This document shows, piece by piece, positions 1-64,000 of a stretch of 64,000 nucleotides of DNA. The translations under genes and the position numbers were made by a program. How positions within the stretch are numbered: the stretch's first letter is position 1; each line of letters opens with the position of its first letter. The stretch lies in IMG/VR virus record IMGVR_UViG_3300046787_000408, positions 62,001 through 126,000 of that record, one strand, 5' to 3'. The notes under the pieces are model-generated. The model was not told the DNA's origin and did not search any database. It worked only from the letters and a program-made list of their open reading frames with translations.

Positions 1-968
1 ATCACTTGTGTTCCGTCGTCTTGATCAAGCCTCAGCTGACTGATACCTGGTCTCAACACACCATACATACCTATTATAGCAGGCCACATCACGTTACTGC
101 TAGACACAATGGAAGGAGGCACAAGACTTTGGTTGGTTTGATCCACAATAGTGCGTTCTTGTAGGGCTTGTACTTGATTTCCAATTAACACAATTTTGTA
201 GTTGTAAGGAGTAATCACTTGACGAGTGCCCAGTAACAAGTCACTGTTAGTAATAGCGTTCACAGCATCGCCTTGTGCATCGTAGATGGATGCAATCACA
301 CGCTCAATGACTCCTAGCTTCTTGACTTTGGCAGGACTTGAAATCCAGATAGGCAAATTGAATCGTAAGGTAGCAATGTCAATAGGGTTTTCTGTTCCCA
401 TGGGAATAGTACGACTGCTCCACTGCACACTTTCTAGTTCTACCACACTCAAACTGGTCCAGTCAATGTAGTTGTCAGTGCTTTGTATTTCCAAACTGGG
501 ATTGAACAAGGTTAAAATTTGTTCTAGCAACTGCATTTTTTGATTGGTGTTTGTGGTCCAAATATCCAGATTCAGAGTCAACTTGTAAGGCACAGGCATC
601 AAACGCTCAATGCTGAATGCATTGCCTTGTGTGCGTTCAAATGTGTCTGTGGTTTCATCATATGTGCGTTGGCGTACTGCAATTTTGCTCACGTGATATG
701 GCTCTTGCATTCTGGGACGATCATAGTCCATGGCAGCAACATAAAAAGTCATGAGTGGTGCAGCCGGCAAGCTGTTGGCAGAGTTTTCTTGAATTATGGT
801 TTGAGCATTACGGGTAGCATCGCCATATCGCACAGGTACTCGCAACAGGGCAGCAGCATCTCCTTCTTCTTCGCGACCGTATTCAATTTGAAAATTGCTA
901 AAGATACGAGTAAATTGCAAAAGGAATCTGCGTATTTGAGCATCGTAAAAAAATTGGGACATACTCAT
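1..968 (-). CDS. gp15: Tail sheath stabiliser / tail completion protein (T4 gp15-like), runs off the left edge
   Basis: Open minus-strand frame translated by hand: MSMSQFFYDAQIRRFLLQFTRIFSNF...RVPVRYGD...PVPYKLTLNLDIWTTNTNQKMQLLEQILTLFNPSLEI...ATLRFNLPIWIS, which is typical of gp15-like proteins. It is absent from the ORF track because no stop falls in the window. Its ATG overlaps the upstream TGA (ATGA). Confidence 0.8.
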   Translation of the reverse strand, partial: MSMSQFFYDAQIRRFLLQFTRIFSNFQIEYGREEEGDAAALLRVPVRYGDATRNAQTIIQENSANSLPAAPLMTFYVAAMDYDRPRMQEPYHVSKIAVRQRTYDETTDTFERTQGNAFSIERLMPVPYKLTLNLDIWTTNTNQKMQLLEQILTLFNPSLEIQSTDNYIDWTSLSVVELESVQWSSRTIPMGTENPIDIATLRFNLPIWISSPAKVKKLGVIERVIASIYDAQGDAVNAITNSDLLLGTRQVITPYNYKIVLIGNQVQALQERTIVDQTNQSLVPPSIVSSSNVMWPAIIGMYGVLRPGISQLRLDQDDGTQV

Positions 969-1525
969 TGTTGTTTCTCCGTGTATACTCTTTTGCCATC
1001 AACTAGTTGCCAAGTTTTTCCTTTGGTCCCACTTCTTTCTAACTGCACTTGCCTTAGGCGTTCTTTTGCACTATTGGGCATATGCCACAATCCTGACACC
1101 CCTTTTCTAGGATGCGTCTTGCCTTTCATTGCGCCACCATCTCGACGAGTCCATGTATCTGTGCCACTGGCACGTCGTCGGGCATGAGCTTGTCTTTGAG
1201 ATTCTTTCATCTTTTCTTTTGATTGATCACTGTGTATCTTGTTGTTTCCGGCTTCTCTGAGATTGTAAACCTCGTTTGTTTTTCTGTATTCATCTAACCA
1301 CTGCTGTTCTTTGTTATTAAGATCGTCCAAGCAATGAGCAGAATCAATCACTTCCCATAGGAATTGGTCAATTCCGTATTTTCTCATACTGTTATAAAGA
1401 TGAGTATTTTTGCCTCCCCGAGCATCAGCCTGATGACTGTACCATCGCATCTTTGGATTTTTTTGTATGGTTTGTCCAATGTAAATCTTGTTGTTTACAA
1501 GGTTGGTTATTTTGTATATGTGCAT
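965..1525 (-). mobile_element. Free-standing GIY-YIG homing endonuclease (Seg-like)
   Basis: N-terminal HIYKITNLVNNKIYIGQT, R(W)xxH, conserved E (LNNKEQQW) and YN motifs, followed by a basic NUMOD-like tail. It lies between the gp14-like and gp15-like genes. Confidence 0.9.
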
Positions 1526-1565
1526 AAGTTTATTTATGCGTCATCATAAAAGAATTGCTGCATTG

Positions 1566-2912
1566 TTAGTATCCTGGTGGGCGTGGGTTAGGCGGTAAGT
1601 TGCCACCATCATCGCCGTTGTCTGCTTGGGGGCGCAGTATTTCTGACAAGCTTTGGCGGCTGGGAATATTGCCCATGTCTGTGGTGGGCACTGTGTATGT
1701 ATTGTTTACAAAGCCCGAGCGTAATGTTTTGTTCTCTGGACCATTGTTGAGATTGGTGCGTACACGATCTTCAATCTTGATCCAACGACGACCGTCATAT
1801 CTAAACAGCCTATTGGGCTGATAGTCCAAGCGCAATGCATAATCGCCGCTGACAGGATTGGGCGGAAAACTCACACCTGGGGTTACAGGAAAGGCGTTGG
1901 GAGCCAATCCGTCACCAGTCAAATAGCCCATGGTATAACCGTCAGTTCTAGGAGTAACATTCATGCCACCCTCGGTGCCATCGGCGGTAGCAGTACCTAC
2001 GTCGGTAGTGAGACCATAAGGGTTAGCTGGTTGTCCGTCTAGCAAGGTAGGAGTAATGTAAAACTTAGTAACATCGTAACCGCTTAGTGGTACTTCAATG
2101 TCGGCTTGAGCCAGTATAGCATCATTGATTTCGTTGTCTTTGGTACGTGTACTAAACACATCACTTTGTGTGGGCGGTGTGTACTCAATCCATTTAGAAG
2201 TGTCCGTGATAGGTGTTCCAGCAGGCACATTGGCAATAGCTTGATAGTATACGTTGCCTTGGTTTACAATATCGCCAGCAGGATAAAAGTTTCCTGGATC
2301 CCAAATTTGTTCCATCACAACTGGCTTTTTCAAGATATCTTTGTATTCTTGCGCATTGGTTAGTGGTGTAGCTTTGACTCTCCACAAGTGCGGTAACCAA
2401 GTTTGACTAAAACCTTCGCTAGCAAAACTTGCATCTTGGATCACATAGTATTTGGGCAATGGTAATGGAATTGAACTATCCAAGGGATTGTAATCTTTTA
2501 AGTTGGGAACTTCAAGTACATCACCAGCCATGAGCTTGCGTCCCACAGTGTCAATCATGCGGTTGTAGTGAAACGTAATAAACAGTGTATCATTGTTCAA
2601 AAATAAACCAAACTGACTTAGATCAAAATCAATATCTTGAGAGTTGTATACACCGCGCATGACATAAACATCGGGATCGTAAACACGATCACGGTTTTCC
2701 AACAGCAACAAGTCCTGTATGTTCAGTGGACTTTGGTCATCGTAAATGGGCACAGTAACATCGTTGGTACCTTTGGTCTCGCCTGTGATGGGACCTAGAT
2801 ATTTGTGAGTGTAGATGTCAACGCCGCCAACAGTGTACATTTCGGCAATGGTACGATCCAGAAACTGGTAGTCGCGGGTTCGATTGGGGCGGTATAAGCT
2901 AAGTCTTGGCAT
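1566..2912 (-). CDS. gp14: Neck protein (T4 gp14-like)
   Basis: Start re-picked at MPRLSLYRPNRT (2912), 8 nt after a TAAATA motif. Motifs DLLLLENRDR.Y, FDLSQFGLFL, GRKLMAGDVLEVP and head-tail junction context support the call. Confidence 0.72.
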   Translation of the reverse strand: MPRLSLYRPNRTRDYQFLDRTIAEMYTVGGVDIYTHKYLGPITGETKGTNDVTVPIYDDQSPLNIQDLLLLENRDRVYDPDVYVMRGVYNSQDIDFDLSQFGLFLNNDTLFITFHYNRMIDTVGRKLMAGDVLEVPNLKDYNPLDSSIPLPLPKYYVIQDASFASEGFSQTWLPHLWRVKATPLTNAQEYKDILKKPVVMEQIWDPGNFYPAGDIVNQGNVYYQAIANVPAGTPITDTSKWIEYTPPTQSDVFSTRTKDNEINDAILAQADIEVPLSGYDVTKFYITPTLLDGQPANPYGLTTDVGTATADGTEGGMNVTPRTDGYTMGYLTGDGLAPNAFPVTPGVSFPPNPVSGDYALRLDYQPNRLFRYDGRRWIKIEDRVRTNLNNGPENKTLRSGFVNNTYTVPTTDMGNIPSRQSLSEILRPQADNGDDGGNLPPNPRPPGY

Positions 2913-2934
2913 AGTAATACTATTTATGTACTGG

Positions 2935-2963
2935 TTGACCATAATTCTTAGACCTGCTATAAT
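2935..2963 (+). promoter_or_regulatory. Sigma70-type (early) promoter
   Basis: TTGACC-17 nt-TATAAT with an extended -10 TG. It is divergent from a minus-strand TAAATA at 2921-2926. Confidence 0.8.
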
Positions 2964-2987
2964 TACAACAATGCAACAAGGAGTCCT

Positions 2988-4127
2988 ATGAAAGTAGCTA
3001 CCAAACCCGTAAAACCGCTGAACCCCCGCAGTTCGGATACCAATGTAATGGGTCCAGAACCCACTTGGCGTGTGCAACCAGAACTCAATCGCATCAGTGC
3101 GCTGAGTCGTGCATTCTCTTGGTACAACTACTTTTACGGCAAAAAAGATGCTCGAGACATGGTTGTAAGTTATCTTGAAGCCCATGACCGCAAAGCAGAT
3201 GTGCGCACCCTTCGTTCAGTTCCAGATTCAGCTATTCGATTGACCACAGCTTGGTTGTGTCGCATGACCCTGGTAGGTCTAGAACTTACAGAACAAGAGC
3301 AAGTCAAGCTGGATAATTTGTTAAAGGAAATGTTAACAGCCAAACAGGTTGAAACAGATACTGCTGAAGCGTCTGTGCCTGAAGTGCCACGCATTACCAT
3401 TCAAGATCGTCTACGTGAAAAGGTCAGCGAGTGTGCTGGCGAACTAGACGGATTGTTTGATGATTTTGTGGCCAGCGGTGCCAAAATGTCAGCAGACTAC
3501 AAACCAATCATGACCATTCGTGGCATGAATGTGGCTCCACAAATGGTTAGTATGATTTCAGACATTTGGAAACGCAAGCAAGCTGAATTTGAACTAGCAA
3601 TAGGTGGCAAAGATCCGCAACTGGTTGAAGCGTATTCGCATCTGACCAAAATCCAAATGCGGAATGTGCTTAAATTCTGTGAAGCTGTGGTCAACGATTG
3701 TGGTGCGTATGTACAAATCAAGAAAGTTGAGCGCAAGCCACGTGCAGTTAAGGCAGTAAGTCCAGAAAAACGTGCGGCAAAGTTCAAGCATATTACAGAG
3801 TTTGCTGAACTCAAACTCAAAGGATTGCCGGCTGCTAGCTTGGTAGACAAAGCTGAAGCTTGGTTGTATGATACCAAAAAGCGCAAATTGATTCACCTGG
3901 TTGCAGACTCGCATACTCAGTCATTTACAATCAAGAGCAACAGCATAATTGGATTCAGCACTGTGGAAAGCCAGCAAAAAACTGTGCGCAAACCAGCTGA
4001 TGTTCTCAAAGCACTAGGTGCCGCAGGCAAGCCGGCTGCTAGAAAGATCTACAAGGATCTAACCACTACTGAAACACCGTTTAACGGTCGTGGTACTGAG
4101 AACTTGATTGTTATCAAAAGCTGGTAA
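2988..4127 (+). CDS. Conserved phage hypothetical protein (379 aa)
   Basis: Long ORF with an AGGAG RBS and a TTGACC-17-TATAAT promoter at 2935-2963. Function not recognised. Confidence 0.7.
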   Translation: MKVATKPVKPLNPRSSDTNVMGPEPTWRVQPELNRISALSRAFSWYNYFYGKKDARDMVVSYLEAHDRKADVRTLRSVPDSAIRLTTAWLCRMTLVGLELTEQEQVKLDNLLKEMLTAKQVETDTAEASVPEVPRITIQDRLREKVSECAGELDGLFDDFVASGAKMSADYKPIMTIRGMNVAPQMVSMISDIWKRKQAEFELAIGGKDPQLVEAYSHLTKIQMRNVLKFCEAVVNDCGAYVQIKKVERKPRAVKAVSPEKRAAKFKHITEFAELKLKGLPAASLVDKAEAWLYDTKKRKLIHLVADSHTQSFTIKSNSIIGFSTVESQQKTVRKPADVLKALGAAGKPAARKIYKDLTTTETPFNGRGTENLIVIKSW

Positions 4128-4148
4128 ATAACAGGGACGGAGTCCCTA

Positions 4149-4919
4149 ATGGCAGAACAGCAACAATCCTCGCTTGACACACTCAAGCAAAACTTGATAG
4201 AGTATGTGAAACTCCAGCTCGGTGATCAAATTATTGACATTGAGCTGGACCCTTCTCATTATGAAGCAGCATACCAAAAGACCATTGGCACATATAGACA
4301 ACGTGCCAGCAATGCCTATGAAGAAAGTTACAGCTTCATGGAGCTGGTCAAGGACGTAAACATCTACACCTTGCCGCAAGAAATTGTGAGTGTGCGCCAG
4401 ATCTTTCGTAGAACATTTGGTGATTCAACTGGCCCGTTTGCATCAAACTTTGATCCGTTTGCACAAGCATCTCTCAATGTGTATCTCATGAACTTTAACG
4501 TGGCTGGCGGCTTAGCCACTTATGACTTTTACAGCCAGTATGTTGAGCTAGCGGCACGTATGTTTGGCGGCTACATGAACTACACATTCAACCCTGTGAC
4601 CAAAAAACTGCAACTGATCCGTGATCCAAAAGGCACTGGCGAAAATGTGTTGTTGTGGAGCTACAACCTCAAACCTGAATTCAATCTGTTGAGTGACTAC
4701 CAAATTCAACAGTGGATCAAGGACTACATGGTGGCCAACTGTAAAATGATTGTGGGCGAAGCTCGTGAAAAGTTTGGCTCTATTGCTGGCCCACAAGGCG
4801 GTGGAACCTTGAACGGCACTGCTATGAAAGCTGAAGCACAGGCCCAAATGGATGCCAAAATTGAAGAGCTCAAAAACTACGTGGATGCAAGTCAGCCGTT
4901 AACCTGGGTAATTGGTTAA
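4149..4919 (+). CDS. gp13: Neck protein (T4 gp13-like)
   Basis: LIEYVKLQLG...IDIELD..HY...I motif and WIKDY..A..K...GE.R.KF...GP.GG..LNG...K.EA C-terminus. TAAATA upstream at about 4125. Confidence 0.75.
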   Translation: MAEQQQSSLDTLKQNLIEYVKLQLGDQIIDIELDPSHYEAAYQKTIGTYRQRASNAYEESYSFMELVKDVNIYTLPQEIVSVRQIFRRTFGDSTGPFASNFDPFAQASLNVYLMNFNVAGGLATYDFYSQYVELAARMFGGYMNYTFNPVTKKLQLIRDPKGTGENVLLWSYNLKPEFNLLSDYQIQQWIKDYMVANCKMIVGEAREKFGSIAGPQGGGTLNGTAMKAEAQAQMDAKIEELKNYVDASQPLTWVIG

Positions 4920-4961
4920 GCAACGATAGACTTTGTTTGATAGTTCTGTTATACTTGCAGT

Positions 4962-5486
4962 ATGGCAGACTTAATGATCGATCTTGAAGGGCTAGCAACT
5001 GGCCCAGATACATGCATACTCACTATTGCGGCCCAGAGCTTTGACCCTTTTGGGCAAGGCTATTCTGGCAAGTCTTACTATGCTAGGGTAACGCTGGAAA
5101 GCCAACCAGATCGGGCAATTGATCAAGGCACGATTGAATGGTGGGCTACCCAACCGGCGCATGCACGGGAAGAAGCCTTCAACGAAGAAGGCCGTATACC
5201 ACTAGATCAAGCACTGGATGAACTCGGCAAACTGATTTGGCACTCCGGACGCATCTGGGCACAAGGCCCTACATATGACATGAACATTCTAGAGCATGCT
5301 TACAAAAGCTACAACAAATCATTGCCCTGGAAATACTTTCAAGTATGCGACAGTCGAACACTGTTTAGATTATGGCCTGATCAACCTATTCCTCCTACCA
5401 GTCACCATGCGCTAGAAGACTGCCGCAGACAAATCGGAATGCTGCAACGCACACTTCGGCACCTAAACATTAAGGAACTAAAATGA
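4962..5486 (+). CDS. DEDDh 3'-5' exonuclease (Rv2179c-like exoribonuclease family)
   Basis: LMIDLEGL (ExoI), W.QG..YD...L (ExoII), HHALED (ExoIII). Confidence 0.85.
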   Translation: MADLMIDLEGLATGPDTCILTIAAQSFDPFGQGYSGKSYYARVTLESQPDRAIDQGTIEWWATQPAHAREEAFNEEGRIPLDQALDELGKLIWHSGRIWAQGPTYDMNILEHAYKSYNKSLPWKYFQVCDSRTLFRLWPDQPIPPTSHHALEDCRRQIGMLQRTLRHLNIKELK

Positions 5487-5977
5487 ACATTTATCTCGAC
5501 ATGGATGATGTAGTAGCTGACTGGCTAGCACATGCCCAGAACTTTTTGAAACTGCGCTGGGATCACAACAGCGGTGAACGTGTTTCCCAAGAGGAATGGA
5601 ATCGCCTCAAGTCAGACACCCACTTTTATCGCAGTTTGCCCCTTAAATCGGGCGCAATTGAGCTGGTTAACTACTGTCGTGATCTCACACAAAAAACTGG
5701 TGGACACTTGAGATTTTTAACAGCATTACCACATGATTACAGTATGCCTTTTGCTGCTAGCGATAAAGTGTTTTGGGCGCAAGAACACTTTCGTGATATT
5801 CCTGTTACCCTAGGCCCGTTTAGCCATGACAAATGGCGTCACTGCAAGCATCCAACTGATATTCTTATTGATGATCGTCACAGCAACTGTAGCGAATGGA
5901 TTGCAGCAGGCGGGCAAGCGCATGTGTACCGTGATTGGCCTACTTGCAAGACTTGGTTTGAGGAAACAATTGTATGA
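5483..5977 (+). CDS. HAD-family 5'(3')-deoxyribonucleotidase
   Basis: IYLDMDDVVAD (HAD motif I), FLTA (II), K (III), ILIDD (IV). Confidence 0.85.
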   Translation: MNIYLDMDDVVADWLAHAQNFLKLRWDHNSGERVSQEEWNRLKSDTHFYRSLPLKSGAIELVNYCRDLTQKTGGHLRFLTALPHDYSMPFAASDKVFWAQEHFRDIPVTLGPFSHDKWRHCKHPTDILIDDRHSNCSEWIAAGGQAHVYRDWPTCKTWFEETIV

Positions 5978-6555
5978 ACAAAACGAACAAAATACCTAAA
6001 CTCTTGATTATTGGTAACGCACGCCACGGCAAAGATACAGTGTGTGATATCCTGCGTGAAGAATTTGGCTACAACTTTAGATCCAGTTCAGACTTTTGTG
6101 CTGAAAAGTTTATCTATGCTGAACTAGCACCCAAGTACGGTTACACCACTTACGAGCAGTGTTTTGAAGATAGACACAATCACAGAGCAGAGTGGTACAA
6201 CATGATTCACGAATATTGCCGTGATGATTATGCTCGACTGGGCCGAGAAATTTTTGCTGAAAACGAAATCTACTGTGGTTTGCGAAACAAGGCAGAATTT
6301 CATGCCATGAAGAATACCAACGTGTTTGATTATGCTATCTGGGTAGATCGTAGCGATCACTTGCCGCAAGAAGACAAATCAAGCATGAGCTTGGAGATCT
6401 GGATGGCTGACTATGTGATTGACAATAACGGTACGTTGAGTGATCTCAAACGCAACACTCGTGAACTGGTTAGCCGTCTGGTTGCAGATCACCAGGACGC
6501 CATACTGAATCAGATTTCAATAAATCGACTTCGCAGTTACGGCACACTGTTTTGA
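5974..6555 (+). CDS. Deoxynucleoside monophosphate kinase-like P-loop protein
   Basis: GNARHGKDT P-loop and ADYVIDNNGTL C-terminal motif. Confidence 0.7.
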   Translation: MNKTNKIPKLLIIGNARHGKDTVCDILREEFGYNFRSSSDFCAEKFIYAELAPKYGYTTYEQCFEDRHNHRAEWYNMIHEYCRDDYARLGREIFAENEIYCGLRNKAEFHAMKNTNVFDYAIWVDRSDHLPQEDKSSMSLEIWMADYVIDNNGTLSDLKRNTRELVSRLVADHQDAILNQISINRLRSYGTLF

Positions 6556-6817
6556 GATTTTTTGTGTCGCAGTTGGCAAGATTCCCGTCCACATGATACA
6601 CTAGAGTTTGGGCGGAGTATCGTGCCTTGAATCCGCAACGATCACACTGCATTTTTTTCTTGTACCCAGCTGACTCCCAGCTGGGTTTTCTTGCTTTTAT
6701 GCCACGCCCTTTGCGATTACATGAGTCGCATCTAGCACGATAGTGTGGCACGCCGTCTTTGTGATAGTTTACAGCACAAGGGCGTTGATTACAAGCAGGG
6801 CATAAAGGTCTTTTCAC
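6470..6817 (-). CDS. Zn-ribbon / HNH-like protein
   Basis: CPACNQRPC, CDSC, CDRCG and YHVDGNLANCDTKNLKTVCRNC. Probable GTG start at 6817, 4 nt after a minus-strand TAAATA. Confidence 0.65.
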   Translation of the reverse strand: MKRPLCPACNQRPCAVNYHKDGVPHYRARCDSCNRKGRGIKARKPSWESAGYKKKMQCDRCGFKARYSAQTLVYHVDGNLANCDTKNLKTVCRNCEVDLLKSDSVWRPGDLQPDG

Positions 6818-6910
6818 AGGATATTTATGGCGGACCTTTGGCAAAGGGCACCGTAACAGCCCTTTTTTAGTGGCGATCCATAAATATTAGAACTTGAAAA
6901 GGAATCGACC

Positions 6911-9900
6911 ATGGCTTTAATTTCACCAGGCGTAGAAGTAACAGTAATTGACGAAAGTCAATATATCCCATCTGCGGTCAACACAGTACCGTACTTTCTG
7001 ATTGCTACTGCGCAAAACAAAGTAAGTGCTAACGGCGCTACAGTGGCAGCAGGAACGCTTGCAGCTAACGCAAACAAAACTTATCTCATTACTAGTCAGC
7101 GAGATTTGGCAGCTACTTTTGGTGTGCCATTCTTTTATCAGACTACTAATGGTACTCCAATCAACGGTTACGAACTCAATGAGTACGGCTTGTTGGCAGC
7201 GTATTCTACGCTGGGAGTAACTAATCGTGCGTTTGTACAACGTGTGGATATTGATCTGGCAGAACTCACTGCTAGCTTGACTCGTCCTACTGGTAACCCT
7301 GCTGACGGCACATACTGGCTTGATACTGGTACTTCACTGTGGGGTATTCAGGAATGGAATCAAACTACTGCAACATTTACAGTAAAAACTCCAATTGTGA
7401 TTACTGATACAGCTGATGTGGTTGACTTTGAAAATGACAACTTTACACCTCTAGCAACAGTAGGTAGCATTGGTGATTATGCAGTAAGTGCAGTAACACC
7501 CAAGAATCTTGGCTATTACAAGAACACTTCAAACCAGTGGGTATTGATTGGTGGCGATGATTGGAAAACATCATGGGCTACTGTTACTGGTACCGGAACT
7601 CCTACTAGCTTGACTGTTGGTGCAACATTTTATCTCAACAATTCGTTGATCACAGTTGGTTCTACTAACACTGTGGCTGGTCTTGCTGCGGTAATCAACG
7701 CCGCTGCTATTACTGGAGTAACCGCAGCAGCAGTCAGTGGCAAACTAGCAATCTATGCAGATTCAACAGCGGCCAATGATGGATCCACTGCTGACGGCGG
7801 TATTGTTACAATTGATATTGGTGTTGAGCCAGTATCTAGCCAAGCCTTGCTAACTGCACTAGGACTCACAACAGGTGAGTTTTATGCTCCAAACTATTTG
7901 CCTAGCTACAGCTACCAAGTGCCACGTTGGAGAACTACTGACACCAGCCCCCGACCAACAGGTTCTGTATGGAACAACGTTAGTCCAGCCAACAATGGTC
8001 TTGCTTTGCGTGTTAGAAAATACAACGCAGCTCTTGACACATTTGTGTCACAAGCATGTCCTGCATACGCTTCAGACGTGACTGCAATCTATGGACTAGA
8101 TCCCACAGGTGGTGGCAAAAATATTCCAGCTGGCTCAACATATGTTGCTTGGAACACCAATGCTGCTGGTAGCTCTATCGAATCATTCTCGTTTACTATT
8201 CTTGAAAGAATCGCAATTGGTGCTACAGTAATAACTGGTAGCACAACAACACCTGGGCCTTTTGTAAACAACAGTACTTTTAGAATTTCTGCAAGCCAAC
8301 CAGCTACTTCTAGTTCAGTAAGTGCTGTGGCAACATTGGGCGGAACTGGTGTGTCTGACTTTATTGCCGCAGTAAGTGCAGCCAACATTCCATATGTTAG
8401 TGCTAGCGTCAGCTCAGCTGGAAATATTGTGTTTACACACAGCGCTGGTGGTGTTATTGCTTTGCAAAACGTATCTGGAACTCCTGTAACTCTTGCTGGA
8501 TTTACCACAAGTACTGATGGTGTCCGTGAAAGCAACACAACAGCTGGTACATTGTTGTTGAGTAACTGGCGCACAACTCCAGACTTCACATACACAGCTA
8601 GCAGTACAGAACCAGATCAAGATCCTGCTACAGGACGTCTATGGTACTACAGCACTGTGAGCGAAGCTGATATCATGATTCAGAACAACGGTGCCTGGGT
8701 TGGATATCAAAACGTTGCAAACGATGTGCGAGGATTTGACCTGCAAGATACCAATGCTTCGGGACCAATTGTGGCTGCAACTGCACCAACCACACAGACA
8801 GACATTGCAGAAAGTCCGCTAGCATATGGCGATTTGTGGATTGATTCTAGTGACCTAGAAAACTATCCAGCATTGTATCGTTGGGAACCAGTAAGCGGTG
8901 TTGACCAGTGGGTTCCAGTTGATACTACTGACCAAGTAACTGAAAATGGTATTTTGTTTGCAGATGCACGTTGGGCACCTAACGGTACAACAGATCCTAT
9001 TGCTGATCCTATTCCAACTATTGCTAGTTTGCTAACCAGCAACTACTTGGATCTTGATGCACCAGATCCTGCTCTATATCCACAAGGTATGTTGTTGTTC
9101 AACACACGCCGTTCAGGATACAACATCAAGAGCTTCCAGAACAATTACTTCAATGCTACATCATTCCCAGATGACACATTGCCAGCTCAAACTAACACTT
9201 GGCTAACTGCTAGTGGTAACAAGAGCAATGGTGCCATGTGGTCAGGACGTCAAGCACAACGTCAAATGGTTGTAGAAGCCATGAGAGCTGGAATAGATAC
9301 TAGCGCTTCTGCTCGTGAAGAACAAGCACAGTACAGTTTGATTGCTACTCCAGCTTATCCAGAACTGATCCCTAACATGGTTGCACTCAGCAATGAACGC
9401 AACAACACATTGTTTGTGGTTGGTGATACACCAATGAGACTGGCTGCTAACGGAACAGACGTTACAACTTGGGCAACCAACAACAGTGGCCTGGGCTTGG
9501 AAACACAAGACGGCTTGGTAGCTGCTAGTCAGTACCTGGCTACATTCTATCCAAGTTGCCAGACTACAGACCTTGGCGGTCAGTTGGTAGTACAGCCACC
9601 AAGTCACATGATGATGCGTACCATTATTCGTAGTGATGCTGTGAGTTACCCATGGTTGGCTCCAGCTGGTACACGTCGTGGTGTTGTTGACAACGCTACA
9701 GCAATTGGTTACATTGATTCTGCAACTGGTGAATTCCAGCAGATCAACGTGGGCCAAGGCTTGCGTGATGTGTTGTATGAAAACGATATCAACCCAATTA
9801 CATTCATCCCTGGTGTGGGTATTACCAACTTTGGTAACAAGACCACAACTAGTATTACTAGTGCTCTGGATCGTATCAACGTTAGCCGACTGGTTGCGTT

Positions 9901-10189
9901 CTTGCGTGGACGCTTGGAAGAGATTGGTAAGTTGTACTTGTTCGAACCCAACGACGAGATTACTCGTAACGAAATCACCAACACTGTCAACAGCTTGATG
10001 ATTGATCTGATTGCCAAACGAGCAATCTACGACTACTTGGTTGTGTGCGATTTGAGCAACAACACCCCGGGTCGTATTGATCGTAACGAACTATGGGTAG
10101 ACGTTGCTATTGAACCAGTCAAAGCAATTGAGTTTATCTACATTCCGTTGCGAATCAAGAACACTGGTGAAATATCTGGTGGAGCGTGA
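6911..10189 (+). CDS. gp18: Tail sheath protein
   Basis: MALISPGVEVTVIDES N-terminus and PWLAPAGTRRG, LYENDINPI, RINVSRL, LFEPNDEITR, VCDLSNNTP..IDRNEL...IEPVKAIEFIYI C-terminus. Confidence 0.95.
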   Translation: MALISPGVEVTVIDESQYIPSAVNTVPYFLIATAQNKVSANGATVAAGTLAANANKTYLITSQRDLAATFGVPFFYQTTNGTPINGYELNEYGLLAAYSTLGVTNRAFVQRVDIDLAELTASLTRPTGNPADGTYWLDTGTSLWGIQEWNQTTATFTVKTPIVITDTADVVDFENDNFTPLATVGSIGDYAVSAVTPKNLGYYKNTSNQWVLIGGDDWKTSWATVTGTGTPTSLTVGATFYLNNSLITVGSTNTVAGLAAVINAAAITGVTAAAVSGKLAIYADSTAANDGSTADGGIVTIDIGVEPVSSQALLTALGLTTGEFYAPNYLPSYSYQVPRWRTTDTSPRPTGSVWNNVSPANNGLALRVRKYNAALDTFVSQACPAYASDVTAIYGLDPTGGGKNIPAGSTYVAWNTNAAGSSIESFSFTILERIAIGATVITGSTTTPGPFVNNSTFRISASQPATSSSVSAVATLGGTGVSDFIAAVSAANIPYVSASVSSAGNIVFTHSAGGVIALQNVSGTPVTLAGFTTSTDGVRESNTTAGTLLLSNWRTTPDFTYTASSTEPDQDPATGRLWYYSTVSEADIMIQNNGAWVGYQNVANDVRGFDLQDTNASGPIVAATAPTTQTDIAESPLAYGDLWIDSSDLENYPALYRWEPVSGVDQWVPVDTTDQVTENGILFADARWAPNGTTDPIADPIPTIASLLTSNYLDLDAPDPALYPQGMLLFNTRRSGYNIKSFQNNYFNATSFPDDTLPAQTNTWLTASGNKSNGAMWSGRQAQRQMVVEAMRAGIDTSASAREEQAQYSLIATPAYPELIPNMVALSNERNNTLFVVGDTPMRLAANGTDVTTWATNNSGLGLETQDGLVAASQYLATFYPSCQTTDLGGQLVVQPPSHMMMRTIIRSDAVSYPWLAPAGTRRGVVDNATAIGYIDSATGEFQQINVGQGLRDVLYENDINPITFIPGVGITNFGNKTTTSITSALDRINVSRLVAFLRGRLEEIGKLYLFEPNDEITRNEITNTVNSLMIDLIAKRAIYDYLVVCDLSNNTPGRIDRNELWVDVAIEPVKAIEFIYIPLRIKNTGEISGGA

Positions 10190-10200
10190 TGAAACTAAAA

Positions 10201-10222
10201 GCAGGGCTTCGGCCCTGTTTTT
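10201..10222 (+). terminator. Rho-independent terminator with UUCG tetraloop
   Basis: GCAGGGC-TTCG-GCCCTGT-TTTT directly after the sheath gene. Confidence 0.85.
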
Positions 10223-10267
10223 GGGCTAGAGATTACAGCTAAATAAAACATATAGGAGATATCAAAA

Positions 10268-10894
10268 ATGGCAGTTTCATCATTACAGAGAATGACAGTA
10301 CCGTTGGCCAGCGATCAAAGTGCAAGCACTCAAGGTCTGCTGATGCCTAAACTCAAATATCGCTTTAGAGTGATGTTTGAAAACTTCGGTATTAGCACTC
10401 CACGAACTGAATTAACCAAGCAAGTGATGACTTTTGCAAGACCCAATTTGAGTTTTGAAGAAATCACATTGCCAATTTACAACAGCACACTCAAGTTGGC
10501 TGGTAAACACACCTGGGCAGACACCACATGCGAAATCCGTGATGATGCATCTGGTGCAGTCAGTCGCTTGGTAGGCGAACAGTTGCAGAAGCAAATGGAC
10601 TTCTTGGAAATGGCATCAGCAGCGTCTGGTATCGATTACAAGTTTACCACACGCTTTGAAATCCTTGACGGCGGCAACGGAGCTGAACAACCACAAGTTC
10701 TTGAAACTTGGGAATTGTATGGCTGCTACTTGAAGTCGGCAGATTACGGCGGCATGAGCTATGCTGAAAGCGCACCAGTTACCATCAACTTGACTATTGC
10801 GTTTGATAATGCAAACCAAATTCCTTATGGAGTTGGCGTAGCAACTGGTGTTGGACGAACACTAGGCGATATTGTAACAGGCGCCGGCGTCTAA
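10268..10894 (+). CDS. gp19: Tail tube protein
   Basis: LMPKLKYRFRV.FENFG...KLAGK..W......DD...WELYGC. Follows the sheath gene, with its own TAAATA and GGAG RBS. Confidence 0.85.
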   Translation: MAVSSLQRMTVPLASDQSASTQGLLMPKLKYRFRVMFENFGISTPRTELTKQVMTFARPNLSFEEITLPIYNSTLKLAGKHTWADTTCEIRDDASGAVSRLVGEQLQKQMDFLEMASAASGIDYKFTTRFEILDGGNGAEQPQVLETWELYGCYLKSADYGGMSYAESAPVTINLTIAFDNANQIPYGVGVATGVGRTLGDIVTGAGV

Positions 10895-10900
10895 TAGCAA

Positions 10901-12034
10901 ATGGCAGATACCACCTGGGGGCAGAGTCTCCTAAAAGGTTTCTTTGGCACTGACACCTTGCGTGACTACACTCACGCAAGCAAAGTGTTTCGAAGTAACG
11001 GATATGAACTCAAGCCACGTCTTAAGTTTTTATTCCATGTCAGCTTTAGTATCAACGTTAAAGAAATTCCTTATCTTGCTGGAGCCATGGGGCTGTCTGA
11101 TGTAAGCAACCTCAGTCTAGTGGTAAAAACTGTTGACTTACCCAAGTACACAATCCAAACAGAAACTCTGAATCAGTATAATCGCAAGCGCATAATACAA
11201 ACCAAGATCAATTATGATCCCATAAACATCACCTTTCATGACGACGGTGGTGATCTTGTGCGCAACATGTGGTACAACTACTACAGCTATTACTACAAAG
11301 ATCCTACTCAGAAATACGGCAACGACAGCAACACCAATGGCAGCATTGGCCCACAAGCCAACCGCACCGCTGGATTTGGATACAACACACGAGACATATA
11401 CGACAATGATAGACTGGTCAACGACTGGGGTTACATTGGCGAAAGCACAAGTGACGGAGCCAAAGGCAAGCCACCGTTTTTTACAGACATTCGTATCTAT
11501 GGTTTTGACTACCAACACAAGTATGCTGAATACGTGTTGATCAATCCGCTGATAACCAACTGGAGTCATGATCAGTATGATTATGCTCAAGGTTCGGGTA
11601 CCATGCAACATTCAATGACTATCAATTACGAAACAGTCAAATACTATCAAGGTGCGCCCAATACCACAGCCAGTGGATTTGCCAATGAAGCTCATTATGA
11701 CCGCAAGCCAAGTCCAATTGCACGAGCAGGTAGTACACAAACTATTCTGGGTCAAGGCGGCTTGTTGGATGTGGTTGGCGGTATCAGTCAAGACTTGCAA
11801 AGCGGCAGTGTGTTGGGCCTGATAGGTGCAGCACAAAAAGCAGGTACTGCTTATAACACCATGAAAGGTGCAAACCTCAAGAGTATTGCTATCAGTGAAG
11901 CTACTGCCCTAGGCGTAGGCGCTGTTAAAGCAGTGTTGCCTGGAGGTGTGCGAGCAGTTACCAATGCAGTTGACGGTATGATCTTTCCCACAGCAACTAC
12001 CAAGACGCCGCCTAATACAAACCCAGGCAACTAA
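10901..12034 (+). CDS. Tail-tube-like baseplate protein (gp48/gp54-like)
   Basis: VKTVDLPKYTIQTETLNQYNRKR...I.Y.PI.ITFHDD...L.NP.IT.W.HD.YDY...M.I.YE pattern of gp19-family paralogues. Confidence 0.65.
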   Translation: MADTTWGQSLLKGFFGTDTLRDYTHASKVFRSNGYELKPRLKFLFHVSFSINVKEIPYLAGAMGLSDVSNLSLVVKTVDLPKYTIQTETLNQYNRKRIIQTKINYDPINITFHDDGGDLVRNMWYNYYSYYYKDPTQKYGNDSNTNGSIGPQANRTAGFGYNTRDIYDNDRLVNDWGYIGESTSDGAKGKPPFFTDIRIYGFDYQHKYAEYVLINPLITNWSHDQYDYAQGSGTMQHSMTINYETVKYYQGAPNTTASGFANEAHYDRKPSPIARAGSTQTILGQGGLLDVVGGISQDLQSGSVLGLIGAAQKAGTAYNTMKGANLKSIAISEATALGVGAVKAVLPGGVRAVTNAVDGMIFPTATTKTPPNTNPGN

Positions 12035-12037
12035 ATC

Positions 12038-12397
12038 ATGAGCACAGTTAATCAAGTAAACCTACAGCAAGACCTAACAGTACGAGTGTTTGATCGCTTT
12101 TACAGTTTTGACGTTGAGGTTCCTGTCAACGAATACGATGCTGTGTATTCTTACTTTCGCAGTGTAATGACCACAGACCGTGCAGCAGGAAATTTTGCTG
12201 TGAGCCTGTTTAGAATTGCACAGACCACCAACATTCCAGCAATGACACTGTTGGCCGGGTTCCAAGGCCAATCAGGTGTTAACCTCACAGTGAATCTTGC
12301 CTACTATCTCAACTTGATTCGTAGCAAGGCCACACTGTTGGGAGTGAATGCCAGTGCAACTCCCAACTTCTACGCAGCCCGAGCAGTGCTACAATGA
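12038..12397 (+). CDS. Hypothetical virion protein
   Basis: Coupled ORF inside the structural operon. Confidence 0.6.
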   Translation: MSTVNQVNLQQDLTVRVFDRFYSFDVEVPVNEYDAVYSYFRSVMTTDRAAGNFAVSLFRIAQTTNIPAMTLLAGFQGQSGVNLTVNLAYYLNLIRSKATLLGVNASATPNFYAARAVLQ

Positions 12398-12825
12398 GTC
12401 GTTGGGCAAACGGTCTTTATGAAGTAATCAACCGCGACAAGTATGTGGGTCGTGGAACACCGCGCTATCGTTCAGGATGGGAACACAGCTTCATGCGTTT
12501 CTGCGACACCAATGACAACATTCTGCAATGGGCCAGCGAAAGCATTGCTATACCTTACATGAATCCTGTTACAGGCAAGAAAAGCAACTATGTGCCAGAC
12601 TTCTTGATCATGTATCGCAACAAAGACAACACAATCAAAGCTGAACTGATTGAAATCAAACCCAAGAAACAAAGTGTGATTGAATCAAAAATGAGCAGCA
12701 GGGATCGTGCTGTAGTAGCAGTGAACTATGCCAAATGGGGTGCTGCTCAAAAGTGGTGTGCTCGCCAAGGTTTGACTTTTCGTGTGATTACCGAACAAGA
12801 TATGTTTACCAACGGTCGTAATTGA
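12394..12825 (+). CDS. gp4: Head completion nuclease (T4 gp4 / TnsA-N-like)
   Basis: YRSGWE..FM.FCD.N.NI..W.SE...IPY...Y.PDF...LIEIKP...VN.AKW.AA..WC..QG..F..ITE. Confidence 0.88.
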   Translation: MSRWANGLYEVINRDKYVGRGTPRYRSGWEHSFMRFCDTNDNILQWASESIAIPYMNPVTGKKSNYVPDFLIMYRNKDNTIKAELIEIKPKKQSVIESKMSSRDRAVVAVNYAKWGAAQKWCARQGLTFRVITEQDMFTNGRN

Positions 12826-12840
12826 TCCATAAATATCCGC

Positions 12841-13332
12841 ATGACGCGGAAACTTGAAGAACTTTTTGATTTGCCATCTTCAGTTGAAATACCAACTGAA
12901 TCGGACACCCCCACTATCGAGGAAACTCGTACTCAGTTGGCAGCAATTGACTCTACCATAGACAAAATAGATGCGGCATTGCCCGCAGTGCGCGGACTTG
13001 ATGCCAGCGACACAGAAATGGACGATCTAGCACAGCTGGCACAAGACAGCTACAAAGATCTCATGGATCTAGGCATGCAAGTGGATAGTCGATTTGCTAG
13101 CGAAATATTCTCGGTAGCATCAAACATGCTGGGTCATGCTATCACTGCCAAAACAGCCAAGCTCAACAAAAAACTCAAGATGATTGATCTACAAATGAAG
13201 AAGATCAAGCTGGATCGAGATGTGCCCGAGGACCAAAAACCCATGCAAACCGCCGAGGGCATGGTGTTAAACCGCAATGATTTGCTGGAGCGTTTGCTAA
13301 AAGGCAAAGACCAAAATGCTGCAAAAGAATAA
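12841..13332 (+). CDS. Possible terminase small subunit (helical)
   Basis: Helical coiled-coil, RFASEIFSVASNML...A..AK.NK, C-terminal R.DLL..L. Assigned mainly from context. Confidence 0.5.
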   Translation: MTRKLEELFDLPSSVEIPTESDTPTIEETRTQLAAIDSTIDKIDAALPAVRGLDASDTEMDDLAQLAQDSYKDLMDLGMQVDSRFASEIFSVASNMLGHAITAKTAKLNKKLKMIDLQMKKIKLDRDVPEDQKPMQTAEGMVLNRNDLLERLLKGKDQNAAKE

Positions 13333-13352
13333 ATATACAATAGGACACTGAC

Positions 13353-13961
13353 ATGAAACCATTTGCAAAATACCTGGCCGAGAGTGAACGCACATACCAA
13401 TATCGTATCAAGATAGTTGGCGACGTGCCCACAGGCTTTATCAAAGATCTTGAATCAAAGATGTCGCAATTTGATGTAGTCAAGATGGGCAAGCCCAAGA
13501 CTGCACCTGTGCGCAAAAACATTCCAGACTTTCCAGCTTTTCCCAATCAGCCCATGACCATTGTGGATGTGGAGTTTCGCTATCCAGCCATTGAGCCACA
13601 AATCAAACAGTTGGCACAGTTGTTGGGCATGGACCCAAATCGTATTGTTATGAACACAGATGCATACGAACAAAGTCTTGACGACGAAGACAAAAAAATT
13701 CTTGATCAAAACAAAGACCTGTTGGACACTGCTGAGTATCCCCAAGATGATGCACAACAACGTGCATTGAAAAAGGACTACGCAACTGGCCCATATGACC
13801 ACGCTGTGCTGAAAAATGCATATCGTACCAAGTTTACTATTGCTGGCGAAAAAACTCCCCCAGCCAAGACCACAAATGAGTTGCCACAAGGTGTCAAAAG
13901 CCCCATGACCAACATCAAGCGTAAACCCAAGCCAGCAACTGGCGCAAACCCAAGAGGATAA
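13353..13961 (+). CDS. Probable internal head protein
   Basis: N-terminus MKPFAKYLAE resembles the T4 capsid-targeting sequence. TAAATA promoter upstream. Confidence 0.6.
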   Translation: MKPFAKYLAESERTYQYRIKIVGDVPTGFIKDLESKMSQFDVVKMGKPKTAPVRKNIPDFPAFPNQPMTIVDVEFRYPAIEPQIKQLAQLLGMDPNRIVMNTDAYEQSLDDEDKKILDQNKDLLDTAEYPQDDAQQRALKKDYATGPYDHAVLKNAYRTKFTIAGEKTPPAKTTNELPQGVKSPMTNIKRKPKPATGANPRG

Positions 13962-13965
13962 TAAC

Positions 13966-15858
13966 ATGAGTTTCTTTTACAATCTAAACAACAAACTAAA
14001 CGCTATTCGCGATTTGCCCAGTACTACTCACGGACAACTCAATGAGCGTGACATGAGCCGTGCTGCCAAGGGCTATGAAAAGTATGGCAAAGAAGGCATG
14101 GAAGCTTTGGCCAAGGCTGGACGTGAAGGCAAAGACCTTGACAAGGTTCGCAACAAGTACGACAAGTATGACGAGTCAGTGGAAGAAGGTCTAGGCGACA
14201 TGGCTCGCAAGGTGGGCGGTGCTGTTAAAAAGGTAGCTGGTAAAGCACTAGATACTATTGGACATGGCAATGACGCTGACATGATTCGTGATCTACAAAA
14301 GAAAATGGGCGTGCCACAGACTGGTATGAAGCCAGGTGCAGAACCAAATCCCAAGCAAGTCAAAGAAAAAATGAATCCAGCCAAGGCCAAGAGCTTTGCT
14401 GCACTTGCTGAACCCAAAGACAAAATTACTTTTGCTGACAAGATCGCTGGTGCCAAGAAAGAAGTTGACGAGATGTTAGGTGACGTTGCTGCTGAAGCAA
14501 TGAAGCAAGCACTTGGTGGCGGCAAACAAGTTGTTGCCAGTGAAGACGATGATAACAATCCTTTCACAAACTGGAAGAAGCCACGTGCTGACAAACCCAA
14601 AGTTGGTACAATCACACATGGTCGCAAACACGATGTGGAAGAAATCCCTGGTGGTCGTAGAGTAACTCGCAGAGTTGATCCGAGTGGTATCAGTGTTGGT
14701 GCTGACGACGAAGCTGCACAAAGCGGTGAAAAGCGCGGACGTGGTCGTCCAAAGAAAGCTGGCGGCCCTGCACAAGAGCGAGTAACAGCCAACAGTCGCA
14801 AAGCCGATCGCACAAGATTCCAAAGCAAGAAAAAAGTTGCCGAAGAAGGCGATAACGAAAGCGACGAAATCAAACAAGCAATGGCCATGCTGAAAAAAGC
14901 CGGCTATAAAGTTAGCAAAGCAGCTGACGGTGCTGAACAAGTGGACGAAAAAGCAGTAAGCAAGAAGCAACAAAAGTTCATGGGCATGGTCCATGCAACA
15001 CAAAAGGGCGAAAAAGCTCCTAGCAAAGAAGTTGCTAAAGTTGCCAAGACCATGAAGAAAGGTGATGCAGAAGATTTTGCAAGCACCAAGCACAAAGGTT
15101 TGCCTGAAAAGAAAAAGCCTGAAGGCAAGAAAGAAAAAACTGAAGAAGCAACAGACAGCACTCCATCCAAAGGCGGTATGAAGTTTGGTGGCGGCATCTA
15201 TGACAGCATGAATCGTGAACTTGAAAACATGATCAAAGAAAGCATGGCTCGTCTAGACGAAAGCATGAGCATCAACATGAGCATGAACAATGATGAGCAC
15301 GGCGGCCCTACCAAGAGCCTTACTGTGACTGCTACTGACGATGATGCAATGAAACTGAGTCAGCTGTTGAAAAGCGCAGGCCTGGGCGGCGGCGATGAAG
15401 AAGGTTACGGCGGATCTGGATACAAGAGCGCATGCGGTTGCGGAACACCTGACTGCTCATGTGGTGACGACGAGTTAGACGAAGTGTCCATGAATCAACC
15501 TGACTATCCAACAGAAACAGAAACCAGTAGTGATGCACTGCAATACGCAGGTGGCCTCAACAAGCCTAAAGCAACAGGTCAAACAACCGCTCCAGTTATT
15601 GCTAGCCAAGATGATCGTCAAGAAAGTTATGCTGAAGCTGAAGAAGATGCCCTGCACCGCATGATGGAAATGGCCGGCGTCAAGAAAAAAGAAGTTGACG
15701 AAGAAAAAACTGACGAAGGCAACAAGTTCACTGGCAATCTGGCCAAGGCTCGTGCTGCTGGCAAAAAAGAAGCTGACCTAGACGGTGACGGCGACATGGA
15801 AAAAGTTCAAGAAAGTATTTTTGACTTGACCAATCAATGGAAAGCATACAAAGGATAA
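13966..15858 (+). CDS. Large charged low-complexity protein, probable internal/core protein with AT-hook and DUF3008-like segment
   Basis: K/E/D-rich 630 aa. Contains KRGRGRPKK and AVSKKQQKFMGMV...DFASTKHKGLPEKK, plus many hydrophobic-x-E sites. Confidence 0.65.
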   Translation: MSFFYNLNNKLNAIRDLPSTTHGQLNERDMSRAAKGYEKYGKEGMEALAKAGREGKDLDKVRNKYDKYDESVEEGLGDMARKVGGAVKKVAGKALDTIGHGNDADMIRDLQKKMGVPQTGMKPGAEPNPKQVKEKMNPAKAKSFAALAEPKDKITFADKIAGAKKEVDEMLGDVAAEAMKQALGGGKQVVASEDDDNNPFTNWKKPRADKPKVGTITHGRKHDVEEIPGGRRVTRRVDPSGISVGADDEAAQSGEKRGRGRPKKAGGPAQERVTANSRKADRTRFQSKKKVAEEGDNESDEIKQAMAMLKKAGYKVSKAADGAEQVDEKAVSKKQQKFMGMVHATQKGEKAPSKEVAKVAKTMKKGDAEDFASTKHKGLPEKKKPEGKKEKTEEATDSTPSKGGMKFGGGIYDSMNRELENMIKESMARLDESMSINMSMNNDEHGGPTKSLTVTATDDDAMKLSQLLKSAGLGGGDEEGYGGSGYKSACGCGTPDCSCGDDELDEVSMNQPDYPTETETSSDALQYAGGLNKPKATGQTTAPVIASQDDRQESYAEAEEDALHRMMEMAGVKKKEVDEEKTDEGNKFTGNLAKARAAGKKEADLDGDGDMEKVQESIFDLTNQWKAYKG

Positions 15859-15862
15859 TATC

Positions 15863-16033
15863 ATGAGCAAAATTCTTAAAGAATCTGTATTGACCACTGT
15901 ACCAGTCATGAACCCGCATGCTCCTGCACCACAAACAGGTCGTCAAACACCTGTGGAAATTCCAGGAGTGATGTATCAAACTCGTGAGCTGTTTCAACCT
16001 GTGGTCAGTCACCCCAACAAGGATAGCAAATAA
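15863..16033 (+). CDS. Small hypothetical protein (56 aa)
   Basis: Hand translation MSKILKESVLTTVPVMNPHAP...NKDSK. AGGA RBS, and the stop overlaps the next ATG. Confidence 0.6.
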   Translation: MSKILKESVLTTVPVMNPHAPAPQTGRQTPVEIPGVMYQTRELFQPVVSHPNKDSK

Positions 16034-16323
16034 TGGCTAATGTATACACCAGTCTGGCCAATGCAACGGTTTACACTGACAAGCTACAAATCTCTACAGC
16101 GGCAAATGCAGTGACTTACCAGTCATATGCAGTGTCGCTGGGTACAGCTAATGCAGTGGGCAACATTTATTCTGCTCCAATTAACATTCCTGCAAACACA
16201 GTGTTTGAAGTGTATGCAGGCGCGGGCAACAAAGTCACAGTAACCGGCACACCTTTTACTGCACTAGAACTAGGCACAGCCAGTTCAGCCACTGCTGGCG
16301 TTTACAACTCAGCAGGCCAATAA
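16033..16323 (+). CDS. Small beta-rich virion protein
   Basis: Coupled ORF with A/T/N/V-rich structural composition. Confidence 0.6.
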   Translation: MANVYTSLANATVYTDKLQISTAANAVTYQSYAVSLGTANAVGNIYSAPINIPANTVFEVYAGAGNKVTVTGTPFTALELGTASSATAGVYNSAGQ

Positions 16324-16688
16324 TGAGAGCACGAGAGTTCATGGCAGAAGATGCAGTTGGCAAGATTAGCAAACGCAATCAAAATGCCACTGTGGGCTTG
16401 AACAAGTTTCGAGATCCGCAGTTTGCTGACCGTGTGTATGAACTCAACCGTATCATGATGGCAGTGGCTTCTACTGACGGGACCAATGTACCTGAAATTG
16501 ATAGTGAATCTTGGAGTGGTCGCAACAACGTGGCAGCACCGTACACTCGAGAAGAACAAGCCATGCTGAAAAAAGCATATCAAGCAGTAGGCAGTCGCCA
16601 TGAAGATTTGAATCACGGTGATTTAGATTCAGAAGAGCATCCAGCGGTAAACACAACTAGTCCTGTCAAGGCGTTTCGAGGATACTGA
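16323..16688 (+). CDS. MRAREF-family small protein 1
   Basis: Starts MRAREFMAE and ends NTTSPVKAFRGY. Paralogue of the next ORF. Confidence 0.7.
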   Translation: MRAREFMAEDAVGKISKRNQNATVGLNKFRDPQFADRVYELNRIMMAVASTDGTNVPEIDSESWSGRNNVAAPYTREEQAMLKKAYQAVGSRHEDLNHGDLDSEEHPAVNTTSPVKAFRGY

Positions 16689-17068
16689 TGCGAGCACGTG
16701 AGTTTATTCGTGAGCAGAAAGAACTGCCAGCTGAGCAGGCCAATCCCATGCGTTACACTTATGTGATTCCTGGTCTAAGTGCAGCTGACCCTTATAAAAA
16801 TTATAGATTTGGTGTGGCCATGGCCAGAGCCCGCAGTGATGCTGGCACAGATGGTATCAATGCTAAATTTCCTGAGTGGGATAACGAAACAGCATTTGGT
16901 GAACATGGCGTGGTTGCTGGCATGAATGCCGGTATTGCTCAAGTTATTGATCAAGCATTGAGCATGACCAAAACACCCGGCGGCAAGAAAATAGTGTCTA
17001 CTCCTGCTAGTACAGAACCCACGTTTGTGGACACACAAAGCCCAATTAAAGCATTTAAAGGATATTGA
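16688..17068 (+). CDS. MRAREF-family small protein 2
   Basis: Starts MRAREFIRE and ends DTQSPIKAFKGY. Confidence 0.7.
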   Translation: MRAREFIREQKELPAEQANPMRYTYVIPGLSAADPYKNYRFGVAMARARSDAGTDGINAKFPEWDNETAFGEHGVVAGMNAGIAQVIDQALSMTKTPGGKKIVSTPASTEPTFVDTQSPIKAFKGY

Positions 17069-17069
17069 A

Positions 17070-17417
17070 ATGAGAGCCTCAGAAATACTACGCCAAATGG
17101 CTGACATGATTGACGCAAAGTCACAACCTGAACATTCGCATGATGATACGCATGACAGTGACTTGATTCCGGTACCCGATGGTGTGTTTTTGCCCCCACT
17201 ACAAGGCAAGTACGAACTGTTGAAAAAAGCAGTGGGTGTGGACAATGCATTTGATGAGAACGCAGGCAACCAGTCAGACGATCCCGAAGCATCAAACCAC
17301 AAAGTAACGCCCATGGAACCTGATGAACAAGATGCACTGGACCGTATGAAAAAAGCAGCTGGCATCAATGCACTGATTGTGCATGATCTTGGTGATGACG
17401 AGCCATTGGACAGTTAA
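17070..17417 (+). CDS. Small acidic protein (MRASEIL...)
   Basis: Start re-picked at 17070, directly after the previous stop. Confidence 0.65.
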   Translation: MRASEILRQMADMIDAKSQPEHSHDDTHDSDLIPVPDGVFLPPLQGKYELLKKAVGVDNAFDENAGNQSDDPEASNHKVTPMEPDEQDALDRMKKAAGINALIVHDLGDDEPLDS

Positions 17418-17429
17418 GAGTAGCCTGCA

Positions 17430-18896
17430 ATGAACTTTATTCAAAATTTCTATACCAGTCGCGACAACAATACAGATGGCAATACCTATGTAGGGCAACA
17501 GGATCGACTGTGGTGGAATCCTAATACTAATGCAATCTATGTAAATTCAGCCAATGTGGCCGGCGGTACCCCAGTAACATTGCCAGCTACCGCTAACTTG
17601 ACAATCAACAGCCTTACGGCTAACACTGCAACAATCAACACTAACCTAGTGGTCACTGGCAACATTAGCCCAGCAGCCAACAACAAGATTGGCGGTATTG
17701 CACCTGGGCCAGGTATTAACATTTCCAACATTGGTCTGCTCACAATTGACTCAGCCGGACTTCCTGTTAGTTTTGGAGACTTTTATGCCAACGTAAATCA
17801 GTTGAGCATGGTTAATGCTAATGAGGCTATGTACTTGGTATCCAATGGCACAGGCAACATCAATCTCATTGGCGGAGTAAACTTCTACAAACCCAATGGA
17901 TTCCCTCCATCTACGGAACCGTTTTTTAGAGCCAAGAGTGACGGACAACTGAGAATTTTAGTACCAGCTGAAGATCCCTTTGAAGGTGGTGTGGAAATCA
18001 TTGGAAGTTCCACAGGCAATTACCTTGCTCCCGGCAGTCCCGGTACCATGCTACACCTCACTGGTAATCCTGGAGTACCAACTCGCTTGTATATTGACGG
18101 CAATGCTGAATACGCCAGTTTTGTGGCTCGTCGATTCAACGGCAATGTTGCTGTGCCTACGCAGGTCCTAGCTGGACAAGATGTGTTACGCATCAACTCA
18201 ACTGCGGCCACAAATCTTGGTGGCGGCAACGTGGGCAACGTGGCCATGGCACAAATTCGTACCACTGCTCTAGAAAATCAAACTTCCACAGCCCAAGGAT
18301 CATCAATCACATTTACGGTGACACCTATTGGATCAGCAGCAAGTGCTAGGGTAGATGTTGCCAACGTCACAGTAGCCAACGGCATTACAGCTACTAAATT
18401 TACTACAACAGGCAATATCTCTGGTGGAAATCTCAATCTTTCTGGAAATATAACAGCTGACTATGTACAAGCCAACAATTTTGGTAATGTAGGCAATGTT
18501 GAAATTGAAGCCGGCGAGACCTATTGGTATTTTAATACAGACAACACATTCACAGGCAACGGTAACATCATAGTTGACACAGTTACTGCCAACCTTATAG
18601 GCACAGCTACCACGGCCACAAACCTCGCCGCAGCCACCAGCATATTGGCCGGCACATTGACCATAGACCCTGCCAACATCAACAAAACTTCAGCCAGCAC
18701 ACAGACTTTTACTCTAACTGGATTGACCACCAGCCACAAAATTGTAATCACTTCGGGAACAGCACTAACTTATGGTGTTGTCATTGCGGCCGCTTGGGCC
18801 AGTGCAGCTGATACAATCAGCATTGAGTTCCAAAACTACACTGGCGGCGGTGTTAATCTTGGCAGTACAAACATACAATACTTTGCCTGGGTATAA
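17430..18896 (+). CDS. Tail fibre / appendage-like structural protein
   Basis: N/T/G/A-rich beta-repeat composition (GNISGGNLNLSGNITA) and N-terminal YVGQQDRLWWNP motif. Confidence 0.6.
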   Translation: MNFIQNFYTSRDNNTDGNTYVGQQDRLWWNPNTNAIYVNSANVAGGTPVTLPATANLTINSLTANTATINTNLVVTGNISPAANNKIGGIAPGPGINISNIGLLTIDSAGLPVSFGDFYANVNQLSMVNANEAMYLVSNGTGNINLIGGVNFYKPNGFPPSTEPFFRAKSDGQLRILVPAEDPFEGGVEIIGSSTGNYLAPGSPGTMLHLTGNPGVPTRLYIDGNAEYASFVARRFNGNVAVPTQVLAGQDVLRINSTAATNLGGGNVGNVAMAQIRTTALENQTSTAQGSSITFTVTPIGSAASARVDVANVTVANGITATKFTTTGNISGGNLNLSGNITADYVQANNFGNVGNVEIEAGETYWYFNTDNTFTGNGNIIVDTVTANLIGTATTATNLAAATSILAGTLTIDPANINKTSASTQTFTLTGLTTSHKIVITSGTALTYGVVIAAAWASAADTISIEFQNYTGGGVNLGSTNIQYFAWV

Positions 18897-18898
18897 CA

Positions 18899-19156
18899 TT
18901 GGAAGTTACCTGGATTAATCCCGTAGTCCGGGGCAGTTGTAATTCACAACTCTGCGGTGGTGCTTGCTGTCGTTTTAAAAACTATACCAGTTCCACAGAA
19001 TACACAGAGTCATGGTGCGAGCATTTTGATCAACAAAACTTGAAGTGTCAAATATACGAAACTCGTCCCGAAGGATGCCGTAGGTATCCAGATGTTTTTT
19101 CCTTAACATCTTTCCCCACATACTCTGGTTGCGGATACCGTCTTGAAGAAGCATAA
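18899..19156 (+). CDS. YkgJ/UPF0153-like cysteine-cluster protein
   Basis: CNSQLCGGACC...CEHFD....CQIYETRPEGCRRYP. TTG start. Confidence 0.7.
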   Translation: MEVTWINPVVRGSCNSQLCGGACCRFKNYTSSTEYTESWCEHFDQQNLKCQIYETRPEGCRRYPDVFSLTSFPTYSGCGYRLEEA

Positions 19157-19166
19157 ATATCAAACT

Positions 19167-19604
19167 ATGAAAAAACTTCTAACACTTTTACTCATCGTGC
19201 CTTGCTTGGCATTTGCACAACCCAAACAAAAACCTGGTGTTGTGTATGACGCTGTGATCACTAGAGTGATCGACGGCGACACAGTAGGCATTCAAGCCAC
19301 TTGGTTGCCAGCACCACTCAAACCAGAACTCAGCATTAGAGTGTTTGGCGTTGATACTCCTGAAAAAGGACATCGTGCTCAGTGTGCTAGCGAAGCTCAA
19401 CGTGGCGAAGCAGCCACTGCTTTTACCAAGGCAGCAATTGCCAACAGTCAAAAGCGACAGATTGTGCTCATGGACTGGGACAAGTATGGTGGACGTGTGC
19501 TTGGCGACGTTTTGCTGAACGGTGTTAGCCTACGCCAACAACTGATTGCCAATGGATTTGCCCGTGAGTACTACGGCGAAGCCAAAACTTCTTGGTGTCA
19601 ATAA
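19167..19604 (+). CDS. Staphylococcal-nuclease (thermonuclease)-like protein with signal peptide
   Basis: MKKLLTLLLIVPCLAFA signal peptide, then RVIDGDT, IRVFGVDTPE, DKYGGRVLG, L..NG.A motifs. Confidence 0.88.
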   Translation: MKKLLTLLLIVPCLAFAQPKQKPGVVYDAVITRVIDGDTVGIQATWLPAPLKPELSIRVFGVDTPEKGHRAQCASEAQRGEAATAFTKAAIANSQKRQIVLMDWDKYGGRVLGDVLLNGVSLRQQLIANGFAREYYGEAKTSWCQ

Positions 19605-19622
19605 ACTGCCCGTAAATACGGG

Positions 19623-20762
19623 ATGAGTAATTTCTTTTGCGCAGCCCCTTGGCGTGGGCTGCATATCAATCCCCGTGGCGATGTCAAAACCTGCTGTGCC
19701 GGCGACCCCAACATGTTGGGCAACCTCAACAGCAACACCATCACAGAGATACTGGATTCAGATCTCTTAAAACAAATACGCAGCGAAATGTCACAAGGAC
19801 GAGCACACAAATACTGCTCCAACTGTGTACAGGCCGAACGCTTTGGTGCAGATTCAGAACGCAAGTGGCACAACGACACCAATCCCAATTTTGACTATGC
19901 CACAGCTGGAGAGCAGTATCACTATCCTGTGATTGTGGATGTGCGTTGGAACACCACTTGCAACCTCAGTTGTAACTATTGCAGTGAATGGGCCAGCTCC
20001 AAATGGTCAGCACTCAAGGGCATTCCGTTCAAGTCAGGCTCAAGGCCCTACTATGAACAAGTGTGTGACTTTCTTGAACAACACAAATCGCACATTCAAG
20101 ACGTTGCACTTGTGGGCGGAGAGCCTTTGCTGCTACCCGAAAACGAACGACTGTTGGATGTTATCCCAGAAGATTGTGCTGTGACCTTGATCACCAACAT
20201 GAATGTGGATCTTGACAAGAACAAGATCTTTAAGAAACTAGCACAACGCAAACGAGTTGGGTGGAGCATGAGCTTTGACAACATTGGCGACAGATTTGAA
20301 TATGTGCGTTATGGCGGCAAGTGGAGCATGCTAACAGAGAACTTGGTCAAAGTCAAAGACTTGTTCAAACAAGGCCAGTGGGGTGGTATTCATGCAGTGT
20401 ACAACATCTACAATGCCACACGTATTGTGGAGTTTCGTGAATGGGCTGCTGAACAAGGTGTGTCAGTGTTGTGGCAGAATCTGTTTCAACCCGATTATCT
20501 GGATCCGTTCTTGCACGGACCAGAAGTTGCTGCCGCTGCCGCAGCTGAAATTGAAAGATTCTATGCTACAGGCCTAGCAACACCAGCAGAGCGTCAATTC
20601 TTTGACAATGCTTTGACCACATACCGTGCAGTTACACAAGAACGATCAGGTATCACCAGCAAGTTTCGAGAACATATTGCCGAGATTGAAACTCAATACC
20701 ACAAAGACCAAGCTGGAAAGTTTGCGCAGTTGTGGCCTGAATTATCACATCTAGTACTATGA
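19623..20762 (+). CDS. Radical SAM protein with N-terminal SPASM/twitch-like domain
   Basis: FCAAPW..L.I.P.G....CC and C..C, then CNLSCNYC and GGEP. Confidence 0.88.
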   Translation: MSNFFCAAPWRGLHINPRGDVKTCCAGDPNMLGNLNSNTITEILDSDLLKQIRSEMSQGRAHKYCSNCVQAERFGADSERKWHNDTNPNFDYATAGEQYHYPVIVDVRWNTTCNLSCNYCSEWASSKWSALKGIPFKSGSRPYYEQVCDFLEQHKSHIQDVALVGGEPLLLPENERLLDVIPEDCAVTLITNMNVDLDKNKIFKKLAQRKRVGWSMSFDNIGDRFEYVRYGGKWSMLTENLVKVKDLFKQGQWGGIHAVYNIYNATRIVEFREWAAEQGVSVLWQNLFQPDYLDPFLHGPEVAAAAAAEIERFYATGLATPAERQFFDNALTTYRAVTQERSGITSKFREHIAEIETQYHKDQAGKFAQLWPELSHLVL

Positions 20763-21496
20763 AACCATTACACGCTTGGAGTAGCTATGCAGGACAAACG
20801 ATTGATTGGATCAGCCCTGACAGCAAAGAAAACTACCAACAGCACATGAATGATCCTGACAAACGCAAACTGTTGCAATTGTTTGGGTGGGAACACCAAC
20901 AGATCAAGTATACATTCAACAGTGACGGTTTTCGTACAAATGAGTTTGGTGGCGGCCCCAACTTTGTAACTATTGGATGCAGTTTCACTCAAGGTGTTGG
21001 AGTGCATCGTGAAGACACTTGGGCACAATTGGTTAGTGATCAACTGGGATTGCCTGTGTACAATCTTGGAATATCTGGAGCTAGCTCAGACACTTGCTAC
21101 AGAATCATCAAACATTATGCACCAATACTCAAGCCACAGTTTGTGGTATTGCTGGAGCCTAGAATCAATAGAACTGAGCTACATCACAACGCAGGCCAAC
21201 CGCCACATGTGATCAACTGGGCATATGACGCTGCTTCCTGGGGCAACAGTGCCTATACAAAAACTTGGTTAAGCAATGATACCAACTTGCAGCTACACGC
21301 AGAAAAGAATCAAGCAGCAATTGCGCATGTGTGTGCTCAACTTGGTATTCCTGTAGTAATGTATGCACCCGACGACTACCTAGATCTTGTGGTAGACAAA
21401 ACACAACTGGACTTGGGTCGCGACTTGTTGCATCCTGGACGCTTAAATAATCGTGCATTTGCGCAAGTGGTATATGACCACGTGAAAGACTTATGA
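20759..21496 (+). CDS. SGNH/GDSL-like hypothetical protein
   Basis: TIGCSFTQG, NLGISGAS, and D..HPG near the C-terminus. Confidence 0.55.
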   Translation: MKPLHAWSSYAGQTIDWISPDSKENYQQHMNDPDKRKLLQLFGWEHQQIKYTFNSDGFRTNEFGGGPNFVTIGCSFTQGVGVHREDTWAQLVSDQLGLPVYNLGISGASSDTCYRIIKHYAPILKPQFVVLLEPRINRTELHHNAGQPPHVINWAYDAASWGNSAYTKTWLSNDTNLQLHAEKNQAAIAHVCAQLGIPVVMYAPDDYLDLVVDKTQLDLGRDLLHPGRLNNRAFAQVVYDHVKDL

Positions 21497-23079
21497 GTAT
21501 CAAACCCACATTAGACACAGTGCTGGTAAAATCCCCGCACCGTAAAGAAACATACACACAAGACCAGCTAACTGAGTTTGCTCGTTGTGCTGACCCTGTA
21601 ACTGGTCCCATGTATTTCATGGATAACTTTTTCTATATTCAGCATCCCACACGAGGCAAGATGTTGTATCAGCCATTTGAATATCAAAAGCGACTGATTG
21701 AAAATTATCACAACAGCAGATTCTCAATTTCCTTGATGCCTCGACAAACTGGTAAGTCAACATCAGCAGCAGGTTATTTGCTATGGTATGCTATGTTTGT
21801 TCCTGACGCTACTATTCTAGTGGCTGCACACAAGTATCTAGGCGCACAAGAGATTATGCAACGTATAAGATATGCTTATGAGTTGTGCCCCAATCACATT
21901 AGAGCAGGTGCTACCAGCTACAACAAAGGCTCGCTAGAGTTTGACAACGGATCACGTATTGTATCGCAAACCACTACAGAAAACACTGGTCGTGGTATGT
22001 CTATCACGCTGCTGTATCTGGACGAATTTGCGTTTGTGCGACCCACAATTGCCAAAGAGTTCTGGACTTCTATTACGCCTACACTGAGTACTGGTGGTAA
22101 AGCTATTATTACAAGTACTCCAAACTCCGACGAAGATCAGTTTGCGCTGATTTGGAAAGGTGCCAACAAAGTCGAAGACGAGTACGGAAACCCTAGACCC
22201 AATGGCTTGGGTATCAATGGATTCCGAGCGTTTCGTGCGTTCTGGCGTGAACATCCTGATCGTGATGATTCATGGGCTGACGAACAACGAGCACAGTTGG
22301 GAGAAGAACGATTCCGTCGAGAAATGGACTGCGAATTCGTTATCAACGACGAGACCTTGATTAGTCCACTAAAATTGTTGGATCTCGAAGGTGTAGAGCC
22401 CTCCAGCAAGACTGGACAAGTGCGTTGGTACAGACCTATACAAGCAGACAAGATCTATATTGTGGCCCTGGATCCTAGTCTAGGCACCGGGGGTGACCCT
22501 GCTGCTATACAAGTATTTGAAGCAGACACCACAGAGCAAGTAGCTGAATGGCGACACAACAAAACAGACGTGCCCACACAAATCAAGATCATGGTAGATA
22601 TCATAAAAGAACTACATGCTGTGGTCAAAGACGAAAAAAAGATCTACTACTCTGTAGAAAACAACACTCTAGGCGAAGCAGCACTAATTTCTATCAACGA
22701 ATACGGTGAAGAAAACATCCCGGGTTATTTTCTCAGTGACAATTCAGTACAAGGACAAAACGGGCGCAGAATTCGCAAGGGATTTACCACCACAAACAAA
22801 AGCAAGATTGTGGCCTGTAACAAGTTCAAGATTCTAGTGGAATCGGGGCGTATGAAACTGTACAGTAAACCCTTGATTAGTGAACTCAAAAACTTTGTTG
22901 CACTGGGCAGTAGCTATGCAGCCAAGCCTGGCGAAACAGACGACCTAGTAATGAGTACTTTGCTAGCTACCCGCATGCTGATGTTGTTGCAAACTTATCA
23001 CCAAGAACTAGATTCGCACCTTAAAGATCATGGGGACAACATCATTGAACCTATGCCTTTCATTTCTATGATGCGCTAA
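21493..23079 (+). CDS. gp17: Terminase large subunit
   Basis: PRQTGKST Walker A, LLYLDEFAF Walker B, ITSTPN, ALDPSLGTGGD and DDLVMS nuclease motifs. Confidence 0.95.
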   Translation: MSIKPTLDTVLVKSPHRKETYTQDQLTEFARCADPVTGPMYFMDNFFYIQHPTRGKMLYQPFEYQKRLIENYHNSRFSISLMPRQTGKSTSAAGYLLWYAMFVPDATILVAAHKYLGAQEIMQRIRYAYELCPNHIRAGATSYNKGSLEFDNGSRIVSQTTTENTGRGMSITLLYLDEFAFVRPTIAKEFWTSITPTLSTGGKAIITSTPNSDEDQFALIWKGANKVEDEYGNPRPNGLGINGFRAFRAFWREHPDRDDSWADEQRAQLGEERFRREMDCEFVINDETLISPLKLLDLEGVEPSSKTGQVRWYRPIQADKIYIVALDPSLGTGGDPAAIQVFEADTTEQVAEWRHNKTDVPTQIKIMVDIIKELHAVVKDEKKIYYSVENNTLGEAALISINEYGEENIPGYFLSDNSVQGQNGRRIRKGFTTTNKSKIVACNKFKILVESGRMKLYSKPLISELKNFVALGSSYAAKPGETDDLVMSTLLATRMLMLLQTYHQELDSHLKDHGDNIIEPMPFISMMR

Positions 23080-23089
23080 ATATACTACT

Positions 23090-25072
23090 ATGGCCCAAGA
23101 ACACAACATTGAACAAAAATTACACGACCTGCTGATCAGCCGGGACTTTCATCCTGAATTAACTGGCAAAGACGGCCGTCCAAGCGATGCTGCTGAAGCC
23201 AAAACATTCACGTTTGACTATATTAGCAGTACTGGCAAAAACTACGGCACCATGGTAATTGTGTTGGCCAATGACAATGAAATGAAAATCATGTACGGCG
23301 ACAATTTGGGCAGGACCATGGAAGGCAACGACAAGCAAGAGTTCTTTGACTTTCTCCAGGCCGTACATCAGTTTGCTGTACGAAACTTTTGGACACCTTC
23401 TGCTGAAGATCTCAGCAAGCTCAAGTATGTGCAAGCTGGCATGGCTGCTATCAAAGAAGGCTTGTTTGAAGGCTACTATGGCAATCGTCGTGTGAGCTAT
23501 GCTGGCGAGCCCACAGAAGCCAGAATGATGATTCGTCACAGTCGTGTGCTAGGCGAAAATGATGCTAGATTCCGATACATTGAAAGTATCTATATTGAAA
23601 CAGCTGACCAAGAACGTTTCAAACTACCATTTACAAACATGACTGGAGCTCGAGCCATACTAGAGCATGTGCGTCAAGGCGGTAAGCCCTATGATGTGCG
23701 TGGTAATCACATTTGTGAGATGGTGAGTGAACTCAAGGTCTTGAACCGTTTTAATCGAGCCAGTGCTGGCCGTGTAATGGAAGGTGTCACACAAGCCATT
23801 GTGGAACAAGCACAAGCATATTACCAAAGCCTACGTGAAAGTCTCAAACGCCTGGGTCACAGTCGCGGCTACGCTACCTACTTTGAGTCATGGCACCCAG
23901 CAGAAATTGCTGAACACGAAAGCCTAGTAGAAGATATCAAAACCATGTTTGTGCAACAAACATTGGACACCAGAATCGAAGCAGCATTGCCATTGCTGGC
24001 TCGCATACAACAACAAGGAAATGCTATGAAAGAAGCTGAAATTTTTGAAAGCTGGATCAACAATATAACTGAAGGCACATGGAACTTGCCAGAAACACCT
24101 GAGCAAGTGGCCAAACTAAAAGACCTCATGAGCCAAGAACTTATTGTGGGCCCTGATGCTACCAATGCTACTGAGCAACTGTACGACTTGGTAGGCGATG
24201 ACGAATTGTTTGATCGTCTTGGTGATCTAGCTCAACGTGATCCGCGAGCAAACGCCTGGAACGACACAGACGTTATGGATCGTCTGCGTGAGTTGGGCAT
24301 CGAAACAGAAACACAAGCACCTGCTGGTGCCGAAGGTGATGCAGCACCAGTTGACCCTGCTGCTGAAGTTCCTGCTCCTGAGCAACAACCGATAGCAGAA
24401 GCTGGCGGTGCAAAACAATACAGCGCATTCAAGCGTGAGTGGCGTGCTAAACACGGTAGTGATGCTAAAGTTCCAGCATACGACAGTAAAGAATACACGT
24501 CCTACTGTTATCGCCAAAACGATAAAAAGCAAGGGGTAGCAGAAGAAATCAATGTCATGCGCAAGGCAGCTGGGTTGCCAGTGGTAGAAGGTCGTATGCT
24601 TGACGAAAGCGGCGAAACATTGAGTCATATCATGGATCGGTTCAAACACGAAGTTGATCAGTTTGAAAAAGGCGGCGACCTAGACGACGATTTGTACTAT
24701 GCATTGTTTGACTACTATTCAGACCACGGTGAGATCCCATACGGCATTGCTAAGGGTCGTGATGGAGATCCTTTTGAATGGATCACAGATCGTTTAGATC
24801 AAGAACTTAGTACAGGCAATTACGCTCCGCGAGTATCAGAAGCAGATGCACTTGCTACATTTGAAGTCATGAGTGGATTTGACGCACCAGTTGCTGAAGG
24901 GTCATGCAACATGACTGCTGAGGGCGAGTACTGCCCAGAACATGCTTTAGCCGAGTGTGGAGGCATGTACGAAATGGGTACTGTAGCTGGATCAGTAGCG
25001 CCTGTGATTGGTGAAAATCGAGACAGTGATGCATTGCTGGCACGAATAAAAAGTCTGGCACTGATCAAGTGA
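23090..25072 (+). CDS. Large modular acidic protein, probable head-associated
   Basis: 660 aa ORF after a TAAATA motif. Modules are separated by xAE/xxE sites (QGVAEE, PVVEG, PVAEG). Confidence 0.6.
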   Translation: MAQEHNIEQKLHDLLISRDFHPELTGKDGRPSDAAEAKTFTFDYISSTGKNYGTMVIVLANDNEMKIMYGDNLGRTMEGNDKQEFFDFLQAVHQFAVRNFWTPSAEDLSKLKYVQAGMAAIKEGLFEGYYGNRRVSYAGEPTEARMMIRHSRVLGENDARFRYIESIYIETADQERFKLPFTNMTGARAILEHVRQGGKPYDVRGNHICEMVSELKVLNRFNRASAGRVMEGVTQAIVEQAQAYYQSLRESLKRLGHSRGYATYFESWHPAEIAEHESLVEDIKTMFVQQTLDTRIEAALPLLARIQQQGNAMKEAEIFESWINNITEGTWNLPETPEQVAKLKDLMSQELIVGPDATNATEQLYDLVGDDELFDRLGDLAQRDPRANAWNDTDVMDRLRELGIETETQAPAGAEGDAAPVDPAAEVPAPEQQPIAEAGGAKQYSAFKREWRAKHGSDAKVPAYDSKEYTSYCYRQNDKKQGVAEEINVMRKAAGLPVVEGRMLDESGETLSHIMDRFKHEVDQFEKGGDLDDDLYYALFDYYSDHGEIPYGIAKGRDGDPFEWITDRLDQELSTGNYAPRVSEADALATFEVMSGFDAPVAEGSCNMTAEGEYCPEHALAECGGMYEMGTVAGSVAPVIGENRDSDALLARIKSLALIK

Positions 25073-25085
25073 TTTAAATATGGGC

Positions 25086-25667
25086 ATGCTAAACTTCAAA
25101 GATGCCCAACAAATCCTTCCCACAGTCTGGCGCTTGCCAGACTTTTTCTTGGACTACGAATCTGTGCAGCGCAGTTATCGCAGAGCAGAGCAGCCGTGGA
25201 CCACACAGTATCCCAACAGACTACTAACACCCTGGGCTACTAATTCCTTGTTGGAAGCAGCCTTACAGCAAGCACCTGACTTGATTCAAGAACTTACCGG
25301 GCATGCAGTACAGTCGCAAGTGTCCTATGCCAGTTTGGATCTAAGCGGCAGCAAGATTATGATGCATAGATTGCATCCAGACATTAAGTGTTTTATACAG
25401 GTGTACATGGGCCAAGAGCCAGCACCTGAACTCAGCAGTGTGTTCTGTAACAATGTAACTGTAAATGCCGAACACCCAAATGACTATGCTGACATATCAG
25501 AGTTTAGTTCACAAGATTTAGTCAAAATAAAGTACCGCCCCAACGAAGCCTGGCTCATGATCAATCAGCCTAGAACGTTCTTTGGAACGGCACATGAAGT
25601 TGCACCTAACTCGGTGCGTGAAACTGTAAACTTACACTTTGGCGCGGAACTGCCAGCAAGCACTTAA
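25086..25667 (+). CDS. 2OG-Fe(II) oxygenase-like protein
   Basis: HPD...QVY...H...R..V layout. Start re-picked at 25086, 5 nt after TAAATA. Confidence 0.55.
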   Translation: MLNFKDAQQILPTVWRLPDFFLDYESVQRSYRRAEQPWTTQYPNRLLTPWATNSLLEAALQQAPDLIQELTGHAVQSQVSYASLDLSGSKIMMHRLHPDIKCFIQVYMGQEPAPELSSVFCNNVTVNAEHPNDYADISEFSSQDLVKIKYRPNEAWLMINQPRTFFGTAHEVAPNSVRETVNLHFGAELPAST

Positions 25668-26171
25668 CCGTGTGCCTGTGATAGTGTCTGCATGATGCTC
25701 TTTGAGATCAGTGTTTAAGTTGATATAGCCTGTGTTGGGAACAAAATCAAAACGTGTGCGAGGATCACTGTGAGTAAATTCAGTACCATGTACATCACCG
25801 TGTGTCCACAAGTACACTTGATAAGTCACAACCAGTAAGTCAGCATCTGAGTGATATGGGCAATGCCAATTACTCAAATCTAGCCACATCTTGCACTCTG
25901 CGGGCATTAGCTTGACCCCAGTAATTTTTTCTAGCTCAGGCATGATTTTGGGAGCCATGGCTTGCAATTGTTTTAGGGTAGGACTATCTGGAGTCAATTG
26001 CAACCGATATTCCAAACAGTCAGGGTGACGATGCCAAGAGTCTTGATGATTTAGGTGTGTGGTGGCCAACTGTTGAAAGGTGCTGTCAGCAAAGCAGTTT
26101 TTTACGCTCCATAGTTGGCTAGCAACAGAGGTAACGTCAGAATCAGTATCATAAATGCGGTGTATGGTCAT
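25632..26171 (-). CDS. 2OG-Fe(II) oxygenase-like protein
   Basis: MWLD...YHSD...YQVYL...EHH...TRLS. Start re-picked at MTIHRIY (26171), 5 nt after a minus-strand TAAATA. Confidence 0.65.
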   Translation of the reverse strand: MTIHRIYDTDSDVTSVASQLWSVKNCFADSTFQQLATTHLNHQDSWHRHPDCLEYRLQLTPDSPTLKQLQAMAPKIMPELEKITGVKLMPAECKMWLDLSNWHCPYHSDADLLVVTYQVYLWTHGDVHGTEFTHSDPRTRFDFVPNTGYINLNTDLKEHHADTITGTRLSACWQFRAKV

Positions 26172-26190
26172 AATGTTATTTACAAGATGT

Positions 26191-27516
26191 TTATTGCTGT
26201 GTGTAGAAAGGTTTGTGAATAAACTCACAGATGTCATTTAGCTGCTGCTGAGGCAAAGACATCAGTAGTTGTTGGTTGTGGTCCAGCACCTCACGATATT
26301 TGGCATACATGGTTCTTGGATCATGATGATACAAGCGTACTATCTGCTGCCAGGCCATAGTGTAACGTTTGGCATTGTCAGGTTCGCTGTCATAACTTTC
26401 GTCAATATCGTCACCATGAAATGTTCTGAACCCTAATTCATGCAATCGATTCAGCAACCCAGCGGCTGCAAACATAATAAAAATACGACGACCAAACAAA
26501 CATTTGGCAGTTTTTTCAGTTAAAAAATTACTTGACGATCCCCAATCGGCTGTTTCACATATGATGCTGTACCAACTACTTTGATAAACTCCCCAAGGCA
26601 CAATAACACTCATGGGGGCATTTTCGCCTGGAATGTTAAACCCTACTCTATTGACTAAATTTACACTGTACTGATCTCTTGGAGACAGATCTTTGGTTCG
26701 GTCTTTGAATTTTTGTACTATAGGCTCTTCAAGATCATACAAAGCAGGGGAAGTATAAGACTCAATAATTCCGTGCTTTGCTACTCCCTCAGGGTCAACT
26801 TGGTCAATCCATAATGGATCTGGCCAAGGCCTTGGCTGTAAGTTTATCAAACACTGATTGATAAAATCAGACTCCAACAAGCGATACAATAGGTAAAGTC
26901 TACCTGTTTTGAGTGTGCCCATTAGCACATCAAACATGTATTTGCGAAAAGGTACTGTTGTTTCGCTGACATCTTGAATTTGGTTAGAACACGCCACATA
27001 CGAAAAGAAACTCATTTGATCGTTAAAAAATCTATCAGTTGGCGGGTTAGAATATGATTGATGGCCAGCAAACACACATTTGATTTGATCGTTGTGTATG
27101 GCATTGTTGATATCACCATAAATGCGCGGCCACCAGCTTTGCATGGGTTCGGTGCTGTGAGTTATCACAATGTCTGCCCAATTAAGATTGATGTTGGCTA
27201 TCAAGGTTGGTTGATCTTCAATTGGTCCGGAGTCAGCAATTTGTCCACCACTCAGTGGCCTAGCAAAATGTTCAAAAAACAACAACGCTACTTTTTTTCT
27301 GGTGTCATTGTGCCCAAATTCCCCGGGGCCCGGAGGTCGCACACCTCGATAGATCTCAGCACGTGGAAACCATTCCTGCCCCAGCATCAAGGCTTTGTTG
27401 TACTCCCACCATGAATGCGGATCCCATACAAACCATTCCGTTTCATGTCGCATGTCAGGATTGCTGGTCCAGACCCTGCGATGATTGTCCCATACATAAA
27501 AAACATTGTTGTCCAT
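26191..27516 (-). CDS. Hypothetical protein with glycosyltransferase-like C-terminus
   Basis: SIICET....FLTEKTAK......F.......L..L..LGF.TF....DESYD motif, recalled as recurrent in phage glyco-islands and loosely GT10/exostosin-like. Confidence 0.5.
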   Translation of the reverse strand: MDNNVFYVWDNHRRVWTSNPDMRHETEWFVWDPHSWWEYNKALMLGQEWFPRAEIYRGVRPPGPGEFGHNDTRKKVALLFFEHFARPLSGGQIADSGPIEDQPTLIANINLNWADIVITHSTEPMQSWWPRIYGDINNAIHNDQIKCVFAGHQSYSNPPTDRFFNDQMSFFSYVACSNQIQDVSETTVPFRKYMFDVLMGTLKTGRLYLLYRLLESDFINQCLINLQPRPWPDPLWIDQVDPEGVAKHGIIESYTSPALYDLEEPIVQKFKDRTKDLSPRDQYSVNLVNRVGFNIPGENAPMSVIVPWGVYQSSWYSIICETADWGSSSNFLTEKTAKCLFGRRIFIMFAAAGLLNRLHELGFRTFHGDDIDESYDSEPDNAKRYTMAWQQIVRLYHHDPRTMYAKYREVLDHNQQLLMSLPQQQLNDICEFIHKPFYTQQ

Positions 27517-27562
27517 TGCTATACTTATTGAACAAAAAACTTTGCCTTTTGTATTGCAATGC

Positions 27563-27661
27563 TAAATAAAGTCGTATACAATACAACTTGTATGCACAGG
27601 CAACATACAATCTAAGAATATTAGATAGGCAAAACATAGGCAACTTACAGGAGATATTACT
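27563..27661 (+). promoter_or_regulatory. Structured 5' leader of gp32
   Basis: TAAATA, then hairpin GTATACAA/TTGTATGC (27574-27595), hairpin ATCTAA/TTAGAT (27610-27626), three AGGCAA copies and an AGGAG RBS. Confidence 0.5.
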
Positions 27662-28654
27662 ATGGCATCATTAGCAGAAATTCGCGCAAGACTACAGGCA
27701 GCAGAGAACAAAGGTGGGCAATCCACTGGGGGCGGAGACAAATCGATCTATCCGCATTGGAACATGGAAGAAGGCCAAAGTGCCGCACTGCGTTTTCTTC
27801 CCGACGGCAACAGCAAAAACACTTTCTTTTGGGCAGAACGAGCCATGATTCGACTGCCATTCAACGGCGTCAAAGGTGAAATGGATTCCAAGCAAGTTAT
27901 GGTCCAAGTACCTTGCGTTGAGATGTGGGGCGAAGCTTGCCCAATCTTGGCAGAAGTGCGCACCTGGTTCAAGGACAAGAGTCTTGAAGACATGGGTCGC
28001 AAGTACTGGAAAAAGCGTTCATACATCATGCAAGGCTTTGTGCGTGAGAACCCAATTGCTGACGACAAGACTCCGGACAATCCAATCCGCAAGTTTATCA
28101 TTGGACCACAGTTGTTCACCTTGATCAAAGGTGCCTTGATGGATCCTGAATTGGAAGAATTGCCAACAGACACTCTGCGTGGCTTGGACTTCCGTATTGC
28201 AAAGACCTCCAAAGGTGGTTACGCAGACTACAACACTAGCAAGTGGGCTCGCAAGGAATCAGCATTGACTGAAGCTGAACAAGCAGCCGTAGAAACACAT
28301 GGCTTGTTTGACTTGAGCACATTCTTGCCCAAGAAGCCAACTGATGTTGAGTTGAAAGTGATCAAGGAGATGTTTGAAGCATCTGTAGATGGCCAGCCTT
28401 ACGACACAGAGCGTTGGGGTCAGTACTTCCGTCCAGCTGGCGTTAATGCCCCAGCAGGCGGCGCTACAGATGAGGCAGCACCAGCACCAGCACCAGCACC
28501 AGCAGCTCGTCCAGCACCTGTGGCAACTCCAGTTGCAGAAGCAGCACCTTGGGAAGAAGACGCTGCTGAAGCAGCCGCAGCACCAGTTACTGCACCCAAG
28601 GCAACACAAAATGCACAAGACATTTTGGCCATGATTCGTTCTAGACAAAAGTAA
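27662..28654 (+). CDS. gp32: Single-stranded DNA-binding protein
   Basis: LRFLPD, VPC.EMWG..CPI, YWKKRSY, DF.I.KT.KGGYADY..S.W motifs and an A/P-rich acidic tail. Confidence 0.9.
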   Translation: MASLAEIRARLQAAENKGGQSTGGGDKSIYPHWNMEEGQSAALRFLPDGNSKNTFFWAERAMIRLPFNGVKGEMDSKQVMVQVPCVEMWGEACPILAEVRTWFKDKSLEDMGRKYWKKRSYIMQGFVRENPIADDKTPDNPIRKFIIGPQLFTLIKGALMDPELEELPTDTLRGLDFRIAKTSKGGYADYNTSKWARKESALTEAEQAAVETHGLFDLSTFLPKKPTDVELKVIKEMFEASVDGQPYDTERWGQYFRPAGVNAPAGGATDEAAPAPAPAPAARPAPVATPVAEAAPWEEDAAEAAAAPVTAPKATQNAQDILAMIRSRQK

Positions 28655-28677
28655 GTCTATTGCGTTAACCACACGTA

Positions 28678-29598
28678 ATGACTTATTTGATAGATTATCG
28701 AGTAGGTGGCATGGGTAATACTATTTTTACCCATGCCATGTATGCTTGCAACAAAGTTGATTTGAACCTGGATACTTTTTTCTCATCCACTGGAAACGCA
28801 CATAAAATTAGACCAAACTATCTTTATGATCAGTTGATTCCAGTACACATAGATGAAAACCCAGAACTTGTTCCTGAAAACAGTCGTTGTATAATCGAAG
28901 TTAAAACATCATTGTGGTACAAGTTGTTGGAAATCAAAATGGGATATCGTAAATTTCTAGGTAAAGAACCTAATTTTACAAATGTTCTAGATTTTTTTGC
29001 AATTAACAAGCAACAGATTGATCATAAAAAAGCATGGCAGGAATTCTACCAGAACTTTAAAGATCCATCTTGGCCAGTATGCGACACATACAATGATGTT
29101 CAATTGTTGGCAACAGATATTCAGACTGAAATATACAAAAATTACAAAACACCAGAAGTTGGCATTACTGACGACAACTGGATAAGTTTGTTGACATTTG
29201 CATACTATGATGTTTTACTGAGTTCTAAAAATCATCAGTCTAGATTTGGTGGCGACATTTTTTTACTAGATGATTATTTTTCTAGCAAGATTGATGTTGT
29301 AAAAAAGCAAATCACTTGTTATCTAGGTTGGACTTGGGACGATCAGAAAAGTGACATATTTCAACAACATGTTCTAAAGAACAATCAGGTCTATTTAGCA
29401 TGGCTTGATAACCTTAGAGAATTGTTTAGCAAAACAGTTGATAAACAACTTGTTCAAGTTACTATAGATCCTTGGGAGAAGGCTTTGTTGATGGCAATGT
29501 TTTGTGCTCAATACAACAAAGATCCAAGGGAATTGCCGTGGGACACTATTGGCAAGCTAAATTCTAACAAAGAATTAATTACTATTTTTAAGGATTGA
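28678..29598 (+). CDS. Hypothetical protein, AT-rich insertion
   Basis: Full ORF between gp32 and uvsX. N-terminal GGMGNTIF and internal W..FY..FKDPSWP.C. Confidence 0.6.
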   Translation: MTYLIDYRVGGMGNTIFTHAMYACNKVDLNLDTFFSSTGNAHKIRPNYLYDQLIPVHIDENPELVPENSRCIIEVKTSLWYKLLEIKMGYRKFLGKEPNFTNVLDFFAINKQQIDHKKAWQEFYQNFKDPSWPVCDTYNDVQLLATDIQTEIYKNYKTPEVGITDDNWISLLTFAYYDVLLSSKNHQSRFGGDIFLLDDYFSSKIDVVKKQITCYLGWTWDDQKSDIFQQHVLKNNQVYLAWLDNLRELFSKTVDKQLVQVTIDPWEKALLMAMFCAQYNKDPRELPWDTIGKLNSNKELITIFKD

Positions 29599-29599
29599 T

Positions 29600-30661
29600 A
29601 TGGGAAAACCATTTGATATTTCAAAATTCCGCAAGGAAATTACCAAGAGCATTGACGGCCTAAGTATTGGCTTCAACGATCCCACAGACTGGATCTCCAC
29701 TGGCAACTATGCACTAAACTACCTGATCTCAGGTGACTTCCAACGTGGCATTCCCTTGGGCAAGGTCACTGTGTTTGCTGGTGACTCAGGTGCAGGCAAG
29801 AGCTATATCTGTTCAGGCAACATTATCAAACATGCACAAGAGCAAGGCATCTTTGTTGTGCTGGTTGATAGTGAAAACGCCTTGGACGAAAACTGGCTCA
29901 AGGCACTTGGCGTTGACACTAGTGAGCAAAAATTGCTCAAACTCAGTATGGCCATGATTGATGATGTGGCCAAGACTATTGCTACATTCATGAGCGATTA
30001 CAAAGCACTGCCTGATGGCGAGCGTCCTAAGGTACTGTTTGTTATTGACAGCTTGGGTATGTTGTTGACTCCAACAGACGTTAACCAGTTTGAAGCAGGC
30101 GAAATGAAGGGTGATCTTGGCCGTAAGCCAAAAGCGCTCACTGCCTTGGTGCGTAACTGTGTGAACATGTTTGGTTCATACAACGTGGGCTTGGTATGTA
30201 CCAACCACACATACGCAAGTCAGGACATGTTTGACCCCGATGATAAAATCTCAGGCGGTCAGGGTTTCATTTACGCTAGCTCAATTGTTGTTGCTATGAA
30301 AAAGATGAAGCTGAAAGAAGACGAAGACGGTAACAAAGTTAGTGAAGTCAATGGTATCCGTGCTGGCTGCAAGGTCATGAAAACACGTTATGCCAAGCCC
30401 TTTGAAGGTGTGCAGGTCAAGATTCCATACACAACAGGTATGAGTCCTTACTCGGGTCTTACTGACTTGATTGAGAAAAAAGGCCTGCTCAAGAAAGAAG
30501 GCAACAGCCTGGTGTTTACCACAAGCCAAGGCGAGATCATCAAGAAGTTCCGCAAGGGATGGGAACGCAACGATGACGGTTGCCTGGATACTGTAATGAA
30601 TGACTTTGGTAACATCAAGGAGGTAAGTACTCCTGAAACTGAATTAGAGGATGCAGAATGA
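29600..30661 (+). CDS. uvsX: RecA-like recombinase UvsX
   Basis: GDSGAGKS Walker A, VDSENALD, VIDSLG, NHTY, SGG.GF.YAS. Confidence 0.93.
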   Translation: MGKPFDISKFRKEITKSIDGLSIGFNDPTDWISTGNYALNYLISGDFQRGIPLGKVTVFAGDSGAGKSYICSGNIIKHAQEQGIFVVLVDSENALDENWLKALGVDTSEQKLLKLSMAMIDDVAKTIATFMSDYKALPDGERPKVLFVIDSLGMLLTPTDVNQFEAGEMKGDLGRKPKALTALVRNCVNMFGSYNVGLVCTNHTYASQDMFDPDDKISGGQGFIYASSIVVAMKKMKLKEDEDGNKVSEVNGIRAGCKVMKTRYAKPFEGVQVKIPYTTGMSPYSGLTDLIEKKGLLKKEGNSLVFTTSQGEIIKKFRKGWERNDDGCLDTVMNDFGNIKEVSTPETELEDAE

Positions 30662-30918
30662 GTTCAATTGTAGCAAGCGAAATCTGGAACGAACTAAAGC
30701 GTTACGTAAACACAGTGGATCGGCAGGAAGCTGCTGAAACGCTGGTGTCAGTGTTGATTGATCATGACGAAGATGTTGAAGACATTCGTGATGCGTTCAA
30801 GCATGACAGTGATATCAAGCGAGCGCTTACGGCATATCTTGACAATGACAAAAGTTATGATGACGAAGACGATGAAGAAGCCGACGACCTAGACGACGAA
30901 ACCGACTGGGAAGACTAA
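30658..30918 (+). CDS. Small acidic hypothetical protein
   Basis: Coupled ORF with a D/E-rich tail. Confidence 0.7.
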   Translation: MSSIVASEIWNELKRYVNTVDRQEAAETLVSVLIDHDEDVEDIRDAFKHDSDIKRALTAYLDNDKSYDDEDDEEADDLDDETDWED

Positions 30919-31371
30919 ATGTGGTACCATCGTGTAACATCGGACTTGAGTAATATTCCGGGATTCATTGCACACTATGAGACTGAGCTGATTGACGCCA
31001 AGAGAGATTGCAAGATTGGCGGCACCATGGAACATCATATCAAAGAGTTACCCGGTATCACAGAACAAAGATTCAACCAGCTACAAGAAATTGAAGCTGT
31101 GTTGAACTTTCTCAACATTCAATTACGAAAAATTCGTCGCAAGCATTTTCAAAAGTATCTTGAAGGCTACGCTCGGGCACTTACCAGTCGTGACGCTGAA
31201 AAATACGTGGATGGTGAGGACGAAGTAATTGACTTTGAGACCATTATCAATGAAGTTGCACTATTGCGCAACAAGTGGTTGGGTATCATGAAGGGGCTTG
31301 ATAGCAAGCAATGGATGTCAGGTCACATTGTTAGACTTCGTGCAGCCGGTATGGAAGATATTACACTGTAA
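30919..31371 (+). CDS. uvsY: Recombination mediator UvsY
   Basis: Helical protein with YLE.Y.R.L.S.D.EKYVDGE and K.LD.K.W....IV.LR.AG. Lies downstream of uvsX. Confidence 0.8.
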   Translation: MWYHRVTSDLSNIPGFIAHYETELIDAKRDCKIGGTMEHHIKELPGITEQRFNQLQEIEAVLNFLNIQLRKIRRKHFQKYLEGYARALTSRDAEKYVDGEDEVIDFETIINEVALLRNKWLGIMKGLDSKQWMSGHIVRLRAAGMEDITL

Positions 31372-31395
31372 TAGTTTGAGTCAGTAAATAACTGC

Positions 31396-32154
31396 ATGAA
31401 AATTGTTATTGTTACAGGTGGTTTTGACCCCATACATTCTGGTCATCTTGCTTACTTTAAAGCAGCCCGAACACTCGGAGATATGCTAGTTGTAGGTCTC
31501 AATTCAGATGCATGGCTTGCTCGAAAAAAGGGCAGGCCATTCATGCCCATGAATGAAAGATATGCACTGGTTAGTGCGCTGTCTATGGTAGATGAAGTTG
31601 TGATCTACAACGACAACGACAACAGTAGTTGTGATGCTATTCGCAAAGTCAAAGAATCCTACCCTGGCCACGAAATTATTTTTGCCAACGGTGGCGACCG
31701 CACTCGAGACAATATCCCTGAAATGATATTTGATGATGTGGAGTTTGTGTTTGGTGTAGGCGGTGAGGACAAGAAAAACAGCTCAAGCTGGATTCTTGAA
31801 GATTGGAAAAAGCCCAAAACAGATCGTACCTGGGGCTATTATCGTGTGCTACACGAAGTGGGCAATCACGTCAAACTCAAAGAGCTTACTGTAAACCCCA
31901 AAACATGCTTGAGCATGCAACGGCATGAAAATCGTGCGGAGTTTTGGTTTGTGGCTGAAGGTGAAGCTACTGTGTACACTGTGGACCCGCATAGTACAGA
32001 ATATGACTTGCTGTCCAGTCCTGCTCGTCACCAACACACTTGGATTCAGCTCAACCAGTGGCATCAGCTGTGCAACGAAACAGATCAACCACTACGGTTG
32101 ATTGAAATTCAATACGGTGAACAATGTGTTGAGGAAGACATTGAACGCAAATGA
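31396..32154 (+). CDS. Cytidylyl/adenylyltransferase (TagD/RfaE-like) fused to cupin (mannose-6-P isomerase type II C-terminal-like)
   Basis: GGFDPIHSGH, GLNSD.WL..KKG and ANGGDR, then R.WG.Y.V...LS.Q.H..R.E.W...IEIQ.G...EEDI.R. Confidence 0.88.
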   Translation: MKIVIVTGGFDPIHSGHLAYFKAARTLGDMLVVGLNSDAWLARKKGRPFMPMNERYALVSALSMVDEVVIYNDNDNSSCDAIRKVKESYPGHEIIFANGGDRTRDNIPEMIFDDVEFVFGVGGEDKKNSSSWILEDWKKPKTDRTWGYYRVLHEVGNHVKLKELTVNPKTCLSMQRHENRAEFWFVAEGEATVYTVDPHSTEYDLLSSPARHQHTWIQLNQWHQLCNETDQPLRLIEIQYGEQCVEEDIERK

Positions 32155-32828
32155 AGCCAATTCCTGTGTTTGTGGGCTACGACCCTCGTGAAGCTATTGC
32201 TTACCATACCTGCGTTAACAGTATTATTCGTAACAGCTCTCAACCTGTGGCTATTGTGCCAGTTGCACTGAACTTGTTTCGAGACTATTCTGAAACCCAT
32301 ACTGATGGATCTAACCACTTTATCTACACACGCTTCTTGGTTCCTTATCTTTGTGATTTCTCTGGTCATGCTATCTTCATTGATGGCGATATGATTGTAC
32401 GCGGTGACATTGCTGAACTATGGAACATGCGTGATTCAGTCTGTGATGTGCAAGTGGTCAAACATGATTATAAAACTCGCATGCCTGTAAAATACCTAGG
32501 AGCAAAGAATGAAGATTACCCAAGAAAAAATTGGAGTAGTGTTATTTTGTGGAATTGTAATAGTTTCCCTAATAGGAAGCTTACTCCTGATTTCATCCAG
32601 CGATCTACCGGTGCTGAGCTTCACCGTTTTACCTGGCTAGATGACAGACGAATTGGCGAACTCCCTCCTGAATGGAACTGGTTGCCCGATGAATACGGGC
32701 CAAATGCCGACGCCAAGTTACTGCACTACACACTTGGCACGCCATGCTTTCAAGAGTTTGCTGATACGCCGCAAGGCAACGAATGGCACAGAGAACGTAT
32801 TCTAACTGAATACTGTCAACAACGTTAA
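32151..32828 (+). CDS. Glycosyltransferase, GT-A fold (GT8-like)
   Basis: VFVGYDPRE, F...RFL.P, IFIDGD, RKNWSS, WNWL, HYT.G.P. Confidence 0.85.
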   Translation: MKPIPVFVGYDPREAIAYHTCVNSIIRNSSQPVAIVPVALNLFRDYSETHTDGSNHFIYTRFLVPYLCDFSGHAIFIDGDMIVRGDIAELWNMRDSVCDVQVVKHDYKTRMPVKYLGAKNEDYPRKNWSSVILWNCNSFPNRKLTPDFIQRSTGAELHRFTWLDDRRIGELPPEWNWLPDEYGPNADAKLLHYTLGTPCFQEFADTPQGNEWHRERILTEYCQQR

Positions 32829-33466
32829 CGCCAGTGTGCCTTGACCAGTGCATGATCCATCATGGTGCTGGGTTTTTGACTTGTTTTTCTAAACATCAAT
32901 AGCTTGACTTGGTCAAGAGTGTAATTCATATCTCTGCGTGATGCTATGTGAAACCATTCGGTTGGGCAGTGATCAGTTAGCAACGTGTGGGCAGTGTGCT
33001 CACTCACAATAGCTTGGTCTCCGTACAACGGTGGTACACTATACAGTTTTTCCCAGTGCGCAAGTGAACGACTATTGTACAGATCCCACAAGTGACTGTA
33101 ATCATCATTCCAATACATCAAGGCACTTGAGTGTATGTTCTTGTCGGCTTCAACCCACATCACAAACTTTTGGTGTTGTATGCGACTGATCATTTCGTCC
33201 AAGTTGCCACAAATCACAGTGTCAAGATCCAGGAACAGGGTTGGGCCCGATAACACTCCAGGGCGAAACAACTGCATCTTGCTCCAGAAACCATGATCAC
33301 CGGGCAACAACTCAATCCGCTTGCATGGTACATCACAGTCACTAAAGCATATGAATTCGTGAGGTAGTGTTAGATTGCGTTGAACTCCGCGTTGAAGCTT
33401 TTCAACCCAGGAGGCATCATACCCAACTTTGCCGCCTTGGCGCAGCAAACAAACTACGTTAATCAT
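32825..33466 (-). CDS. Glycosyltransferase, GT-A fold
   Basis: WSKMQLF, LFLDLDTVI, SSALM.W, YGDQ. Confidence 0.8.
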   Translation of the reverse strand: MINVVCLLRQGGKVGYDASWVEKLQRGVQRNLTLPHEFICFSDCDVPCKRIELLPGDHGFWSKMQLFRPGVLSGPTLFLDLDTVICGNLDEMISRIQHQKFVMWVEADKNIHSSALMYWNDDYSHLWDLYNSRSLAHWEKLYSVPPLYGDQAIVSEHTAHTLLTDHCPTEWFHIASRRDMNYTLDQVKLLMFRKTSQKPSTMMDHALVKAHWR

Positions 33467-34001
33467 TGTAGCGTTCTAATACCAGTAGTCCAGATGATTT
33501 GTTGCAGTGTTCAACAATGTGCCAATCTCTGTTGTAGTGCAAATACTCTATCACAGCTTCAAACACACCTGGCCAATCACTGGGGTCGTGTAGCACAACA
33601 TATCTCTTGGCCAGGCCAGCATGTTTGTTTAGCTCGGCAATACAATGATCTCGTGTATGCACAGTATCAATAAACAACAAGTCACATTCTTCAGCTTCAA
33701 CTTTTAGGCTGTCACCCACAGTAAACTCAAAGTCAGTTCCGTTTTGATCAGCATTGTGTTTTAATTCGTCAAGCACAGTTAGATACTTGTCAGTGATATC
33801 ATAACTTCGCAAGCGTTTGGGTTGACCAGACAGCCATGCGCAAGTGCTTAGACCGGTGTACACTCCAAACTCTATGATACTATCAACCCTGCTGGCGTAT
33901 TGCTTGTAGGTATCAAACCTTGTGGGACTATCGCCTAACCAGTTGGTTGGGACAATCTTTAAATCAATGTAATCAGCTTTTAGCTCTTGCAGTGTTCTCA
34001 T
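33459..34001 (-). CDS. Class I SAM methyltransferase (Methyltransf_24-like)
   Basis: IIEFGVYTGLST, DLLFIDTVH, VVLHD. Start re-picked at the ATGA overlap. Confidence 0.8.
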   Translation of the reverse strand: MRTLQELKADYIDLKIVPTNWLGDSPTRFDTYKQYASRVDSIIEFGVYTGLSTCAWLSGQPKRLRSYDITDKYLTVLDELKHNADQNGTDFEFTVGDSLKVEAEECDLLFIDTVHTRDHCIAELNKHAGLAKRYVVLHDPSDWPGVFEAVIEYLHYNRDWHIVEHCNKSSGLLVLERYND

Positions 34002-34540
34002 CTTGACATCCAATACACGCCCAGTTTGCTTTTTTGGCTTTTGCGATACGAGTCCTTGATGTAGTGTCCCCAGGTGGCTACAACTTCGTCATGACTCCAG
34101 TCATCCTTGATGTGTGCTTCGTGCGGGTTAGGATACGCATGTTCGTCCTGTGGCATGTGCCTGATAGGGATACTAACAATCAGCATGTCTGCCACTTGCA
34201 AAATACGATCCACAAGAGCAACGGCGTCCTCTTTGGTCATGTGTTCTAGTACATCGCCGGCTATGACCACGTTGGGATTGAACGCTGCCCAGTCCACAGT
34301 GCGAACGTCTTGATTTAGTATCTGATTGTATCTGCGTTCTAATTCAAATTCTTCAATATAAGGTTTCCAAATTTCAACACCAATCCAGTTAGCGTCTACA
34401 CAACATTTGGCATCTTCTCTTATGAGCTTGACATACGTTCCTGATCCTGGACCGATATCTACTACAGTTTTGATAGTTTCTTGATTGGATTGGAACCAAG
34501 CCAGTGTTTCGGCTTTTCCTGATTTTAGACTATACGACAT
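33998..34540 (-). CDS. Class I SAM methyltransferase
   Basis: VVDIGPGSG, GVEIW, GDVLEHM, SIP. Confidence 0.85.
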   Translation of the reverse strand: MSYSLKSGKAETLAWFQSNQETIKTVVDIGPGSGTYVKLIREDAKCCVDANWIGVEIWKPYIEEFELERRYNQILNQDVRTVDWAAFNPNVVIAGDVLEHMTKEDAVALVDRILQVADMLIVSIPIRHMPQDEHAYPNPHEAHIKDDWSHDEVVATWGHYIKDSYRKSQKSKLGVYWMSR

Positions 34541-34566
34541 TGTTTTCCTTGTAAGTTTTGCGCCAC

Positions 34567-34576
34567 TAAATATTTA
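34567..34576. promoter_or_regulatory. Palindromic bidirectional late-type promoter TAAATATTTA
   Basis: TAAATA on both strands, overlapping, between the divergent genes at 34540(-) and 34593(+). Confidence 0.6.
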
Positions 34577-34592
34577 TATACACACATAATAC

Positions 34593-35348
34593 ATGAAAGC
34601 ATTTGTAATTTACCTACCTGAACGCCCGCACAGTGTGGCATCTTCTCGCGACATGATAAAAAGTCTCAAGAGTTACAACATTGATGCTGAACTGTTTGAA
34701 GGCACACCTGGAGATCAAGCAGTGGCCATGGCCAACAAGGCACAAAAAACCTTGTACCCTTACAGCATCAAGAATCGACTGCTGGATGATCATGATATTG
34801 AGCAACTGATACGTCCAGAGCTGTACGAGGAATTCAAAAAGAAACATCGTTACGAAATAATTGAACGTCAGCTTATAGGTGAAAAAGATAAAGGCAAACT
34901 GAGTCGTCCAGGAGTAATTGGTTGTTTTTACAGTCATTACAACTTGTGGAAAAAGTGTATAGACCTTGGCGAGCCTATCATGATTTTTGAAGACGATGTC
35001 AAGTTCTATAGAGGTTACACTCCTGTGGCATTTGACGGTGTACTGATTCTAAGCCTTGGCAAGAGTTCGTTCATGAGTGATCCCCAAAAGACCTACTTGG
35101 AAAACCCCTCAGGTCCTGCTCAAGCTCGCAAGTGGCAGAATTTTAGCATGCCCGGAGCCAGCGGTTATGCTATTACTCCAGATGCTGCTTTGGCTTTGAC
35201 CAAGTTTTATCGTCCCTATTGGTATCCCGCAGACAATGCTATCAATCAGTTTGTGGTGCCTTTGCAGATCAGCACATACTTGATGGGGCGCAACACTTTG
35301 CCAGAAGAAGGCAATATATCAATGACCAAAGCCAAGGATTGGGTATGA
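34593..35348 (+). CDS. Glycosyltransferase family 25
   Basis: AFVIYL...R, G.IGC..SH..LW, IFEDD, G..GYAIT..AA..L, P.D. Confidence 0.88.
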   Translation: MKAFVIYLPERPHSVASSRDMIKSLKSYNIDAELFEGTPGDQAVAMANKAQKTLYPYSIKNRLLDDHDIEQLIRPELYEEFKKKHRYEIIERQLIGEKDKGKLSRPGVIGCFYSHYNLWKKCIDLGEPIMIFEDDVKFYRGYTPVAFDGVLILSLGKSSFMSDPQKTYLENPSGPAQARKWQNFSMPGASGYAITPDAALALTKFYRPYWYPADNAINQFVVPLQISTYLMGRNTLPEEGNISMTKAKDWV

Positions 35349-36256
35349 AAGTAGGAATTTTTTACAACTCAATATCAAACCCTGCCAAGTTCTCAAACAA
35401 GGTCATGCTCATGGACAACTTTGCCGAAGGAGTAAGATCACAAGGTGACGAAGTTATTGAATTTCGAGATAACCGATTGCCTGATCAAAAACTGGATGCT
35501 GGATTCGTACTGGGCTACACACTAGAAGAAAACTTTAGGAAAAAAATTATTGATCAGTTACGCCTGCAAAAAACGCCCAGTGTGTTTGTGGACAGCAACA
35601 TCCTGCACTATGCTAGACCCGAACACGAATGGCATCGTTACAGCATAGGTTCAGTATACCCCAATTCAGGCACGTATTTTTTTGATCAGTTGGACACTAG
35701 CAAGTGGTATAAATTTGCTGGATGGCACAACGTTACACTTCGACCCTGGCGCCAACACGGTAGTCATATCTTGATCTTGTGTCAACGCCCCAAAGGATTC
35801 AACATGTTTACAGACCAAGAAGTTTGGCTGGACAAAACCATTAGCAAAATACGCAAACACAGTAACCGCGACATCATGATTCGCATGCACCCTGGTGACG
35901 GCGCACGGTTCAAACAAATAGAAAAGATACAGAAAAAGTACGGCACCACAGTGACTATTAGTGAACATGCCAATATTCGTGATGCCTTGGTAAACTGCTG
36001 GTGTACTGTGGGTCTTAACTCAACGCCCAATGTTGTGGCAGCTATAGAAGGTGTGCCAGGTTACATTGAAGACACCACACGGTCATGGGCAGCTGACGTG
36101 GCATTTACTGATCTATCCATGATCGAAAACCCACCTTTGCCTGACCGTACAGACTGGTCTCACAAAATTGCCAACATACACTGGAGCAATACTGAAGTAC
36201 GTTCAGGCCTGCTTTGGTCAGCTATCAAAAAGTATATCGGTTCTTCTCTGCGATAA
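35345..36256 (+). CDS. Capsular-polysaccharide modification (KpsS/KpsC-like, GT-B) protein
   Basis: IL.Q, IR.HPGD, TV.LNST..V.A..EG.P. Start re-picked at MKVGIFYN. Confidence 0.6.
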   Translation: MKVGIFYNSISNPAKFSNKVMLMDNFAEGVRSQGDEVIEFRDNRLPDQKLDAGFVLGYTLEENFRKKIIDQLRLQKTPSVFVDSNILHYARPEHEWHRYSIGSVYPNSGTYFFDQLDTSKWYKFAGWHNVTLRPWRQHGSHILILCQRPKGFNMFTDQEVWLDKTISKIRKHSNRDIMIRMHPGDGARFKQIEKIQKKYGTTVTISEHANIRDALVNCWCTVGLNSTPNVVAAIEGVPGYIEDTTRSWAADVAFTDLSMIENPPLPDRTDWSHKIANIHWSNTEVRSGLLWSAIKKYIGSSLR

Positions 36257-37016
36257 ACTTGGGTAGATCTTTACGTGTGCCTTTGGCGGTCCATATCACA
36301 CTGTCTGGTCTCATGTCCCAATCAATCAGACTAATGGGCAAATTGCCACTGGCATATCGTGGCACAATTTGATCTAGAATGTCTTGATCAAGTCCCCAGT
36401 AGATATAATCATTTTCAATACTGGATCTTAGCGCTTGCGAATACTGATTCAAGAACTCACTGCTTCGCCCTTGTGCATTTACATACATTCCGCCAGCTAG
36501 AATGCGAGCTTTGGCGCCAGTGATCTTGTGCAGATAAAAATCATGTTGCTGGCTCAGTCTAGGAATAGTGTTACGTATCACAGCATCCACATCCATGCTC
36601 ATGAATGATGCAGAACCGGCTAGTTCAGCCAGTCTAATAAATCTTGCACAGGCATAGTAGGTTTTTTGCATGCGATGGTGTAGGTCAATATCTTGCCCTT
36701 TTTTCATGGCATTTCGTGTGCGTTCCAGTTGTGCCCTGCGCACTGGGTCAGTGGCCATGTCCCATTGAGCAGCGGCTGTGTCAAATTGATCTGGGGTCAC
36801 ATACTCGTAGGTTACAGTAACACCCACCTGGTCAGCACAATAGTCCAATTGATCTTGACGTGGGTTAAAGATATGCAAGTGTAAAGGATCTGGCGAGTTG
36901 GCTCTTGAGCTGTTGATTAGTTCACGTGCAAACTGGTCAAAGTAGCTTTGATCACATGCTGAATAGATAAAAAAGTCTGCGGTAGGCGCAGCGCCGTGCA
37001 TTTGTGGTAATATCAT
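36225..37016 (-). CDS. Nucleotide-diphospho-sugar transferase-like protein
   Basis: YYACARF, MDVDA (DxD), WGLDQ.IL. Confidence 0.65.
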   Translation of the reverse strand: MILPQMHGAAPTADFFIYSACDQSYFDQFARELINSSRANSPDPLHLHIFNPRQDQLDYCADQVGVTVTYEYVTPDQFDTAAAQWDMATDPVRRAQLERTRNAMKKGQDIDLHHRMQKTYYACARFIRLAELAGSASFMSMDVDAVIRNTIPRLSQQHDFYLHKITGAKARILAGGMYVNAQGRSSEFLNQYSQALRSSIENDYIYWGLDQDILDQIVPRYASGNLPISLIDWDMRPDSVIWTAKGTRKDLPKFIAEKNRYTF

Positions 37017-37047
37017 ATGTGGGTATTTAACGGTGTAAATATCCTGT

Positions 37048-37893
37048 ATGAAAATTGCCTACTTCCCTGCACAAGTTGCACTCAACGGCGCACCTGTGAT
37101 GGAGGCGTTGTTGGACTGTTTGCAAGCCGCTGGACACGAAACACAAGAGAACTCATGGGAGTCAGATGCCGCAGTAATATGGTCAGTATTGTGGCACGGG
37201 CGCATGGCTGCAAATCAAGCAGTGTATGAACACTATCGTGCTCGAAACAAGCCTATTATAGTGGTAGAAGTTGGCTCGCTGTACAGGGGCAACACCTGGA
37301 AGATTGCAGTTAATCACGTGAATGGCACAGGCTATTACGGACATCAAGATAACCTGGATTGGGATCGTCCACGCAAACTAAAGATCAGTTTGGCCACGCA
37401 ACTAGTCACACGTTCTGAGATTGTTATTGCGGCCCAGCATCAACACAGCTTGTTGGCTCAACCTATTGTTCCTGTTGATCAATGGGTACATACTCAAATA
37501 CAACTGATCAGAAACAACAGTGACCGTCCCATTGTGGTGCGATCACATCCTAGGTCACTGTTGAACATACGCAACTTGCCGCCAGGTGTAACACTACAAC
37601 GACCCAATCGTGTAACTGGCACCTACGACAGTTACGACATGCACTATGATTGTCATGCTGTGATCAACTATAATTCTGGTCCTGGCATTCAAGCTGCAAT
37701 AGCAGGCGTGCGTCCTGTAGTGGATTCAAGTAGTCTTGCATATCCAGTAGCAGTAGGGTATGCGGACCTGGAACAACCTTATCTGGTAGACAGAGATCTA
37801 TGGCTCACACAGATCTGCCACACAGAATATACCGTAGAAGAAATCAAACAAGGATTATGGCTAAACAGACTAGCACCAGCACTGAACCTGTAG
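37048..37893 (+). CDS. KpsS/KpsC-like protein, paralogue of 35345
   Basis: IAAQH, VR.HP, INYNSG.GI.A...G..., W.....EI..G. Confidence 0.6.
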   Translation: MKIAYFPAQVALNGAPVMEALLDCLQAAGHETQENSWESDAAVIWSVLWHGRMAANQAVYEHYRARNKPIIVVEVGSLYRGNTWKIAVNHVNGTGYYGHQDNLDWDRPRKLKISLATQLVTRSEIVIAAQHQHSLLAQPIVPVDQWVHTQIQLIRNNSDRPIVVRSHPRSLLNIRNLPPGVTLQRPNRVTGTYDSYDMHYDCHAVINYNSGPGIQAAIAGVRPVVDSSSLAYPVAVGYADLEQPYLVDRDLWLTQICHTEYTVEEIKQGLWLNRLAPALNL

Positions 37894-38594
37894 ACTGTGC
37901 ATGCGTGATACACGGCACTGGCTATGACTGGGTGTATGTAGAACGACTATACAACATGCTACAGCGCAACATACCACAAGGTATTCGCATGCATGTGTAC
38001 ACCGAAGCTGAGAGACCAGTTCCCTCACACATGATCCGGCATGACTTGGTAAGCTGGCCCAATGTGTCTGGTCCTAGACGCAGCTGGTGGTACAAGCTAC
38101 AACTGTTTGACCCCAGGCATCATCAAGGCAATATGCTGTACTTTGATCTTGATACTGTGATTGTTCGAGACCTTACATGGATACTGCGTTTGGATCCTGC
38201 ATACTTGTGGGGCATAAAAGATTTCAAGTACTTGCAGAATCCCAACAAGCTGACTTTGAACAGCAGTATCATGTGGTGGCACGTGCCCAGTTTTGGCGAT
38301 GTGTGGCACAATTTCAGCAGTCAAGACATTGCCACTGTTACACGTAGATATCCCGGAGATCAAGATTACATACAAGCTGCCTTGGGACACAATCGTATTC
38401 GTTATTTTGAAACACAACATGTTCAAAGTTGGCGCTGGCAGTGCTTGGACGGTGGCTACGACTTTGCATATAGAGCACATCGTCGTCCGGGCACAGGCAC
38501 AGTAATCAACAATGACACCAGTGTAGTGGTGTTTCACGGCAACCCCAAACCACACAAAATTACAGAATCTGTAATTGCAGATTTGTGGCATTAG
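37857..38594 (+). CDS. Glycosyltransferase, GT-A fold
   Basis: WWYKLQLF, LYFDLDTVI, NSS.M.W, GDQDY, FHG.PKP. Start re-picked at MAKQTS. Confidence 0.82.
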   Translation: MAKQTSTSTEPVDCACVIHGTGYDWVYVERLYNMLQRNIPQGIRMHVYTEAERPVPSHMIRHDLVSWPNVSGPRRSWWYKLQLFDPRHHQGNMLYFDLDTVIVRDLTWILRLDPAYLWGIKDFKYLQNPNKLTLNSSIMWWHVPSFGDVWHNFSSQDIATVTRRYPGDQDYIQAALGHNRIRYFETQHVQSWRWQCLDGGYDFAYRAHRRPGTGTVINNDTSVVVFHGNPKPHKITESVIADLWH

Positions 38595-38648
38595 GTTGAC
38601 CAATTAATCCCAATTTGCTATAATAACAACATAGCAACAAGGAGCAAC

Positions 38649-38876
38649 ATGTCATATTACATTTTTAATCGTAACAAAGACTATGGTCCACGCAAGGGTT
38701 TAGAGGGTCCGTTTCATTACCCCAACGGAGCGGTGCTGTACTACGATCCCAAAGAAGGCGAGTACTACGATCCTACTACAGATTTTTATGTGCCCCGCGA
38801 CGAAGTTGCAGAGTTGCAGAACACAATTTTCGACGTATTAAAAGTTAATACTTCAGTAGTACAAAAAAACATTTGA
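38649..38876 (+). CDS. Small early protein
   Basis: Own promoter and AGGAG RBS. Contains LYYDPKEG.YYDP.TDFY. Confidence 0.75.
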   Translation: MSYYIFNRNKDYGPRKGLEGPFHYPNGAVLYYDPKEGEYYDPTTDFYVPRDEVAELQNTIFDVLKVNTSVVQKNI

Positions 38877-38926
38877 CCCAAATTGGGCAATTTGTTATAA
38901 TTAACGCTTAACACAAAGGATCTACA

Positions 38927-39100
38927 ATGGCTGGCAAAGCAACTTCTTGTTATCTAACAATTTGTGCCAAAGGCACTCACACCGCAGTGACTCGCAAAGT
39001 GTTTTTCACTGCGGCTGCAATGAATCAGTACCTCAAAAGCGACGAGTGCAAAGAGAAATTTCCTGCAGATCAGTTTGATTTTGTAAAAGAAATCTACTAA
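38927..39100 (+). CDS. Small early protein (57 aa)
   Basis: Hand translation MAGKATSCYLTIC...FDFVKEIY. Own promoter and AAGGA RBS. Confidence 0.7.
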   Translation: MAGKATSCYLTICAKGTHTAVTRKVFFTAAAMNQYLKSDECKEKFPADQFDFVKEIY

Positions 39101-39159
39101 AAGGTTGACCAAAAATGCCCAATTTGCTATAATATACACATAGCAAAGCAAAAAGGATC

Positions 39160-39300
39160 ATGATGCAGTACACATTGATTTCAGGTAATGGTAAAGTATA
39201 CACTTTTTTCCTTCGTGCAGTAGCTGAAACATATCAGCAAGCATATGGCGGTGTTGTAATTACGCCACAAGTGCTTGCGGAACAAACGGTTGACCAATAA
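39160..39300 (+). CDS. Small early protein (46 aa)
   Basis: Hand translation MMQYTLISGNGKVYTFFLRAVAETYQQAYGG...DQ. Own promoter and AAGGA RBS. Confidence 0.7.
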   Translation: MMQYTLISGNGKVYTFFLRAVAETYQQAYGGVVITPQVLAEQTVDQ

Positions 39301-39348
39301 TTGCCATTTTGCTATAATAGTGGCATAGTAAGAAAAAAGGAGCCAGCA

Positions 39349-39507
39349 ATGACACGCATTTTGTTTTATACCAAAGACTCCCGTGAAGTTCTGCGCTATA
39401 CCAGTTTGGACCTTCAAAAAGCCGGTAGCATTTGGATGGAAGCATGGGCACATCCTTCAGACATTGAAACGTTTCGCCTTAATGGCTGGTGGTTTGAAAC
39501 CATTTGA
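39349..39507 (+). CDS. Small early protein (52 aa)
   Basis: MTRILFYTKD...WWFETI. Own promoter and AAGGAG RBS. Confidence 0.65.
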   Translation: MTRILFYTKDSREVLRYTSLDLQKAGSIWMEAWAHPSDIETFRLNGWWFETI

Positions 39508-39563
39508 CCATTAATTCCCAATCTGCTATAATTTAATTTTAACGCACACAAAAGGAGCCAACC

Positions 39564-40580
39564 ATGAGTGCAATTCGAGTCCTTAACGGTAACTACCGCG
39601 GCTACACTGTTCAGAACACTGAGTTTGAACTGGTGTCAGGTTTTCAAACTGGCGCCAAAGGCAGTTATGTCACAGTAAAAAACAACGGACACTTCCCGCG
39701 CTTTGGTGACACTATCCGTATCCGTGTTGACAATATCGCAGACATCGTGTACACTAGCGGCATGAATACAGATACCACTCCAGTACAAGAACCCCTTGCA
39801 ACAGAAACAGACGAGCAAGCCATGGATCGTATCCGTGAGCGCTTTGACATCTTGCACGAAATGACAAAAGCCACAGTAACAGGCGACATCCGCGCCATGA
39901 TTGTGAGCGGCCCTCCAGGCGTGGGCAAGAGCTTTGGTGTTGAGCAAGAAATTGAAAAAGCCACAATGTTTGACAAGCTGGCAGGCAAGCGCTTGCGAGC
40001 AGAAGTTGTCAAAGGCTCAGCAACTCCTATCGGCCTGTACCAGACTCTTTACAAGTATAGCGACCCCAACTGCGTGGTTGTGTTTGACGACTGCGACAGC
40101 ATTTTGCTGGATGACGTTGCACTGAACTTGCTGAAAGGTGCCCTGGACTCAGGCAAGAAGCGCAAGATTTCTTGGTTGAGCGAATCCAGCTCACTGCGCC
40201 GTGAAGGCATCCCAGACAGTTTTGAATTCAAAGGCAGTGCTATCTTTATCACTAACTTGAAGTTTGACAAGATGAAGTCGCAGAAACTGCGGGATCACTT
40301 GGATGCATTGCAAAGCCGATGCCACTACTTGGACTTGACTCTGGACACCATGCGTGACAAGATCCTGCGTATCAAGCAAATTGCCAAAGACGGTGTATTG
40401 TTCGCAGACTATGACTTTGATGAGTGTGTACAGGACGACATCATTAACTTTATGAATGATAATCAGAATCGCTTGCGTGAAATGAGCCTGCGTATGGCAA
40501 TCAAGATTGCAGACTTGCGCAAGAGCTTTCCCAACAACTGGAAGCGCATGGCAGAAACAACTTGCATGAAGGCAGCATAA
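39564..40580 (+). CDS. AAA+ ATPase
   Basis: GPPGVGKS Walker A, VVVFDDCD Walker B, FITN sensor, AL.SR. Confidence 0.85.
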   Translation: MSAIRVLNGNYRGYTVQNTEFELVSGFQTGAKGSYVTVKNNGHFPRFGDTIRIRVDNIADIVYTSGMNTDTTPVQEPLATETDEQAMDRIRERFDILHEMTKATVTGDIRAMIVSGPPGVGKSFGVEQEIEKATMFDKLAGKRLRAEVVKGSATPIGLYQTLYKYSDPNCVVVFDDCDSILLDDVALNLLKGALDSGKKRKISWLSESSSLRREGIPDSFEFKGSAIFITNLKFDKMKSQKLRDHLDALQSRCHYLDLTLDTMRDKILRIKQIAKDGVLFADYDFDECVQDDIINFMNDNQNRLREMSLRMAIKIADLRKSFPNNWKRMAETTCMKAA

Positions 40581-40581
40581 T

Positions 40582-40764
40582 ATGACTTGGGTACTTGTAT
40601 TGTTCTTGCATGCTGGCATGCTGAGTGAAAAAGACAGCATGGCTCTGACCACAGTAACGGGCTTCAAGTCCGAAGTGGCTTGTCTAACAGCTGGTAAAGC
40701 CAGCCTGGACTTGGGCAAGCGCACCACCAAAGAAGTCAAGTTTGTTTGTTTGAAGCAGGAGTAA
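40582..40764 (+). CDS. Small exported/membrane protein
   Basis: Hydrophobic N-terminus (MTWVLVLFL) and two Cys. Confidence 0.6.
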   Translation: MTWVLVLFLHAGMLSEKDSMALTTVTGFKSEVACLTAGKASLDLGKRTTKEVKFVCLKQE

Positions 40765-40767
40765 ACC

Positions 40768-40947
40768 ATGCGTGAACTGGTTATTGATCGTCTCAAAAGC
40801 ATGATTGAAGTTGACCCAGAATATGGTATTCCTCGACACATTGATTGCGATGAGGAAGAGCACATTACTGATGTTGAAGAATTGAACACCATGACCGACC
40901 AGCAACTGTTGGAAGCGTTCGAAAGTTCAATTGGGTTTTGGGGCTGA
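40768..40947 (+). CDS. Small acidic protein (59 aa)
   Basis: Hand translation MRELVIDRLKSM...SSIGFWG. AGGAG RBS. Confidence 0.6.
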   Translation: MRELVIDRLKSMIEVDPEYGIPRHIDCDEEEHITDVEELNTMTDQQLLEAFESSIGFWG

Positions 40948-40948
40948 T

Positions 40949-41182
40949 ATGAAAGACATGCTGGGTCGTGAACTTGCAGTAGGTGACTTTGTGGTGTTCT
41001 ACTCCAACCTTTATCAAGTCACTGCCCTGGGTGCTCATGCAATCTCAGGACACGGCTATGCCAAGATCATGATTCATCCGCCCAGCAAAACATCCAAGCC
41101 TGCGCGAAAGTACAGCCGAGAAATGGTGCAAGTGCCGGCAGCAGATGTGACCTTGCACTTGTTGAAGAATGGTGGCGTGTGA
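40949..41182 (+). CDS. Small hypothetical protein
   Basis: MKDMLGRELAVGDFVVFY, coupled to its neighbours. Confidence 0.65.
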   Translation: MKDMLGRELAVGDFVVFYSNLYQVTALGAHAISGHGYAKIMIHPPSKTSKPARKYSREMVQVPAADVTLHLLKNGGV

Positions 41183-41289
41183 TGGAATCAGATAAAGCCT
41201 TCTTTGGAACAGTACTTGCCATGATGGCTTTGTTGTTTGGCTATCCTGTTGCGGCATTTTTTATATTTTTGGTTGCGGTGATGTCATGA
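41182..41289 (+). CDS. Tiny membrane protein (35 aa)
   Basis: MESDKAFFGTVLAMMALLFGYPVAAFFIFLVAVMS, with overlapping start/stop codons at both ends. Confidence 0.5.
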   Translation: MESDKAFFGTVLAMMALLFGYPVAAFFIFLVAVMS

Positions 41290-41438
41290 ATGCGTGGACA
41301 ATTGTTAACATCCTTTGTGCTTGGCTCTTATGGACCTGGGCCCAACGTGACTTTGAAAACGGTCACAACAAGACAGGCTGGTTTAATATCTTTTTCAGTG
41401 CTTGGAACGCGGCAGCAGCCGCTAATGCAATTCTTTAA
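41286..41438 (+). CDS. Tiny membrane protein (50 aa)
   Basis: MNAWTIVNILCAWLLW...AANAIL. ATGA coupling. Confidence 0.55.
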   Translation: MNAWTIVNILCAWLLWTWAQRDFENGHNKTGWFNIFFSAWNAAAAANAIL

Positions 41439-41446
41439 GGAACATT

Positions 41447-41557
41447 ATGTTTGAAATTTGGGATGGTGATTTGTTTTTGTACTCAGTTGATACTCGTTAC
41501 GAAGCTGACGAAGCTGACGAAGCTGGCTTTACTGTGAAACAATCTGTTGCGGAATAA
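41447..41557 (+). CDS. Tiny acidic protein (36 aa)
   Basis: MFEIWDGDLFLYSVDTRYEADEADEAGF.... AAGGA RBS. Confidence 0.55.
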   Translation: MFEIWDGDLFLYSVDTRYEADEADEAGFTVKQSVAE

Positions 41558-41558
41558 C

Positions 41559-41891
41559 ATGAGACCATTTTTATTGATTGCATTTGTGCGCTGGATCTTT
41601 AGCAAAGTGTTTTCCAGTGTAATTGAACTCAACGAAACATTCCGCGAACTCCTGCGAGAAACACCGTGGATTGCTGTGTTTGCCTGGATCACAGGAACGA
41701 TAATTTTTATGGCGGTTGTGTCATTGTTTGGTCTGAACTATGTGGACACTTCAGAACAGCTGGGACAGTTTCTCCTGGCACAAATATCTATCGCAGTGTT
41801 GTATCTTGCGGTGAATGGTGTTACAATAATGTACGAAGCATTCAAACGGGATCGTGAGGAACTGTTTAATGTGCTGAAAGACACAAAATGA
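41559..41891 (+). CDS. Membrane protein
   Basis: Two to three hydrophobic segments. Confidence 0.6.
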   Translation: MRPFLLIAFVRWIFSKVFSSVIELNETFRELLRETPWIAVFAWITGTIIFMAVVSLFGLNYVDTSEQLGQFLLAQISIAVLYLAVNGVTIMYEAFKRDREELFNVLKDTK

Positions 41892-42052
41892 TTAGGCTTT
41901 GGGAGTTCCTGGTTCACGGGTGCTGGCATCAGTGGCGTGCCATGGAAAAGACCAAACTCGTAAGCAGTGCTAAAGATGAAATAGGCTATGGCATGCGTTA
42001 TACCTACCAATGTGGCAAATGCCATCGTATCAAAAAACAGGATGTAAAATGA
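41888..42052 (+). CDS. Small Zn-ribbon-like protein (54 aa)
   Basis: GCWHQW...YQCGKCHR. ATGA coupling at both ends. Confidence 0.55.
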   Translation: MIRLWEFLVHGCWHQWRAMEKTKLVSSAKDEIGYGMRYTYQCGKCHRIKKQDVK

Positions 42053-42276
42053 CACAAACAATTTATGGATTAACATATGACTACGGTGACGGAAGTGCCG
42101 GAATGCGTTGGTATCGCAACAAAGCAATCGTTGACGCCAAACTAGATGAGGATGGCCCAGACTGGGATGAGATGATGTATGGCAACGAAGGTACACCTAG
42201 CATGGTCTTAACCTTCCCAGCAGATTTGGATCTTGAGAAGTGTGGCTTCTACTTTGACGATGAGGATGAAGACTAA
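42049..42276 (+). CDS. Small acidic hypothetical protein
   Basis: MTQTIYGLTYDYGDGS..., coupled. Confidence 0.6.
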   Translation: MTQTIYGLTYDYGDGSAGMRWYRNKAIVDAKLDEDGPDWDEMMYGNEGTPSMVLTFPADLDLEKCGFYFDDEDED

Positions 42277-42335
42277 CTTGCGTTAACTACAGTTTTTTCC
42301 TGGGCAACAACGGTTGGCTCCGGCCCAGGCTTTAC

Positions 42336-42368
42336 AACAGGTACCCTTAAAACGGTACCTGTTTTTTT
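42336..42368 (+). terminator. Rho-independent terminator
   Basis: AACAGGTACC-loop-GGTACCTGTT followed by a T run. It closes the early cluster. Confidence 0.8.
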
Positions 42369-42401
42369 GACTTGAGGTTCGCAACAATATATACTACAGT
42401 T

Positions 42402-43268
42402 ATGAGCATTCTGTATATCCAACTTGAAGATCTAACACTACAGTTTCGTGTGCTGGCCACTCCTGTAGCAGAGCTATGGCAGGAGCGAATGAGCCAACGT
42501 CATGCTTGGCCTTTGGATCATCCCAAACGTTTTTATGGATTTGACAGTGCCAAAATTGAAGCAGATCGTGCAATTTCTGAGATCAATCGCTGTGTGAGCA
42601 CAATCAACCAGTACCAGCAAATTATTGACCGTGGCGTAACAGATGTGCATGATCAAGACACGTTGAATTATCTGCACAACATATTTGAACGCTATCACGG
42701 TTTGTTGGATCAGCAGAACAATGAATACTGGGTCTCTGCTCCGGAGCAGGTTCGTGTGGCACTAGCAGAACTCAACTTGGCTGTGCATAGATGTGAGACT
42801 GCACAATCAGCACCAAACCCCAGGATGGTCTGCACCTGGTACGGACAACCCAAACAGTACACTTTGCCGCTGACAATGCAACAGCAATATGGCACCACAA
42901 GTCCGCCCTGGGGCAGCGTTTGCTTGAACTACTGCGAAATAGGCAAAACACTAGAAGACCTGGCTCGTGACAACGATCACTATATTGGTGATGATGCGTT
43001 TCGGCCATTTTCTCATTACAGTAGTGACTTTGTAGTGAGATTCTTTGAACACTTGCCACAAACACTTGACAACCTCCGTGCAAATATGCAACAATACTAC
43101 AATACGCACCAAGAGTTTTTTCACAAGCGTGGGTTTGCATCTTTTGATGACACCCGACTACAACCATTGCGGTTCCCAGTAGCACAATTAATAGAGACTA
43201 TGCCAAGAGCTCGATTGTTACAGGAGATAGCAGCCAGACAACAAGTGAGCAGTATACAAATACAATGA
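42402..43268 (+). CDS. Hypothetical protein
   Basis: Start re-picked 6 nt after a TTGACT-17-TATACT promoter. Coupled to uvsW. Confidence 0.65.
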   Translation: MSILYIQLEDLTLQFRVLATPVAELWQERMSQRHAWPLDHPKRFYGFDSAKIEADRAISEINRCVSTINQYQQIIDRGVTDVHDQDTLNYLHNIFERYHGLLDQQNNEYWVSAPEQVRVALAELNLAVHRCETAQSAPNPRMVCTWYGQPKQYTLPLTMQQQYGTTSPPWGSVCLNYCEIGKTLEDLARDNDHYIGDDAFRPFSHYSSDFVVRFFEHLPQTLDNLRANMQQYYNTHQEFFHKRGFASFDDTRLQPLRFPVAQLIETMPRARLLQEIAARQQVSSIQIQ

Positions 43269-44734
43269 AACAAGCAACCATAGTAATCAAAGACGAAGTA
43301 AACATCAAGATAGAGGGCCTGGATCTTGACTGTCGCAAAAAATTAGTAAACACCTTCAAGTACGAAATACCCGGTGCACGATATCAACCTGCTGTGAGAT
43401 TGGGTAGGTGGGATGGTAAAGTGGCATACTTTCAACTGGGCGGATCCAGCTATATCAACCTGTTACCTGAGATACTGCCTATACTGGAACAGTATGACTA
43501 TGATGTTGATCTAGATGATCAGCGTGACTACCAAACTGTTTTTGAGTTCACACAAATACGTGAAGACTCATTCTCTCACAAGGTATGGCCCAAAGGACAT
43601 CCTGTGGCTGGCCAACCAGTAATGTTGCGAGACTATCAAGTCAAGATTGTAAACGACTATTTGAGCAATCCGCAGTGCATACAAGAAGTGGCCACAGGTG
43701 CAGGCAAAACATTAATGACTGCTGCCTTGAGTCTTAGTGTAGAACAATATGGCCGCACTATTGTGATTGTGCCCAACAAGGACCTGGTACGACAAACCGA
43801 AGCTGACTATATAAATCTAGGTCTAGACGTAGGCGTATACTTTGGAGACCGCAAAGAGAAAGGTCGTACTCACACCATTTGCACTTGGCAAAGTCTCAAC
43901 GTGCTATTAAAAAACACACAAGCTGGTACTGGAGACTTTACAATACACGAGTTTATTGAAGACGTGGTATGTGTAATTGTAGACGAAGTACACATGGCCA
44001 AAGCTGATGCACTCAAGACTCTGCTGTCAGGTGTAATGAGTCGTATCCCTATTCGTTGGGGACTCACTGGTACGGTGCCAAAAGAACCATATGAGTTCAA
44101 GAGCTTGTTGGTAAGCTTGGGACCAGTGATTAGTCATCTTAGTGCTAGTGAACTACAAGATCGCGGGGTACTGGCCAACTGTCACGTGAACATTGTGCAG
44201 TTGATAGATCATGTGGAGTACAAAGAATACCAAAGCGAGCTTAAATATTTGCTGGAAGAGTCGGGCAGGCTTGATGCAATGTCTGGGTTGATCAAAACTA
44301 TCAACGAAACAGGCAACACTCTTGTGTTGGTAGATCGAGTGGCTGCTGGTCATGCCTTGGTTGAACGGCTGGGTGACAAAGCAGTATTTGTGAGTGGTGC
44401 TACTAAATCCAAAGACCGACAAAACGAATATGCTGAAGTTGCAGATGCAACAGACAAAATCATTGTGGCCACTTATGGTGTGGCTGCTGTGGGTATCAAC
44501 ATACCTCGTATTTTTAATCTGGTACTTGTGGAGCCTGGCAAAAGCTTTGTTCGAGTCATTCAAAGTATTGGACGCGGCATTCGCAAAGCTGAAGACAAAG
44601 ATCATGTGCAAATCTGGGACATAACTTCCACATGCAAATTTGCCAAGCGTCATTTGACCAAGCGCAAGCAGTTTTACAAAGATGCTAACTATCCTTTCAC
44701 AGCAGAAAAGCTGGACTGGATGAAAATTGCTTGA
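43265..44734 (+). CDS. uvsW: SF2 DNA helicase UvsW
   Basis: ATGAGKT, VIVDEVH, GLTGT, QSIGRGIR. Confidence 0.92.
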   Translation: MKQATIVIKDEVNIKIEGLDLDCRKKLVNTFKYEIPGARYQPAVRLGRWDGKVAYFQLGGSSYINLLPEILPILEQYDYDVDLDDQRDYQTVFEFTQIREDSFSHKVWPKGHPVAGQPVMLRDYQVKIVNDYLSNPQCIQEVATGAGKTLMTAALSLSVEQYGRTIVIVPNKDLVRQTEADYINLGLDVGVYFGDRKEKGRTHTICTWQSLNVLLKNTQAGTGDFTIHEFIEDVVCVIVDEVHMAKADALKTLLSGVMSRIPIRWGLTGTVPKEPYEFKSLLVSLGPVISHLSASELQDRGVLANCHVNIVQLIDHVEYKEYQSELKYLLEESGRLDAMSGLIKTINETGNTLVLVDRVAAGHALVERLGDKAVFVSGATKSKDRQNEYAEVADATDKIIVATYGVAAVGINIPRIFNLVLVEPGKSFVRVIQSIGRGIRKAEDKDHVQIWDITSTCKFAKRHLTKRKQFYKDANYPFTAEKLDWMKIA

Positions 44735-44765
44735 CATTACCTACTAATACCTGTACACTTAACAC

Positions 44766-45269
44766 ATGCGAATTCTAACACTTGACCAAAACACCGCTTA
44801 TGACCTTGATCATCTTCCTGAAGAAGTAGATGACATGCGTTTTGCTATTCTAGATAACTCGGACCCCAAAGATCCTGACTATCAGTTTATACCACTTATC
44901 TTTCTAGAAAGTTTCAACAGTCCTGCTCTAGTATTGCGCATTGGCAAAAACACAATTCGAATGCCCATGGACTGGCAAATCTTGATTGGCGAACCTGAAG
45001 TAGGTGATCTTGAAGTGTTACCGTTAACATCAATTAACGATCGAGGATTCAAAGTATTTCAATTCAACCCACTCAGTAGCTTTAGGCCCAGTTTTCCTGA
45101 CATTGAAATCTTGGATGTTTATCATGAAGTTTCGTGGTATGCTCCCAAGCTCAAGAATGGGCAAATGCTGGCTGTGCCTTTGAGTGATGAAGCTGAACCT
45201 GACTGTGTGTATTTTGTAAAAGATGTTAGTCGCAACTGCGAGATCGTGGATTACAACAAGGCGTGGTAA
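44766..45269 (+). CDS. Conserved hypothetical protein
   Basis: Clean ORF 6 nt after a TTGACA-17-TACACT promoter. Confidence 0.7.
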   Translation: MRILTLDQNTAYDLDHLPEEVDDMRFAILDNSDPKDPDYQFIPLIFLESFNSPALVLRIGKNTIRMPMDWQILIGEPEVGDLEVLPLTSINDRGFKVFQFNPLSSFRPSFPDIEILDVYHEVSWYAPKLKNGQMLAVPLSDEAEPDCVYFVKDVSRNCEIVDYNKAW

Positions 45270-45271
45270 TC

Positions 45272-45529
45272 ATGGGCGATCTAACTCCTGGTGCCACTTA
45301 CATATATGAACGAGTTGGAGACACTGTGTTTAGACGAGAACCAGGATCTTTAGAGCGCGAAGTAGTAGGGTACGATCATCGTACCTCAGATGGTAGGCCC
45401 TTGCACGAACATATTATGGATGCCAAGATGTGGGGTGAGATTAGACGTGCAGCACCTTCGAACCCTGCTTTACAAGATGCCCTGGACCGTGTTATAATGA
45501 TATATCAACTGAGCCGAACCAATGAGTGA
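45272..45529 (+). CDS. Small hypothetical protein
   Basis: MGDLTPGATYIYERVG..., in operon. Confidence 0.6.
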   Translation: MGDLTPGATYIYERVGDTVFRREPGSLEREVVGYDHRTSDGRPLHEHIMDAKMWGEIRRAAPSNPALQDALDRVIMIYQLSRTNE

Positions 45530-45968
45530 TAAACTAAACATTGCCAACGAGATGCGAGTGTTTGACCGCAAGGACAGAACATTCTATGACAATCTAACAC
45601 CCGAAGAGCGCAAGAAGTTCAGCAACTTTCTAATGTTGCGTTGGGGCAGTTCAGTTGAAGGTTCTCGAGACCTACAAGAGTTTTATGTGATCAGTTGCAA
45701 TGAACGTTTCAACAAACACTTTTTTGATCTAGGAAAACATCCTAAATTGCAATGGCTGTTGGCCACAACAGTAAGTCCAGACATGGGAACACCGCGCCAC
45801 CCCTGGATTGCACCCAAGAAAAAAGAGCCCGGCGCAAGCTCGTTCAAGAAACAACTGAGTGAGTTGTTTCCACACTTGAAAAATGATGAAATTGATTTGT
45901 TGGCAGCAATCACTACCAAAAAAGAACTAGATGCATACATTCGTCAGCATGGCAACGACCCCAAGTAA
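45522..45968 (+). CDS. Possible clamp-loader small subunit (gp62-like)
   Basis: F..F...R..S, N...N.....L.KH..LQW..., H.WI..KK pattern and replication-gene context. Confidence 0.5.
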   Translation: MSDKLNIANEMRVFDRKDRTFYDNLTPEERKKFSNFLMLRWGSSVEGSRDLQEFYVISCNERFNKHFFDLGKHPKLQWLLATTVSPDMGTPRHPWIAPKKKEPGASSFKKQLSELFPHLKNDEIDLLAAITTKKELDAYIRQHGNDPK

Positions 45969-46638
45969 ATTCAGCTGTGACTTTTGCAACAAGACCTTTG
46001 CTAAGGAAACTAGTATAGCAGTTCACATGTGTGAGGCCAAGCGCCGTCATCAAGAGCAGAACGAGCCTGGTGTAAGACTGGGCTTTCAAGCCTACGTGAA
46101 GTTCTATGCAACAGTACAACGATCAGCCAAGACCAAGACATTTGAAGACTTTGCTGGCAGCGCATATTACAAAGCATTTGTAAAGTTTGGACGATACTGT
46201 GTAGATACTCGCACAATCAATCCTGGTCAGTTCATGACATGGTTGTTGAAGCACAACAAAAAGATTGACTACTGGTGTTCAGACAGAGTGTACACAGAAT
46301 ACTTGTTGGACTATCTCAAGGTAGAAGCTGTGGAAGATGCACTGGCACGAGCTATTGAGTACAGTATGACCTGGGCAGAAAACACTCAAGCATCTCCACA
46401 TGATTGTTTGCGTTACGGCAATGTGCATGCTTTGTGCTATGCTATATCGTCTGGCAGACTAAGTCCGTGGACCATATACTGTAGTGATTCAGGACAGAAG
46501 TTTCTCAGCAACTTGGATGCAGCGCAGGTCAGTTTGATCTGGCCCTATATTGATTCAGACGTATGGCTAAAAAAGCTACAGCAGAATCCTGATGATCAGG
46601 CATATGCTAGAACAATTTTAACTCAAGCAGGATGGTAA
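45949..46638 (+). CDS. C2H2 zinc-finger-containing protein
   Basis: FSCDFCNKTFAKETSIAVHMC at the N-terminus. Confidence 0.65.
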   Translation: MATTPSKFSCDFCNKTFAKETSIAVHMCEAKRRHQEQNEPGVRLGFQAYVKFYATVQRSAKTKTFEDFAGSAYYKAFVKFGRYCVDTRTINPGQFMTWLLKHNKKIDYWCSDRVYTEYLLDYLKVEAVEDALARAIEYSMTWAENTQASPHDCLRYGNVHALCYAISSGRLSPWTIYCSDSGQKFLSNLDAAQVSLIWPYIDSDVWLKKLQQNPDDQAYARTILTQAGW

Positions 46639-46639
46639 C

Positions 46640-46987
46640 ATGATTAGAAGTATCACAGGCGGAAACGGCATAACGGTTTCAGGCAGCGTGTACAGCGCCC
46701 CTTATATCGACAACTCACGAGCCAGTGCTGGCATGGTGCGGTACAACAGCGGCAACGTTGAAGTATATGATGGTAGCTCCTGGGTGACCATGCAATCTGG
46801 CTACCCTACCATTGAACTGGATGGAGTAACACAAGAAGCAATACAATGGGTAAAACGAAAAATGATTGAAGAAAAGCGCATGCTTGAGCTGGCCAAAACT
46901 CATCCCGCAGTGGCAGATGCATTGGCAGCACAACAACGAGCCGAGGAAGCAGTGCGCATTGCAGTGGCCCTGTGTGACGTGCAATGA
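46640..46987 (+). CDS. Hypothetical protein
   Basis: Coupled ORF with a C-terminal coiled coil. Confidence 0.6.
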   Translation: MIRSITGGNGITVSGSVYSAPYIDNSRASAGMVRYNSGNVEVYDGSSWVTMQSGYPTIELDGVTQEAIQWVKRKMIEEKRMLELAKTHPAVADALAAQQRAEEAVRIAVALCDVQ

Positions 46988-47733
46988 ATGATCATCCATT
47001 GATCTACTGTAACGGAGATAGTTACAGTGATGAGAATTACCACACTTCTCTTGTGGGCAAAACATACGCTCACGTGCTAGGGGAACACTTAAATGGTTTT
47101 GTAATCAACAATGCACTACGAGGTAGTTGTAATCGCCGCATAATTAGAACCTCAGTGCATGATTTAATACAACAACGACAACAAAACCCTGAACAAAGAA
47201 TTATTGCATTAATTGGGTTGTCTTTTGAAATAAGGTCAGAACTTTGGATTGAAAATGCAACCCCCAAGTCAGCACAAGAATCAAATTTTCAAACACATAC
47301 ATTTGCTGACAAAGACAACTGGCGTGACCTGCTGCTAGCAGGAAAAAAGATGTTTGATAAAGAGAACAAATTCCTTGACAAATATAACCAAGGTCGTGCA
47401 TACTACTACAGTCCGTACGCTGAGAGAGCAAATCTTTTGTGCGATTGTGTGATGTTCCAAGCACTAATGAAAGATTTAAACATCGAATTCTTGATGTTTC
47501 AATCGCCACAAGCTGAACAGTTAGAAAATGAATATCTTGTTGATTTTTTTAAATCACAGCTGGACAACAACTGCTTTATTGACTTTGAATCATTTGGGTT
47601 TGTGGATTGGTGTCACGAACAAGGATTTGTTCCGTTAGATTTCCTAGATCGCCCCAACATTGGACACCCTACTGCTCAAGCCCATCGTGCATTTGCAGAA
47701 CAGATTGTTATACCCTACTTTGGTAAATTATGA
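46984..47733 (+). CDS. SGNH/GDSL-like hypothetical protein
   Basis: YCNGDSYS, N.A..GSCN.RI, GHP...AH. Confidence 0.55.
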   Translation: MNDHPLIYCNGDSYSDENYHTSLVGKTYAHVLGEHLNGFVINNALRGSCNRRIIRTSVHDLIQQRQQNPEQRIIALIGLSFEIRSELWIENATPKSAQESNFQTHTFADKDNWRDLLLAGKKMFDKENKFLDKYNQGRAYYYSPYAERANLLCDCVMFQALMKDLNIEFLMFQSPQAEQLENEYLVDFFKSQLDNNCFIDFESFGFVDWCHEQGFVPLDFLDRPNIGHPTAQAHRAFAEQIVIPYFGKL

Positions 47734-48308
47734 GCGCAGATATTGACATTGACATGCCCGACAGGGACGCTGTGCTGAAGTTGATTCAGCATACTCCGGC
47801 ACGGATTGAATCAGGAACATCTGTACGCAAACACAATTCAGGTATCTATGTTACAGATATCCCACAAGATCCTGTGCATGGTGTATCTGCATTAGACTAC
47901 GAAACTGCTGAAGCTCGTGGCTATTTCAAACTGGATTTTCTGAACATGAGCGTGTACAGTTTGATTCAAAGTCCCGAACACTATGATGCTATGCTAGCAG
48001 AAACTCCTCCATGGAGCCGCTTGTGGACAGATGCTCATTGGGTCAGCCAGCTGTCACATGTAGGCAGTTATTATGATTTGTTGAAAGAAATGAAACCAGA
48101 CAGTATACCAAGACTGGCTGCTTTTATATCAATTATTCGTCCAGGAAAAGCACATCTACAAAGAAAACCTTGGGCAGAAGTGTTTGCAAGTGTATGGGAT
48201 GGAGATACCAGTCGGGGCTACACATTCAAAAAGGCACATGCAATTAGCTATGCAGCCTTGGTAGCGCTACACATGAATCTGCTTAATCAATCCGCCGAAC
48301 CAGTGTAA
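47730..48308 (+). CDS. Miniature DNA polymerase III alpha (DnaE/PolC) catalytic-domain protein
   Basis: DIDID, KHNSGIYV, GYFKLDFL, LAAFISIIRPG and GYTFKKAHAISYA match DnaE motifs (PDFDVDF, KHAGGVVI, GLVKFDFL, LVALFRPG, GYGFNKSHSAAYA) in order. Confidence 0.82.
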   Translation: MSADIDIDMPDRDAVLKLIQHTPARIESGTSVRKHNSGIYVTDIPQDPVHGVSALDYETAEARGYFKLDFLNMSVYSLIQSPEHYDAMLAETPPWSRLWTDAHWVSQLSHVGSYYDLLKEMKPDSIPRLAAFISIIRPGKAHLQRKPWAEVFASVWDGDTSRGYTFKKAHAISYAALVALHMNLLNQSAEPV

Positions 48309-48660
48309 TTGATTTTCTCTTGCTTTTTTTGCGAGCAATGTCCAGTAAGCTGCAAGCAGGTCCGTGCAGTATTTCTAGGTCTTTGTTTGAAAATGTACGC
48401 AAGGTGTGTCTGAATCGATCCCATTCTCCGCGCAAGAAAATGTTAATGGGTATGCTGCGATTGCTCTCCCACCACCAGGTATTTGCTAGTTCTAGGAATA
48501 CCAGTTTGTCTTGTAAGTCAGTAACATGACCAAAGTCGTAGATGGTAGTAACAGTGTCGTCTCTGTTTTGAACTATGCCCACGTATTCCACGTTTGCGTA
48601 CAAGCAAAGCGTGATAAAGGGGTATTTTTCTGCTAACTTAGTAAAGATGTCGTTGCCCAT
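48283..48660 (-). CDS. Hypothetical protein
   Basis: 125 aa ORF containing WWWESNRSIPINIFL. Confidence 0.65.
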   Translation of the reverse strand: MGNDIFTKLAEKYPFITLCLYANVEYVGIVQNRDDTVTTIYDFGHVTDLQDKLVFLELANTWWWESNRSIPINIFLRGEWDRFRHTLRTFSNKDLEILHGPACSLLDIARKKSKRKSITLVRRID

Positions 48661-48680
48661 AAATATTGTTCGAGGATCCT

Positions 48681-49751
48681 ATGTATTCCACCACAGCATA
48701 CTTATACCAACAAATTACCAAAGTATTATTGATTGACACCAGTGGTGGCTATTTCCAAGCGAGGTATAACCCAGTGTACGCAAAACAACTAACTATCAAC
48801 AAGGGCGTGGACAACGTTCTGTTGTTTGAATTCATCAATCAGGACCAAAAGCCTGTGAACATCACTGGCAGCGCCTTTGTGTTTAGATTGATCAGCCAAG
48901 ACGGTGACGAACTGTTGCTGTCCAAGGACATGACCATTCTTAGTGCCCCATTAGGGCGAGTCAAAGTCACTTTAGATACCGCAGATACTATCAATCTCAT
49001 GGCACAACCGGCCAGCTACAGTATTCAACGCACATCTGGCGATTATGTTCAAGCAGTGTATACTGATGCAAATTCACAAGCTCGCGCCGACTGCAACATT
49101 GTAGATTCTGTGTTTCCTGAATTCCAACTCAGCAACAATCTTACAATTCCCACAATATATGGCCCAACTAGTTGGCCGCAAAATCCGCCTGCAGGCTGGC
49201 CGGACTGGGCACTGACCCCGCAACCACAAAACTACACTCAAACAACTGAATTTTACTCTAGTGAAATCCCCACACACGGGGCTAGTTTGACCACAATCAA
49301 AATGGACCTGCATCATTTTACTGGAACCATCAAGGCCCAAGCAGCAGAAGACTATGAGTCTGCTTGGTATGACGTTACTGCCAGCACACAGTATCTAAAT
49401 GAAACCAGTACTATCTATCTGAATGTACCAGGATTTCATCCACTAATTCGGGTAGCATTTAACCAAAGCCAAGGTTGGGGCGCACAAGCCACAGCCACAG
49501 TAGTAGATGGTGTGGTTACTGGTATCACTTTGCAGAACCCAGGACAGAATTACATTGCTGCACCCAATGTGATTATTGTTGGTAACGGTGCAGGTGCTGA
49601 AGCTGTGGCGTCTTATGCTGGCGACGGACAAGTGGGTGCTATCACTGTCACTGCTGGTGGCGCTGGATATTTGCCAATCACATTCGGCAGTCCTACCTAT
49701 GCCAATGTTGTCATAAACAACGGTACAGTTACCAATTTACTTTATAGATGA
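48681..49751 (+). CDS. Baseplate/tail-associated structural protein (BppU-like N-terminus)
   Basis: Ig-like N-terminal region (NQDQKPVNITG...GRVKVTL) and C-terminal A.A.V.G.V..I......G.GY...P.V repeats. TAAATA plus GAGG upstream. Confidence 0.55.
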   Translation: MYSTTAYLYQQITKVLLIDTSGGYFQARYNPVYAKQLTINKGVDNVLLFEFINQDQKPVNITGSAFVFRLISQDGDELLLSKDMTILSAPLGRVKVTLDTADTINLMAQPASYSIQRTSGDYVQAVYTDANSQARADCNIVDSVFPEFQLSNNLTIPTIYGPTSWPQNPPAGWPDWALTPQPQNYTQTTEFYSSEIPTHGASLTTIKMDLHHFTGTIKAQAAEDYESAWYDVTASTQYLNETSTIYLNVPGFHPLIRVAFNQSQGWGAQATATVVDGVVTGITLQNPGQNYIAAPNVIIVGNGAGAEAVASYAGDGQVGAITVTAGGAGYLPITFGSPTYANVVINNGTVTNLLYR

Positions 49752-49775
49752 GTCTACTTCTGTTATAATTAACAG

Positions 49776-50744
49776 ATGTTGGACATTCTCACTTATCTGC
49801 CTGCCAAGCGTAAATCAAGCCCTAGTGGCTGGTTGAGCTTTAATGCAGTATGTTGTAGTCACAATGGTGCTAGCCTAGATCGTCGCAGTCGCGGCGGCAT
49901 CAAACTGTCCGATCAAGGATGGAGTTATCATTGTTTCAACTGCGGGTATACTGCTAGCTTTATTCTTGGCCGCTCGGTAAGCTACAAAGCCCGTAGACTC
50001 TTGAGCTGGCTGGGTGTACCTGATCGTGATATTGAACTGATCAACCTTGACAGTCTAAGACATCGCAACATCAATGGGTTAATTGAGGATCGGCAACGCA
50101 CATTTAACGTACTGCAAGGTATTGAGTTTGAAGAACGTGAATTGCCTGCTGGCGCAGAGTTTGTGCAACCTGGCACCACTTACTGGAGCTACCTATCCGC
50201 ACGCCATGCCCCGACCAATTTTCCGTTCATGATTGATCCCATGAGCAAGCGCAAAGGTATCATTATACCTTTCACACACAACAATCGTGTGGTAGGATGG
50301 ACCAAGCGTTTCCTGGATGCACATAACCCCAGATACTTTAGCGATAGTCAGCCAGGCTATGTGTTTGGTACTGATTTACAACATCCAGACTGGCAGCATG
50401 TGATTGTAACTGAAGGCATCTTTGATGCACTCAGCATTGGTGGTCTAGGTCTAATGCACAACGACATCAATGATGCTCAGGCTAGACTGATACGCAGTTT
50501 GGAGCGTCAAATCACTGTGGTACCTGATCAAGACAGTGCAGGCTTGGCTCTGATTGATCGTGCTGTGGAATTGGGATGGGCAGTGAGCATACCCAACTGG
50601 GATGATGGCGTCAAGGACGTTAATGATGCGGTGAAGAAATACGGGCGTTTGGGTACCTTGCTAACTATTATGCAGGCACGAGAAACCAGCAGAATCAAAA
50701 TTGAACTAAGGAAAAAAGCACTTGTTAAAAGAATACAACACTGA
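49776..50744 (+). CDS. gp61: DNA primase (Zn ribbon + TOPRIM)
   Basis: CC.H...YHCFNCG, IVTEGIFDAL, VPDQD.AG, KDVND. Confidence 0.88.
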   Translation: MLDILTYLPAKRKSSPSGWLSFNAVCCSHNGASLDRRSRGGIKLSDQGWSYHCFNCGYTASFILGRSVSYKARRLLSWLGVPDRDIELINLDSLRHRNINGLIEDRQRTFNVLQGIEFEERELPAGAEFVQPGTTYWSYLSARHAPTNFPFMIDPMSKRKGIIIPFTHNNRVVGWTKRFLDAHNPRYFSDSQPGYVFGTDLQHPDWQHVIVTEGIFDALSIGGLGLMHNDINDAQARLIRSLERQITVVPDQDSAGLALIDRAVELGWAVSIPNWDDGVKDVNDAVKKYGRLGTLLTIMQARETSRIKIELRKKALVKRIQH

Positions 50745-52158
50745 AGTACAGCGATTGTTTTTGGAAATGATGTTAGAAGACGCCAGCTCGTATGTGCGTG
50801 TGCAAAACATTTACAATCCAGAAAACTTTGATCGTAGTCTACGCAAAGCCGCAGAGTTTATTAAAGAACACTCAGACAAGTACAAGACTCTGCCAGATCG
50901 CACACAGATATCTGCGGCATGTGGTGTTACATTGCAAGCAGTACCTGATCTAAACGAAGGGCACAATGAATGGTTCATGTCTGAGTTTGAAAGCTTTACC
51001 AAGCGTCAAGAACTTGAACGTGCTATTCTCAAAGCAGCCGACTTGCTGGAAAAGGGTGATTTTGATCCTGTGGAAAAACTGATCAAGGATGCAGTGCAGA
51101 TCAGCTTGACCAAGGACATGGGTACAGACTATTTTGCTGACCCTGCAGGCCGTATCAACAAGTACTTCAATTCAGGCGGACAAGTTAGCACAGGCTGGCC
51201 ACAAATGGATCGACTGCTGTATGGCGGATTCAGTCGTGGTGAACTCAACATCTTTGCAGGTGGATCAGGTTCAGGCAAGTCACTTGTGATGATGAACATT
51301 GCGCTGAACTGGTTGCAACAAGGTCTAAGTGGTGTTTACATCAGTCTTGAATTGAGTGAAGAACTGACATCGTTGCGTACTGACGCTATGTTGACCAGTA
51401 TGAGTACCAAGGACATTCGCAAGGACATTGATTCAGCAGAGCTCAAGGTCAAGATGACAGGGCGCACAGCAGGCAAATACCGTGTTAAAGCATTGCCAGC
51501 ACAAAGCAACATCAATGATATTCGCAGTTACATCAAAGAAGTGCAGATACAAACAGGTATCCGCGTGGACTTTATCATGGTAGACTACTTGGACTTGCTG
51601 ATGCCAGTAAGCGCCAAGGTCAGTCCCAACGACTTGTTTGTGAAAGACAAGTATGTGTCAGAAGAATTACGAAACTTGGCCAAAGAGCTGGGTGTGTTGC
51701 TGGTAACAGCATCACAGTTGAATCGATCAGCGGTGGAAGAAATTGAATTTGATCACTCACACATTAGTGGTGGTATTTCAAAGATCAACACAGCTGATAA
51801 CGTGTTTGGTATCTTTACTAGTCGTGCTATGAAAGAGCGCGGCAAGTATCAAATACAGTGTATGAAATCTCGAAGCTCGACCGGCGTTGGTCAAAAAATT
51901 GATTTGGAGTATAACATTGACACTATGCGTATTACTGATGAAGGCGGGGACGAAGGCGGATACAACAAACCGCAAAGTGCTATCATGGAATCAATCAAGG
52001 CCAAAAGCCAAGTCAAGGCTGCTGATGCCGAAACAAACAGCAGTGCTCCATGGGAACGTGCAACAGGAACCCCTGCATGGGAGCAAGGACCCAAAGTATC
52101 AGCAGACGTTCAAAGTTCTAAACTAAAACAAATGCTGGGCAAGATCAAAGCAGGGTAA
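50722..52158 (+). CDS. gp41: Replicative DnaB-like helicase
   Basis: GGSGSGKS, YISLE, VDYLDL, TASQLNR. Confidence 0.92.
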   Translation: MLKEYNTEVQRLFLEMMLEDASSYVRVQNIYNPENFDRSLRKAAEFIKEHSDKYKTLPDRTQISAACGVTLQAVPDLNEGHNEWFMSEFESFTKRQELERAILKAADLLEKGDFDPVEKLIKDAVQISLTKDMGTDYFADPAGRINKYFNSGGQVSTGWPQMDRLLYGGFSRGELNIFAGGSGSGKSLVMMNIALNWLQQGLSGVYISLELSEELTSLRTDAMLTSMSTKDIRKDIDSAELKVKMTGRTAGKYRVKALPAQSNINDIRSYIKEVQIQTGIRVDFIMVDYLDLLMPVSAKVSPNDLFVKDKYVSEELRNLAKELGVLLVTASQLNRSAVEEIEFDHSHISGGISKINTADNVFGIFTSRAMKERGKYQIQCMKSRSSTGVGQKIDLEYNIDTMRITDEGGDEGGYNKPQSAIMESIKAKSQVKAADAETNSSAPWERATGTPAWEQGPKVSADVQSSKLKQMLGKIKAG

Positions 52159-52159
52159 C

Positions 52160-53113
52160 ATGATTACTTGCGTAGATGCGTTTAAAAATCTAAACGTTGT
52201 TATACAGCAAGGTGGTACTAGAATATCGCCTTGTTGTATATCGCCTACTGTGCCGGTACAGCAGTTGGATTTTAACCACAGCTACCTAACTTCTATTAGA
52301 GAAAGTTTTTCTCAAGGAACATGGCCTTCTAGCTGTGTTAATTGCAAAACTAACGAGCAAGCAGGATATACTAGTAGACGGATAGGCAGTAACCAATGGT
52401 ATACTGATCATCAAATAAACAACCACTCAGTTGAATTAACTAGGATAGACTATTGGACTGGTGACACCTGCAACCTTGCTTGTGTAATATGTGGTCCTGA
52501 AAACAGCAGTATGTGGCAACAGGAATTGGGGATTCAAAAATCATCAGTTGCCAACACACTATGGAAGCAACTGAATCTAACAGCATTAAAATCTGTACAC
52601 TTCAACGGAGGAGAACCGTTGTTGAGTAAAGAGCATGTGCGATTTTTACATGCAATTCCAAATAAATCACAAGTATATTTAAATTACAATACCAACGGAA
52701 CTATTTTACCTAATCAAGAGCTACAACAATTGTGGGCTGAATTCAAGTTAGTACAATTGGATTTTAGTATTGATGATGTAGGCAAAAGATTTGAATACCA
52801 GCGATATCCTGCCCAATGGGATACAATTGAAAACAATTTACAATGGTACATTGAATCTGCTCCGCACAATTGTATGTTCGCAGTCAACACCACAGTGGGG
52901 ATATTGAATCAAAATAACTTAGCTACTCTTGATCAGTGGTTGTTGGAGCATTTTACCCAATCAAGATTTGGTGATCCAATTGAGCATCGTCGACAGAATG
53001 CATTGGGTAAATTTTCAATAACATCTGATATTATACAGGTACGACTGCACCTTGACACACTAGATCAAAGACGCAAAACCAATTGGCGTCTTGTGTTCCC
53101 AGAGTTAGCGTGA
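52160..53113 (+). CDS. Radical SAM protein with N-terminal twitch/SPASM-like domain
   Basis: ISPCC, C..C, CNLACVIC, NGGEP, YNTNG. Confidence 0.85.
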   Translation: MITCVDAFKNLNVVIQQGGTRISPCCISPTVPVQQLDFNHSYLTSIRESFSQGTWPSSCVNCKTNEQAGYTSRRIGSNQWYTDHQINNHSVELTRIDYWTGDTCNLACVICGPENSSMWQQELGIQKSSVANTLWKQLNLTALKSVHFNGGEPLLSKEHVRFLHAIPNKSQVYLNYNTNGTILPNQELQQLWAEFKLVQLDFSIDDVGKRFEYQRYPAQWDTIENNLQWYIESAPHNCMFAVNTTVGILNQNNLATLDQWLLEHFTQSRFGDPIEHRRQNALGKFSITSDIIQVRLHLDTLDQRRKTNWRLVFPELA

Positions 53114-53752
53114 AGGCCAAACTGGAGCGTCAGCAGTGTAAATGGTTAAGCCCAACAAGCCACTGTAACGAACAGAATCTGTGCGATTCCAACCTTCGTG
53201 CCAGGTGTAGTTGCCATTTTGATGCCACCATCCATCACCAAAGTTGGTAGTCATACGCACAGGATCATCTCGTTGTTCTGTGCGGTAAAAGTAACTGCTG
53301 AGATCTTCGGTGTCATGATCGCTAAAGTATATCATGCCGGTGGCAATTAGTTTTCTGTAGTCAGTGTGCAGCCCGTTTACAAAGCCCGGCATGTCACGAG
53401 TAAATTCAATGTGTGTTTGGCTTTGTCTAAACATAGTGTCTCGATCCATGCCCCACGCAACATCTGTACCAGGATAGTTGTCGTACATCCAGTCAATGCT
53501 TTGACGTTTGAATTCTGAACCACCAAAGTATCGACTGATAGCAGTTAGTTTTTTGTTCTCCCACTTTGGACTCAGCACCTTGTAACGCATGCCTGGCCAA
53601 GGGTTGTGCCCAACAGGAGCCACATCACCGTGTGGTTTCCATTCTTCATTTTCTAGTTCTGCAATAATATCACTGTAGCTGAATGGCATTTTGAGATGCA
53701 GTTTGCTCACAAGATAACGAATGGGAGTGAATATAGTGGATAGTTCTGTCAT
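53105..53752 (-). CDS. 2OG-Fe(II) oxygenase-like protein
   Basis: LHTD...IYF...WHEG...R. Start re-picked 8 nt after a minus-strand TAAATA. Confidence 0.65.
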   Translation of the reverse strand: MTELSTIFTPIRYLVSKLHLKMPFSYSDIIAELENEEWKPHGDVAPVGHNPWPGMRYKVLSPKWENKKLTAISRYFGGSEFKRQSIDWMYDNYPGTDVAWGMDRDTMFRQSQTHIEFTRDMPGFVNGLHTDYRKLIATGMIYFSDHDTEDLSSYFYRTEQRDDPVRMTTNFGDGWWHQNGNYTWHEGWNRTDSVRYSGLLGLTIYTADAPVWPSR

Positions 53753-53785
53753 AGCATACATATTTAATCATGGGATACACACACA

Positions 53786-54982
53786 ATGGAAAAAGGTAAA
53801 AATTTGTATTGTGCCTGGGCTGACACAGGCCTAGCACTGCATAATTCAGGACGATGCTTGCTGTGTTGTCATAGCCAAACTTATTTGCAGGACACAAATG
53901 GCCAGGAAATATACCTGGACACAGGCTCTATTGAACAGGCCTGGAACAGTCCCACTAGAAAACAAATTCAAGCAGATCTTGAAGCTGGTATTCAGCATCC
54001 CAATTGCAGCGCATGTTGGAACGAAGAAAGTGCAGGGCGTGCAAGTCGCCGCACAGAAGCCAATCGACAGTTTGCTGATATCACTGTCAACCCTGACCGT
54101 CCGCAACTGGTAGACCTTAAACCTGGCAATACCTGCAACTTGGCATGCAGAACCTGTTGGCCTGAAGTCAGCAGCAAATGGTATCGAGACTATTGGGAAG
54201 TTGAAGCTCAGAAATGGGAACCAGACTACCGCAAGTATCTTGATGGGTGGAAACGTATCCGCACCAGTTATGACCGCGATAACGTAAAGCTGTGGTCTGA
54301 CCTAGAATCGTGGTTTACAGACGTAGAGTACTATGACATCTACGGGGCAGAGCCAATGCTGTTGGACAATGTGTTTGTGATCTTACAACAAAGTGTGGCA
54401 TCAGGTAGAGCAGCACATCAAGGCATACACATCAACACCAACTGTACTATATGGAATCAAAGCTACATTGATATTCTTGCACAATTCAAGAACGTGGTTA
54501 TTGACGTTAGCATTGATGGGATTGGCGCACAATATGACTATATTCGTTATGGCGAAACTTGGAGCACTGTGGAACTGAATCTTGCTAGGTATCAGAATCT
54601 AGTTCGTAACCACAGCAACATTCGCATGCATGTTTGTGTCACTGTGTGTATTCTAAATGTATTGCAAGTGATGAACCTGCAGGAATATTTTTGTGCCCGT
54701 GGTGTTCCTGTATTTTTTAACATGGTACATCATCCACAACACTTGAATGTGAGATCCTTGCCTGACACTATCAAACAACAGGTACGAGCCAAGTTTGCAC
54801 CTGCTGAACCCAATTGGCAAATAACCAGTATACTGGATTTCATGGACATGCCCCTGGACAATCAACCTCAACTGTGGCTCAAGTTCTTGGAGTCAACAAA
54901 AAAGCTAGACCTGTTACGAGAACAAGATCTAGCTGAAACGTTTCCTGAATTGGCAGAATTGATTAGCCGGCTACAGCCTTGA
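53786..54982 (+). CDS. Radical SAM protein with N-terminal twitch/SPASM-like domain
   Basis: YCAW...G...LCC, C..CW..E, CNLACRTC, GAEP, INTNC, SIDG. Confidence 0.87.
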   Translation: MEKGKNLYCAWADTGLALHNSGRCLLCCHSQTYLQDTNGQEIYLDTGSIEQAWNSPTRKQIQADLEAGIQHPNCSACWNEESAGRASRRTEANRQFADITVNPDRPQLVDLKPGNTCNLACRTCWPEVSSKWYRDYWEVEAQKWEPDYRKYLDGWKRIRTSYDRDNVKLWSDLESWFTDVEYYDIYGAEPMLLDNVFVILQQSVASGRAAHQGIHINTNCTIWNQSYIDILAQFKNVVIDVSIDGIGAQYDYIRYGETWSTVELNLARYQNLVRNHSNIRMHVCVTVCILNVLQVMNLQEYFCARGVPVFFNMVHHPQHLNVRSLPDTIKQQVRAKFAPAEPNWQITSILDFMDMPLDNQPQLWLKFLESTKKLDLLREQDLAETFPELAELISRLQP

Positions 54983-55904
54983 TCACAGCAAAGTTAAAGA
55001 CTGGTTGTTCAGTAGTGGTTCCTGCAGTGGTTTTATAGCTGATACGGAAACTACCTGCAGCCACAGCAGTAACGTGTATTTCATACAGATCAGTGCCAGA
55101 CTTTTGATTTACAATAACAACGTCAGTTGCAGCCACTGTGGAATTGGTTACAGTAAAGCTCTGCCAAGATGTCGTACCAGCAGCAGAAAACAAAGTAATG
55201 GCACCAGATACTGTGTTTAGTGTAACACCTGTGGTTCTACTGGTACCTTGTGTTACAGCACCACCTGCACCTGTAGCGTAGCCAATACCAGCTGTGGCAG
55301 AATTAGAAGTTACACCATTGGTGTAACGATTCAATGGACGGTTAAGGTCTTGAATAGTTATTGCTGCACCGCTATCGTATGTGGTAAATTCAAATGTGTA
55401 TGTGCCAGTAGCAGCAAATGTGATCACACTGCCTGCTAGGCCTTGAATACCAGTAGTGCCCAAACTTACTTCAGCAGGTAGTGTCACAGTGTGTGCGATA
55501 TTGGTAATGTTTATTGTTACACGAACCCATCCTGCAGAGTTATTGGCGGGCCAGTTAGAAAAGCCCAATTGAATACTGCCAGTTGTGCTAACAGTTTGGT
55601 AATGCCCAGCAGTGTAGTCAATGCTGACCAAGCCCGAAGTAGTTGCAATCTGTACCAATGTTGCGCTAAAATTACGTACTTTAGCACCAACTAACGGTGC
55701 GCCCAACATGTTGTTGTCTAACGTGCTGCCAGTTAATGCTTCTTTGAATATAGATTTGTTCTGTAATTCAGTGATTTCATTAGCAGCATACTCAAAGTTG
55801 GTTTTGGTATTGGTAAAATTATCACGGAACCCTTTGGTATTATTGGGTTGTCCAGCAACAGGGTAGTTGCCGTTGATGTCTTGGGGATTGATTTGACTAG
55901 TCAT
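54963..55904 (-). CDS. Virion structural protein (tail/baseplate appendage-like)
   Basis: T/A/G/N-rich. N-terminal YPVAG..N...GFRDNF and C-terminal VTQ.TSRTTGVTLN beta domain. AGGA RBS and TAAATA at 55935-55940. Confidence 0.6.
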   Translation of the reverse strand: MTSQINPQDINGNYPVAGQPNNTKGFRDNFTNTKTNFEYAANEITELQNKSIFKEALTGSTLDNNMLGAPLVGAKVRNFSATLVQIATTSGLVSIDYTAGHYQTVSTTGSIQLGFSNWPANNSAGWVRVTINITNIAHTVTLPAEVSLGTTGIQGLAGSVITFAATGTYTFEFTTYDSGAAITIQDLNRPLNRYTNGVTSNSATAGIGYATGAGGAVTQGTSRTTGVTLNTVSGAITLFSAAGTTSWQSFTVTNSTVAATDVVIVNQKSGTDLYEIHVTAVAAGSFRISYKTTAGTTTEQPVFNFAVIKAVAG

Positions 55905-55983
55905 GTTGTTCCTTTGCTTTGCAGCAGTTGTAGATATTTATTAGAATTCAGAATCCGCTAAATAATCCAAAGGCCCTTGAACA

Positions 55984-56244
55984 ATGCAGAAGAAAACAAA
56001 AAGTATCTTGGAAGAATTGGACACATTGTACGAAGAAAAATATGCCGAGAGAGATCGCAGGTATATTATTGAAACTCGTGCTAGCAATGTAATTGCTTCT
56101 GCCATTCGCTTGATAGAACAAATTGAGTCAGAGTTCCCCGGGGAACAAGCAGAAAATCTCACACGCAAGCTGCTCAATGCCATAAGAACAAAAGACTCTG
56201 GAAAGTTTTCCAGATCAGTAAGGAAAACCGATGCAGATTCATGA
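55984..56244 (+). CDS. Small helical hypothetical protein
   Basis: ORF after TAAATA at 55959. Confidence 0.65.
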   Translation: MQKKTKSILEELDTLYEEKYAERDRRYIIETRASNVIASAIRLIEQIESEFPGEQAENLTRKLLNAIRTKDSGKFSRSVRKTDADS

Positions 56245-56908
56245 AATAACACACCGACAGATAAACGAAATATTGGGCACAATGGCCAAGGCTGTGGGCG
56301 GCGCCCTAGCGCAAAAAGCTGCATCAACACAAGGTATTGACCTAGACAGTCAACCTGACAAAGTGGGCGTGGGACAACGACAGGGTGCTGCCATGAAAAT
56401 GAACGCTGGCCTTATTCAAGCCCTGGCCAAGAAAGCACAAGAATCCTGGACCACAGAAGTACAAAACATGATTGTAAAAAGTGAGCCCAAGATCATGAGT
56501 GCGTCCCAGATCAAACTGCCCACAATTGAATTGGAACTTCAGGCCTTGATCAACAGCTTGGCTGGATTTGATGTAACCAGCCTGGCATCGGCCAAAGACC
56601 CCAGTGGACAAAGTCAACTTACTATTAAACAGCTATTGCAGGCCAAAGATGAAGTGGTCAAGGCCACTGTGGCACCCAAGGCTGATCCTGCTGCAATGAG
56701 TCGTGCATGGAACAGTTTGGCTACCATGATTTCCCAAGCACAAAACGTCAAGGCATTTGTGCCAGCTGAAGCTGGCGGCACACAGCCAGCAAAAATTACA
56801 TTCGACGCACAAGGTAAAATGTTGTACAACAACAAGCCTTTTGACGCTAGAGATCAAAGCCATGTCATGGCTCAACAACTTCAGGCCAAGGCCGCACCCA
56901 AAACATGA
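56231..56908 (+). CDS. Probable internal head protein
   Basis: MQIHEI...INE N-terminus. A/Q/K-rich helical. Confidence 0.55.
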   Translation: MQIHEITHRQINEILGTMAKAVGGALAQKAASTQGIDLDSQPDKVGVGQRQGAAMKMNAGLIQALAKKAQESWTTEVQNMIVKSEPKIMSASQIKLPTIELELQALINSLAGFDVTSLASAKDPSGQSQLTIKQLLQAKDEVVKATVAPKADPAAMSRAWNSLATMISQAQNVKAFVPAEAGGTQPAKITFDAQGKMLYNNKPFDARDQSHVMAQQLQAKAAPKT

Positions 56909-58824
56909 AACTATTACAAACTCTATTAGAAGGCGGTAATGTCTTTAAAGACAAACAAGGACAGCCATTAACACAGCGCATCAATCAAGCAGATGTGCCT
57001 GCTACCATTGCCTATCTTGAAAACATTCTAGGCATGGAATTCCCCCAAGAACGTTGGTTGGGATCCACAGGTCGCAAGCCCACATCTGGAGACTTGGATT
57101 TAGCTGTGGATCTTGGCGAAATCAACAAAGATCAACTTGCTGCCAAGCTCACACAGTTTGTGCAAAGTCAAAAACAAGACCCACGTGAGTGGGTTAAAAA
57201 AGCCGGCGAAGTGCATTTCCGCACTCCCATTGCTGGAGATCCCAACAAAGGCTACGTACAAACAGACTTTATGTTTTTCCCTAACTTGGACTGGGGCACA
57301 TTCTTCTACGGTGGCGCAGAGGGATCCAACTACAAAGGCATGAATCGCAATGTGCTGATGTCAAGCATTGCCAAAGCACTGGGACTCAAAGTGGGTGCCA
57401 ATGGCATGTTTAGCCGTGCCACAAATGAATTGGTTCGAGGCGGTCAAGATCCCAACTATGTGGCCAACGTTTTGCTGGGACCTGCATTCTCCCGAGAAAA
57501 TCTAAAAAATGTTGAAAGCATTTACAAAGCACTCAGCAATGATCCTGATCGAGAAATCAAACTAAAAGACTTCCGTGAATATCTAGCACGTGAAGGCCTA
57601 CAAGAGCCACAACAGTCCATGGCCGAAGATGGCGTGGGCTTTTTGGGACGACTTCGCGATCGCATTGTAAATCAAGGCATGATGCCCTTGGTAGAAGCGT
57701 CTAACCCTTATGAATTGTACGAAGCAGAAGCAGCCGGTGTAGGCGGCAGAGCCAAGGGCATTGAACACTTGGAAGATCTAGTGTTTCGCCGTGGTACCCA
57801 GGGTATCCTAGATGCCTTGGAAATTGTGCAACACGCCACAGAAAAACCCAGTACAACCACTGCTAAATGGGACGGCAAACCTGCTGTGATATTTGGTCGT
57901 AAGCCTAGTACAGGTGAGTTTGTGCTTACAGACGGATCAGGGTTCGAAGCCAAGGGCTACGATGGTCTAGCTACCAGTCCCAGAATGATGGCAGACATAC
58001 AAAGTCGACGTTCGGGCGACAGAACAGAACTGATTCAATTGTATGCTACTCTGTTCCCGGTACTGGAGGCTGCACTGCCCTCCAACTTCCGTGGCTATGT
58101 CAAAGGTGACTTGTTGTACATGTCAACACCTCCTGAGATTGCAGGAAACTATGTGTTCCGTCCCAATACTGTTGAGTACAAAATTCCAGCACGAAGTTCC
58201 TTGGGGCAACGCATTGGCAACAGCAACATTGGCATTGCTATTCACAGCATGTATGCAGATGTTGGCGATGCACGTCAGCCCTTGAGCGGCGTAAAGTTCA
58301 ATGATGTTCCAGGCTTGATGTTAGAGCGTCCTGCTACACCGCGACAACTCACTACAGAACCTGCCAAGGTCAAGCAACTCAAACAACTGGTACGTAGCAG
58401 TGGTTCGGCAATCAACACACTGTTCAACCCTGTGGAATTGCGTGCTAACAAGATCACTGACTTGGCCAAACTGTGCGTGGACTATATCAACACCAAGGTA
58501 GGAACTCCACTCAACCCACAAACACTATTGCCTGAGTTTGGGGAATGGCTCAAGACCAAGGTAACACCGCAAAAGTTCCGTAACATTGTGGAATACCTGC
58601 AGAGCCCTACGTCAAATACACAGGCCATGGCTGCTGCATTTACAGCGTTCTTGTTGTTGCATGACATCAAGATGGATATCTTGCGACAAGCTGATCTTGA
58701 GCATCCTGGACAAGAAGGTTGGGTAATGGCTACCCCTGCAGGCTATGCCAAGGCAGTAAATCGCTTTGACCCCAATGCATTTGCTGCTCAAAATAGAATG
58801 CAAAATAATCCTCAAACCCGGTGA
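56905..58824 (+). CDS. Pol-beta-superfamily nucleotidyltransferase fused to an RNA/DNA-ligase-like domain
   Basis: N-half LGSTG....SGDLDLAV and VQTDF. C-half EHLEDL, KWDGKP, VKGDLLY, QEGWV, KAVNR. Confidence 0.75.
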   Translation: MKLLQTLLEGGNVFKDKQGQPLTQRINQADVPATIAYLENILGMEFPQERWLGSTGRKPTSGDLDLAVDLGEINKDQLAAKLTQFVQSQKQDPREWVKKAGEVHFRTPIAGDPNKGYVQTDFMFFPNLDWGTFFYGGAEGSNYKGMNRNVLMSSIAKALGLKVGANGMFSRATNELVRGGQDPNYVANVLLGPAFSRENLKNVESIYKALSNDPDREIKLKDFREYLAREGLQEPQQSMAEDGVGFLGRLRDRIVNQGMMPLVEASNPYELYEAEAAGVGGRAKGIEHLEDLVFRRGTQGILDALEIVQHATEKPSTTTAKWDGKPAVIFGRKPSTGEFVLTDGSGFEAKGYDGLATSPRMMADIQSRRSGDRTELIQLYATLFPVLEAALPSNFRGYVKGDLLYMSTPPEIAGNYVFRPNTVEYKIPARSSLGQRIGNSNIGIAIHSMYADVGDARQPLSGVKFNDVPGLMLERPATPRQLTTEPAKVKQLKQLVRSSGSAINTLFNPVELRANKITDLAKLCVDYINTKVGTPLNPQTLLPEFGEWLKTKVTPQKFRNIVEYLQSPTSNTQAMAAAFTAFLLLHDIKMDILRQADLEHPGQEGWVMATPAGYAKAVNRFDPNAFAAQNRMQNNPQTR

Positions 58825-58885
58825 TTTTTGTCACTTGTATAAATAAGTGTAGGGCTAAAGCCCACAAACTTAAAGGAAAACAATC

Positions 58886-59272
58886 ATGGCATATCTAACC
58901 CCAGTTAACGGTGACGCACAACCGGTATTTAACATTGACGTTCGTAACGGACCAGTTGCAGCTTCTGCATCTACCGCAGCTACTCCAGTAAACTTTACTG
59001 GTCCTAAGCTGGACTTCTTCCGCGCTGTGGCCAACACTACTGTTGTGACACAACAAGGTGTGAACGAGTACGTGGCAAACGTTATTCAAGCTGTACAACA
59101 AACCAGCACAGTAGCAATGTATCAAGTTGACGGTACAGTGTTGAGCTTCGCAGTGTTCCCAACAGGCGCATTTGCTGACGCTGCTGCTTTCTTGGCTGCT
59201 GCCAACGTTACCTACACAGGTTACCAGTTGGACAGCGCAACCAGCATTGGTTTCAAACTAGCAGCTTCCTAA
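58886..59272 (+). CDS. Small structural protein with its own promoter and terminator
   Basis: ATAAATA at about 58840 and AAGGA RBS. A/V/T-rich. Terminator follows. Confidence 0.65.
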   Translation: MAYLTPVNGDAQPVFNIDVRNGPVAASASTAATPVNFTGPKLDFFRAVANTTVVTQQGVNEYVANVIQAVQQTSTVAMYQVDGTVLSFAVFPTGAFADAAAFLAAANVTYTGYQLDSATSIGFKLAAS

Positions 59273-59293
59273 TCAATAACTGATTAACAGAAC

Positions 59294-59324
59294 AGCCCAG
59301 GGTAGAAATATCCTGGGCTTTTTG
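59294..59324 (+). terminator. Rho-independent terminator
   Basis: AGCCCAGG-loop-CCTGGGCT-TTTT. Confidence 0.8.
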
Positions 59325-59346
59325 TTGGCCGTTAAATACTGGTAGA

Positions 59347-59781
59347 ATGAAAATATTGTGTAGAACTTTTTTTGATTGCAGTGCCACCGGTATTACAGGG
59401 CATTTTAGGCCCAGCCAGGTGCCCTTTAGTGATCACAGCGGCCGCGAAATTCAAGATCAACGATCTTGGAATTATGCACGAAATCAACAACGCAACTGGG
59501 AAACTCTAACTCAATTGATCAGTTTGAGAACACAACCTTTGTCAGTAACTAGCTTGGGGCAAGATCGCGGCATCTGGAGTTTTGAATTTGAAGTAGAATC
59601 CAGCTTGGTATACAGTACATCCGGACAAGCGGATGATATTTCAGGGTTGGTTAATGAGTGTGCTGGCGTTCCCATGATAACTGGCCTAACTGAGTCCCTA
59701 ACTCAAGAAACTGTATTGATCACCACAGGACCTGATCAGAACATTTGGTTTACTCCCATAAATACATCACTGGAGATTTAA
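59347..59781 (+). CDS. Hypothetical protein
   Basis: ORF 8 nt after TAAATA. Confidence 0.65.
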   Translation: MKILCRTFFDCSATGITGHFRPSQVPFSDHSGREIQDQRSWNYARNQQRNWETLTQLISLRTQPLSVTSLGQDRGIWSFEFEVESSLVYSTSGQADDISGLVNECAGVPMITGLTESLTQETVLITTGPDQNIWFTPINTSLEI

Positions 59782-59782
59782 C

Positions 59783-60046
59783 ATGGTCGACACGACTGAC
59801 ATTGAAAAAAAGAGTTTGGAAGCCCACGTTGAATTGTGTGCTGAACGTTACAAGATGCTGGAACTCAAGCTGGAGTCTGTTGACGGCAAAATTGCAGAAG
59901 TGCATGCAGATGTTGCCACTATTGCAAGCACAGTAAACAAAATGGCTGAAAAACGCAACGATCAACTGATTGCTTGGGGCGTTGGTATAATTGGTGCGTT
60001 GACATCCACAGTGGTATGGATGTTGACACAATACGTATTCAAATGA
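59783..60046 (+). CDS. Coiled-coil protein with C-terminal transmembrane helix (holin/XhlA-like topology)
   Basis: H...C.ERY..L..., then a hydrophobic C-terminus. GGAG RBS. Confidence 0.55.
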   Translation: MVDTTDIEKKSLEAHVELCAERYKMLELKLESVDGKIAEVHADVATIASTVNKMAEKRNDQLIAWGVGIIGALTSTVVWMLTQYVFK

Positions 60047-60540
60047 TCAAACACGAGAAACTTGAACGCTTTGCCACTAAAGAAATGCAAAGTCTAGCTA
60101 CCAGGCTTATTGTGCCTGATGGCAAGGACGGCTATCATGCATTTGGCAAGTATCATGTATCTCCCAAAACTGAACATGTTACTGTTGGTATCAAGAATAG
60201 AGATCCACTAACCTTTGGAAGCAAACGCAGCGCTATCAGTTGGTGTGTAGCAGATCACCTAAATCAGCACGCTCTAGCACGTAGCATTCATTTGCTAGAC
60301 AACAAAAAACATAGCCTAGCGGCGGACATACAGTGCCGACGGGCTCTAGCCGAAAGAAGTCGCAGCCAAGACTTCTATGAATCAGTAACAACCAAGATAC
60401 AAAGCAAGGTTGAGTACTATAATGTGTTGACTCAGGAATTAGAGAAATGCATTAATTCGGCTAAATATTGGCAAATAAGAGGATTCTCCCATGAAACTGA
60501 ACGACCTGGCCGCTCCGCGTCCCACAAAACAAATCGCTAA
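60043..60540 (+). CDS. Hypothetical protein
   Basis: ATGA coupling. Start re-picked. Confidence 0.6.
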   Translation: MIKHEKLERFATKEMQSLATRLIVPDGKDGYHAFGKYHVSPKTEHVTVGIKNRDPLTFGSKRSAISWCVADHLNQHALARSIHLLDNKKHSLAADIQCRRALAERSRSQDFYESVTTKIQSKVEYYNVLTQELEKCINSAKYWQIRGFSHETERPGRSASHKTNR

Positions 60541-61435
60541 AGTATTTGAAAGTTACTTTGGTACTGGTATCAAGTTTGAAAGCCTAAGTCGCAATCAGAC
60601 TCGAAATCTGTTGAGCCGTGTGCAAGGCTTGCTCAAAGAGCACCGTAGCACATCAGCTAGACACACCAGCGAACAAAATCCCAGTTACCTCAAACTGGTT
60701 ATGATGGAACAAGCACTGACTCAGCGAGTTAAAGAAAACATGGTGCCGCCAGTGGGTCAAACTACTCCACCTGGACAACCAGCCAAGCCTGGACAACCAG
60801 CCAAGCCTGGACAACCGGCCCCTGCTGTGGCAGGCGCTGCGGCTAAAGATCCCAAGTTGGCTGCGGCACTGAAGAAAAGCCAAGCAGGCCAAACACTGAA
60901 TCCTGAAGAACAAAAGATGGTAGCTGGTGCTGCCATGATGGCGCAAGAAAGTCGTTTACGCCGTGCCTACAAGATGTTGAAAGAAAGTGAAGTTCAACAA
61001 GCTCAAGTTGTTCTTGCTGCCCAAGACATGGTAGACAAAATGCAAGGTATGTTGGAAGACGTATCTGAACTACAGTTCAAAGAACTGCCAGCCTTGGTTG
61101 ATTCAATCAAGAACCAAGTTGGTATTGACCAAGCCACTCAGTTCAACGGTGATGCTAGTGCTGCACTCAGCGGACTCATGCAAAACCTGCAAGCAGCCAA
61201 GCAACAACTGGACCAAGCCCTGGGCGTGGTAACTGGTACTGCTGCTCCAGCTGCTCCTGACGCTGCGGCAATGGGTGCTCAAGCTGGTGCTGAACTAGGC
61301 GCAGAAGCTGGTGCTGACATGGGTGCTGAACTAGGCGCAGAAGCTGGTGCTGAAGATGACCTAGCTGCTGTTGATGCTGAAGCTGAACTAGGTGCAGAGC
61401 CAGCTGGTGCTGCTCTAGGCCGCGCACGTAGATAA
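60491..61435 (+). CDS. Probable head core/scaffold-like protein with low-complexity repeats
   Basis: Coiled coils, PGQPAK x3, GAELGAEAGA repeats, LKESE site. Confidence 0.6.
   Translation: MKLNDLAAPRPTKQIAKVFESYFGTGIKFESLSRNQTRNLLSRVQGLLKEHRSTSARHTSEQNPSYLKLVMMEQALTQRVKENMVPPVGQTTPPGQPAKPGQPAKPGQPAPAVAGAAAKDPKLAAALKKSQAGQTLNPEEQKMVAGAAMMAQESRLRRAYKMLKESEVQQAQVVLAAQDMVDKMQGMLEDVSELQFKELPALVDSIKNQVGIDQATQFNGDASAALSGLMQNLQAAKQQLDQALGVVTGTAAPAAPDAAAMGAQAGAELGAEAGADMGAELGAEAGAEDDLAAVDAEAELGAEPAGAALGRARR
60770..60820 (+). repeat. 18-bp coding tandem repeat (about 2.8 copies)
   Basis: CCTGGACAACCAGCCAAG unit encoding PGQPAK. Confidence 0.9.
61286..61353 (+). repeat. 32-bp direct repeat, 36-bp period, coding
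   Basis: GGTGCTGAACTAGGCGCAGAAGCTGGTGCTGA twice, encoding GAELGAEAGA. Confidence 0.85.
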
Positions 61436-61785
61436 TGAAAATATTTGAAGTAGCCGGAGACTCATCTACACCCAGTCCTGACCAATTGTTGGGACTGGTG
61501 CAGTTTCTTGCAGGCCGCGCTGACGATACTAGCGCTCCAAAACAGATCAGTGTAGATGCGTTTGTGAACTTGGCGCAGAGCCTAGACATCAACGTAAACC
61601 GAAACAACGTTGAAGAAATTGTAGGACAACCACCACTCAGTAGTGTGTTGGAACCATTTGAACCTGACACAAACCAAATTGTGTTCAAAGGTGCCGAACA
61701 GTCTGGTCCTACCCAAATGCCCGTAAACAAAGCACAAGACATTGTGGCCGCAGCAGCCAAATCGGCGATGAAACGTAAACGATAA
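61435..61785 (+). CDS. Small hypothetical protein (MKIFEV...)
   Basis: Coupled ORF. Confidence 0.65.
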   Translation: MKIFEVAGDSSTPSPDQLLGLVQFLAGRADDTSAPKQISVDAFVNLAQSLDINVNRNNVEEIVGQPPLSSVLEPFEPDTNQIVFKGAEQSGPTQMPVNKAQDIVAAAAKSAMKRKR

Positions 61786-61789
61786 CCGG

Positions 61790-61818
61790 TTGACCTTGAC
61801 CGGCAAATAGTGTATAAT
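61790..61818 (+). promoter_or_regulatory. Sigma70-type promoter
   Basis: TTGACC-17-TATAAT ahead of the 61838-iscU-GNAT-radical SAM unit. Confidence 0.8.
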
Positions 61819-61837
61819 GCACTAAGGAGTTTTACAA

Positions 61838-62131
61838 ATGATCAAAATTATCACAGCAGTAGCACTTTTGTTTGCAACCAATGCACATGCCTGGGGCGAT
61901 CGTGAGCAAGGCGCTTTGGCAGGTATTGTGGGCACATTGATTTGGCAAAAGCTAGAACATCAAAATCACCCACCAAGGCCTCAAGTGATTCATCAGCCGG
62001 TGTATACACAGCCCACAGTGATTTATCAGTATCCACAGCCCATGCCCGAGCGTCAGTGCTATGTGGTACGTGAAACTCGCAACTACAACGGTTCCTACAC
62101 CAGAGAGATTCACTGTCATGGCCTACAGTGA
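61838..62131 (+). CDS. Small exported protein (signal peptide, glycine-zipper-like, Pro/Gln-rich)
   Basis: MIKIITAVALLFATNAHA signal, GALAGIVG segment, two Cys. AAGGAG RBS. Confidence 0.65.
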   Translation: MIKIITAVALLFATNAHAWGDREQGALAGIVGTLIWQKLEHQNHPPRPQVIHQPVYTQPTVIYQYPQPMPERQCYVVRETRNYNGSYTREIHCHGLQ

Positions 62132-62513
62132 CAAAGTAGTAGATCACTACGAAAACCCCCGCAACGTTGGTTCGTTTGACAAAAACGACTTGGACGTGGG
62201 CACTGGCATGGTAGGTGCACCTGCATGCGGTGATGTAATGAAACTGCAAATTCGAGTTCAAGATGGAATTATTACAGATGCAAGATTCAAAACCTATGGT
62301 TGCGGTAGTGCAATCGCAAGTTCCTCTCTTGTTACCGAGTGGGTTAAAGGCAAGACGTTGGACCAGGCCGCAGCTCTTAAAAATTCAGAGATTGCTGAAG
62401 AACTTGCACTGCCCCCAGTCAAAATCCATTGTAGCATCCTTGCTGAAGACGCCATCAAAGCCGCAGTAGACGACTATCGTAAACGTCATGAAAATACAAC
62501 ACAGTCACAGTGA
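62118..62513 (+). CDS. iscU: Fe-S cluster scaffold protein IscU/NifU-N
   Basis: MAYSDKVVDHYENPRNVG, GAPACGDVM, FKTYGCGSAIASSS, LPPVKIHCS.LAEDAI. All three Cys present. Confidence 0.95.
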   Translation: MAYSDKVVDHYENPRNVGSFDKNDLDVGTGMVGAPACGDVMKLQIRVQDGIITDARFKTYGCGSAIASSSLVTEWVKGKTLDQAAALKNSEIAEELALPPVKIHCSILAEDAIKAAVDDYRKRHENTTQSQ

Positions 62514-63060
62514 ACATCTAGCAGAATACGCAACTCATCTAAAGAATCTTACCGAGCAAGATAGATATACACGGTTTGGTTATGCCGCATCACCGGCTGC
62601 CATTGACTCCATGATCTTGAACATGCTGTATAATCAGAGTCAACATCATTTGTTTACGTATCGCATTGACAATCGTGTTGTGGGCTTTGGGCATTTGGCA
62701 CGTGAAGGAGCCGACTGGGAACTGGCAGTTAGTATAGATCATGAGTACCAAGGACGAGGTATTGCCAACGAACTAATGTCACACATGATTGCTTGGGGCA
62801 AGGTACACGGAGTTCATTCAGTGTTCATGCATTGTATTACAGACAATCAAAAAATACAACATCTGGCTCGCAAGCATGGATTAAAAACCATGAGTCGTGC
62901 CGGGCATGAAATAACTGCACAAGTAGAACTGCCAGATCCCACTGTGCTAGATTATACCGCAAACTTTGTAGCTGAACAACAAGAGCTAGCCCAGGGAATT
63001 GCAAAGCTACAACGCACCTGGCTCAGGAATTGGTTGAAGCCTAGTAATCATGCAGTATGA
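62488..63060 (+). CDS. GNAT acetyltransferase
   Basis: ELAVSIDHEYQGRGIA..L (motif A) and N.....L..K.G. Confidence 0.85.
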   Translation: MKIQHSHSEHLAEYATHLKNLTEQDRYTRFGYAASPAAIDSMILNMLYNQSQHHLFTYRIDNRVVGFGHLAREGADWELAVSIDHEYQGRGIANELMSHMIAWGKVHGVHSVFMHCITDNQKIQHLARKHGLKTMSRAGHEITAQVELPDPTVLDYTANFVAEQQELAQGIAKLQRTWLRNWLKPSNHAV

Positions 63061-64000
63061 AATCAATCATCTGCATCTTGAACTAAGCTCACTATGCAAT
63101 GCACGATGTCCTTTTTGTCCCAGGACTGTGCAGGGATACCCTGTAAACCAGGGATTCGTTGAGACCAATCTAAGTCTTGCTGACTTTAAAAAAACATTTG
63201 TACCTCCTCGCCTTGGACGAGTGCATCAAACCGTGATCAACGGCAACTTTGGGGACTTTGTAATGAATCCCGAAAGTATAGATATTATCAAGTATCTACG
63301 CCGCAGCCGACACAACATGGATATTCGTATTCATACCAACGGCAGTGCAAGGGATCGTGAATTCTGGCACACTCTAGGTAACATTGGAGTCACAGTACTG
63401 TTTGGTATTGACGGTCTAGAGGACACACATGCCTTGTATCGTCAAGATACCAACTTTGATAATATCATACGAAATGCTGAAACTTTTATAAGTGCAGGCG
63501 GCAATGCTATTTGGAGTATCAATCAGTTTGATCACAACCAAGCACAACTTCCTGAAATTCATGCCCTGGCTGAAAAAATAGGATTCTCAGAAGTGCAGGT
63601 TCGCCCCACTGCACGTGACAACGGACCAGTGTACAATCGTCGTGGACAAAAAGTTGCTGGTATCAAGACTGATTGGAACTGGCCTGATCAGCTGGATAAA
63701 TCTTTTATTGAAATAAAAGTTGCTCAACAAGTTGCTGCACACAAAAAAACAGTCAATATTGCATGCTGGGCAATTCAAGAACGCAGTGTGTACATGGCTG
63801 CTGACGGGCATGTGTATCCTTGTTGTTGGACTGGCCACAATCCTGCTGAGTACAGATCTCCCAACACAGTTTCTGTCTGGAACAACGAGTTGGTTAAATA
63901 TGTTAGACATAACCATGCGCCCACAGTTGGTATAGAAGCAGCATTAGATTGGTTTGACGATCTGGCTGCATCGTGGAATACGCATGACCAACCAAGAGTA
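63050..64000 (+). CDS. Radical SAM protein with C-terminal SPASM-like motif, runs off the right edge
   Basis: Hand translation MQYEINHLHLELSSLCNARCPFCPR...NGNFGD...HTNG...FGIDG...YMAADGHVYPCCW. I found no in-frame stop, and it is absent from the ORF track. Confidence 0.85.
   Translation, partial: MQYEINHLHLELSSLCNARCPFCPRTVQGYPVNQGFVETNLSLADFKKTFVPPRLGRVHQTVINGNFGDFVMNPESIDIIKYLRRSRHNMDIRIHTNGSARDREFWHTLGNIGVTVLFGIDGLEDTHALYRQDTNFDNIIRNAETFISAGGNAIWSINQFDHNQAQLPEIHALAEKIGFSEVQVRPTARDNGPVYNRRGQKVAGIKTDWNWPDQLDKSFIEIKVAQQVAAHKKTVNIACWAIQERSVYMAADGHVYPCCWTGHNPAEYRSPNTVSVWNNELVKYVRHNHAPTVGIEAALDWFDDLAASWNTHDQPRV

What the first reader, a model, noticed from the sequence alone, without database searches (positions are those of the whole stretch)
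47730..48308. A 192-aa miniature C-family DNA polymerase that keeps all three catalytic aspartate motifs
Seen: the ORF contains, in DnaE order, DIDID-x-RD.V (E. coli PDFDVDF..RDQV, carrying D401/D403), KHNSGIYV, GYFKLDFL (KFDFL, D555), LLKEMKPD...LAAFISIIRPG, and GYTFKKAHAISYA. Established: DnaE/PolC proteins are usually over 1000 aa, with PHP, thumb, extended fingers, clamp-binding and OB domains. This ORF has an intact start (ATGA-coupled) and stop, and deletes the spacers between motifs rather than being truncated at one end. It sits two genes from primase and helicase in a T4-like phage, which would normally use a B-family gp43. Inference: it may be a minimal palm-only nucleotidyltransferase (primer extension, repair or end-processing) or one subunit of a split polymerase whose other parts are separate ORFs.
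Basis: partly seen in the sequence, partly recalled or inferred. Interest (0 to 1): 0.82.

Follow-up and report, generated by a model that had tools for sequence, protein, structure and literature searches.

The report
Half of a split mini DNA polymerase
This 192-residue phage gene is real and conserved, but it is only the metal-binding half of a two-piece miniature relative of the bacterial replicative DNA polymerase, a kind of enzyme predicted in giant phages in 2021 and, as far as my searches show, not yet tested at the bench.

Summary
It is a full-length member of PHROG 11778 (E 1e-52). Its profile hits only Pol III alpha chains in the PDB. Its AlphaFold model (pLDDT 95.6) matches only C-family polymerases. 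D4, D6, K67 and D69 are invariant in 82 diverse relatives, and dN/dS is about 0.13.

It is not a complete polymerase. It lacks the first part of the palm, which carries the triphosphate-binding GRGS motif. That part is a separate 172-aa gene on the same 299,983-bp freshwater phage contig, 97 kb downstream and outside the window, next to a GroES-like gene and the clamp loader. Rare natural fusions (375-376 aa) join the two pieces end to end.

The thumb, most of the fingers, and the PHP, clamp-binding and OB domains are absent, and no fragments of them were found. This is the C-terminal unit of the split minimal Pol III alpha that Iyer et al. (2021) described in group 2.2 jumbo phages such as RaK2, 121Q and PA5oct. 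This is a new member of a known but biochemically untested kind.

The parts
47730..48308 (+). C-terminal (metal-binding, catalytic Asp plus finger stub) unit of the split minimal Pol III alpha-like polymerase, 192 aa
   Evidence: ORF. PHROG 11778 at E 1e-52. PDB profile hits only Pol III alpha. AF2 pLDDT 95.6, and Foldseek top 15 all Pol III alpha. dN/dS about 0.13.
47739..47753 (+). Codons for D4-I-D6-I-D8, the DxD metal-binding strand (E. coli D401/D403/D405)
   Evidence: D4 and D6 are invariant and D8 is at least 90% conserved in 82 representatives. All three are invariant in 62 close relatives. The fusion P0159 aligns to DnaE-type sequences across GRGS and DFDID. hhalign and BLAST differ by two residues in register.
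47832..47843 (+). H35-N-S-G38, the palm strand that follows the thumb in DnaE (E. coli H511-G514); here it follows a short hairpin in place of the thumb
   Evidence: BLASTP against E. coli DnaE. H35 and G38 are at least 90% conserved. Model strands E22-28 and E31-40.
47928..47936 (+). K67-L-D69: the third catalytic Asp and the phosphate-contacting Lys (E. coli K553, D555)
   Evidence: Invariant in 82 representatives. Aligned to KFD of DnaE by BLASTP and by the family profile.
48138..48149 (+). R137-P138-G139-K140, a finger-domain motif (E. coli R639-P640-G641)
   Evidence: P138 is invariant; R137 and K140 are at least 90% conserved. Weak Pfam DNA_pol3_finger match over residues 115-142. HMM alignment.
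48228..48239 (+). K167-K168-A169-H170 on the 'steric gate' helix (E. coli N757-K758-S759-H760)
   Evidence: K167 and H170 are at least 90% conserved. HMM alignment of FKKSH to FNKSH. [quoted passage not shown]
48283..48660 (-). Conserved convergent neighbour (PHROG 11637, unknown function) overlapping the 3' end of the ORF by 26 nt. Context only, not shown to be part of the enzyme.
   Evidence: PHROG match at E 1.6e-29. The same convergent overlap occurs in Phosso, Paride and 121Q and beside the fused gene.
44766..46638 (+). Conserved upstream block of three unknown genes (PHROGs 11279, 11758, 11058; the last has a C2H2-like zinc finger), syntenic with Paride_0014-0016. Context only.
43265..44734 (+). 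UvsW-type helicase. Context.
   Evidence: PHROG 16 at E 2e-72.
49776..52158 (+). DNA primase (49776-50744) and DnaB/gp41-type helicase (50722-52158), two genes downstream. Context.
   Evidence: PHROG 47 at E 8e-26 and PHROG 19 at E 3e-74.

Best explanation
The ORF encodes the C-terminal unit of a two-chain, minimal C-family (DnaE-like) polymerase.

What this chain supplies:
- the beta-strand with the DxD pair (D4, D6, and also D8);
- the strand with K67 and the third Asp, D69;
- a stub of the fingers domain, with the RPGK motif and the helix bearing the steric-gate His (H170).

What it lacks: the first part of the Pol-beta-like palm, with the GRGS triphosphate-binding loop. That part is made from a separate 172-aa gene on the same strand, 97 kb downstream on the same phage genome (contig positions 207,174-207,692, which would be window coordinates 145,174-145,692).

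Inferred mechanism: the two chains associate non-covalently to rebuild one active site, about 364 aa in total. This site adds dNMPs to a 3'-OH by the two-metal mechanism. Without thumb, PHP, clamp-binding and OB domains, the enzyme should be distributive and non-proofreading. It most likely acts as an accessory polymerase to the family B replicase that its relatives carry, for example in primer extension, gap filling or recombination-linked synthesis.

Shown here: homology, fold, residue conservation, purifying selection, presence of both genes in this genome, and natural fusions.

Inferred, not shown: physical association, DNA polymerase activity, and biological role.
For: Family and fold:
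- PHROG 11778 'DNA polymerase' at E 1e-52.
- The profile of 82 representatives hits only Pol III alpha in the PDB.
- AF2 model pLDDT 95.6 and pTM 0.88. Foldseek PDB top 15 are all Pol III alpha, with probability 1.0 for the top eight. BFVD top 19 are all viral DnaE-type polymerases.

Conservation:
- D4, D6, K67, D69 and P138 are invariant; D8, H35, G38, R137, K140, K167 and H170 are at least 90% conserved.
- Median pairwise dN/dS is 0.126, maximum 0.22, over 255 pairs.

The partner gene:
- The natural fusion P0159 (375 aa) shows a GRGS-containing N-part, a linker of about 10 residues, then DFDID.
- The N-part hits a separate gene of about 170 aa in 92 phage records, the same jumbo phages that hold the C-half (96 records).
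- 49 of 49 IMG/VR N-half ORFs end right after ...EF[LIM][KR], or within three residues of it, just before where DxD would follow.
- This genome's own N-half was found with a WGVGRGSSVASY DNA pattern. It was placed at contig 207,174-207,692 beside Cpn10-like and clamp-loader genes. It matches PHROG 11127 at E 1e-35 and Pfam PF07733 at 24.5 bits against a cut-off of 23.9.

The fused model:
- pLDDT 86.6 and pTM 0.83.
- Foldseek PDB top 13 are all DnaE/PolC, with E down to 4e-8.
- hhalign of the fusion alignment against E. coli DnaE residues 320-420 gives probability 95% and covers GRGS and the DxD.

Literature: Iyer et al. 2021 describe exactly this split enzyme in group 2.2 jumbo phages. [quoted passage not shown]
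Against: - No direct evidence that the two chains bind each other. The only model of the joined enzyme is of a distant natural fusion, not of this genome's pair.
- With no thumb and only a finger stub, it is unclear how primer-template DNA would be held.
- No biochemical data on any family member turned up in the paper library.
- No RNA run holds the gene, so expression is unshown.
- The family B polymerase expected alongside it was not found in the roughly 139 kb of the contig that I read.
- The register of D4/D6 against D401/D403 differs by two residues between hhalign and BLAST. I could not superpose coordinates.
Confidence: 0.8

Rival explanations
1. Stand-alone palm-only nucleotidyltransferase: the 192-aa protein works alone as a minimal polymerase or end-processing enzyme.
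For: It folds confidently on its own (pLDDT 95.6) and holds all three Asp and the Lys.
Against: - It lacks the GRGS triphosphate-binding loop that defines Pol-beta-like NTases. That loop is invariant in the partner gene.
- The partner gene is present in this genome and in 92 of the phage records, against 96 that hold the C-half. At least three of the extra C-half records are sub-genomic, at 86-110 kb.
- Natural fusions join the two.
Confidence: 0.06
2. The two halves do assemble, but the enzyme is not a template-dependent DNA polymerase. It could be another nucleotidyltransferase (template-independent tailing, or a nucleotide-derived signal or modification), or an enzyme whose activity is gated by bringing together two separately expressed halves.
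For: - The thumb and most of the fingers, which hold duplex DNA in DnaE, are gone.
- The two genes sit 30-100 kb apart in different gene neighbourhoods.
- Relatives already have a family B replicase.
Against: - The retained finger elements are the DnaE-specific ones around the incoming dNTP, including the steric-gate His, which is at least 90% conserved.
- Structural matches are to C-family polymerases only. Other NTases appear only as noise, at E of 2 or more.
- Both genes sit in replication modules: primase and helicase for one, clamp loader for the other.
Confidence: 0.12
3. Decayed or frameshifted remnant of a full-length dnaE.
For: The ORF is short and matches only parts of DnaE.
Against: - dN/dS is about 0.13 and the catalytic residues are invariant.
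- There are 370 clusters at 50% identity, nearly all about 190 aa apart from shorter, mostly partial sequences and one 375-aa fusion, and at least 7,904 clusters at 90% identity.
- The flanking ORFs are unrelated to DnaE, and tblastn with DnaE finds no other pieces.
- Start and stop positions are conserved across relatives.
Confidence: 0.01
4. The two halves are joined after translation by a split intein, as in cyanobacterial DnaE.
For: Split dnaE genes joined by trans-splicing inteins are known in cyanobacteria (from my own knowledge, not checked here).
Against: There is no room for intein halves. The C-half has only three residues before the DxD strand, and the N-half ends at ...AEFLR, right where DnaE has ...FERFLN. 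Natural fusions need only a linker of about 10 residues.
Confidence: 0.01

Closest known systems
Split minimal DNA polymerase III alpha of group 2.2 jumbo phages (Iyer, Anantharaman, Krishnan, Burroughs, Aravind 2021, Viruses 13:63); C-terminal unit = PHROG 11778, N-terminal unit = PHROG 11127; e.g. 121Q genes 16 and 56, Ettore_0017 and 0087, Phosso genes 437 and 138
   Same: - Same two-gene architecture, with the split just before the DxD strand.
- Same conserved residues and same lengths (about 190 and 170 aa).
- Same synteny. The C-half lies between the UvsW block and primase/DnaB, with a convergent small gene. The N-half lies upstream of the GroES-like and clamp-loader genes.
   Different: - Only 35-43% identical to the versions in isolates.
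- From an uncultivated freshwater phage.
- The halves are 97 kb apart, against 30-44 kb in most isolates.
- Two lineage-specific ORFs are inserted directly upstream.
Bacterial DnaE / PolC (C-family replicative polymerase alpha; PDB 2HNH, 2HPI, 3E0D, 5LEW, 3F2B)
   Same: Pol-beta-like palm with DxD, a third Asp and a Lys. Finger motifs RPG and FxKSH with the steric-gate His. These are the only significant sequence-profile and fold matches.
   Different: - About 364 aa in two chains, against 1,160 aa in one.
- No PHP domain and no thumb (29 residues against 108).
- About 88 residues of the fingers are deleted, and everything after E. coli residue 765 is missing (clamp-binding, OB, tau-binding).
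- The C-half fails the Pfam PF07733 threshold.
Natural single-chain mini Pol III alpha (P0159, P0271, P0272; 375-376 aa, metagenomic)
   Same: N-half plus a linker of about 10 residues plus C-half. 40% identical to the window ORF over the C part. Same convergent neighbour gene.
   Different: Fused rather than split. Rare: three clusters found. Recognised by Pfam PF07733.
Cyanobacterial split DnaE joined by a split intein (from my own knowledge)
   Same: A C-family polymerase encoded by two distant genes.
   Different: Here there are no intein sequences, the split site differs, the enzyme is minimal, and association is presumed to be non-covalent.

Membership tests
Split minimal Pol III alpha of group 2.2 jumbo phages, C-terminal unit (PHROG 11778) | Full-length similarity to the family profile and to the orthologues in RaK2, 121Q and PA5oct-type phages | tested here: met
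   PHROG 11778 at E 1.2e-52, residues 3-187 on profile positions 7-193 of 197. tblastn finds 96 phage records at 35-43% identity and at least 95% coverage.
Split minimal Pol III alpha of group 2.2 jumbo phages, C-terminal unit (PHROG 11778) | Mg-binding residues (DxD and the third Asp) conserved | tested here: met
   D4, D6 and D69 are invariant in 82 representatives and in 62 close relatives.
Split minimal Pol III alpha of group 2.2 jumbo phages, C-terminal unit (PHROG 11778) | A separate N-terminal NTP-binding (GRGS) unit encoded by a distant gene in the same genome | tested here: met
   L295:10587-11105, 172 aa, contig 207,174-207,692, 97 kb downstream. PHROG 11127 at E 1e-35; Pfam PF07733 at 24.5 bits against a 23.9 cut-off.
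Split minimal Pol III alpha of group 2.2 jumbo phages, C-terminal unit (PHROG 11778) | No other Pol III alpha domains (PHP, thumb, clamp-binding, OB) in the protein or the genome | tested here: met
   None in the protein. tblastn with DnaE finds none in about 139 kb of the contig. The remaining roughly 160 kb was not read.
Split minimal Pol III alpha of group 2.2 jumbo phages, C-terminal unit (PHROG 11778) | Genome of the group 2.2 type: jumbo size and a T4-like replication set (gp32-type SSB, UvsW, gp41-type DnaB, clamp loader) | tested here: met
   Contig of 299,983 bp. SSB, UvsX, UvsY, UvsW, primase and DnaB in the window. Clamp loader beside the N-half.
Split minimal Pol III alpha of group 2.2 jumbo phages, C-terminal unit (PHROG 11778) | Accompanied by a family B DNA polymerase | tested here: inconclusive
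   No PolB in contig 54,988-173,161 or 196,588-217,184, judged by Pfam calls on the called genes and my scans. The rest was not read. Reported for relatives: RaK2 gp100 and Iyer 2021.
Bacterial C-family polymerase alpha subunit (DnaE/PolC) | Pol-beta-like palm with three catalytic Asp, recognisably homologous | tested here: met
   Profile against the PDB at E 3.4e-6, Pol III alpha only. Foldseek. hhalign probability 95%.
Bacterial C-family polymerase alpha subunit (DnaE/PolC) | Complete palm (GS motif and Asp triad) in one polypeptide | tested here: not met
   No GRGS-type motif in the ORF or in any plausible gene of the window. It lies in a separate gene.
Bacterial C-family polymerase alpha subunit (DnaE/PolC) | N-terminal PHP domain | tested here: not met
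   No Pfam PHP hit on either half. No tblastn hit with DnaE residues 1-270.
Bacterial C-family polymerase alpha subunit (DnaE/PolC) | Thumb domain between the DxD strand and the KHAGG strand | tested here: not met
   29 residues (D6 to H35) against 108 (D403 to H511). The model shows a beta-hairpin, E22-28 and E31-40.
Bacterial C-family polymerase alpha subunit (DnaE/PolC) | Full fingers, clamp-binding motif and OB fold | tested here: not met
   24 residues against 112 between RPG and GYxF. Only 17 residues after the SYA motif, against 395 in E. coli.
Bacterial C-family polymerase alpha subunit (DnaE/PolC) | Passes the Pfam PF07733 (DNA_pol3_alpha) gathering threshold | tested here: not met
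   The C-half has no PF07733 hit at E up to 10, only PF17657 finger at 13 bits against a cut-off of 22. The N-half passes.

The most novel reading that the evidence does not exclude
The split is functional, not an accident of gene order. The two halves sit in different gene neighbourhoods 30-100 kb apart: one in the primase/helicase module, the other in the GroES and clamp-loader module. They would be made separately, so the smallest known C-family polymerase (about 364 aa, with no thumb) would become active only when both are present. That would give the phage a timed or conditional second polymerase, for instance for primer hand-off to PolB or for recombination-dependent synthesis.
Probability: 0.15. 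Interest if true: 0.7.

Novelty: new member of a known kind. Interest (0 to 1): 0.4.

Why it matters
If the two chains really form an active enzyme, it would be by far the smallest C-family DNA polymerase. It would show which parts of the 1,100-1,400-residue bacterial replicase are needed for catalysis: the palm plus two finger helices, with no thumb. It would also put a bacterial-type polymerase core next to an archaeo-eukaryotic-type family B replicase in one replisome.

The family is very common in aquatic metagenomes, with at least 7,900 clusters at 90% identity. No bench work on it turned up in the paper library I searched. The point itself was made in 2021, however. This window adds one orthologue, the exact split point, natural fusions, and evidence of selection.

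Tried and rejected
Searches on the ORF that found little or nothing:
- Single-sequence phmmer against the PDB found nothing.
- Pfam on the ORF gave only a sub-threshold finger hit.
- Megablast of the locus against phage genomes found no near relative.

Looking for the N-half in the window:
- A regex for GS motifs and tblastn with four N-half queries found nothing.
- I walked the contig downstream in four steps to 173 kb without finding it.
- The search for related loci with an N-half alignment returned 80 other contigs, not this one.
- A degenerate DNA pattern for WGVGRGSSVASY finally hit the contig.

Other dead ends:
- The first fusion alignment (A3) misaligned the N-halves onto the C-halves, so I discarded it. 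I tested sequence sets locally until MAFFT placed both halves correctly, giving A4.
- P0284 and P0285 (540-551 aa, PHP plus palm) looked like possible intermediates. They align like ordinary DnaE N-terminal parts, so I set them aside.
- The neighbours proposed as partners (44766, 45522, 45931, 46640, 48283) show no DnaE-like signal in Pfam or PHROGs.
- The promoter and terminator scan was not above chance.
- No RNA run holds the gene, so I did not use read laying.
- The hunt for PolB found none in the parts of the contig read. One look-up failed on a wrong start codon.
- The literature searches found no experimental work on the family.
Full report
**1. The observation**

Its ATG overlaps the TGA of the upstream ORF (ATGA), and it ends in TAA. 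Every listed motif is present.

BLASTP against E. coli DnaE (fetched as L004) aligns residues 34-139 with DnaE 510-641 at 26% identity. That stretch includes KHNSG/KHAGG, KLDFL/KFDFL and IIRPG/LFRPG. Residues 163-175 align with DnaE 753-765, GYTFKKAHAISYA against GYGFNKSHSAAYA. The E. coli numbering was checked directly: D401, D403, D405, R411; H511; K553, D555; R639-G641; G753-A765.

**2. It is a real, conserved family with a DnaE fold**

- Sequence searches. Pfam sees only a sub-threshold finger hit, and single-sequence phmmer against the PDB sees nothing. PHROG 11778 ('DNA polymerase', 197 positions) matches end to end at E 1.2e-52.
- Family size. There are at least 7,904 clusters at 90% identity and 370 at 50% identity. 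Nearly all are about 190 aa, apart from shorter, mostly partial sequences and one 375-aa fusion.
- Conservation. In an alignment of 82 representatives, D4, D6, K67, D69 and P138 are invariant. D8, H35, G38, R137, K140, K167 and H170 are at least 90% conserved.
- PDB profile. The family profile hits only Pol III alpha chains from E. coli, Thermus aquaticus and M. tuberculosis, with best E 3.4e-6. The alignment is collinear and the next hit is at E 0.44.
- Structure. The AlphaFold2 model has pLDDT 95.6 and pTM 0.88. Foldseek against the PDB returns Pol III alpha as the top 15 hits, then noise. Against BFVD, the top 19 are viral DnaE-type polymerases.
- Selection. Across 61 close relatives from IMG/VR, the median pairwise dN/dS is 0.126 and the maximum 0.22, and all key residues are invariant.

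None of them is met.

**3. It is only half an enzyme**

One representative, P0159, is 375 aa. Its first 189 residues end in ...GVGRGSSSAS...KYKLNIKEFIK. A linker of about 10 residues follows, and then DFDID and a C-half that is 40% identical to the window ORF. GRGS is the triphosphate-binding motif of DnaE (R362-G363-S364), about 35 residues upstream of D401.

Used as a tblastn query, that N-part hits a separate gene of about 170 aa in 92 phage records. These are the same RaK2, 121Q, PA5oct, Phosso and XacN1-type jumbo phages that hold the C-half (96 records). The gene usually lies 30-44 kb downstream of the C-half. All 49 N-half ORFs that I extracted from IMG/VR end right after ...EF[LIM][KR], or within three residues of it. 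That is the position of DnaE ...FERFLN, just before the DxD strand. The split point is therefore fixed in a loop between the GS helix and the metal-binding strand, with no room for intein halves.

Fusions are rare. I found three clusters of 375-376 aa, all carrying Pfam PF07733. They sit at the C-half locus, beside the same convergent neighbour gene.

A model of the fusion has pLDDT 86.6 and pTM 0.83. It matches only DnaE and PolC structures, which fill the top 13 places with E down to 4e-8. hhalign of the fusion alignment against E. coli DnaE covers residues 320-420, spanning GRGS and the DxD, at 95% probability. In BLAST against a DnaE-type protein, DFDID aligns with DFDID. hhalign shifts this register by two residues, and I could not superpose coordinates to settle it. 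The invariance of D4 and D6, with D8 slightly less conserved, favours D4/D6 = D401/D403.

**4. The partner gene in this genome**

The window is positions 62,001-126,000 of JGI contig Ga0485269_000012 (299,983 bp, also IMGVR_UViG_3300046787_000408), from a freshwater metagenome. The N-half is not in the window, nor in the next 47 kb.

A degenerate DNA pattern for WGVGRGSSVASY hit the contig. The gene is L295:10587-11105, 172 aa, at contig 207,174-207,692. It is on the same strand, 97 kb downstream of the C-half. A 69-aa gene, a Cpn10-like gene, a 63-aa gene and the clamp loader follow it, and further downstream there is a PhoH gene on the opposite strand. This matches the order in Ettore and 121Q. 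It matches PHROG 11127 'DNA polymerase' at E 1e-35 and passes the Pfam PF07733 threshold, 24.5 bits against 23.9.

**5. What is missing**

| Region | Window ORF | E. coli DnaE | Meaning |
|---|---|---|---|
| DxD to the KHxxG strand | 29 residues (D6 to H35) | 108 residues (D403 to H511) | Thumb replaced by a beta-hairpin |
| RPG to GYxF | 24 residues | 112 residues | Finger insert lost |
| After the SYA motif | 17 residues | 395 residues | Rest of fingers, clamp-binding, OB and tau-binding lost |

There is no PHP domain on either half. tblastn with DnaE finds no further pieces in the roughly 139 kb of contig read. They form a conserved syntenic block of unknown function (PHROGs 11279, 11758, 11058, and the convergent 11637), shared with Paride at 35-51% identity.

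**6. How it most likely works**

The C-half supplies the metal ligands (D4, D6, D69), the phosphate-contacting Lys (K67) and two finger helices. One helix carries RPGK. The other carries K168 and H170, the counterparts of E. coli K758 and H760. H760 is the proposed steric gate against ribonucleotides and is reported as invariant in Pol III alpha (PMC8485763). The N-half supplies the GRGS loop and the rest of the palm scaffold.

I infer non-covalent assembly into one active site that does templated, dNTP-specific two-metal catalysis. The enzyme would be distributive and without proofreading. It would act beside a family B replicase, which is present in relatives: RaK2 gp100 and Iyer 2021. Both genes sit in replication modules. 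The role (primer extension or hand-off, gap filling, or recombination-dependent synthesis) is a guess.

**7. Comparison with what is known, and novelty**

Iyer et al. [quoted passage not shown] PHROGs and several GenBank records already label both genes as DNA polymerase or DnaE-like.

This ORF meets every testable feature of that family except the accompanying PolB, which I did not find in the part of the contig I read. It fails most defining features of DnaE proper. I found no experimental work on the family.

- the exact split point;
- rare natural fusions, which serve as Rosetta-stone evidence;
- replacement of the thumb by a hairpin;
- retention of the steric-gate His;
- strong purifying selection;
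- very high abundance in aquatic metagenomes;
- a 97-kb separation of the two genes in this phage.

**Verdict:** This is a new member of a known kind. Interest is moderate at 0.4, because the family is remarkable but already described.

Noticed in passing
window 46640-47733: Two lineage-specific ORFs sit between the conserved PHROG 11058 gene and the C-half: 115 aa, and 249 aa with a GDS-type motif near the N-terminus. The second has a weak Pfam DUF6071 hit and no PHROG match, and it is ATGA-coupled to the C-half. In Paride and 121Q the PHROG 11058 gene lies much closer to the C-half: it abuts it in Paride, and one small gene intervenes in 121Q.
   Followed up: partly
window 48283-48660 (-): A small gene of unknown function (PHROG 11637) converges on the C-half and overlaps its 3' end by 26 nt. 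The same convergent overlap is kept in Phosso (4 nt), Paride (17 nt), 121Q (14 nt) and beside the fused 376-aa gene (L296). It may be a functional partner, but this is untested.
   Followed up: partly
window 45931-46638: A conserved 235-aa neighbour (PHROG 11058, E 1.5e-51) has an N-terminal C2H2-like zinc finger (sub-threshold in Pfam). It is always in the block upstream of the C-half.
   Followed up: no
P0159, P0271, P0272; L296:519-1649: Rare single-chain versions (375-376 aa) of the split enzyme, found only on short metagenomic contigs. The 2021 description does not mention them, as far as I could read.
   Followed up: yes
window 27662-31371 and 43265-44734: A T4-like recombination set in the same order as 121Q genes 6-10: SSB, UvsX, UvsY, then UvsW. 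About 12 kb of auxiliary genes (glycosyltransferase, 2OG-Fe(II) oxygenase-like, heptose-phosphate enzyme-like) are inserted between UvsY and UvsW. The DnaQ-type 'exonuclease subunit' that sits there in 121Q was not found.
   Followed up: partly
window 52160-54982; L005/L010/L011/L174: An unusually large number of radical-SAM genes: at least six across the window and the next 50 kb. There are also NifU-like and Fe-S-assembly-like genes and a GNAT acetyltransferase (window 62061-63060).
   Followed up: no
contig 133-173 kb (L011, L012, L174): Host-like proteostasis and translation genes on the phage contig: ClpX-like AAA+, ClpS, two ClpP-like, HSP20, and ribosomal protein S21. Pseudomonas phage Ettore also has the S21-Hsp20-ClpS run.
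   Followed up: no
BFVD entry A0A249Y020: A 374-aa viral protein ranks among the DnaE-type fold matches. It may be another short C-family form. No name was available.
   Followed up: no

Follow-up and report, generated by a model that had tools for sequence, protein, structure and literature searches.

The gene at positions 56905–58824 (stop codon included, plus strand) of the window, the whole 64-kb stretch of DNA analysed here, encodes a protein of 639 amino acids (aa) in which two predicted nucleotidyltransferases are joined, and the question it raises is what a phage would do with such a fusion and whether it carries the protein in its capsid. The first-pass annotation had described a Pol-beta-type N-half and a ligase-like C-half, and had proposed a packaged module for RNA repair or for interference with nucleotide signals. 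The source is an uncultured jumbo myophage from fresh water, with PA5oct and Atu_ph07 as relatives; a close relative was not found by blastn against phage genomes. That description of the protein held as a whole. The open reading frame was genuine, and all of the motifs named earlier were in place and conserved: LGS (residues 52–54), GDLDL (62–66) and VQTDF (D121) in the N-half, and KWDG (K321), VKGDLLY (D402), QEGWV (E604/G605) and AKAVNR (K616/R620) in the C-half. The single polypeptide thus combined a polymerase-X-like enzyme with a DUF6267 domain. AlphaFold models of the protein were confident (pLDDT 90.9 and 94.1).

The N-domain (aa 1–256; 56905–57672, plus strand) was predicted to be a minimal family-X-polymerase-like nucleotidyltransferase with a palm and a thumb-like part (pLDDT >90), ending in the conserved helix FLxRLRDRIVNQGM (aa 243–256). 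Among 39 sequences, in which homologues shared 30–57% identity, G56, G62, D63, D65 and D121 were invariant. The codons of the predicted metal-binding DxD motif, D63-L-D65, lie at 57091–57099 and that of the third carboxylate, D121, at 57265–57267, both on the plus strand. The hG[GS] turn, the DxD motif and the third carboxylate of the Pol-beta nucleotidyltransferase superfamily were all present, and their placement on strands of the model fitted that superfamily, so that motifs, conservation and predicted fold agreed for this half. Foldseek matched the modelled domain, with its palm and thumb, to Pol lambda, Pol beta, Pol mu and TdT (probability 1.0, E 2.9e-3 to 0.08, 160–208 aligned columns), with no structural match at E 1e-3 or better. 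The 174-aa PolX of Harvfovirus matched with a TM score of 0.57, and an entomopoxvirus AP-endonuclease/PolX protein was also among the matches. The RNA-specific Cid1 scored far worse than the DNA polymerases, and CD-NTase, cGAS and OAS structures were absent from the structural neighbours. Atlas structural neighbours carried the Pfam DNA_pol_B_palm and thumb domains, such clusters being more distant. At the sequence level, none of the 39 N-domain sequences matched the DNA_pol_B_palm or DNA_pol_B_thumb models at E up to 0.1, a profile search of the PDB found no polymerase, and Pfam and NCBIfam gave no match to the N-half. The domain, of about 256 aa with one helix ahead of the palm, lacks the 8-kDa and fingers domains with their helix-hairpin-helix; this does not exclude family X, because the Pol X of African swine fever virus (ASFV) lacks them too. 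On its predicted structure, the N-half is closest to the family X DNA polymerases. No phage family X polymerase was named in a review of phage polymerases or in a jumbo-phage survey, and the N-domain would represent a new polymerase-like family in phages, absent from Pfam.

The C-domain (aa 284–639; 57754–58821, plus strand) matched DUF6267 (PF19782; aa 286–621, E 1e-30, 107.7 bits against a gathering cut-off of 27), a family that the first-pass annotation had tentatively named. Its model (pLDDT 94) suggested a divergent covalent nucleotidyltransferase of the ligase/capping type. The best 17 PDB matches were all ligase-type covalent nucleotidyltransferases, with probability up to 0.90 and otherwise weak scores (E 0.009–0.3, TM about 0.2, rmsd about 11 Å). 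DNA ligases ranked ahead of RNA ligases and capping enzymes; ASFV ligase structures were among the matches, as were Rnl3, the Trl1 ligase domain and T4 Rnl1. Motif I, K321-W-D-G (57865–57876, plus strand), contains the lysine predicted to be nucleotidylated and is flanked in the model by a pair of antiparallel strands. K321, D323 and G324 were invariant in 45 sequences and were kept in S-PM2, Melnitz and PA5oct gp256. Motifs III (GD402LL), IIIa (F418-x-PN-x-V-x-Y425), IV (E604-G605-hV) and V (K616-x-V-x-R620), assigned by inspection, were conserved, collinear and located in strands, motifs IV and V (58714–58764, plus strand) on adjacent ones. An additional conserved motif, H-x-E-D, precedes motif I. 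In the same 45 sequences (homologues at 30–57% identity), E290, D291, R332, D402, P420, Y425, H447 and K589 were likewise invariant, and H288, E604, G605, K616 and R620 were at least 90% conserved. The predicted catalytic residues were invariant or nearly so in both domains.

Motifs, conservation and predicted fold thus pointed to the same enzyme type for the C-half, the structural matches being weak (E 0.009–0.3). None of the 45 C-domain sequences matched a ligase or capping family of Pfam. A profile search of the PDB with this domain and phmmer searches of the PDB with both domains found nothing. With hhalign, DUF6267 aligned to six phage DNA ligases with a non-significant probability of 0.6%, motif IV being the sole aligned stretch. 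The protein ends about 20 aa past motif V and lacks an OB domain and motif VI. The OB domain is also absent from the RNA ligases Rnl1 and Rnl2. Between motifs IIIa and IV, the model contained an all-helical insertion (aa 486–599; 58360–58701, plus strand) that includes the invariant K589 and is a candidate nucleic-acid-binding module replacing the OB domain. DUF6267, which most marine cyanophages carry, was found in about 300 cyanophage records, in 3971 metagenomic proteins (E up to 0.001, out of 8000 candidates) and in 1500 representative clusters; the family has no described function, and it was not mentioned in the papers searched. PSSM2_317, given by Iyer et al. as a stand-alone protein resembling a ligase DNA-binding domain, was considered as a DUF6267 member and rejected, as it belongs to T4-GC 313 and not 71.

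The two domains are repeatedly found in each other's company. They were fused in 65 of 150 representative clusters, 58 times in the order N–C and seven times as C–N, and elsewhere stood alone or as adjacent genes, as in L006, where both are encoded by separate neighbouring genes. Such an occurrence alone, side by side and fused in both orders argues that the two domains work together. In Atu_ph07 and PA5oct, ligase-like genes (gp066 and gp256) lie near the respective N-domain genes (gp65 and gp253). Atu_ph07 gp066 is named RNA ligase in UniProt and matched the Pfam RNA_ligase family weakly (E 0.002); phmmer of this protein against the PDB gave nothing useful, and its hhalign comparison with DUF6267 had a probability of 1%, with motif I as the sole aligned stretch. 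Further fusion partners included HAD phosphatase (NT5C), PD-(D/E)XK, ParB-like and superoxide dismutase domains, and the larger relatives P0142 and P0161 carry a HAD phosphatase besides the polymerase-like and ligase-like domains. In four lineages the module adjoins the replicative helicase. Atu_ph07 also encodes a LigA-type DNA ligase and Rnl1, so the module is not the replicative ligase of this phage, and its role cannot be essential for replication everywhere. A CTP_transf_like domain, a HIGH-motif adenylyltransferase, was repeatedly fused to either domain (P0144, P0143, P0138, P0216 and cyanophage proteins); its closest solved relatives, all weak, were PPAT, NMNAT and NaMNAT. This NMNAT/PPAT-like adenylyltransferase is a frequent third partner and has no place in a simple repair model. 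The 639-aa protein itself lacks it.

The gene is the third of an overlapping string. The first, an 86-aa gene (55984–56244, plus strand), matched phrog_11854, 'virion structural protein' (E 4e-14), and by phmmer Atu_ph07 gp068 (2e-7) and PA5oct gp259 (1e-17), with further homologues in L006 and L007. The second, a 225-aa gene (56231–56908, plus strand), overlaps both neighbours, sharing an ATGA with the 639-aa gene, and gave no lead in Pfam, PHROGs or the Atlas. A TAAATA motif lies 25 nt upstream of the 86-aa gene (55959–55964, plus strand), and a mirror copy on the minus strand (55935–55940) serves the gene at 54963–55904. Across the window, 22 of 33 TAAATA copies preceded a gene start by no more than 60 nt in sense orientation, where about 1.2 would be expected; by the same count, the next best A/T hexamer reached 12 of 48. 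The promoter proposed in the first-pass annotation is therefore a genuine late-type upstream motif. A scan for sigma-70-type promoters stayed at chance level. The exact T4 late promoter TATAAATA was also considered upstream of the 639-aa gene and rejected, as its two occurrences in the window are at chance level; one lies directly past the stop codon (58838–58845, plus strand), upstream of a 128-aa gene (58886–59272). The string is closed by a strong intrinsic-terminator-like hairpin with an 11 bp stem and a T run after it (59294–59319, plus strand). The gene had been placed among virion genes, which is correct in part: the 86-aa gene and a 314-aa gene (60491–61435) matched PHROGs called virion structural protein, whereas the 5' side holds primase, DnaB and radical-SAM enzymes. 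No RNA runs containing the 639-aa gene were found.

Evidence for packaging came from cultured phages. Atu_ph07 gp65, a homologue of the N-domain, was identified in virions by mass spectrometry (10 peptides, 36.8% coverage; PMC6102473 Table S5), as was gp68, the homologue of the 86-aa gene (5 peptides, 64% coverage; PMC6102473). PA5oct gp253, also an N-domain homologue, is recorded in a GenBank note as detected by ESI-MS/MS in CsCl-purified virions. Both N-domain homologues keep the catalytic Asp residues. The separate ligase-like proteins, Atu_ph07 gp66 and PA5oct gp256, were not among the virion-detected proteins. The packaging claim thus gained from the TAAATA motif, the virion-gene neighbour and the N-domain homologues in two virions, but not from two other features that had been cited for it, an N-terminal targeting peptide and Glu sites in the linker. 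MKLLQTLLE was rejected as a T4-style targeting peptide, since it forms the conserved domain start [LI]-x-E-G-G-N (L/I in 74 of 78 sequences, E in 75 of 78) and is not separable from the domain. In most homologues GG is preceded by only 4–6 residues, and two begin with MGG; longer proteins keep [LI]xE-GGN at internal positions. The sites MAE 239, LVE 262 and LYE 271 also gave no support; the last two lie in a flexible linker (aa 257–283; 57673–57753, plus strand; pLDDT <50 for aa 256–283) that is poorly conserved. Judging from its N-domain homologues, the 639-aa protein is probably carried in the virion or tightly associated with it.

We hypothesize that the protein is a late-expressed, probably virion-associated bifunctional enzyme that extends and seals broken polynucleotides, a reading that we favour while giving it only an even chance of being right. 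As far as the folds allow its steps to be predicted, D63, D65 and D121 would bind two metal ions with which the N-domain extends a 3'-OH at a gap or break by one or a few nucleotides. In the C-domain, K321 of KWDG would first be charged with AMP, from ATP or possibly from NAD+; transfer of the AMP to a 5'-phosphate would then lead to closure of the nick that the N-domain leaves, with the helical insertion occupying the place that the OB domain has in other ligases. The gene would be co-transcribed with the small virion protein gene from the late-type TAAATA promoter. Given its probable carriage in the virion, the protein could work on the phage genome upon entry or shortly afterwards. The likeliest substrate would be damaged or nicked phage DNA, in a repair of the single-strand-break or base-excision type comparable to that by ASFV Pol X plus ligase or by bacterial LigD. 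DNA seems a more likely substrate than RNA on the indirect evidence of the nearest structures (family X DNA polymerases and ATP-dependent DNA ligases) and the fusion partners.

Repair of RNA, the leading idea of the first-pass annotation, is the main rival. The N-domain would restore the 3' nucleotides of a cleaved tRNA and DUF6267 would reseal it, countering anticodon nucleases of the host, and a packaged enzyme would be ready when infection starts. That Pol-beta nucleotidyltransferases travel with RNA ligases is established for RlaP (PF10127; PMC7824862; bioRxiv 10.64898/2025.12.29.696909). The RNA ligases among the C-domain matches, the RNA ligase name and RNA_ligase match of Atu_ph07 gp066, which adjoins the N-domain gene, and the HAD phosphatase partners, reminiscent of the phosphatase domain of T4 Pnkp, are all consistent with it. 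Yet the N-domain is not an RlaP: it had no PF10127 hit at E up to 1, none of the 39 N-domain sequences matched this family (0/39), and hhalign against T4 NrdC.11 gave a probability of 0.04%. DNA enzymes outrank RNA enzymes as structural matches of both domains, the fusion partners examined did not include a polynucleotide kinase domain, the 64-kb window holds no tRNA genes, and the context is one of replication and virion genes. The 639-aa protein itself holds no end-healing kinase or phosphatase, and the end-healing part of the original proposal is not supported. We therefore consider RNA repair possible but doubtful.

The recurrent NMNAT/PPAT-like partner leads to a different reading, in which a lysyl-AMP enzyme, a Pol-beta enzyme and the adenylyltransferase would synthesize or break down a dinucleotide or NAD-like compound, for instance to restore NAD+ or to interfere with a defence signal. 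Against it stand the lack of CD-NTases, cGAS and OAS among the structural neighbours, which also leaves the nucleotide-signal idea of the first-pass annotation unsupported, the fact that both folds are typical of enzymes acting on nucleic-acid ends, and the missing third domain in the 639-aa protein. To our knowledge, no pathway combines these three enzyme types, and we regard such small-molecule chemistry as unlikely. It is more improbable still that the protein is a structural virion component keeping the shapes of former enzymes with no catalytic role. Homologues are annotated as structural from mass spectrometry and the gene lies within a block of virion genes, but the (near-)invariance of the catalytic residues of both domains at 30–57% identity, including those in PA5oct gp253 and Atu_ph07 gp65, would be unexpected in a scaffold without activity. 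Of the initial interpretation, the two-enzyme fusion, DUF6267, TAAATA and a plausible virion association thus stand, while the targeting peptide, the linker Glu sites, end-healing and the nucleotide-signal idea find no support.

Extend-and-seal repair, the preferred reading, would give the widespread DUF6267 a testable function as a ligase-type enzyme. T4-like cyanomyophages have no known DNA ligase (PMC7824862), and DUF6267, widely carried by them, would fill this gap. We tentatively suggest, as a speculation rather than an expectation, that DUF6267 is an unrecognised class of polynucleotide ligase. It would be the missing DNA ligase of T4-like cyanophages and of their relatives infecting Pelagibacter and Methylophilales (no known ligase), coupled there to the NMNAT-like adenylyltransferase. 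In jumbo phages its partner would be a family-X-like polymerase, the two joined and carried together in the capsid, with the lysine perhaps pre-charged with AMP, to mend breaks in the injected genome ahead of host nucleases or replication.

Several known systems resemble parts of this protein. The packaged proteins of T4 (internal proteins and Alt), whose targeting sequences are cut after Glu by gp21, are comparable in that N-domain homologues are virion-associated, and relatives of the source phage encode gp21-like prohead proteases; the L-x-E ahead of GGN, in contrast, is part of the domain here and also occurs internally, with no separable targeting peptide. RlaP, including T4 NrdC.11, is likewise a nucleotidyltransferase of the Pol-beta superfamily with a genetic link to a ligase (fused or adjacent in the present family) and adds 1–2 nucleotides to a 3'-OH before ligation (bioRxiv 10.64898/2025.12.29.696909), but consists of a nucleotidyltransferase domain and a C-terminal helical domain, whereas the N-domain described here is nearest to family X DNA polymerases. 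ATP-dependent DNA ligases (human Lig1, LigIV, archaeal enzymes, T4 gp30) and the ligase/capping superfamily carry motifs I (KxDG), III, IIIa, IV (EG) and V in the same order on beta strands; the C-domain differs by its helical insertion between IIIa and IV, its H-x-E-D motif and its lack of an OB domain, motif VI and Pfam or HH similarity. Bacterial LigD, which unites phosphoesterase, polymerase and ligase in one protein for NHEJ, is alike in fusing end-processing, 3'-end extension and sealing. Its polymerase is of the archaeo-eukaryotic primase type and not Pol-beta/X-like, its ligase is a canonical NTase with an OB domain, and a Ku partner was not seen here. In the base-excision repair of ASFV, breaks in the viral DNA are filled by Pol X (O174L, 174 aa), a minimal family X polymerase of palm and thumb, and sealed by an unusual ATP-dependent DNA ligase, NP419L (PMC9353306). 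In the phage protein, with a bacterium as the host and no detectable similarity to the ASFV enzymes at the sequence level, both predicted activities reside in one polypeptide, and the ligase part has an insertion of about 115 aa and no OB domain. That N-domain homologues were detected in the virions of two cultured jumbo phages suggests that phages may package nucleic-acid repair enzymes, which would parallel the giant viruses of eukaryotes and matters for the question of how phage genomes withstand environmental damage and attack by the host.

The open reading frame at 56905–58824 (plus strand) encoded a protein of 639 amino acids with an N-terminal domain (N-domain, aa 1–256), a linker and a C-terminal domain (C-domain, aa 284–639). 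A first-pass annotation had read it as a Pol-beta-type nucleotidyltransferase fused to a ligase-like domain, and all the motifs it listed were present. Its tentative assignment of the C-terminal part to DUF6267 was also confirmed (Pfam PF19782, aa 286–621, E = 1e-30). The N-terminal half had no match in Pfam or NCBIfam, nor in the PDB by sequence, and sequence profiles of the C-domain showed no link to a known ligase-type superfamily. An exhaustive HMMER search recovered 1500 representative clusters of relatives, and a word-indexed search 3971 proteins at E ≤ 0.001 among 8000 scored candidates; their taxa were viral wherever the Atlas records them. In alignments of relatives at 30–57% identity, G56, G62, D63, D65, P108, G111, D121 and G167 of the N-domain were invariant, as were E290, D291, K321, D323, G324, G331, R332, D402, P420, Y425, H447 and K589 of the C-domain, in which H288, E604, G605, K616 and R620 were conserved to at least 90%. 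The C-domain motifs were also kept in cyanophage S-PM2 and Methylophilales phage Melnitz. In fused proteins, and also in certain stand-alone homologues (P0155, P0235), the N-domain ran into a conserved amphipathic helix, FLxRLRDRIVNQGM (aa 243–256; 57631–57672), with a possible role in docking or interaction.

The AlphaFold2 model of the whole protein had a pLDDT of 90.9, with a disordered linker (aa 256–283), and that of the C-domain alone a pLDDT of 94.1. In Foldseek searches of the PDB, family X DNA polymerases (Pol lambda, beta, mu and TdT) ranked first for the N-domain, with a probability of 1.0, 160–208 aligned columns and a best E-value of 2.9e-3, while Cid1 and similar RNA-specific relatives scored far more poorly. 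Viral models matching the N-domain were a 174-aa giant-virus PolX (TM 0.57) and an entomopoxvirus AP-endonuclease/PolX protein. Past the third aspartate, the modelled N-domain continued with a helix, a long helix, a hairpin and further helices, an order that we take to recall the Pol beta thumb, as a lead only. All 17 best PDB matches of the C-domain were covalent nucleotidyltransferases. ATP-dependent DNA ligases from archaea and humans came first (E 0.009–0.09), ahead of Rnl3, the ligase domain of Trl1 and the African swine fever virus (ASFV) ligase, with a capping enzyme and T4 Rnl1 below. None of these matches reached E = 1e-3 and TM-scores were low, likely because a helical bundle of 115 aa (aa 486–599) separates motif IIIa from motif IV in the model and an OB domain is lacking. 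Taken together, the ordered invariant motifs, the location of these motifs on strands of the models and the consistency of the structural matches make superfamily membership well supported, if not proven.

Among the 150 best representative clusters, the N-domain preceded the C-domain in 58 and followed it in 7; 34 had the C-domain alone and 25 the N-domain alone. Fusion in both orders indicates that the two are functionally coupled. On contig L006 they were encoded by adjacent, overlapping genes. In the cultured jumbo phage Atu_ph07, gp065 encodes the N-domain on its own and comes immediately after gp066, a ligase-like gene with EKLDG at its start, a weak Pfam RNA_ligase match and structural similarity to the C-domain (E = 0.011). 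In the related phage PA5oct, the N-domain homologue gp253 lay three genes away from the ligase-like gp256 (EKIDG and EGYV..KIVDK; DUF6267 HMM match E = 2.5e-6). Other fused partners included HAD phosphatases (NT5C, DUF2608), Amidoligase_2, Cu/Zn superoxide dismutase, PD-(D/E)XK and a ParB-like domain, and a PPAT/NMNAT-like adenylyltransferase was a recurrent partner, always present in the cyanophage form.

The window belongs to an uncultured freshwater jumbo myophage, with a source contig of approximately 300 kb and close relatives of up to approximately 360 kb. Its tail sheath shared 39–45% identity with the sheaths of PA5oct, Atu_ph07 and Phosso, and its DnaB helicase 48% with the PA5oct counterpart. 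Primase, DnaB and radical-SAM genes were followed by a divergent intergenic region, the overlapping genes for proteins of 86, 225 and 639 aa, and a 128-aa gene with a strong terminator downstream. The window held three radical-SAM genes (19623–20762, 52160–53113 and 53786–54982); in a 359-kb relative (L016, 14937–17169), NifU-like, Fe-S assembly and GNAT genes and one more radical-SAM gene lay beside them, which adds up to a set of Fe-S enzymes in a jumbo phage. A 314-aa protein (60491–61435) with tandem PGQPAK repeats and an acidic, low-complexity Ala/Gly/Glu tail weakly matched a PHROG called virion structural protein. The gene at 54963–55904 (minus strand) read divergently out of the TAAATA-bearing intergenic region that it shares with the 86-aa gene string; its Thr/Gly/Ala-rich product of 313 aa (phrog_18251, function unknown) resembles a fibre or decoration protein.

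The TAAATA promoter proposed in the first-pass annotation proved to be a real, position-specific motif. Across the window, 22 of 33 copies preceded a gene start by at most 60 nt in sense orientation, an enrichment far exceeding that of every other A/T hexamer, and sheath, tube, terminase and virion genes were preceded by it. One copy on the plus strand, 25 nt before the 86-aa gene, headed the 86-/225-/639-aa gene string; further examples were at 6881–6886, 10240–10245, 21444–21449, 34571–34578 and 58838–58845. The preceding base was often C or A, and back-to-back pairs occurred in divergent intergenic regions (about 34560–34590, 37020–37045 and 55935–55964). The exact T4 late promoter TATAAATA occurred in the window at chance level. 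TAAATA is probably the mark of T4-type late promoters in this phage group.

Packaging into the capsid had been proposed on the basis of an N-terminal peptide and glutamate sites in the linker. Association with the virion is plausible for the fused protein, because of the proteomics of its homologues and the operon context, with no targeting peptide in support. In Atu_ph07 virions, the N-domain homologue gp65 was detected with 10 unique peptides (36.8% coverage) in a gel band of the expected full size, as were nearly all gp53–gp69 products, gp66 excepted (PMC6102473, Table S5). The PA5oct record, for which virions were CsCl-purified, carries an ESI-MS/MS note on gp253 and none on gp256. Both virion-detected homologues retained the catalytic aspartates. 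The 86-aa protein was homologous to Atu_ph07 gp068 and PA5oct gp259, each called a virion protein. In PA5oct (L018, 13463–23247) and Atu_ph07 (gp53–gp69), the block right downstream of DnaB encoded almost exclusively MS-detected virion proteins, of unknown function; replication and virion genes were interleaved in this block. The proposed peptide and linker sites do not count as evidence of packaging: the candidate signal, [LI]-x-E-GGN, was the conserved domain start, usually 4–6 residues past the initiator methionine and conserved also where the N-domain sits internally, and the linker glutamates fell in a disordered, poorly conserved stretch.

The pair of predicted folds suggests a stepwise extend-then-seal chemistry. 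D63, D65 and D121 would serve the addition of one or more nucleotides onto a 3'-OH, AMP would be charged onto K321 and moved to a 5'-phosphate, and the nick would then be sealed. We lean towards DNA as the substrate, since the nearest structures were DNA polymerases and DNA ligases, since four lineages have the module beside the gene for the replicative helicase (the phage of this window, Atu_ph07/PA5oct, Melnitz and S-PM2, the last with the order gp43-UvsX-gp41-MazG-...-DUF6267), and since nucleases, a phosphatase and superoxide dismutase are among its partners. The chief alternative, less likely in our view, is RNA repair on the model of RlaP with RNA ligases; the N-domain did not qualify as a member of RlaP when tested. 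A further argument for DNA is that T4-like cyanophages have no known DNA ligase (PMC7824862). Consistent with this, Synechococcus phages were absent from the ten organisms that matched T4 gp30 most often. DUF6267 was present in about 300 cyanophage records. Atu_ph07 encodes both a LigA and an Rnl1 besides, so that in jumbo phages the module is accessory rather than the replicative ligase.

In cyanophages, DUF6267 and the adenylyltransferase are fused in a single gene. The original S-PM2 record (AJ630128; L002, 5986–7765) has DUF6267 split across p138 (HMM positions 6–175) and the start of p139, annotated 'cytidylyltransferase' (positions 173–369). UniProt holds an intact S-PM2 protein of 591 aa, so either a frameshift or a difference in sequencing accounts for the split. 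PSSM2_317 of P-SSM2 (L005, 18440–19063) has been described as a free-standing copy of the DNA-binding helical domain that ATP-dependent ligases contain, found in phages without a ligase (Iyer et al. 2021). These phages also carried DUF6267, and a ligase split between two proteins is conceivable.

We found no mention of DUF6267 in the literature searched, and Pfam has no family for the N-domain. Iyer et al., in their survey of jumbo phages, described RlaP, Rnl1/2 and RtcB, and no family-X-like enzyme. What appears to be new here is a predicted polymerase–ligase repair fusion whose two halves are highly divergent representatives of known superfamilies, accompanied by evidence of virion association. 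Its closest analogues in logic are the Pol X and ligase repair pair of ASFV (PMC9353306) and bacterial LigD.
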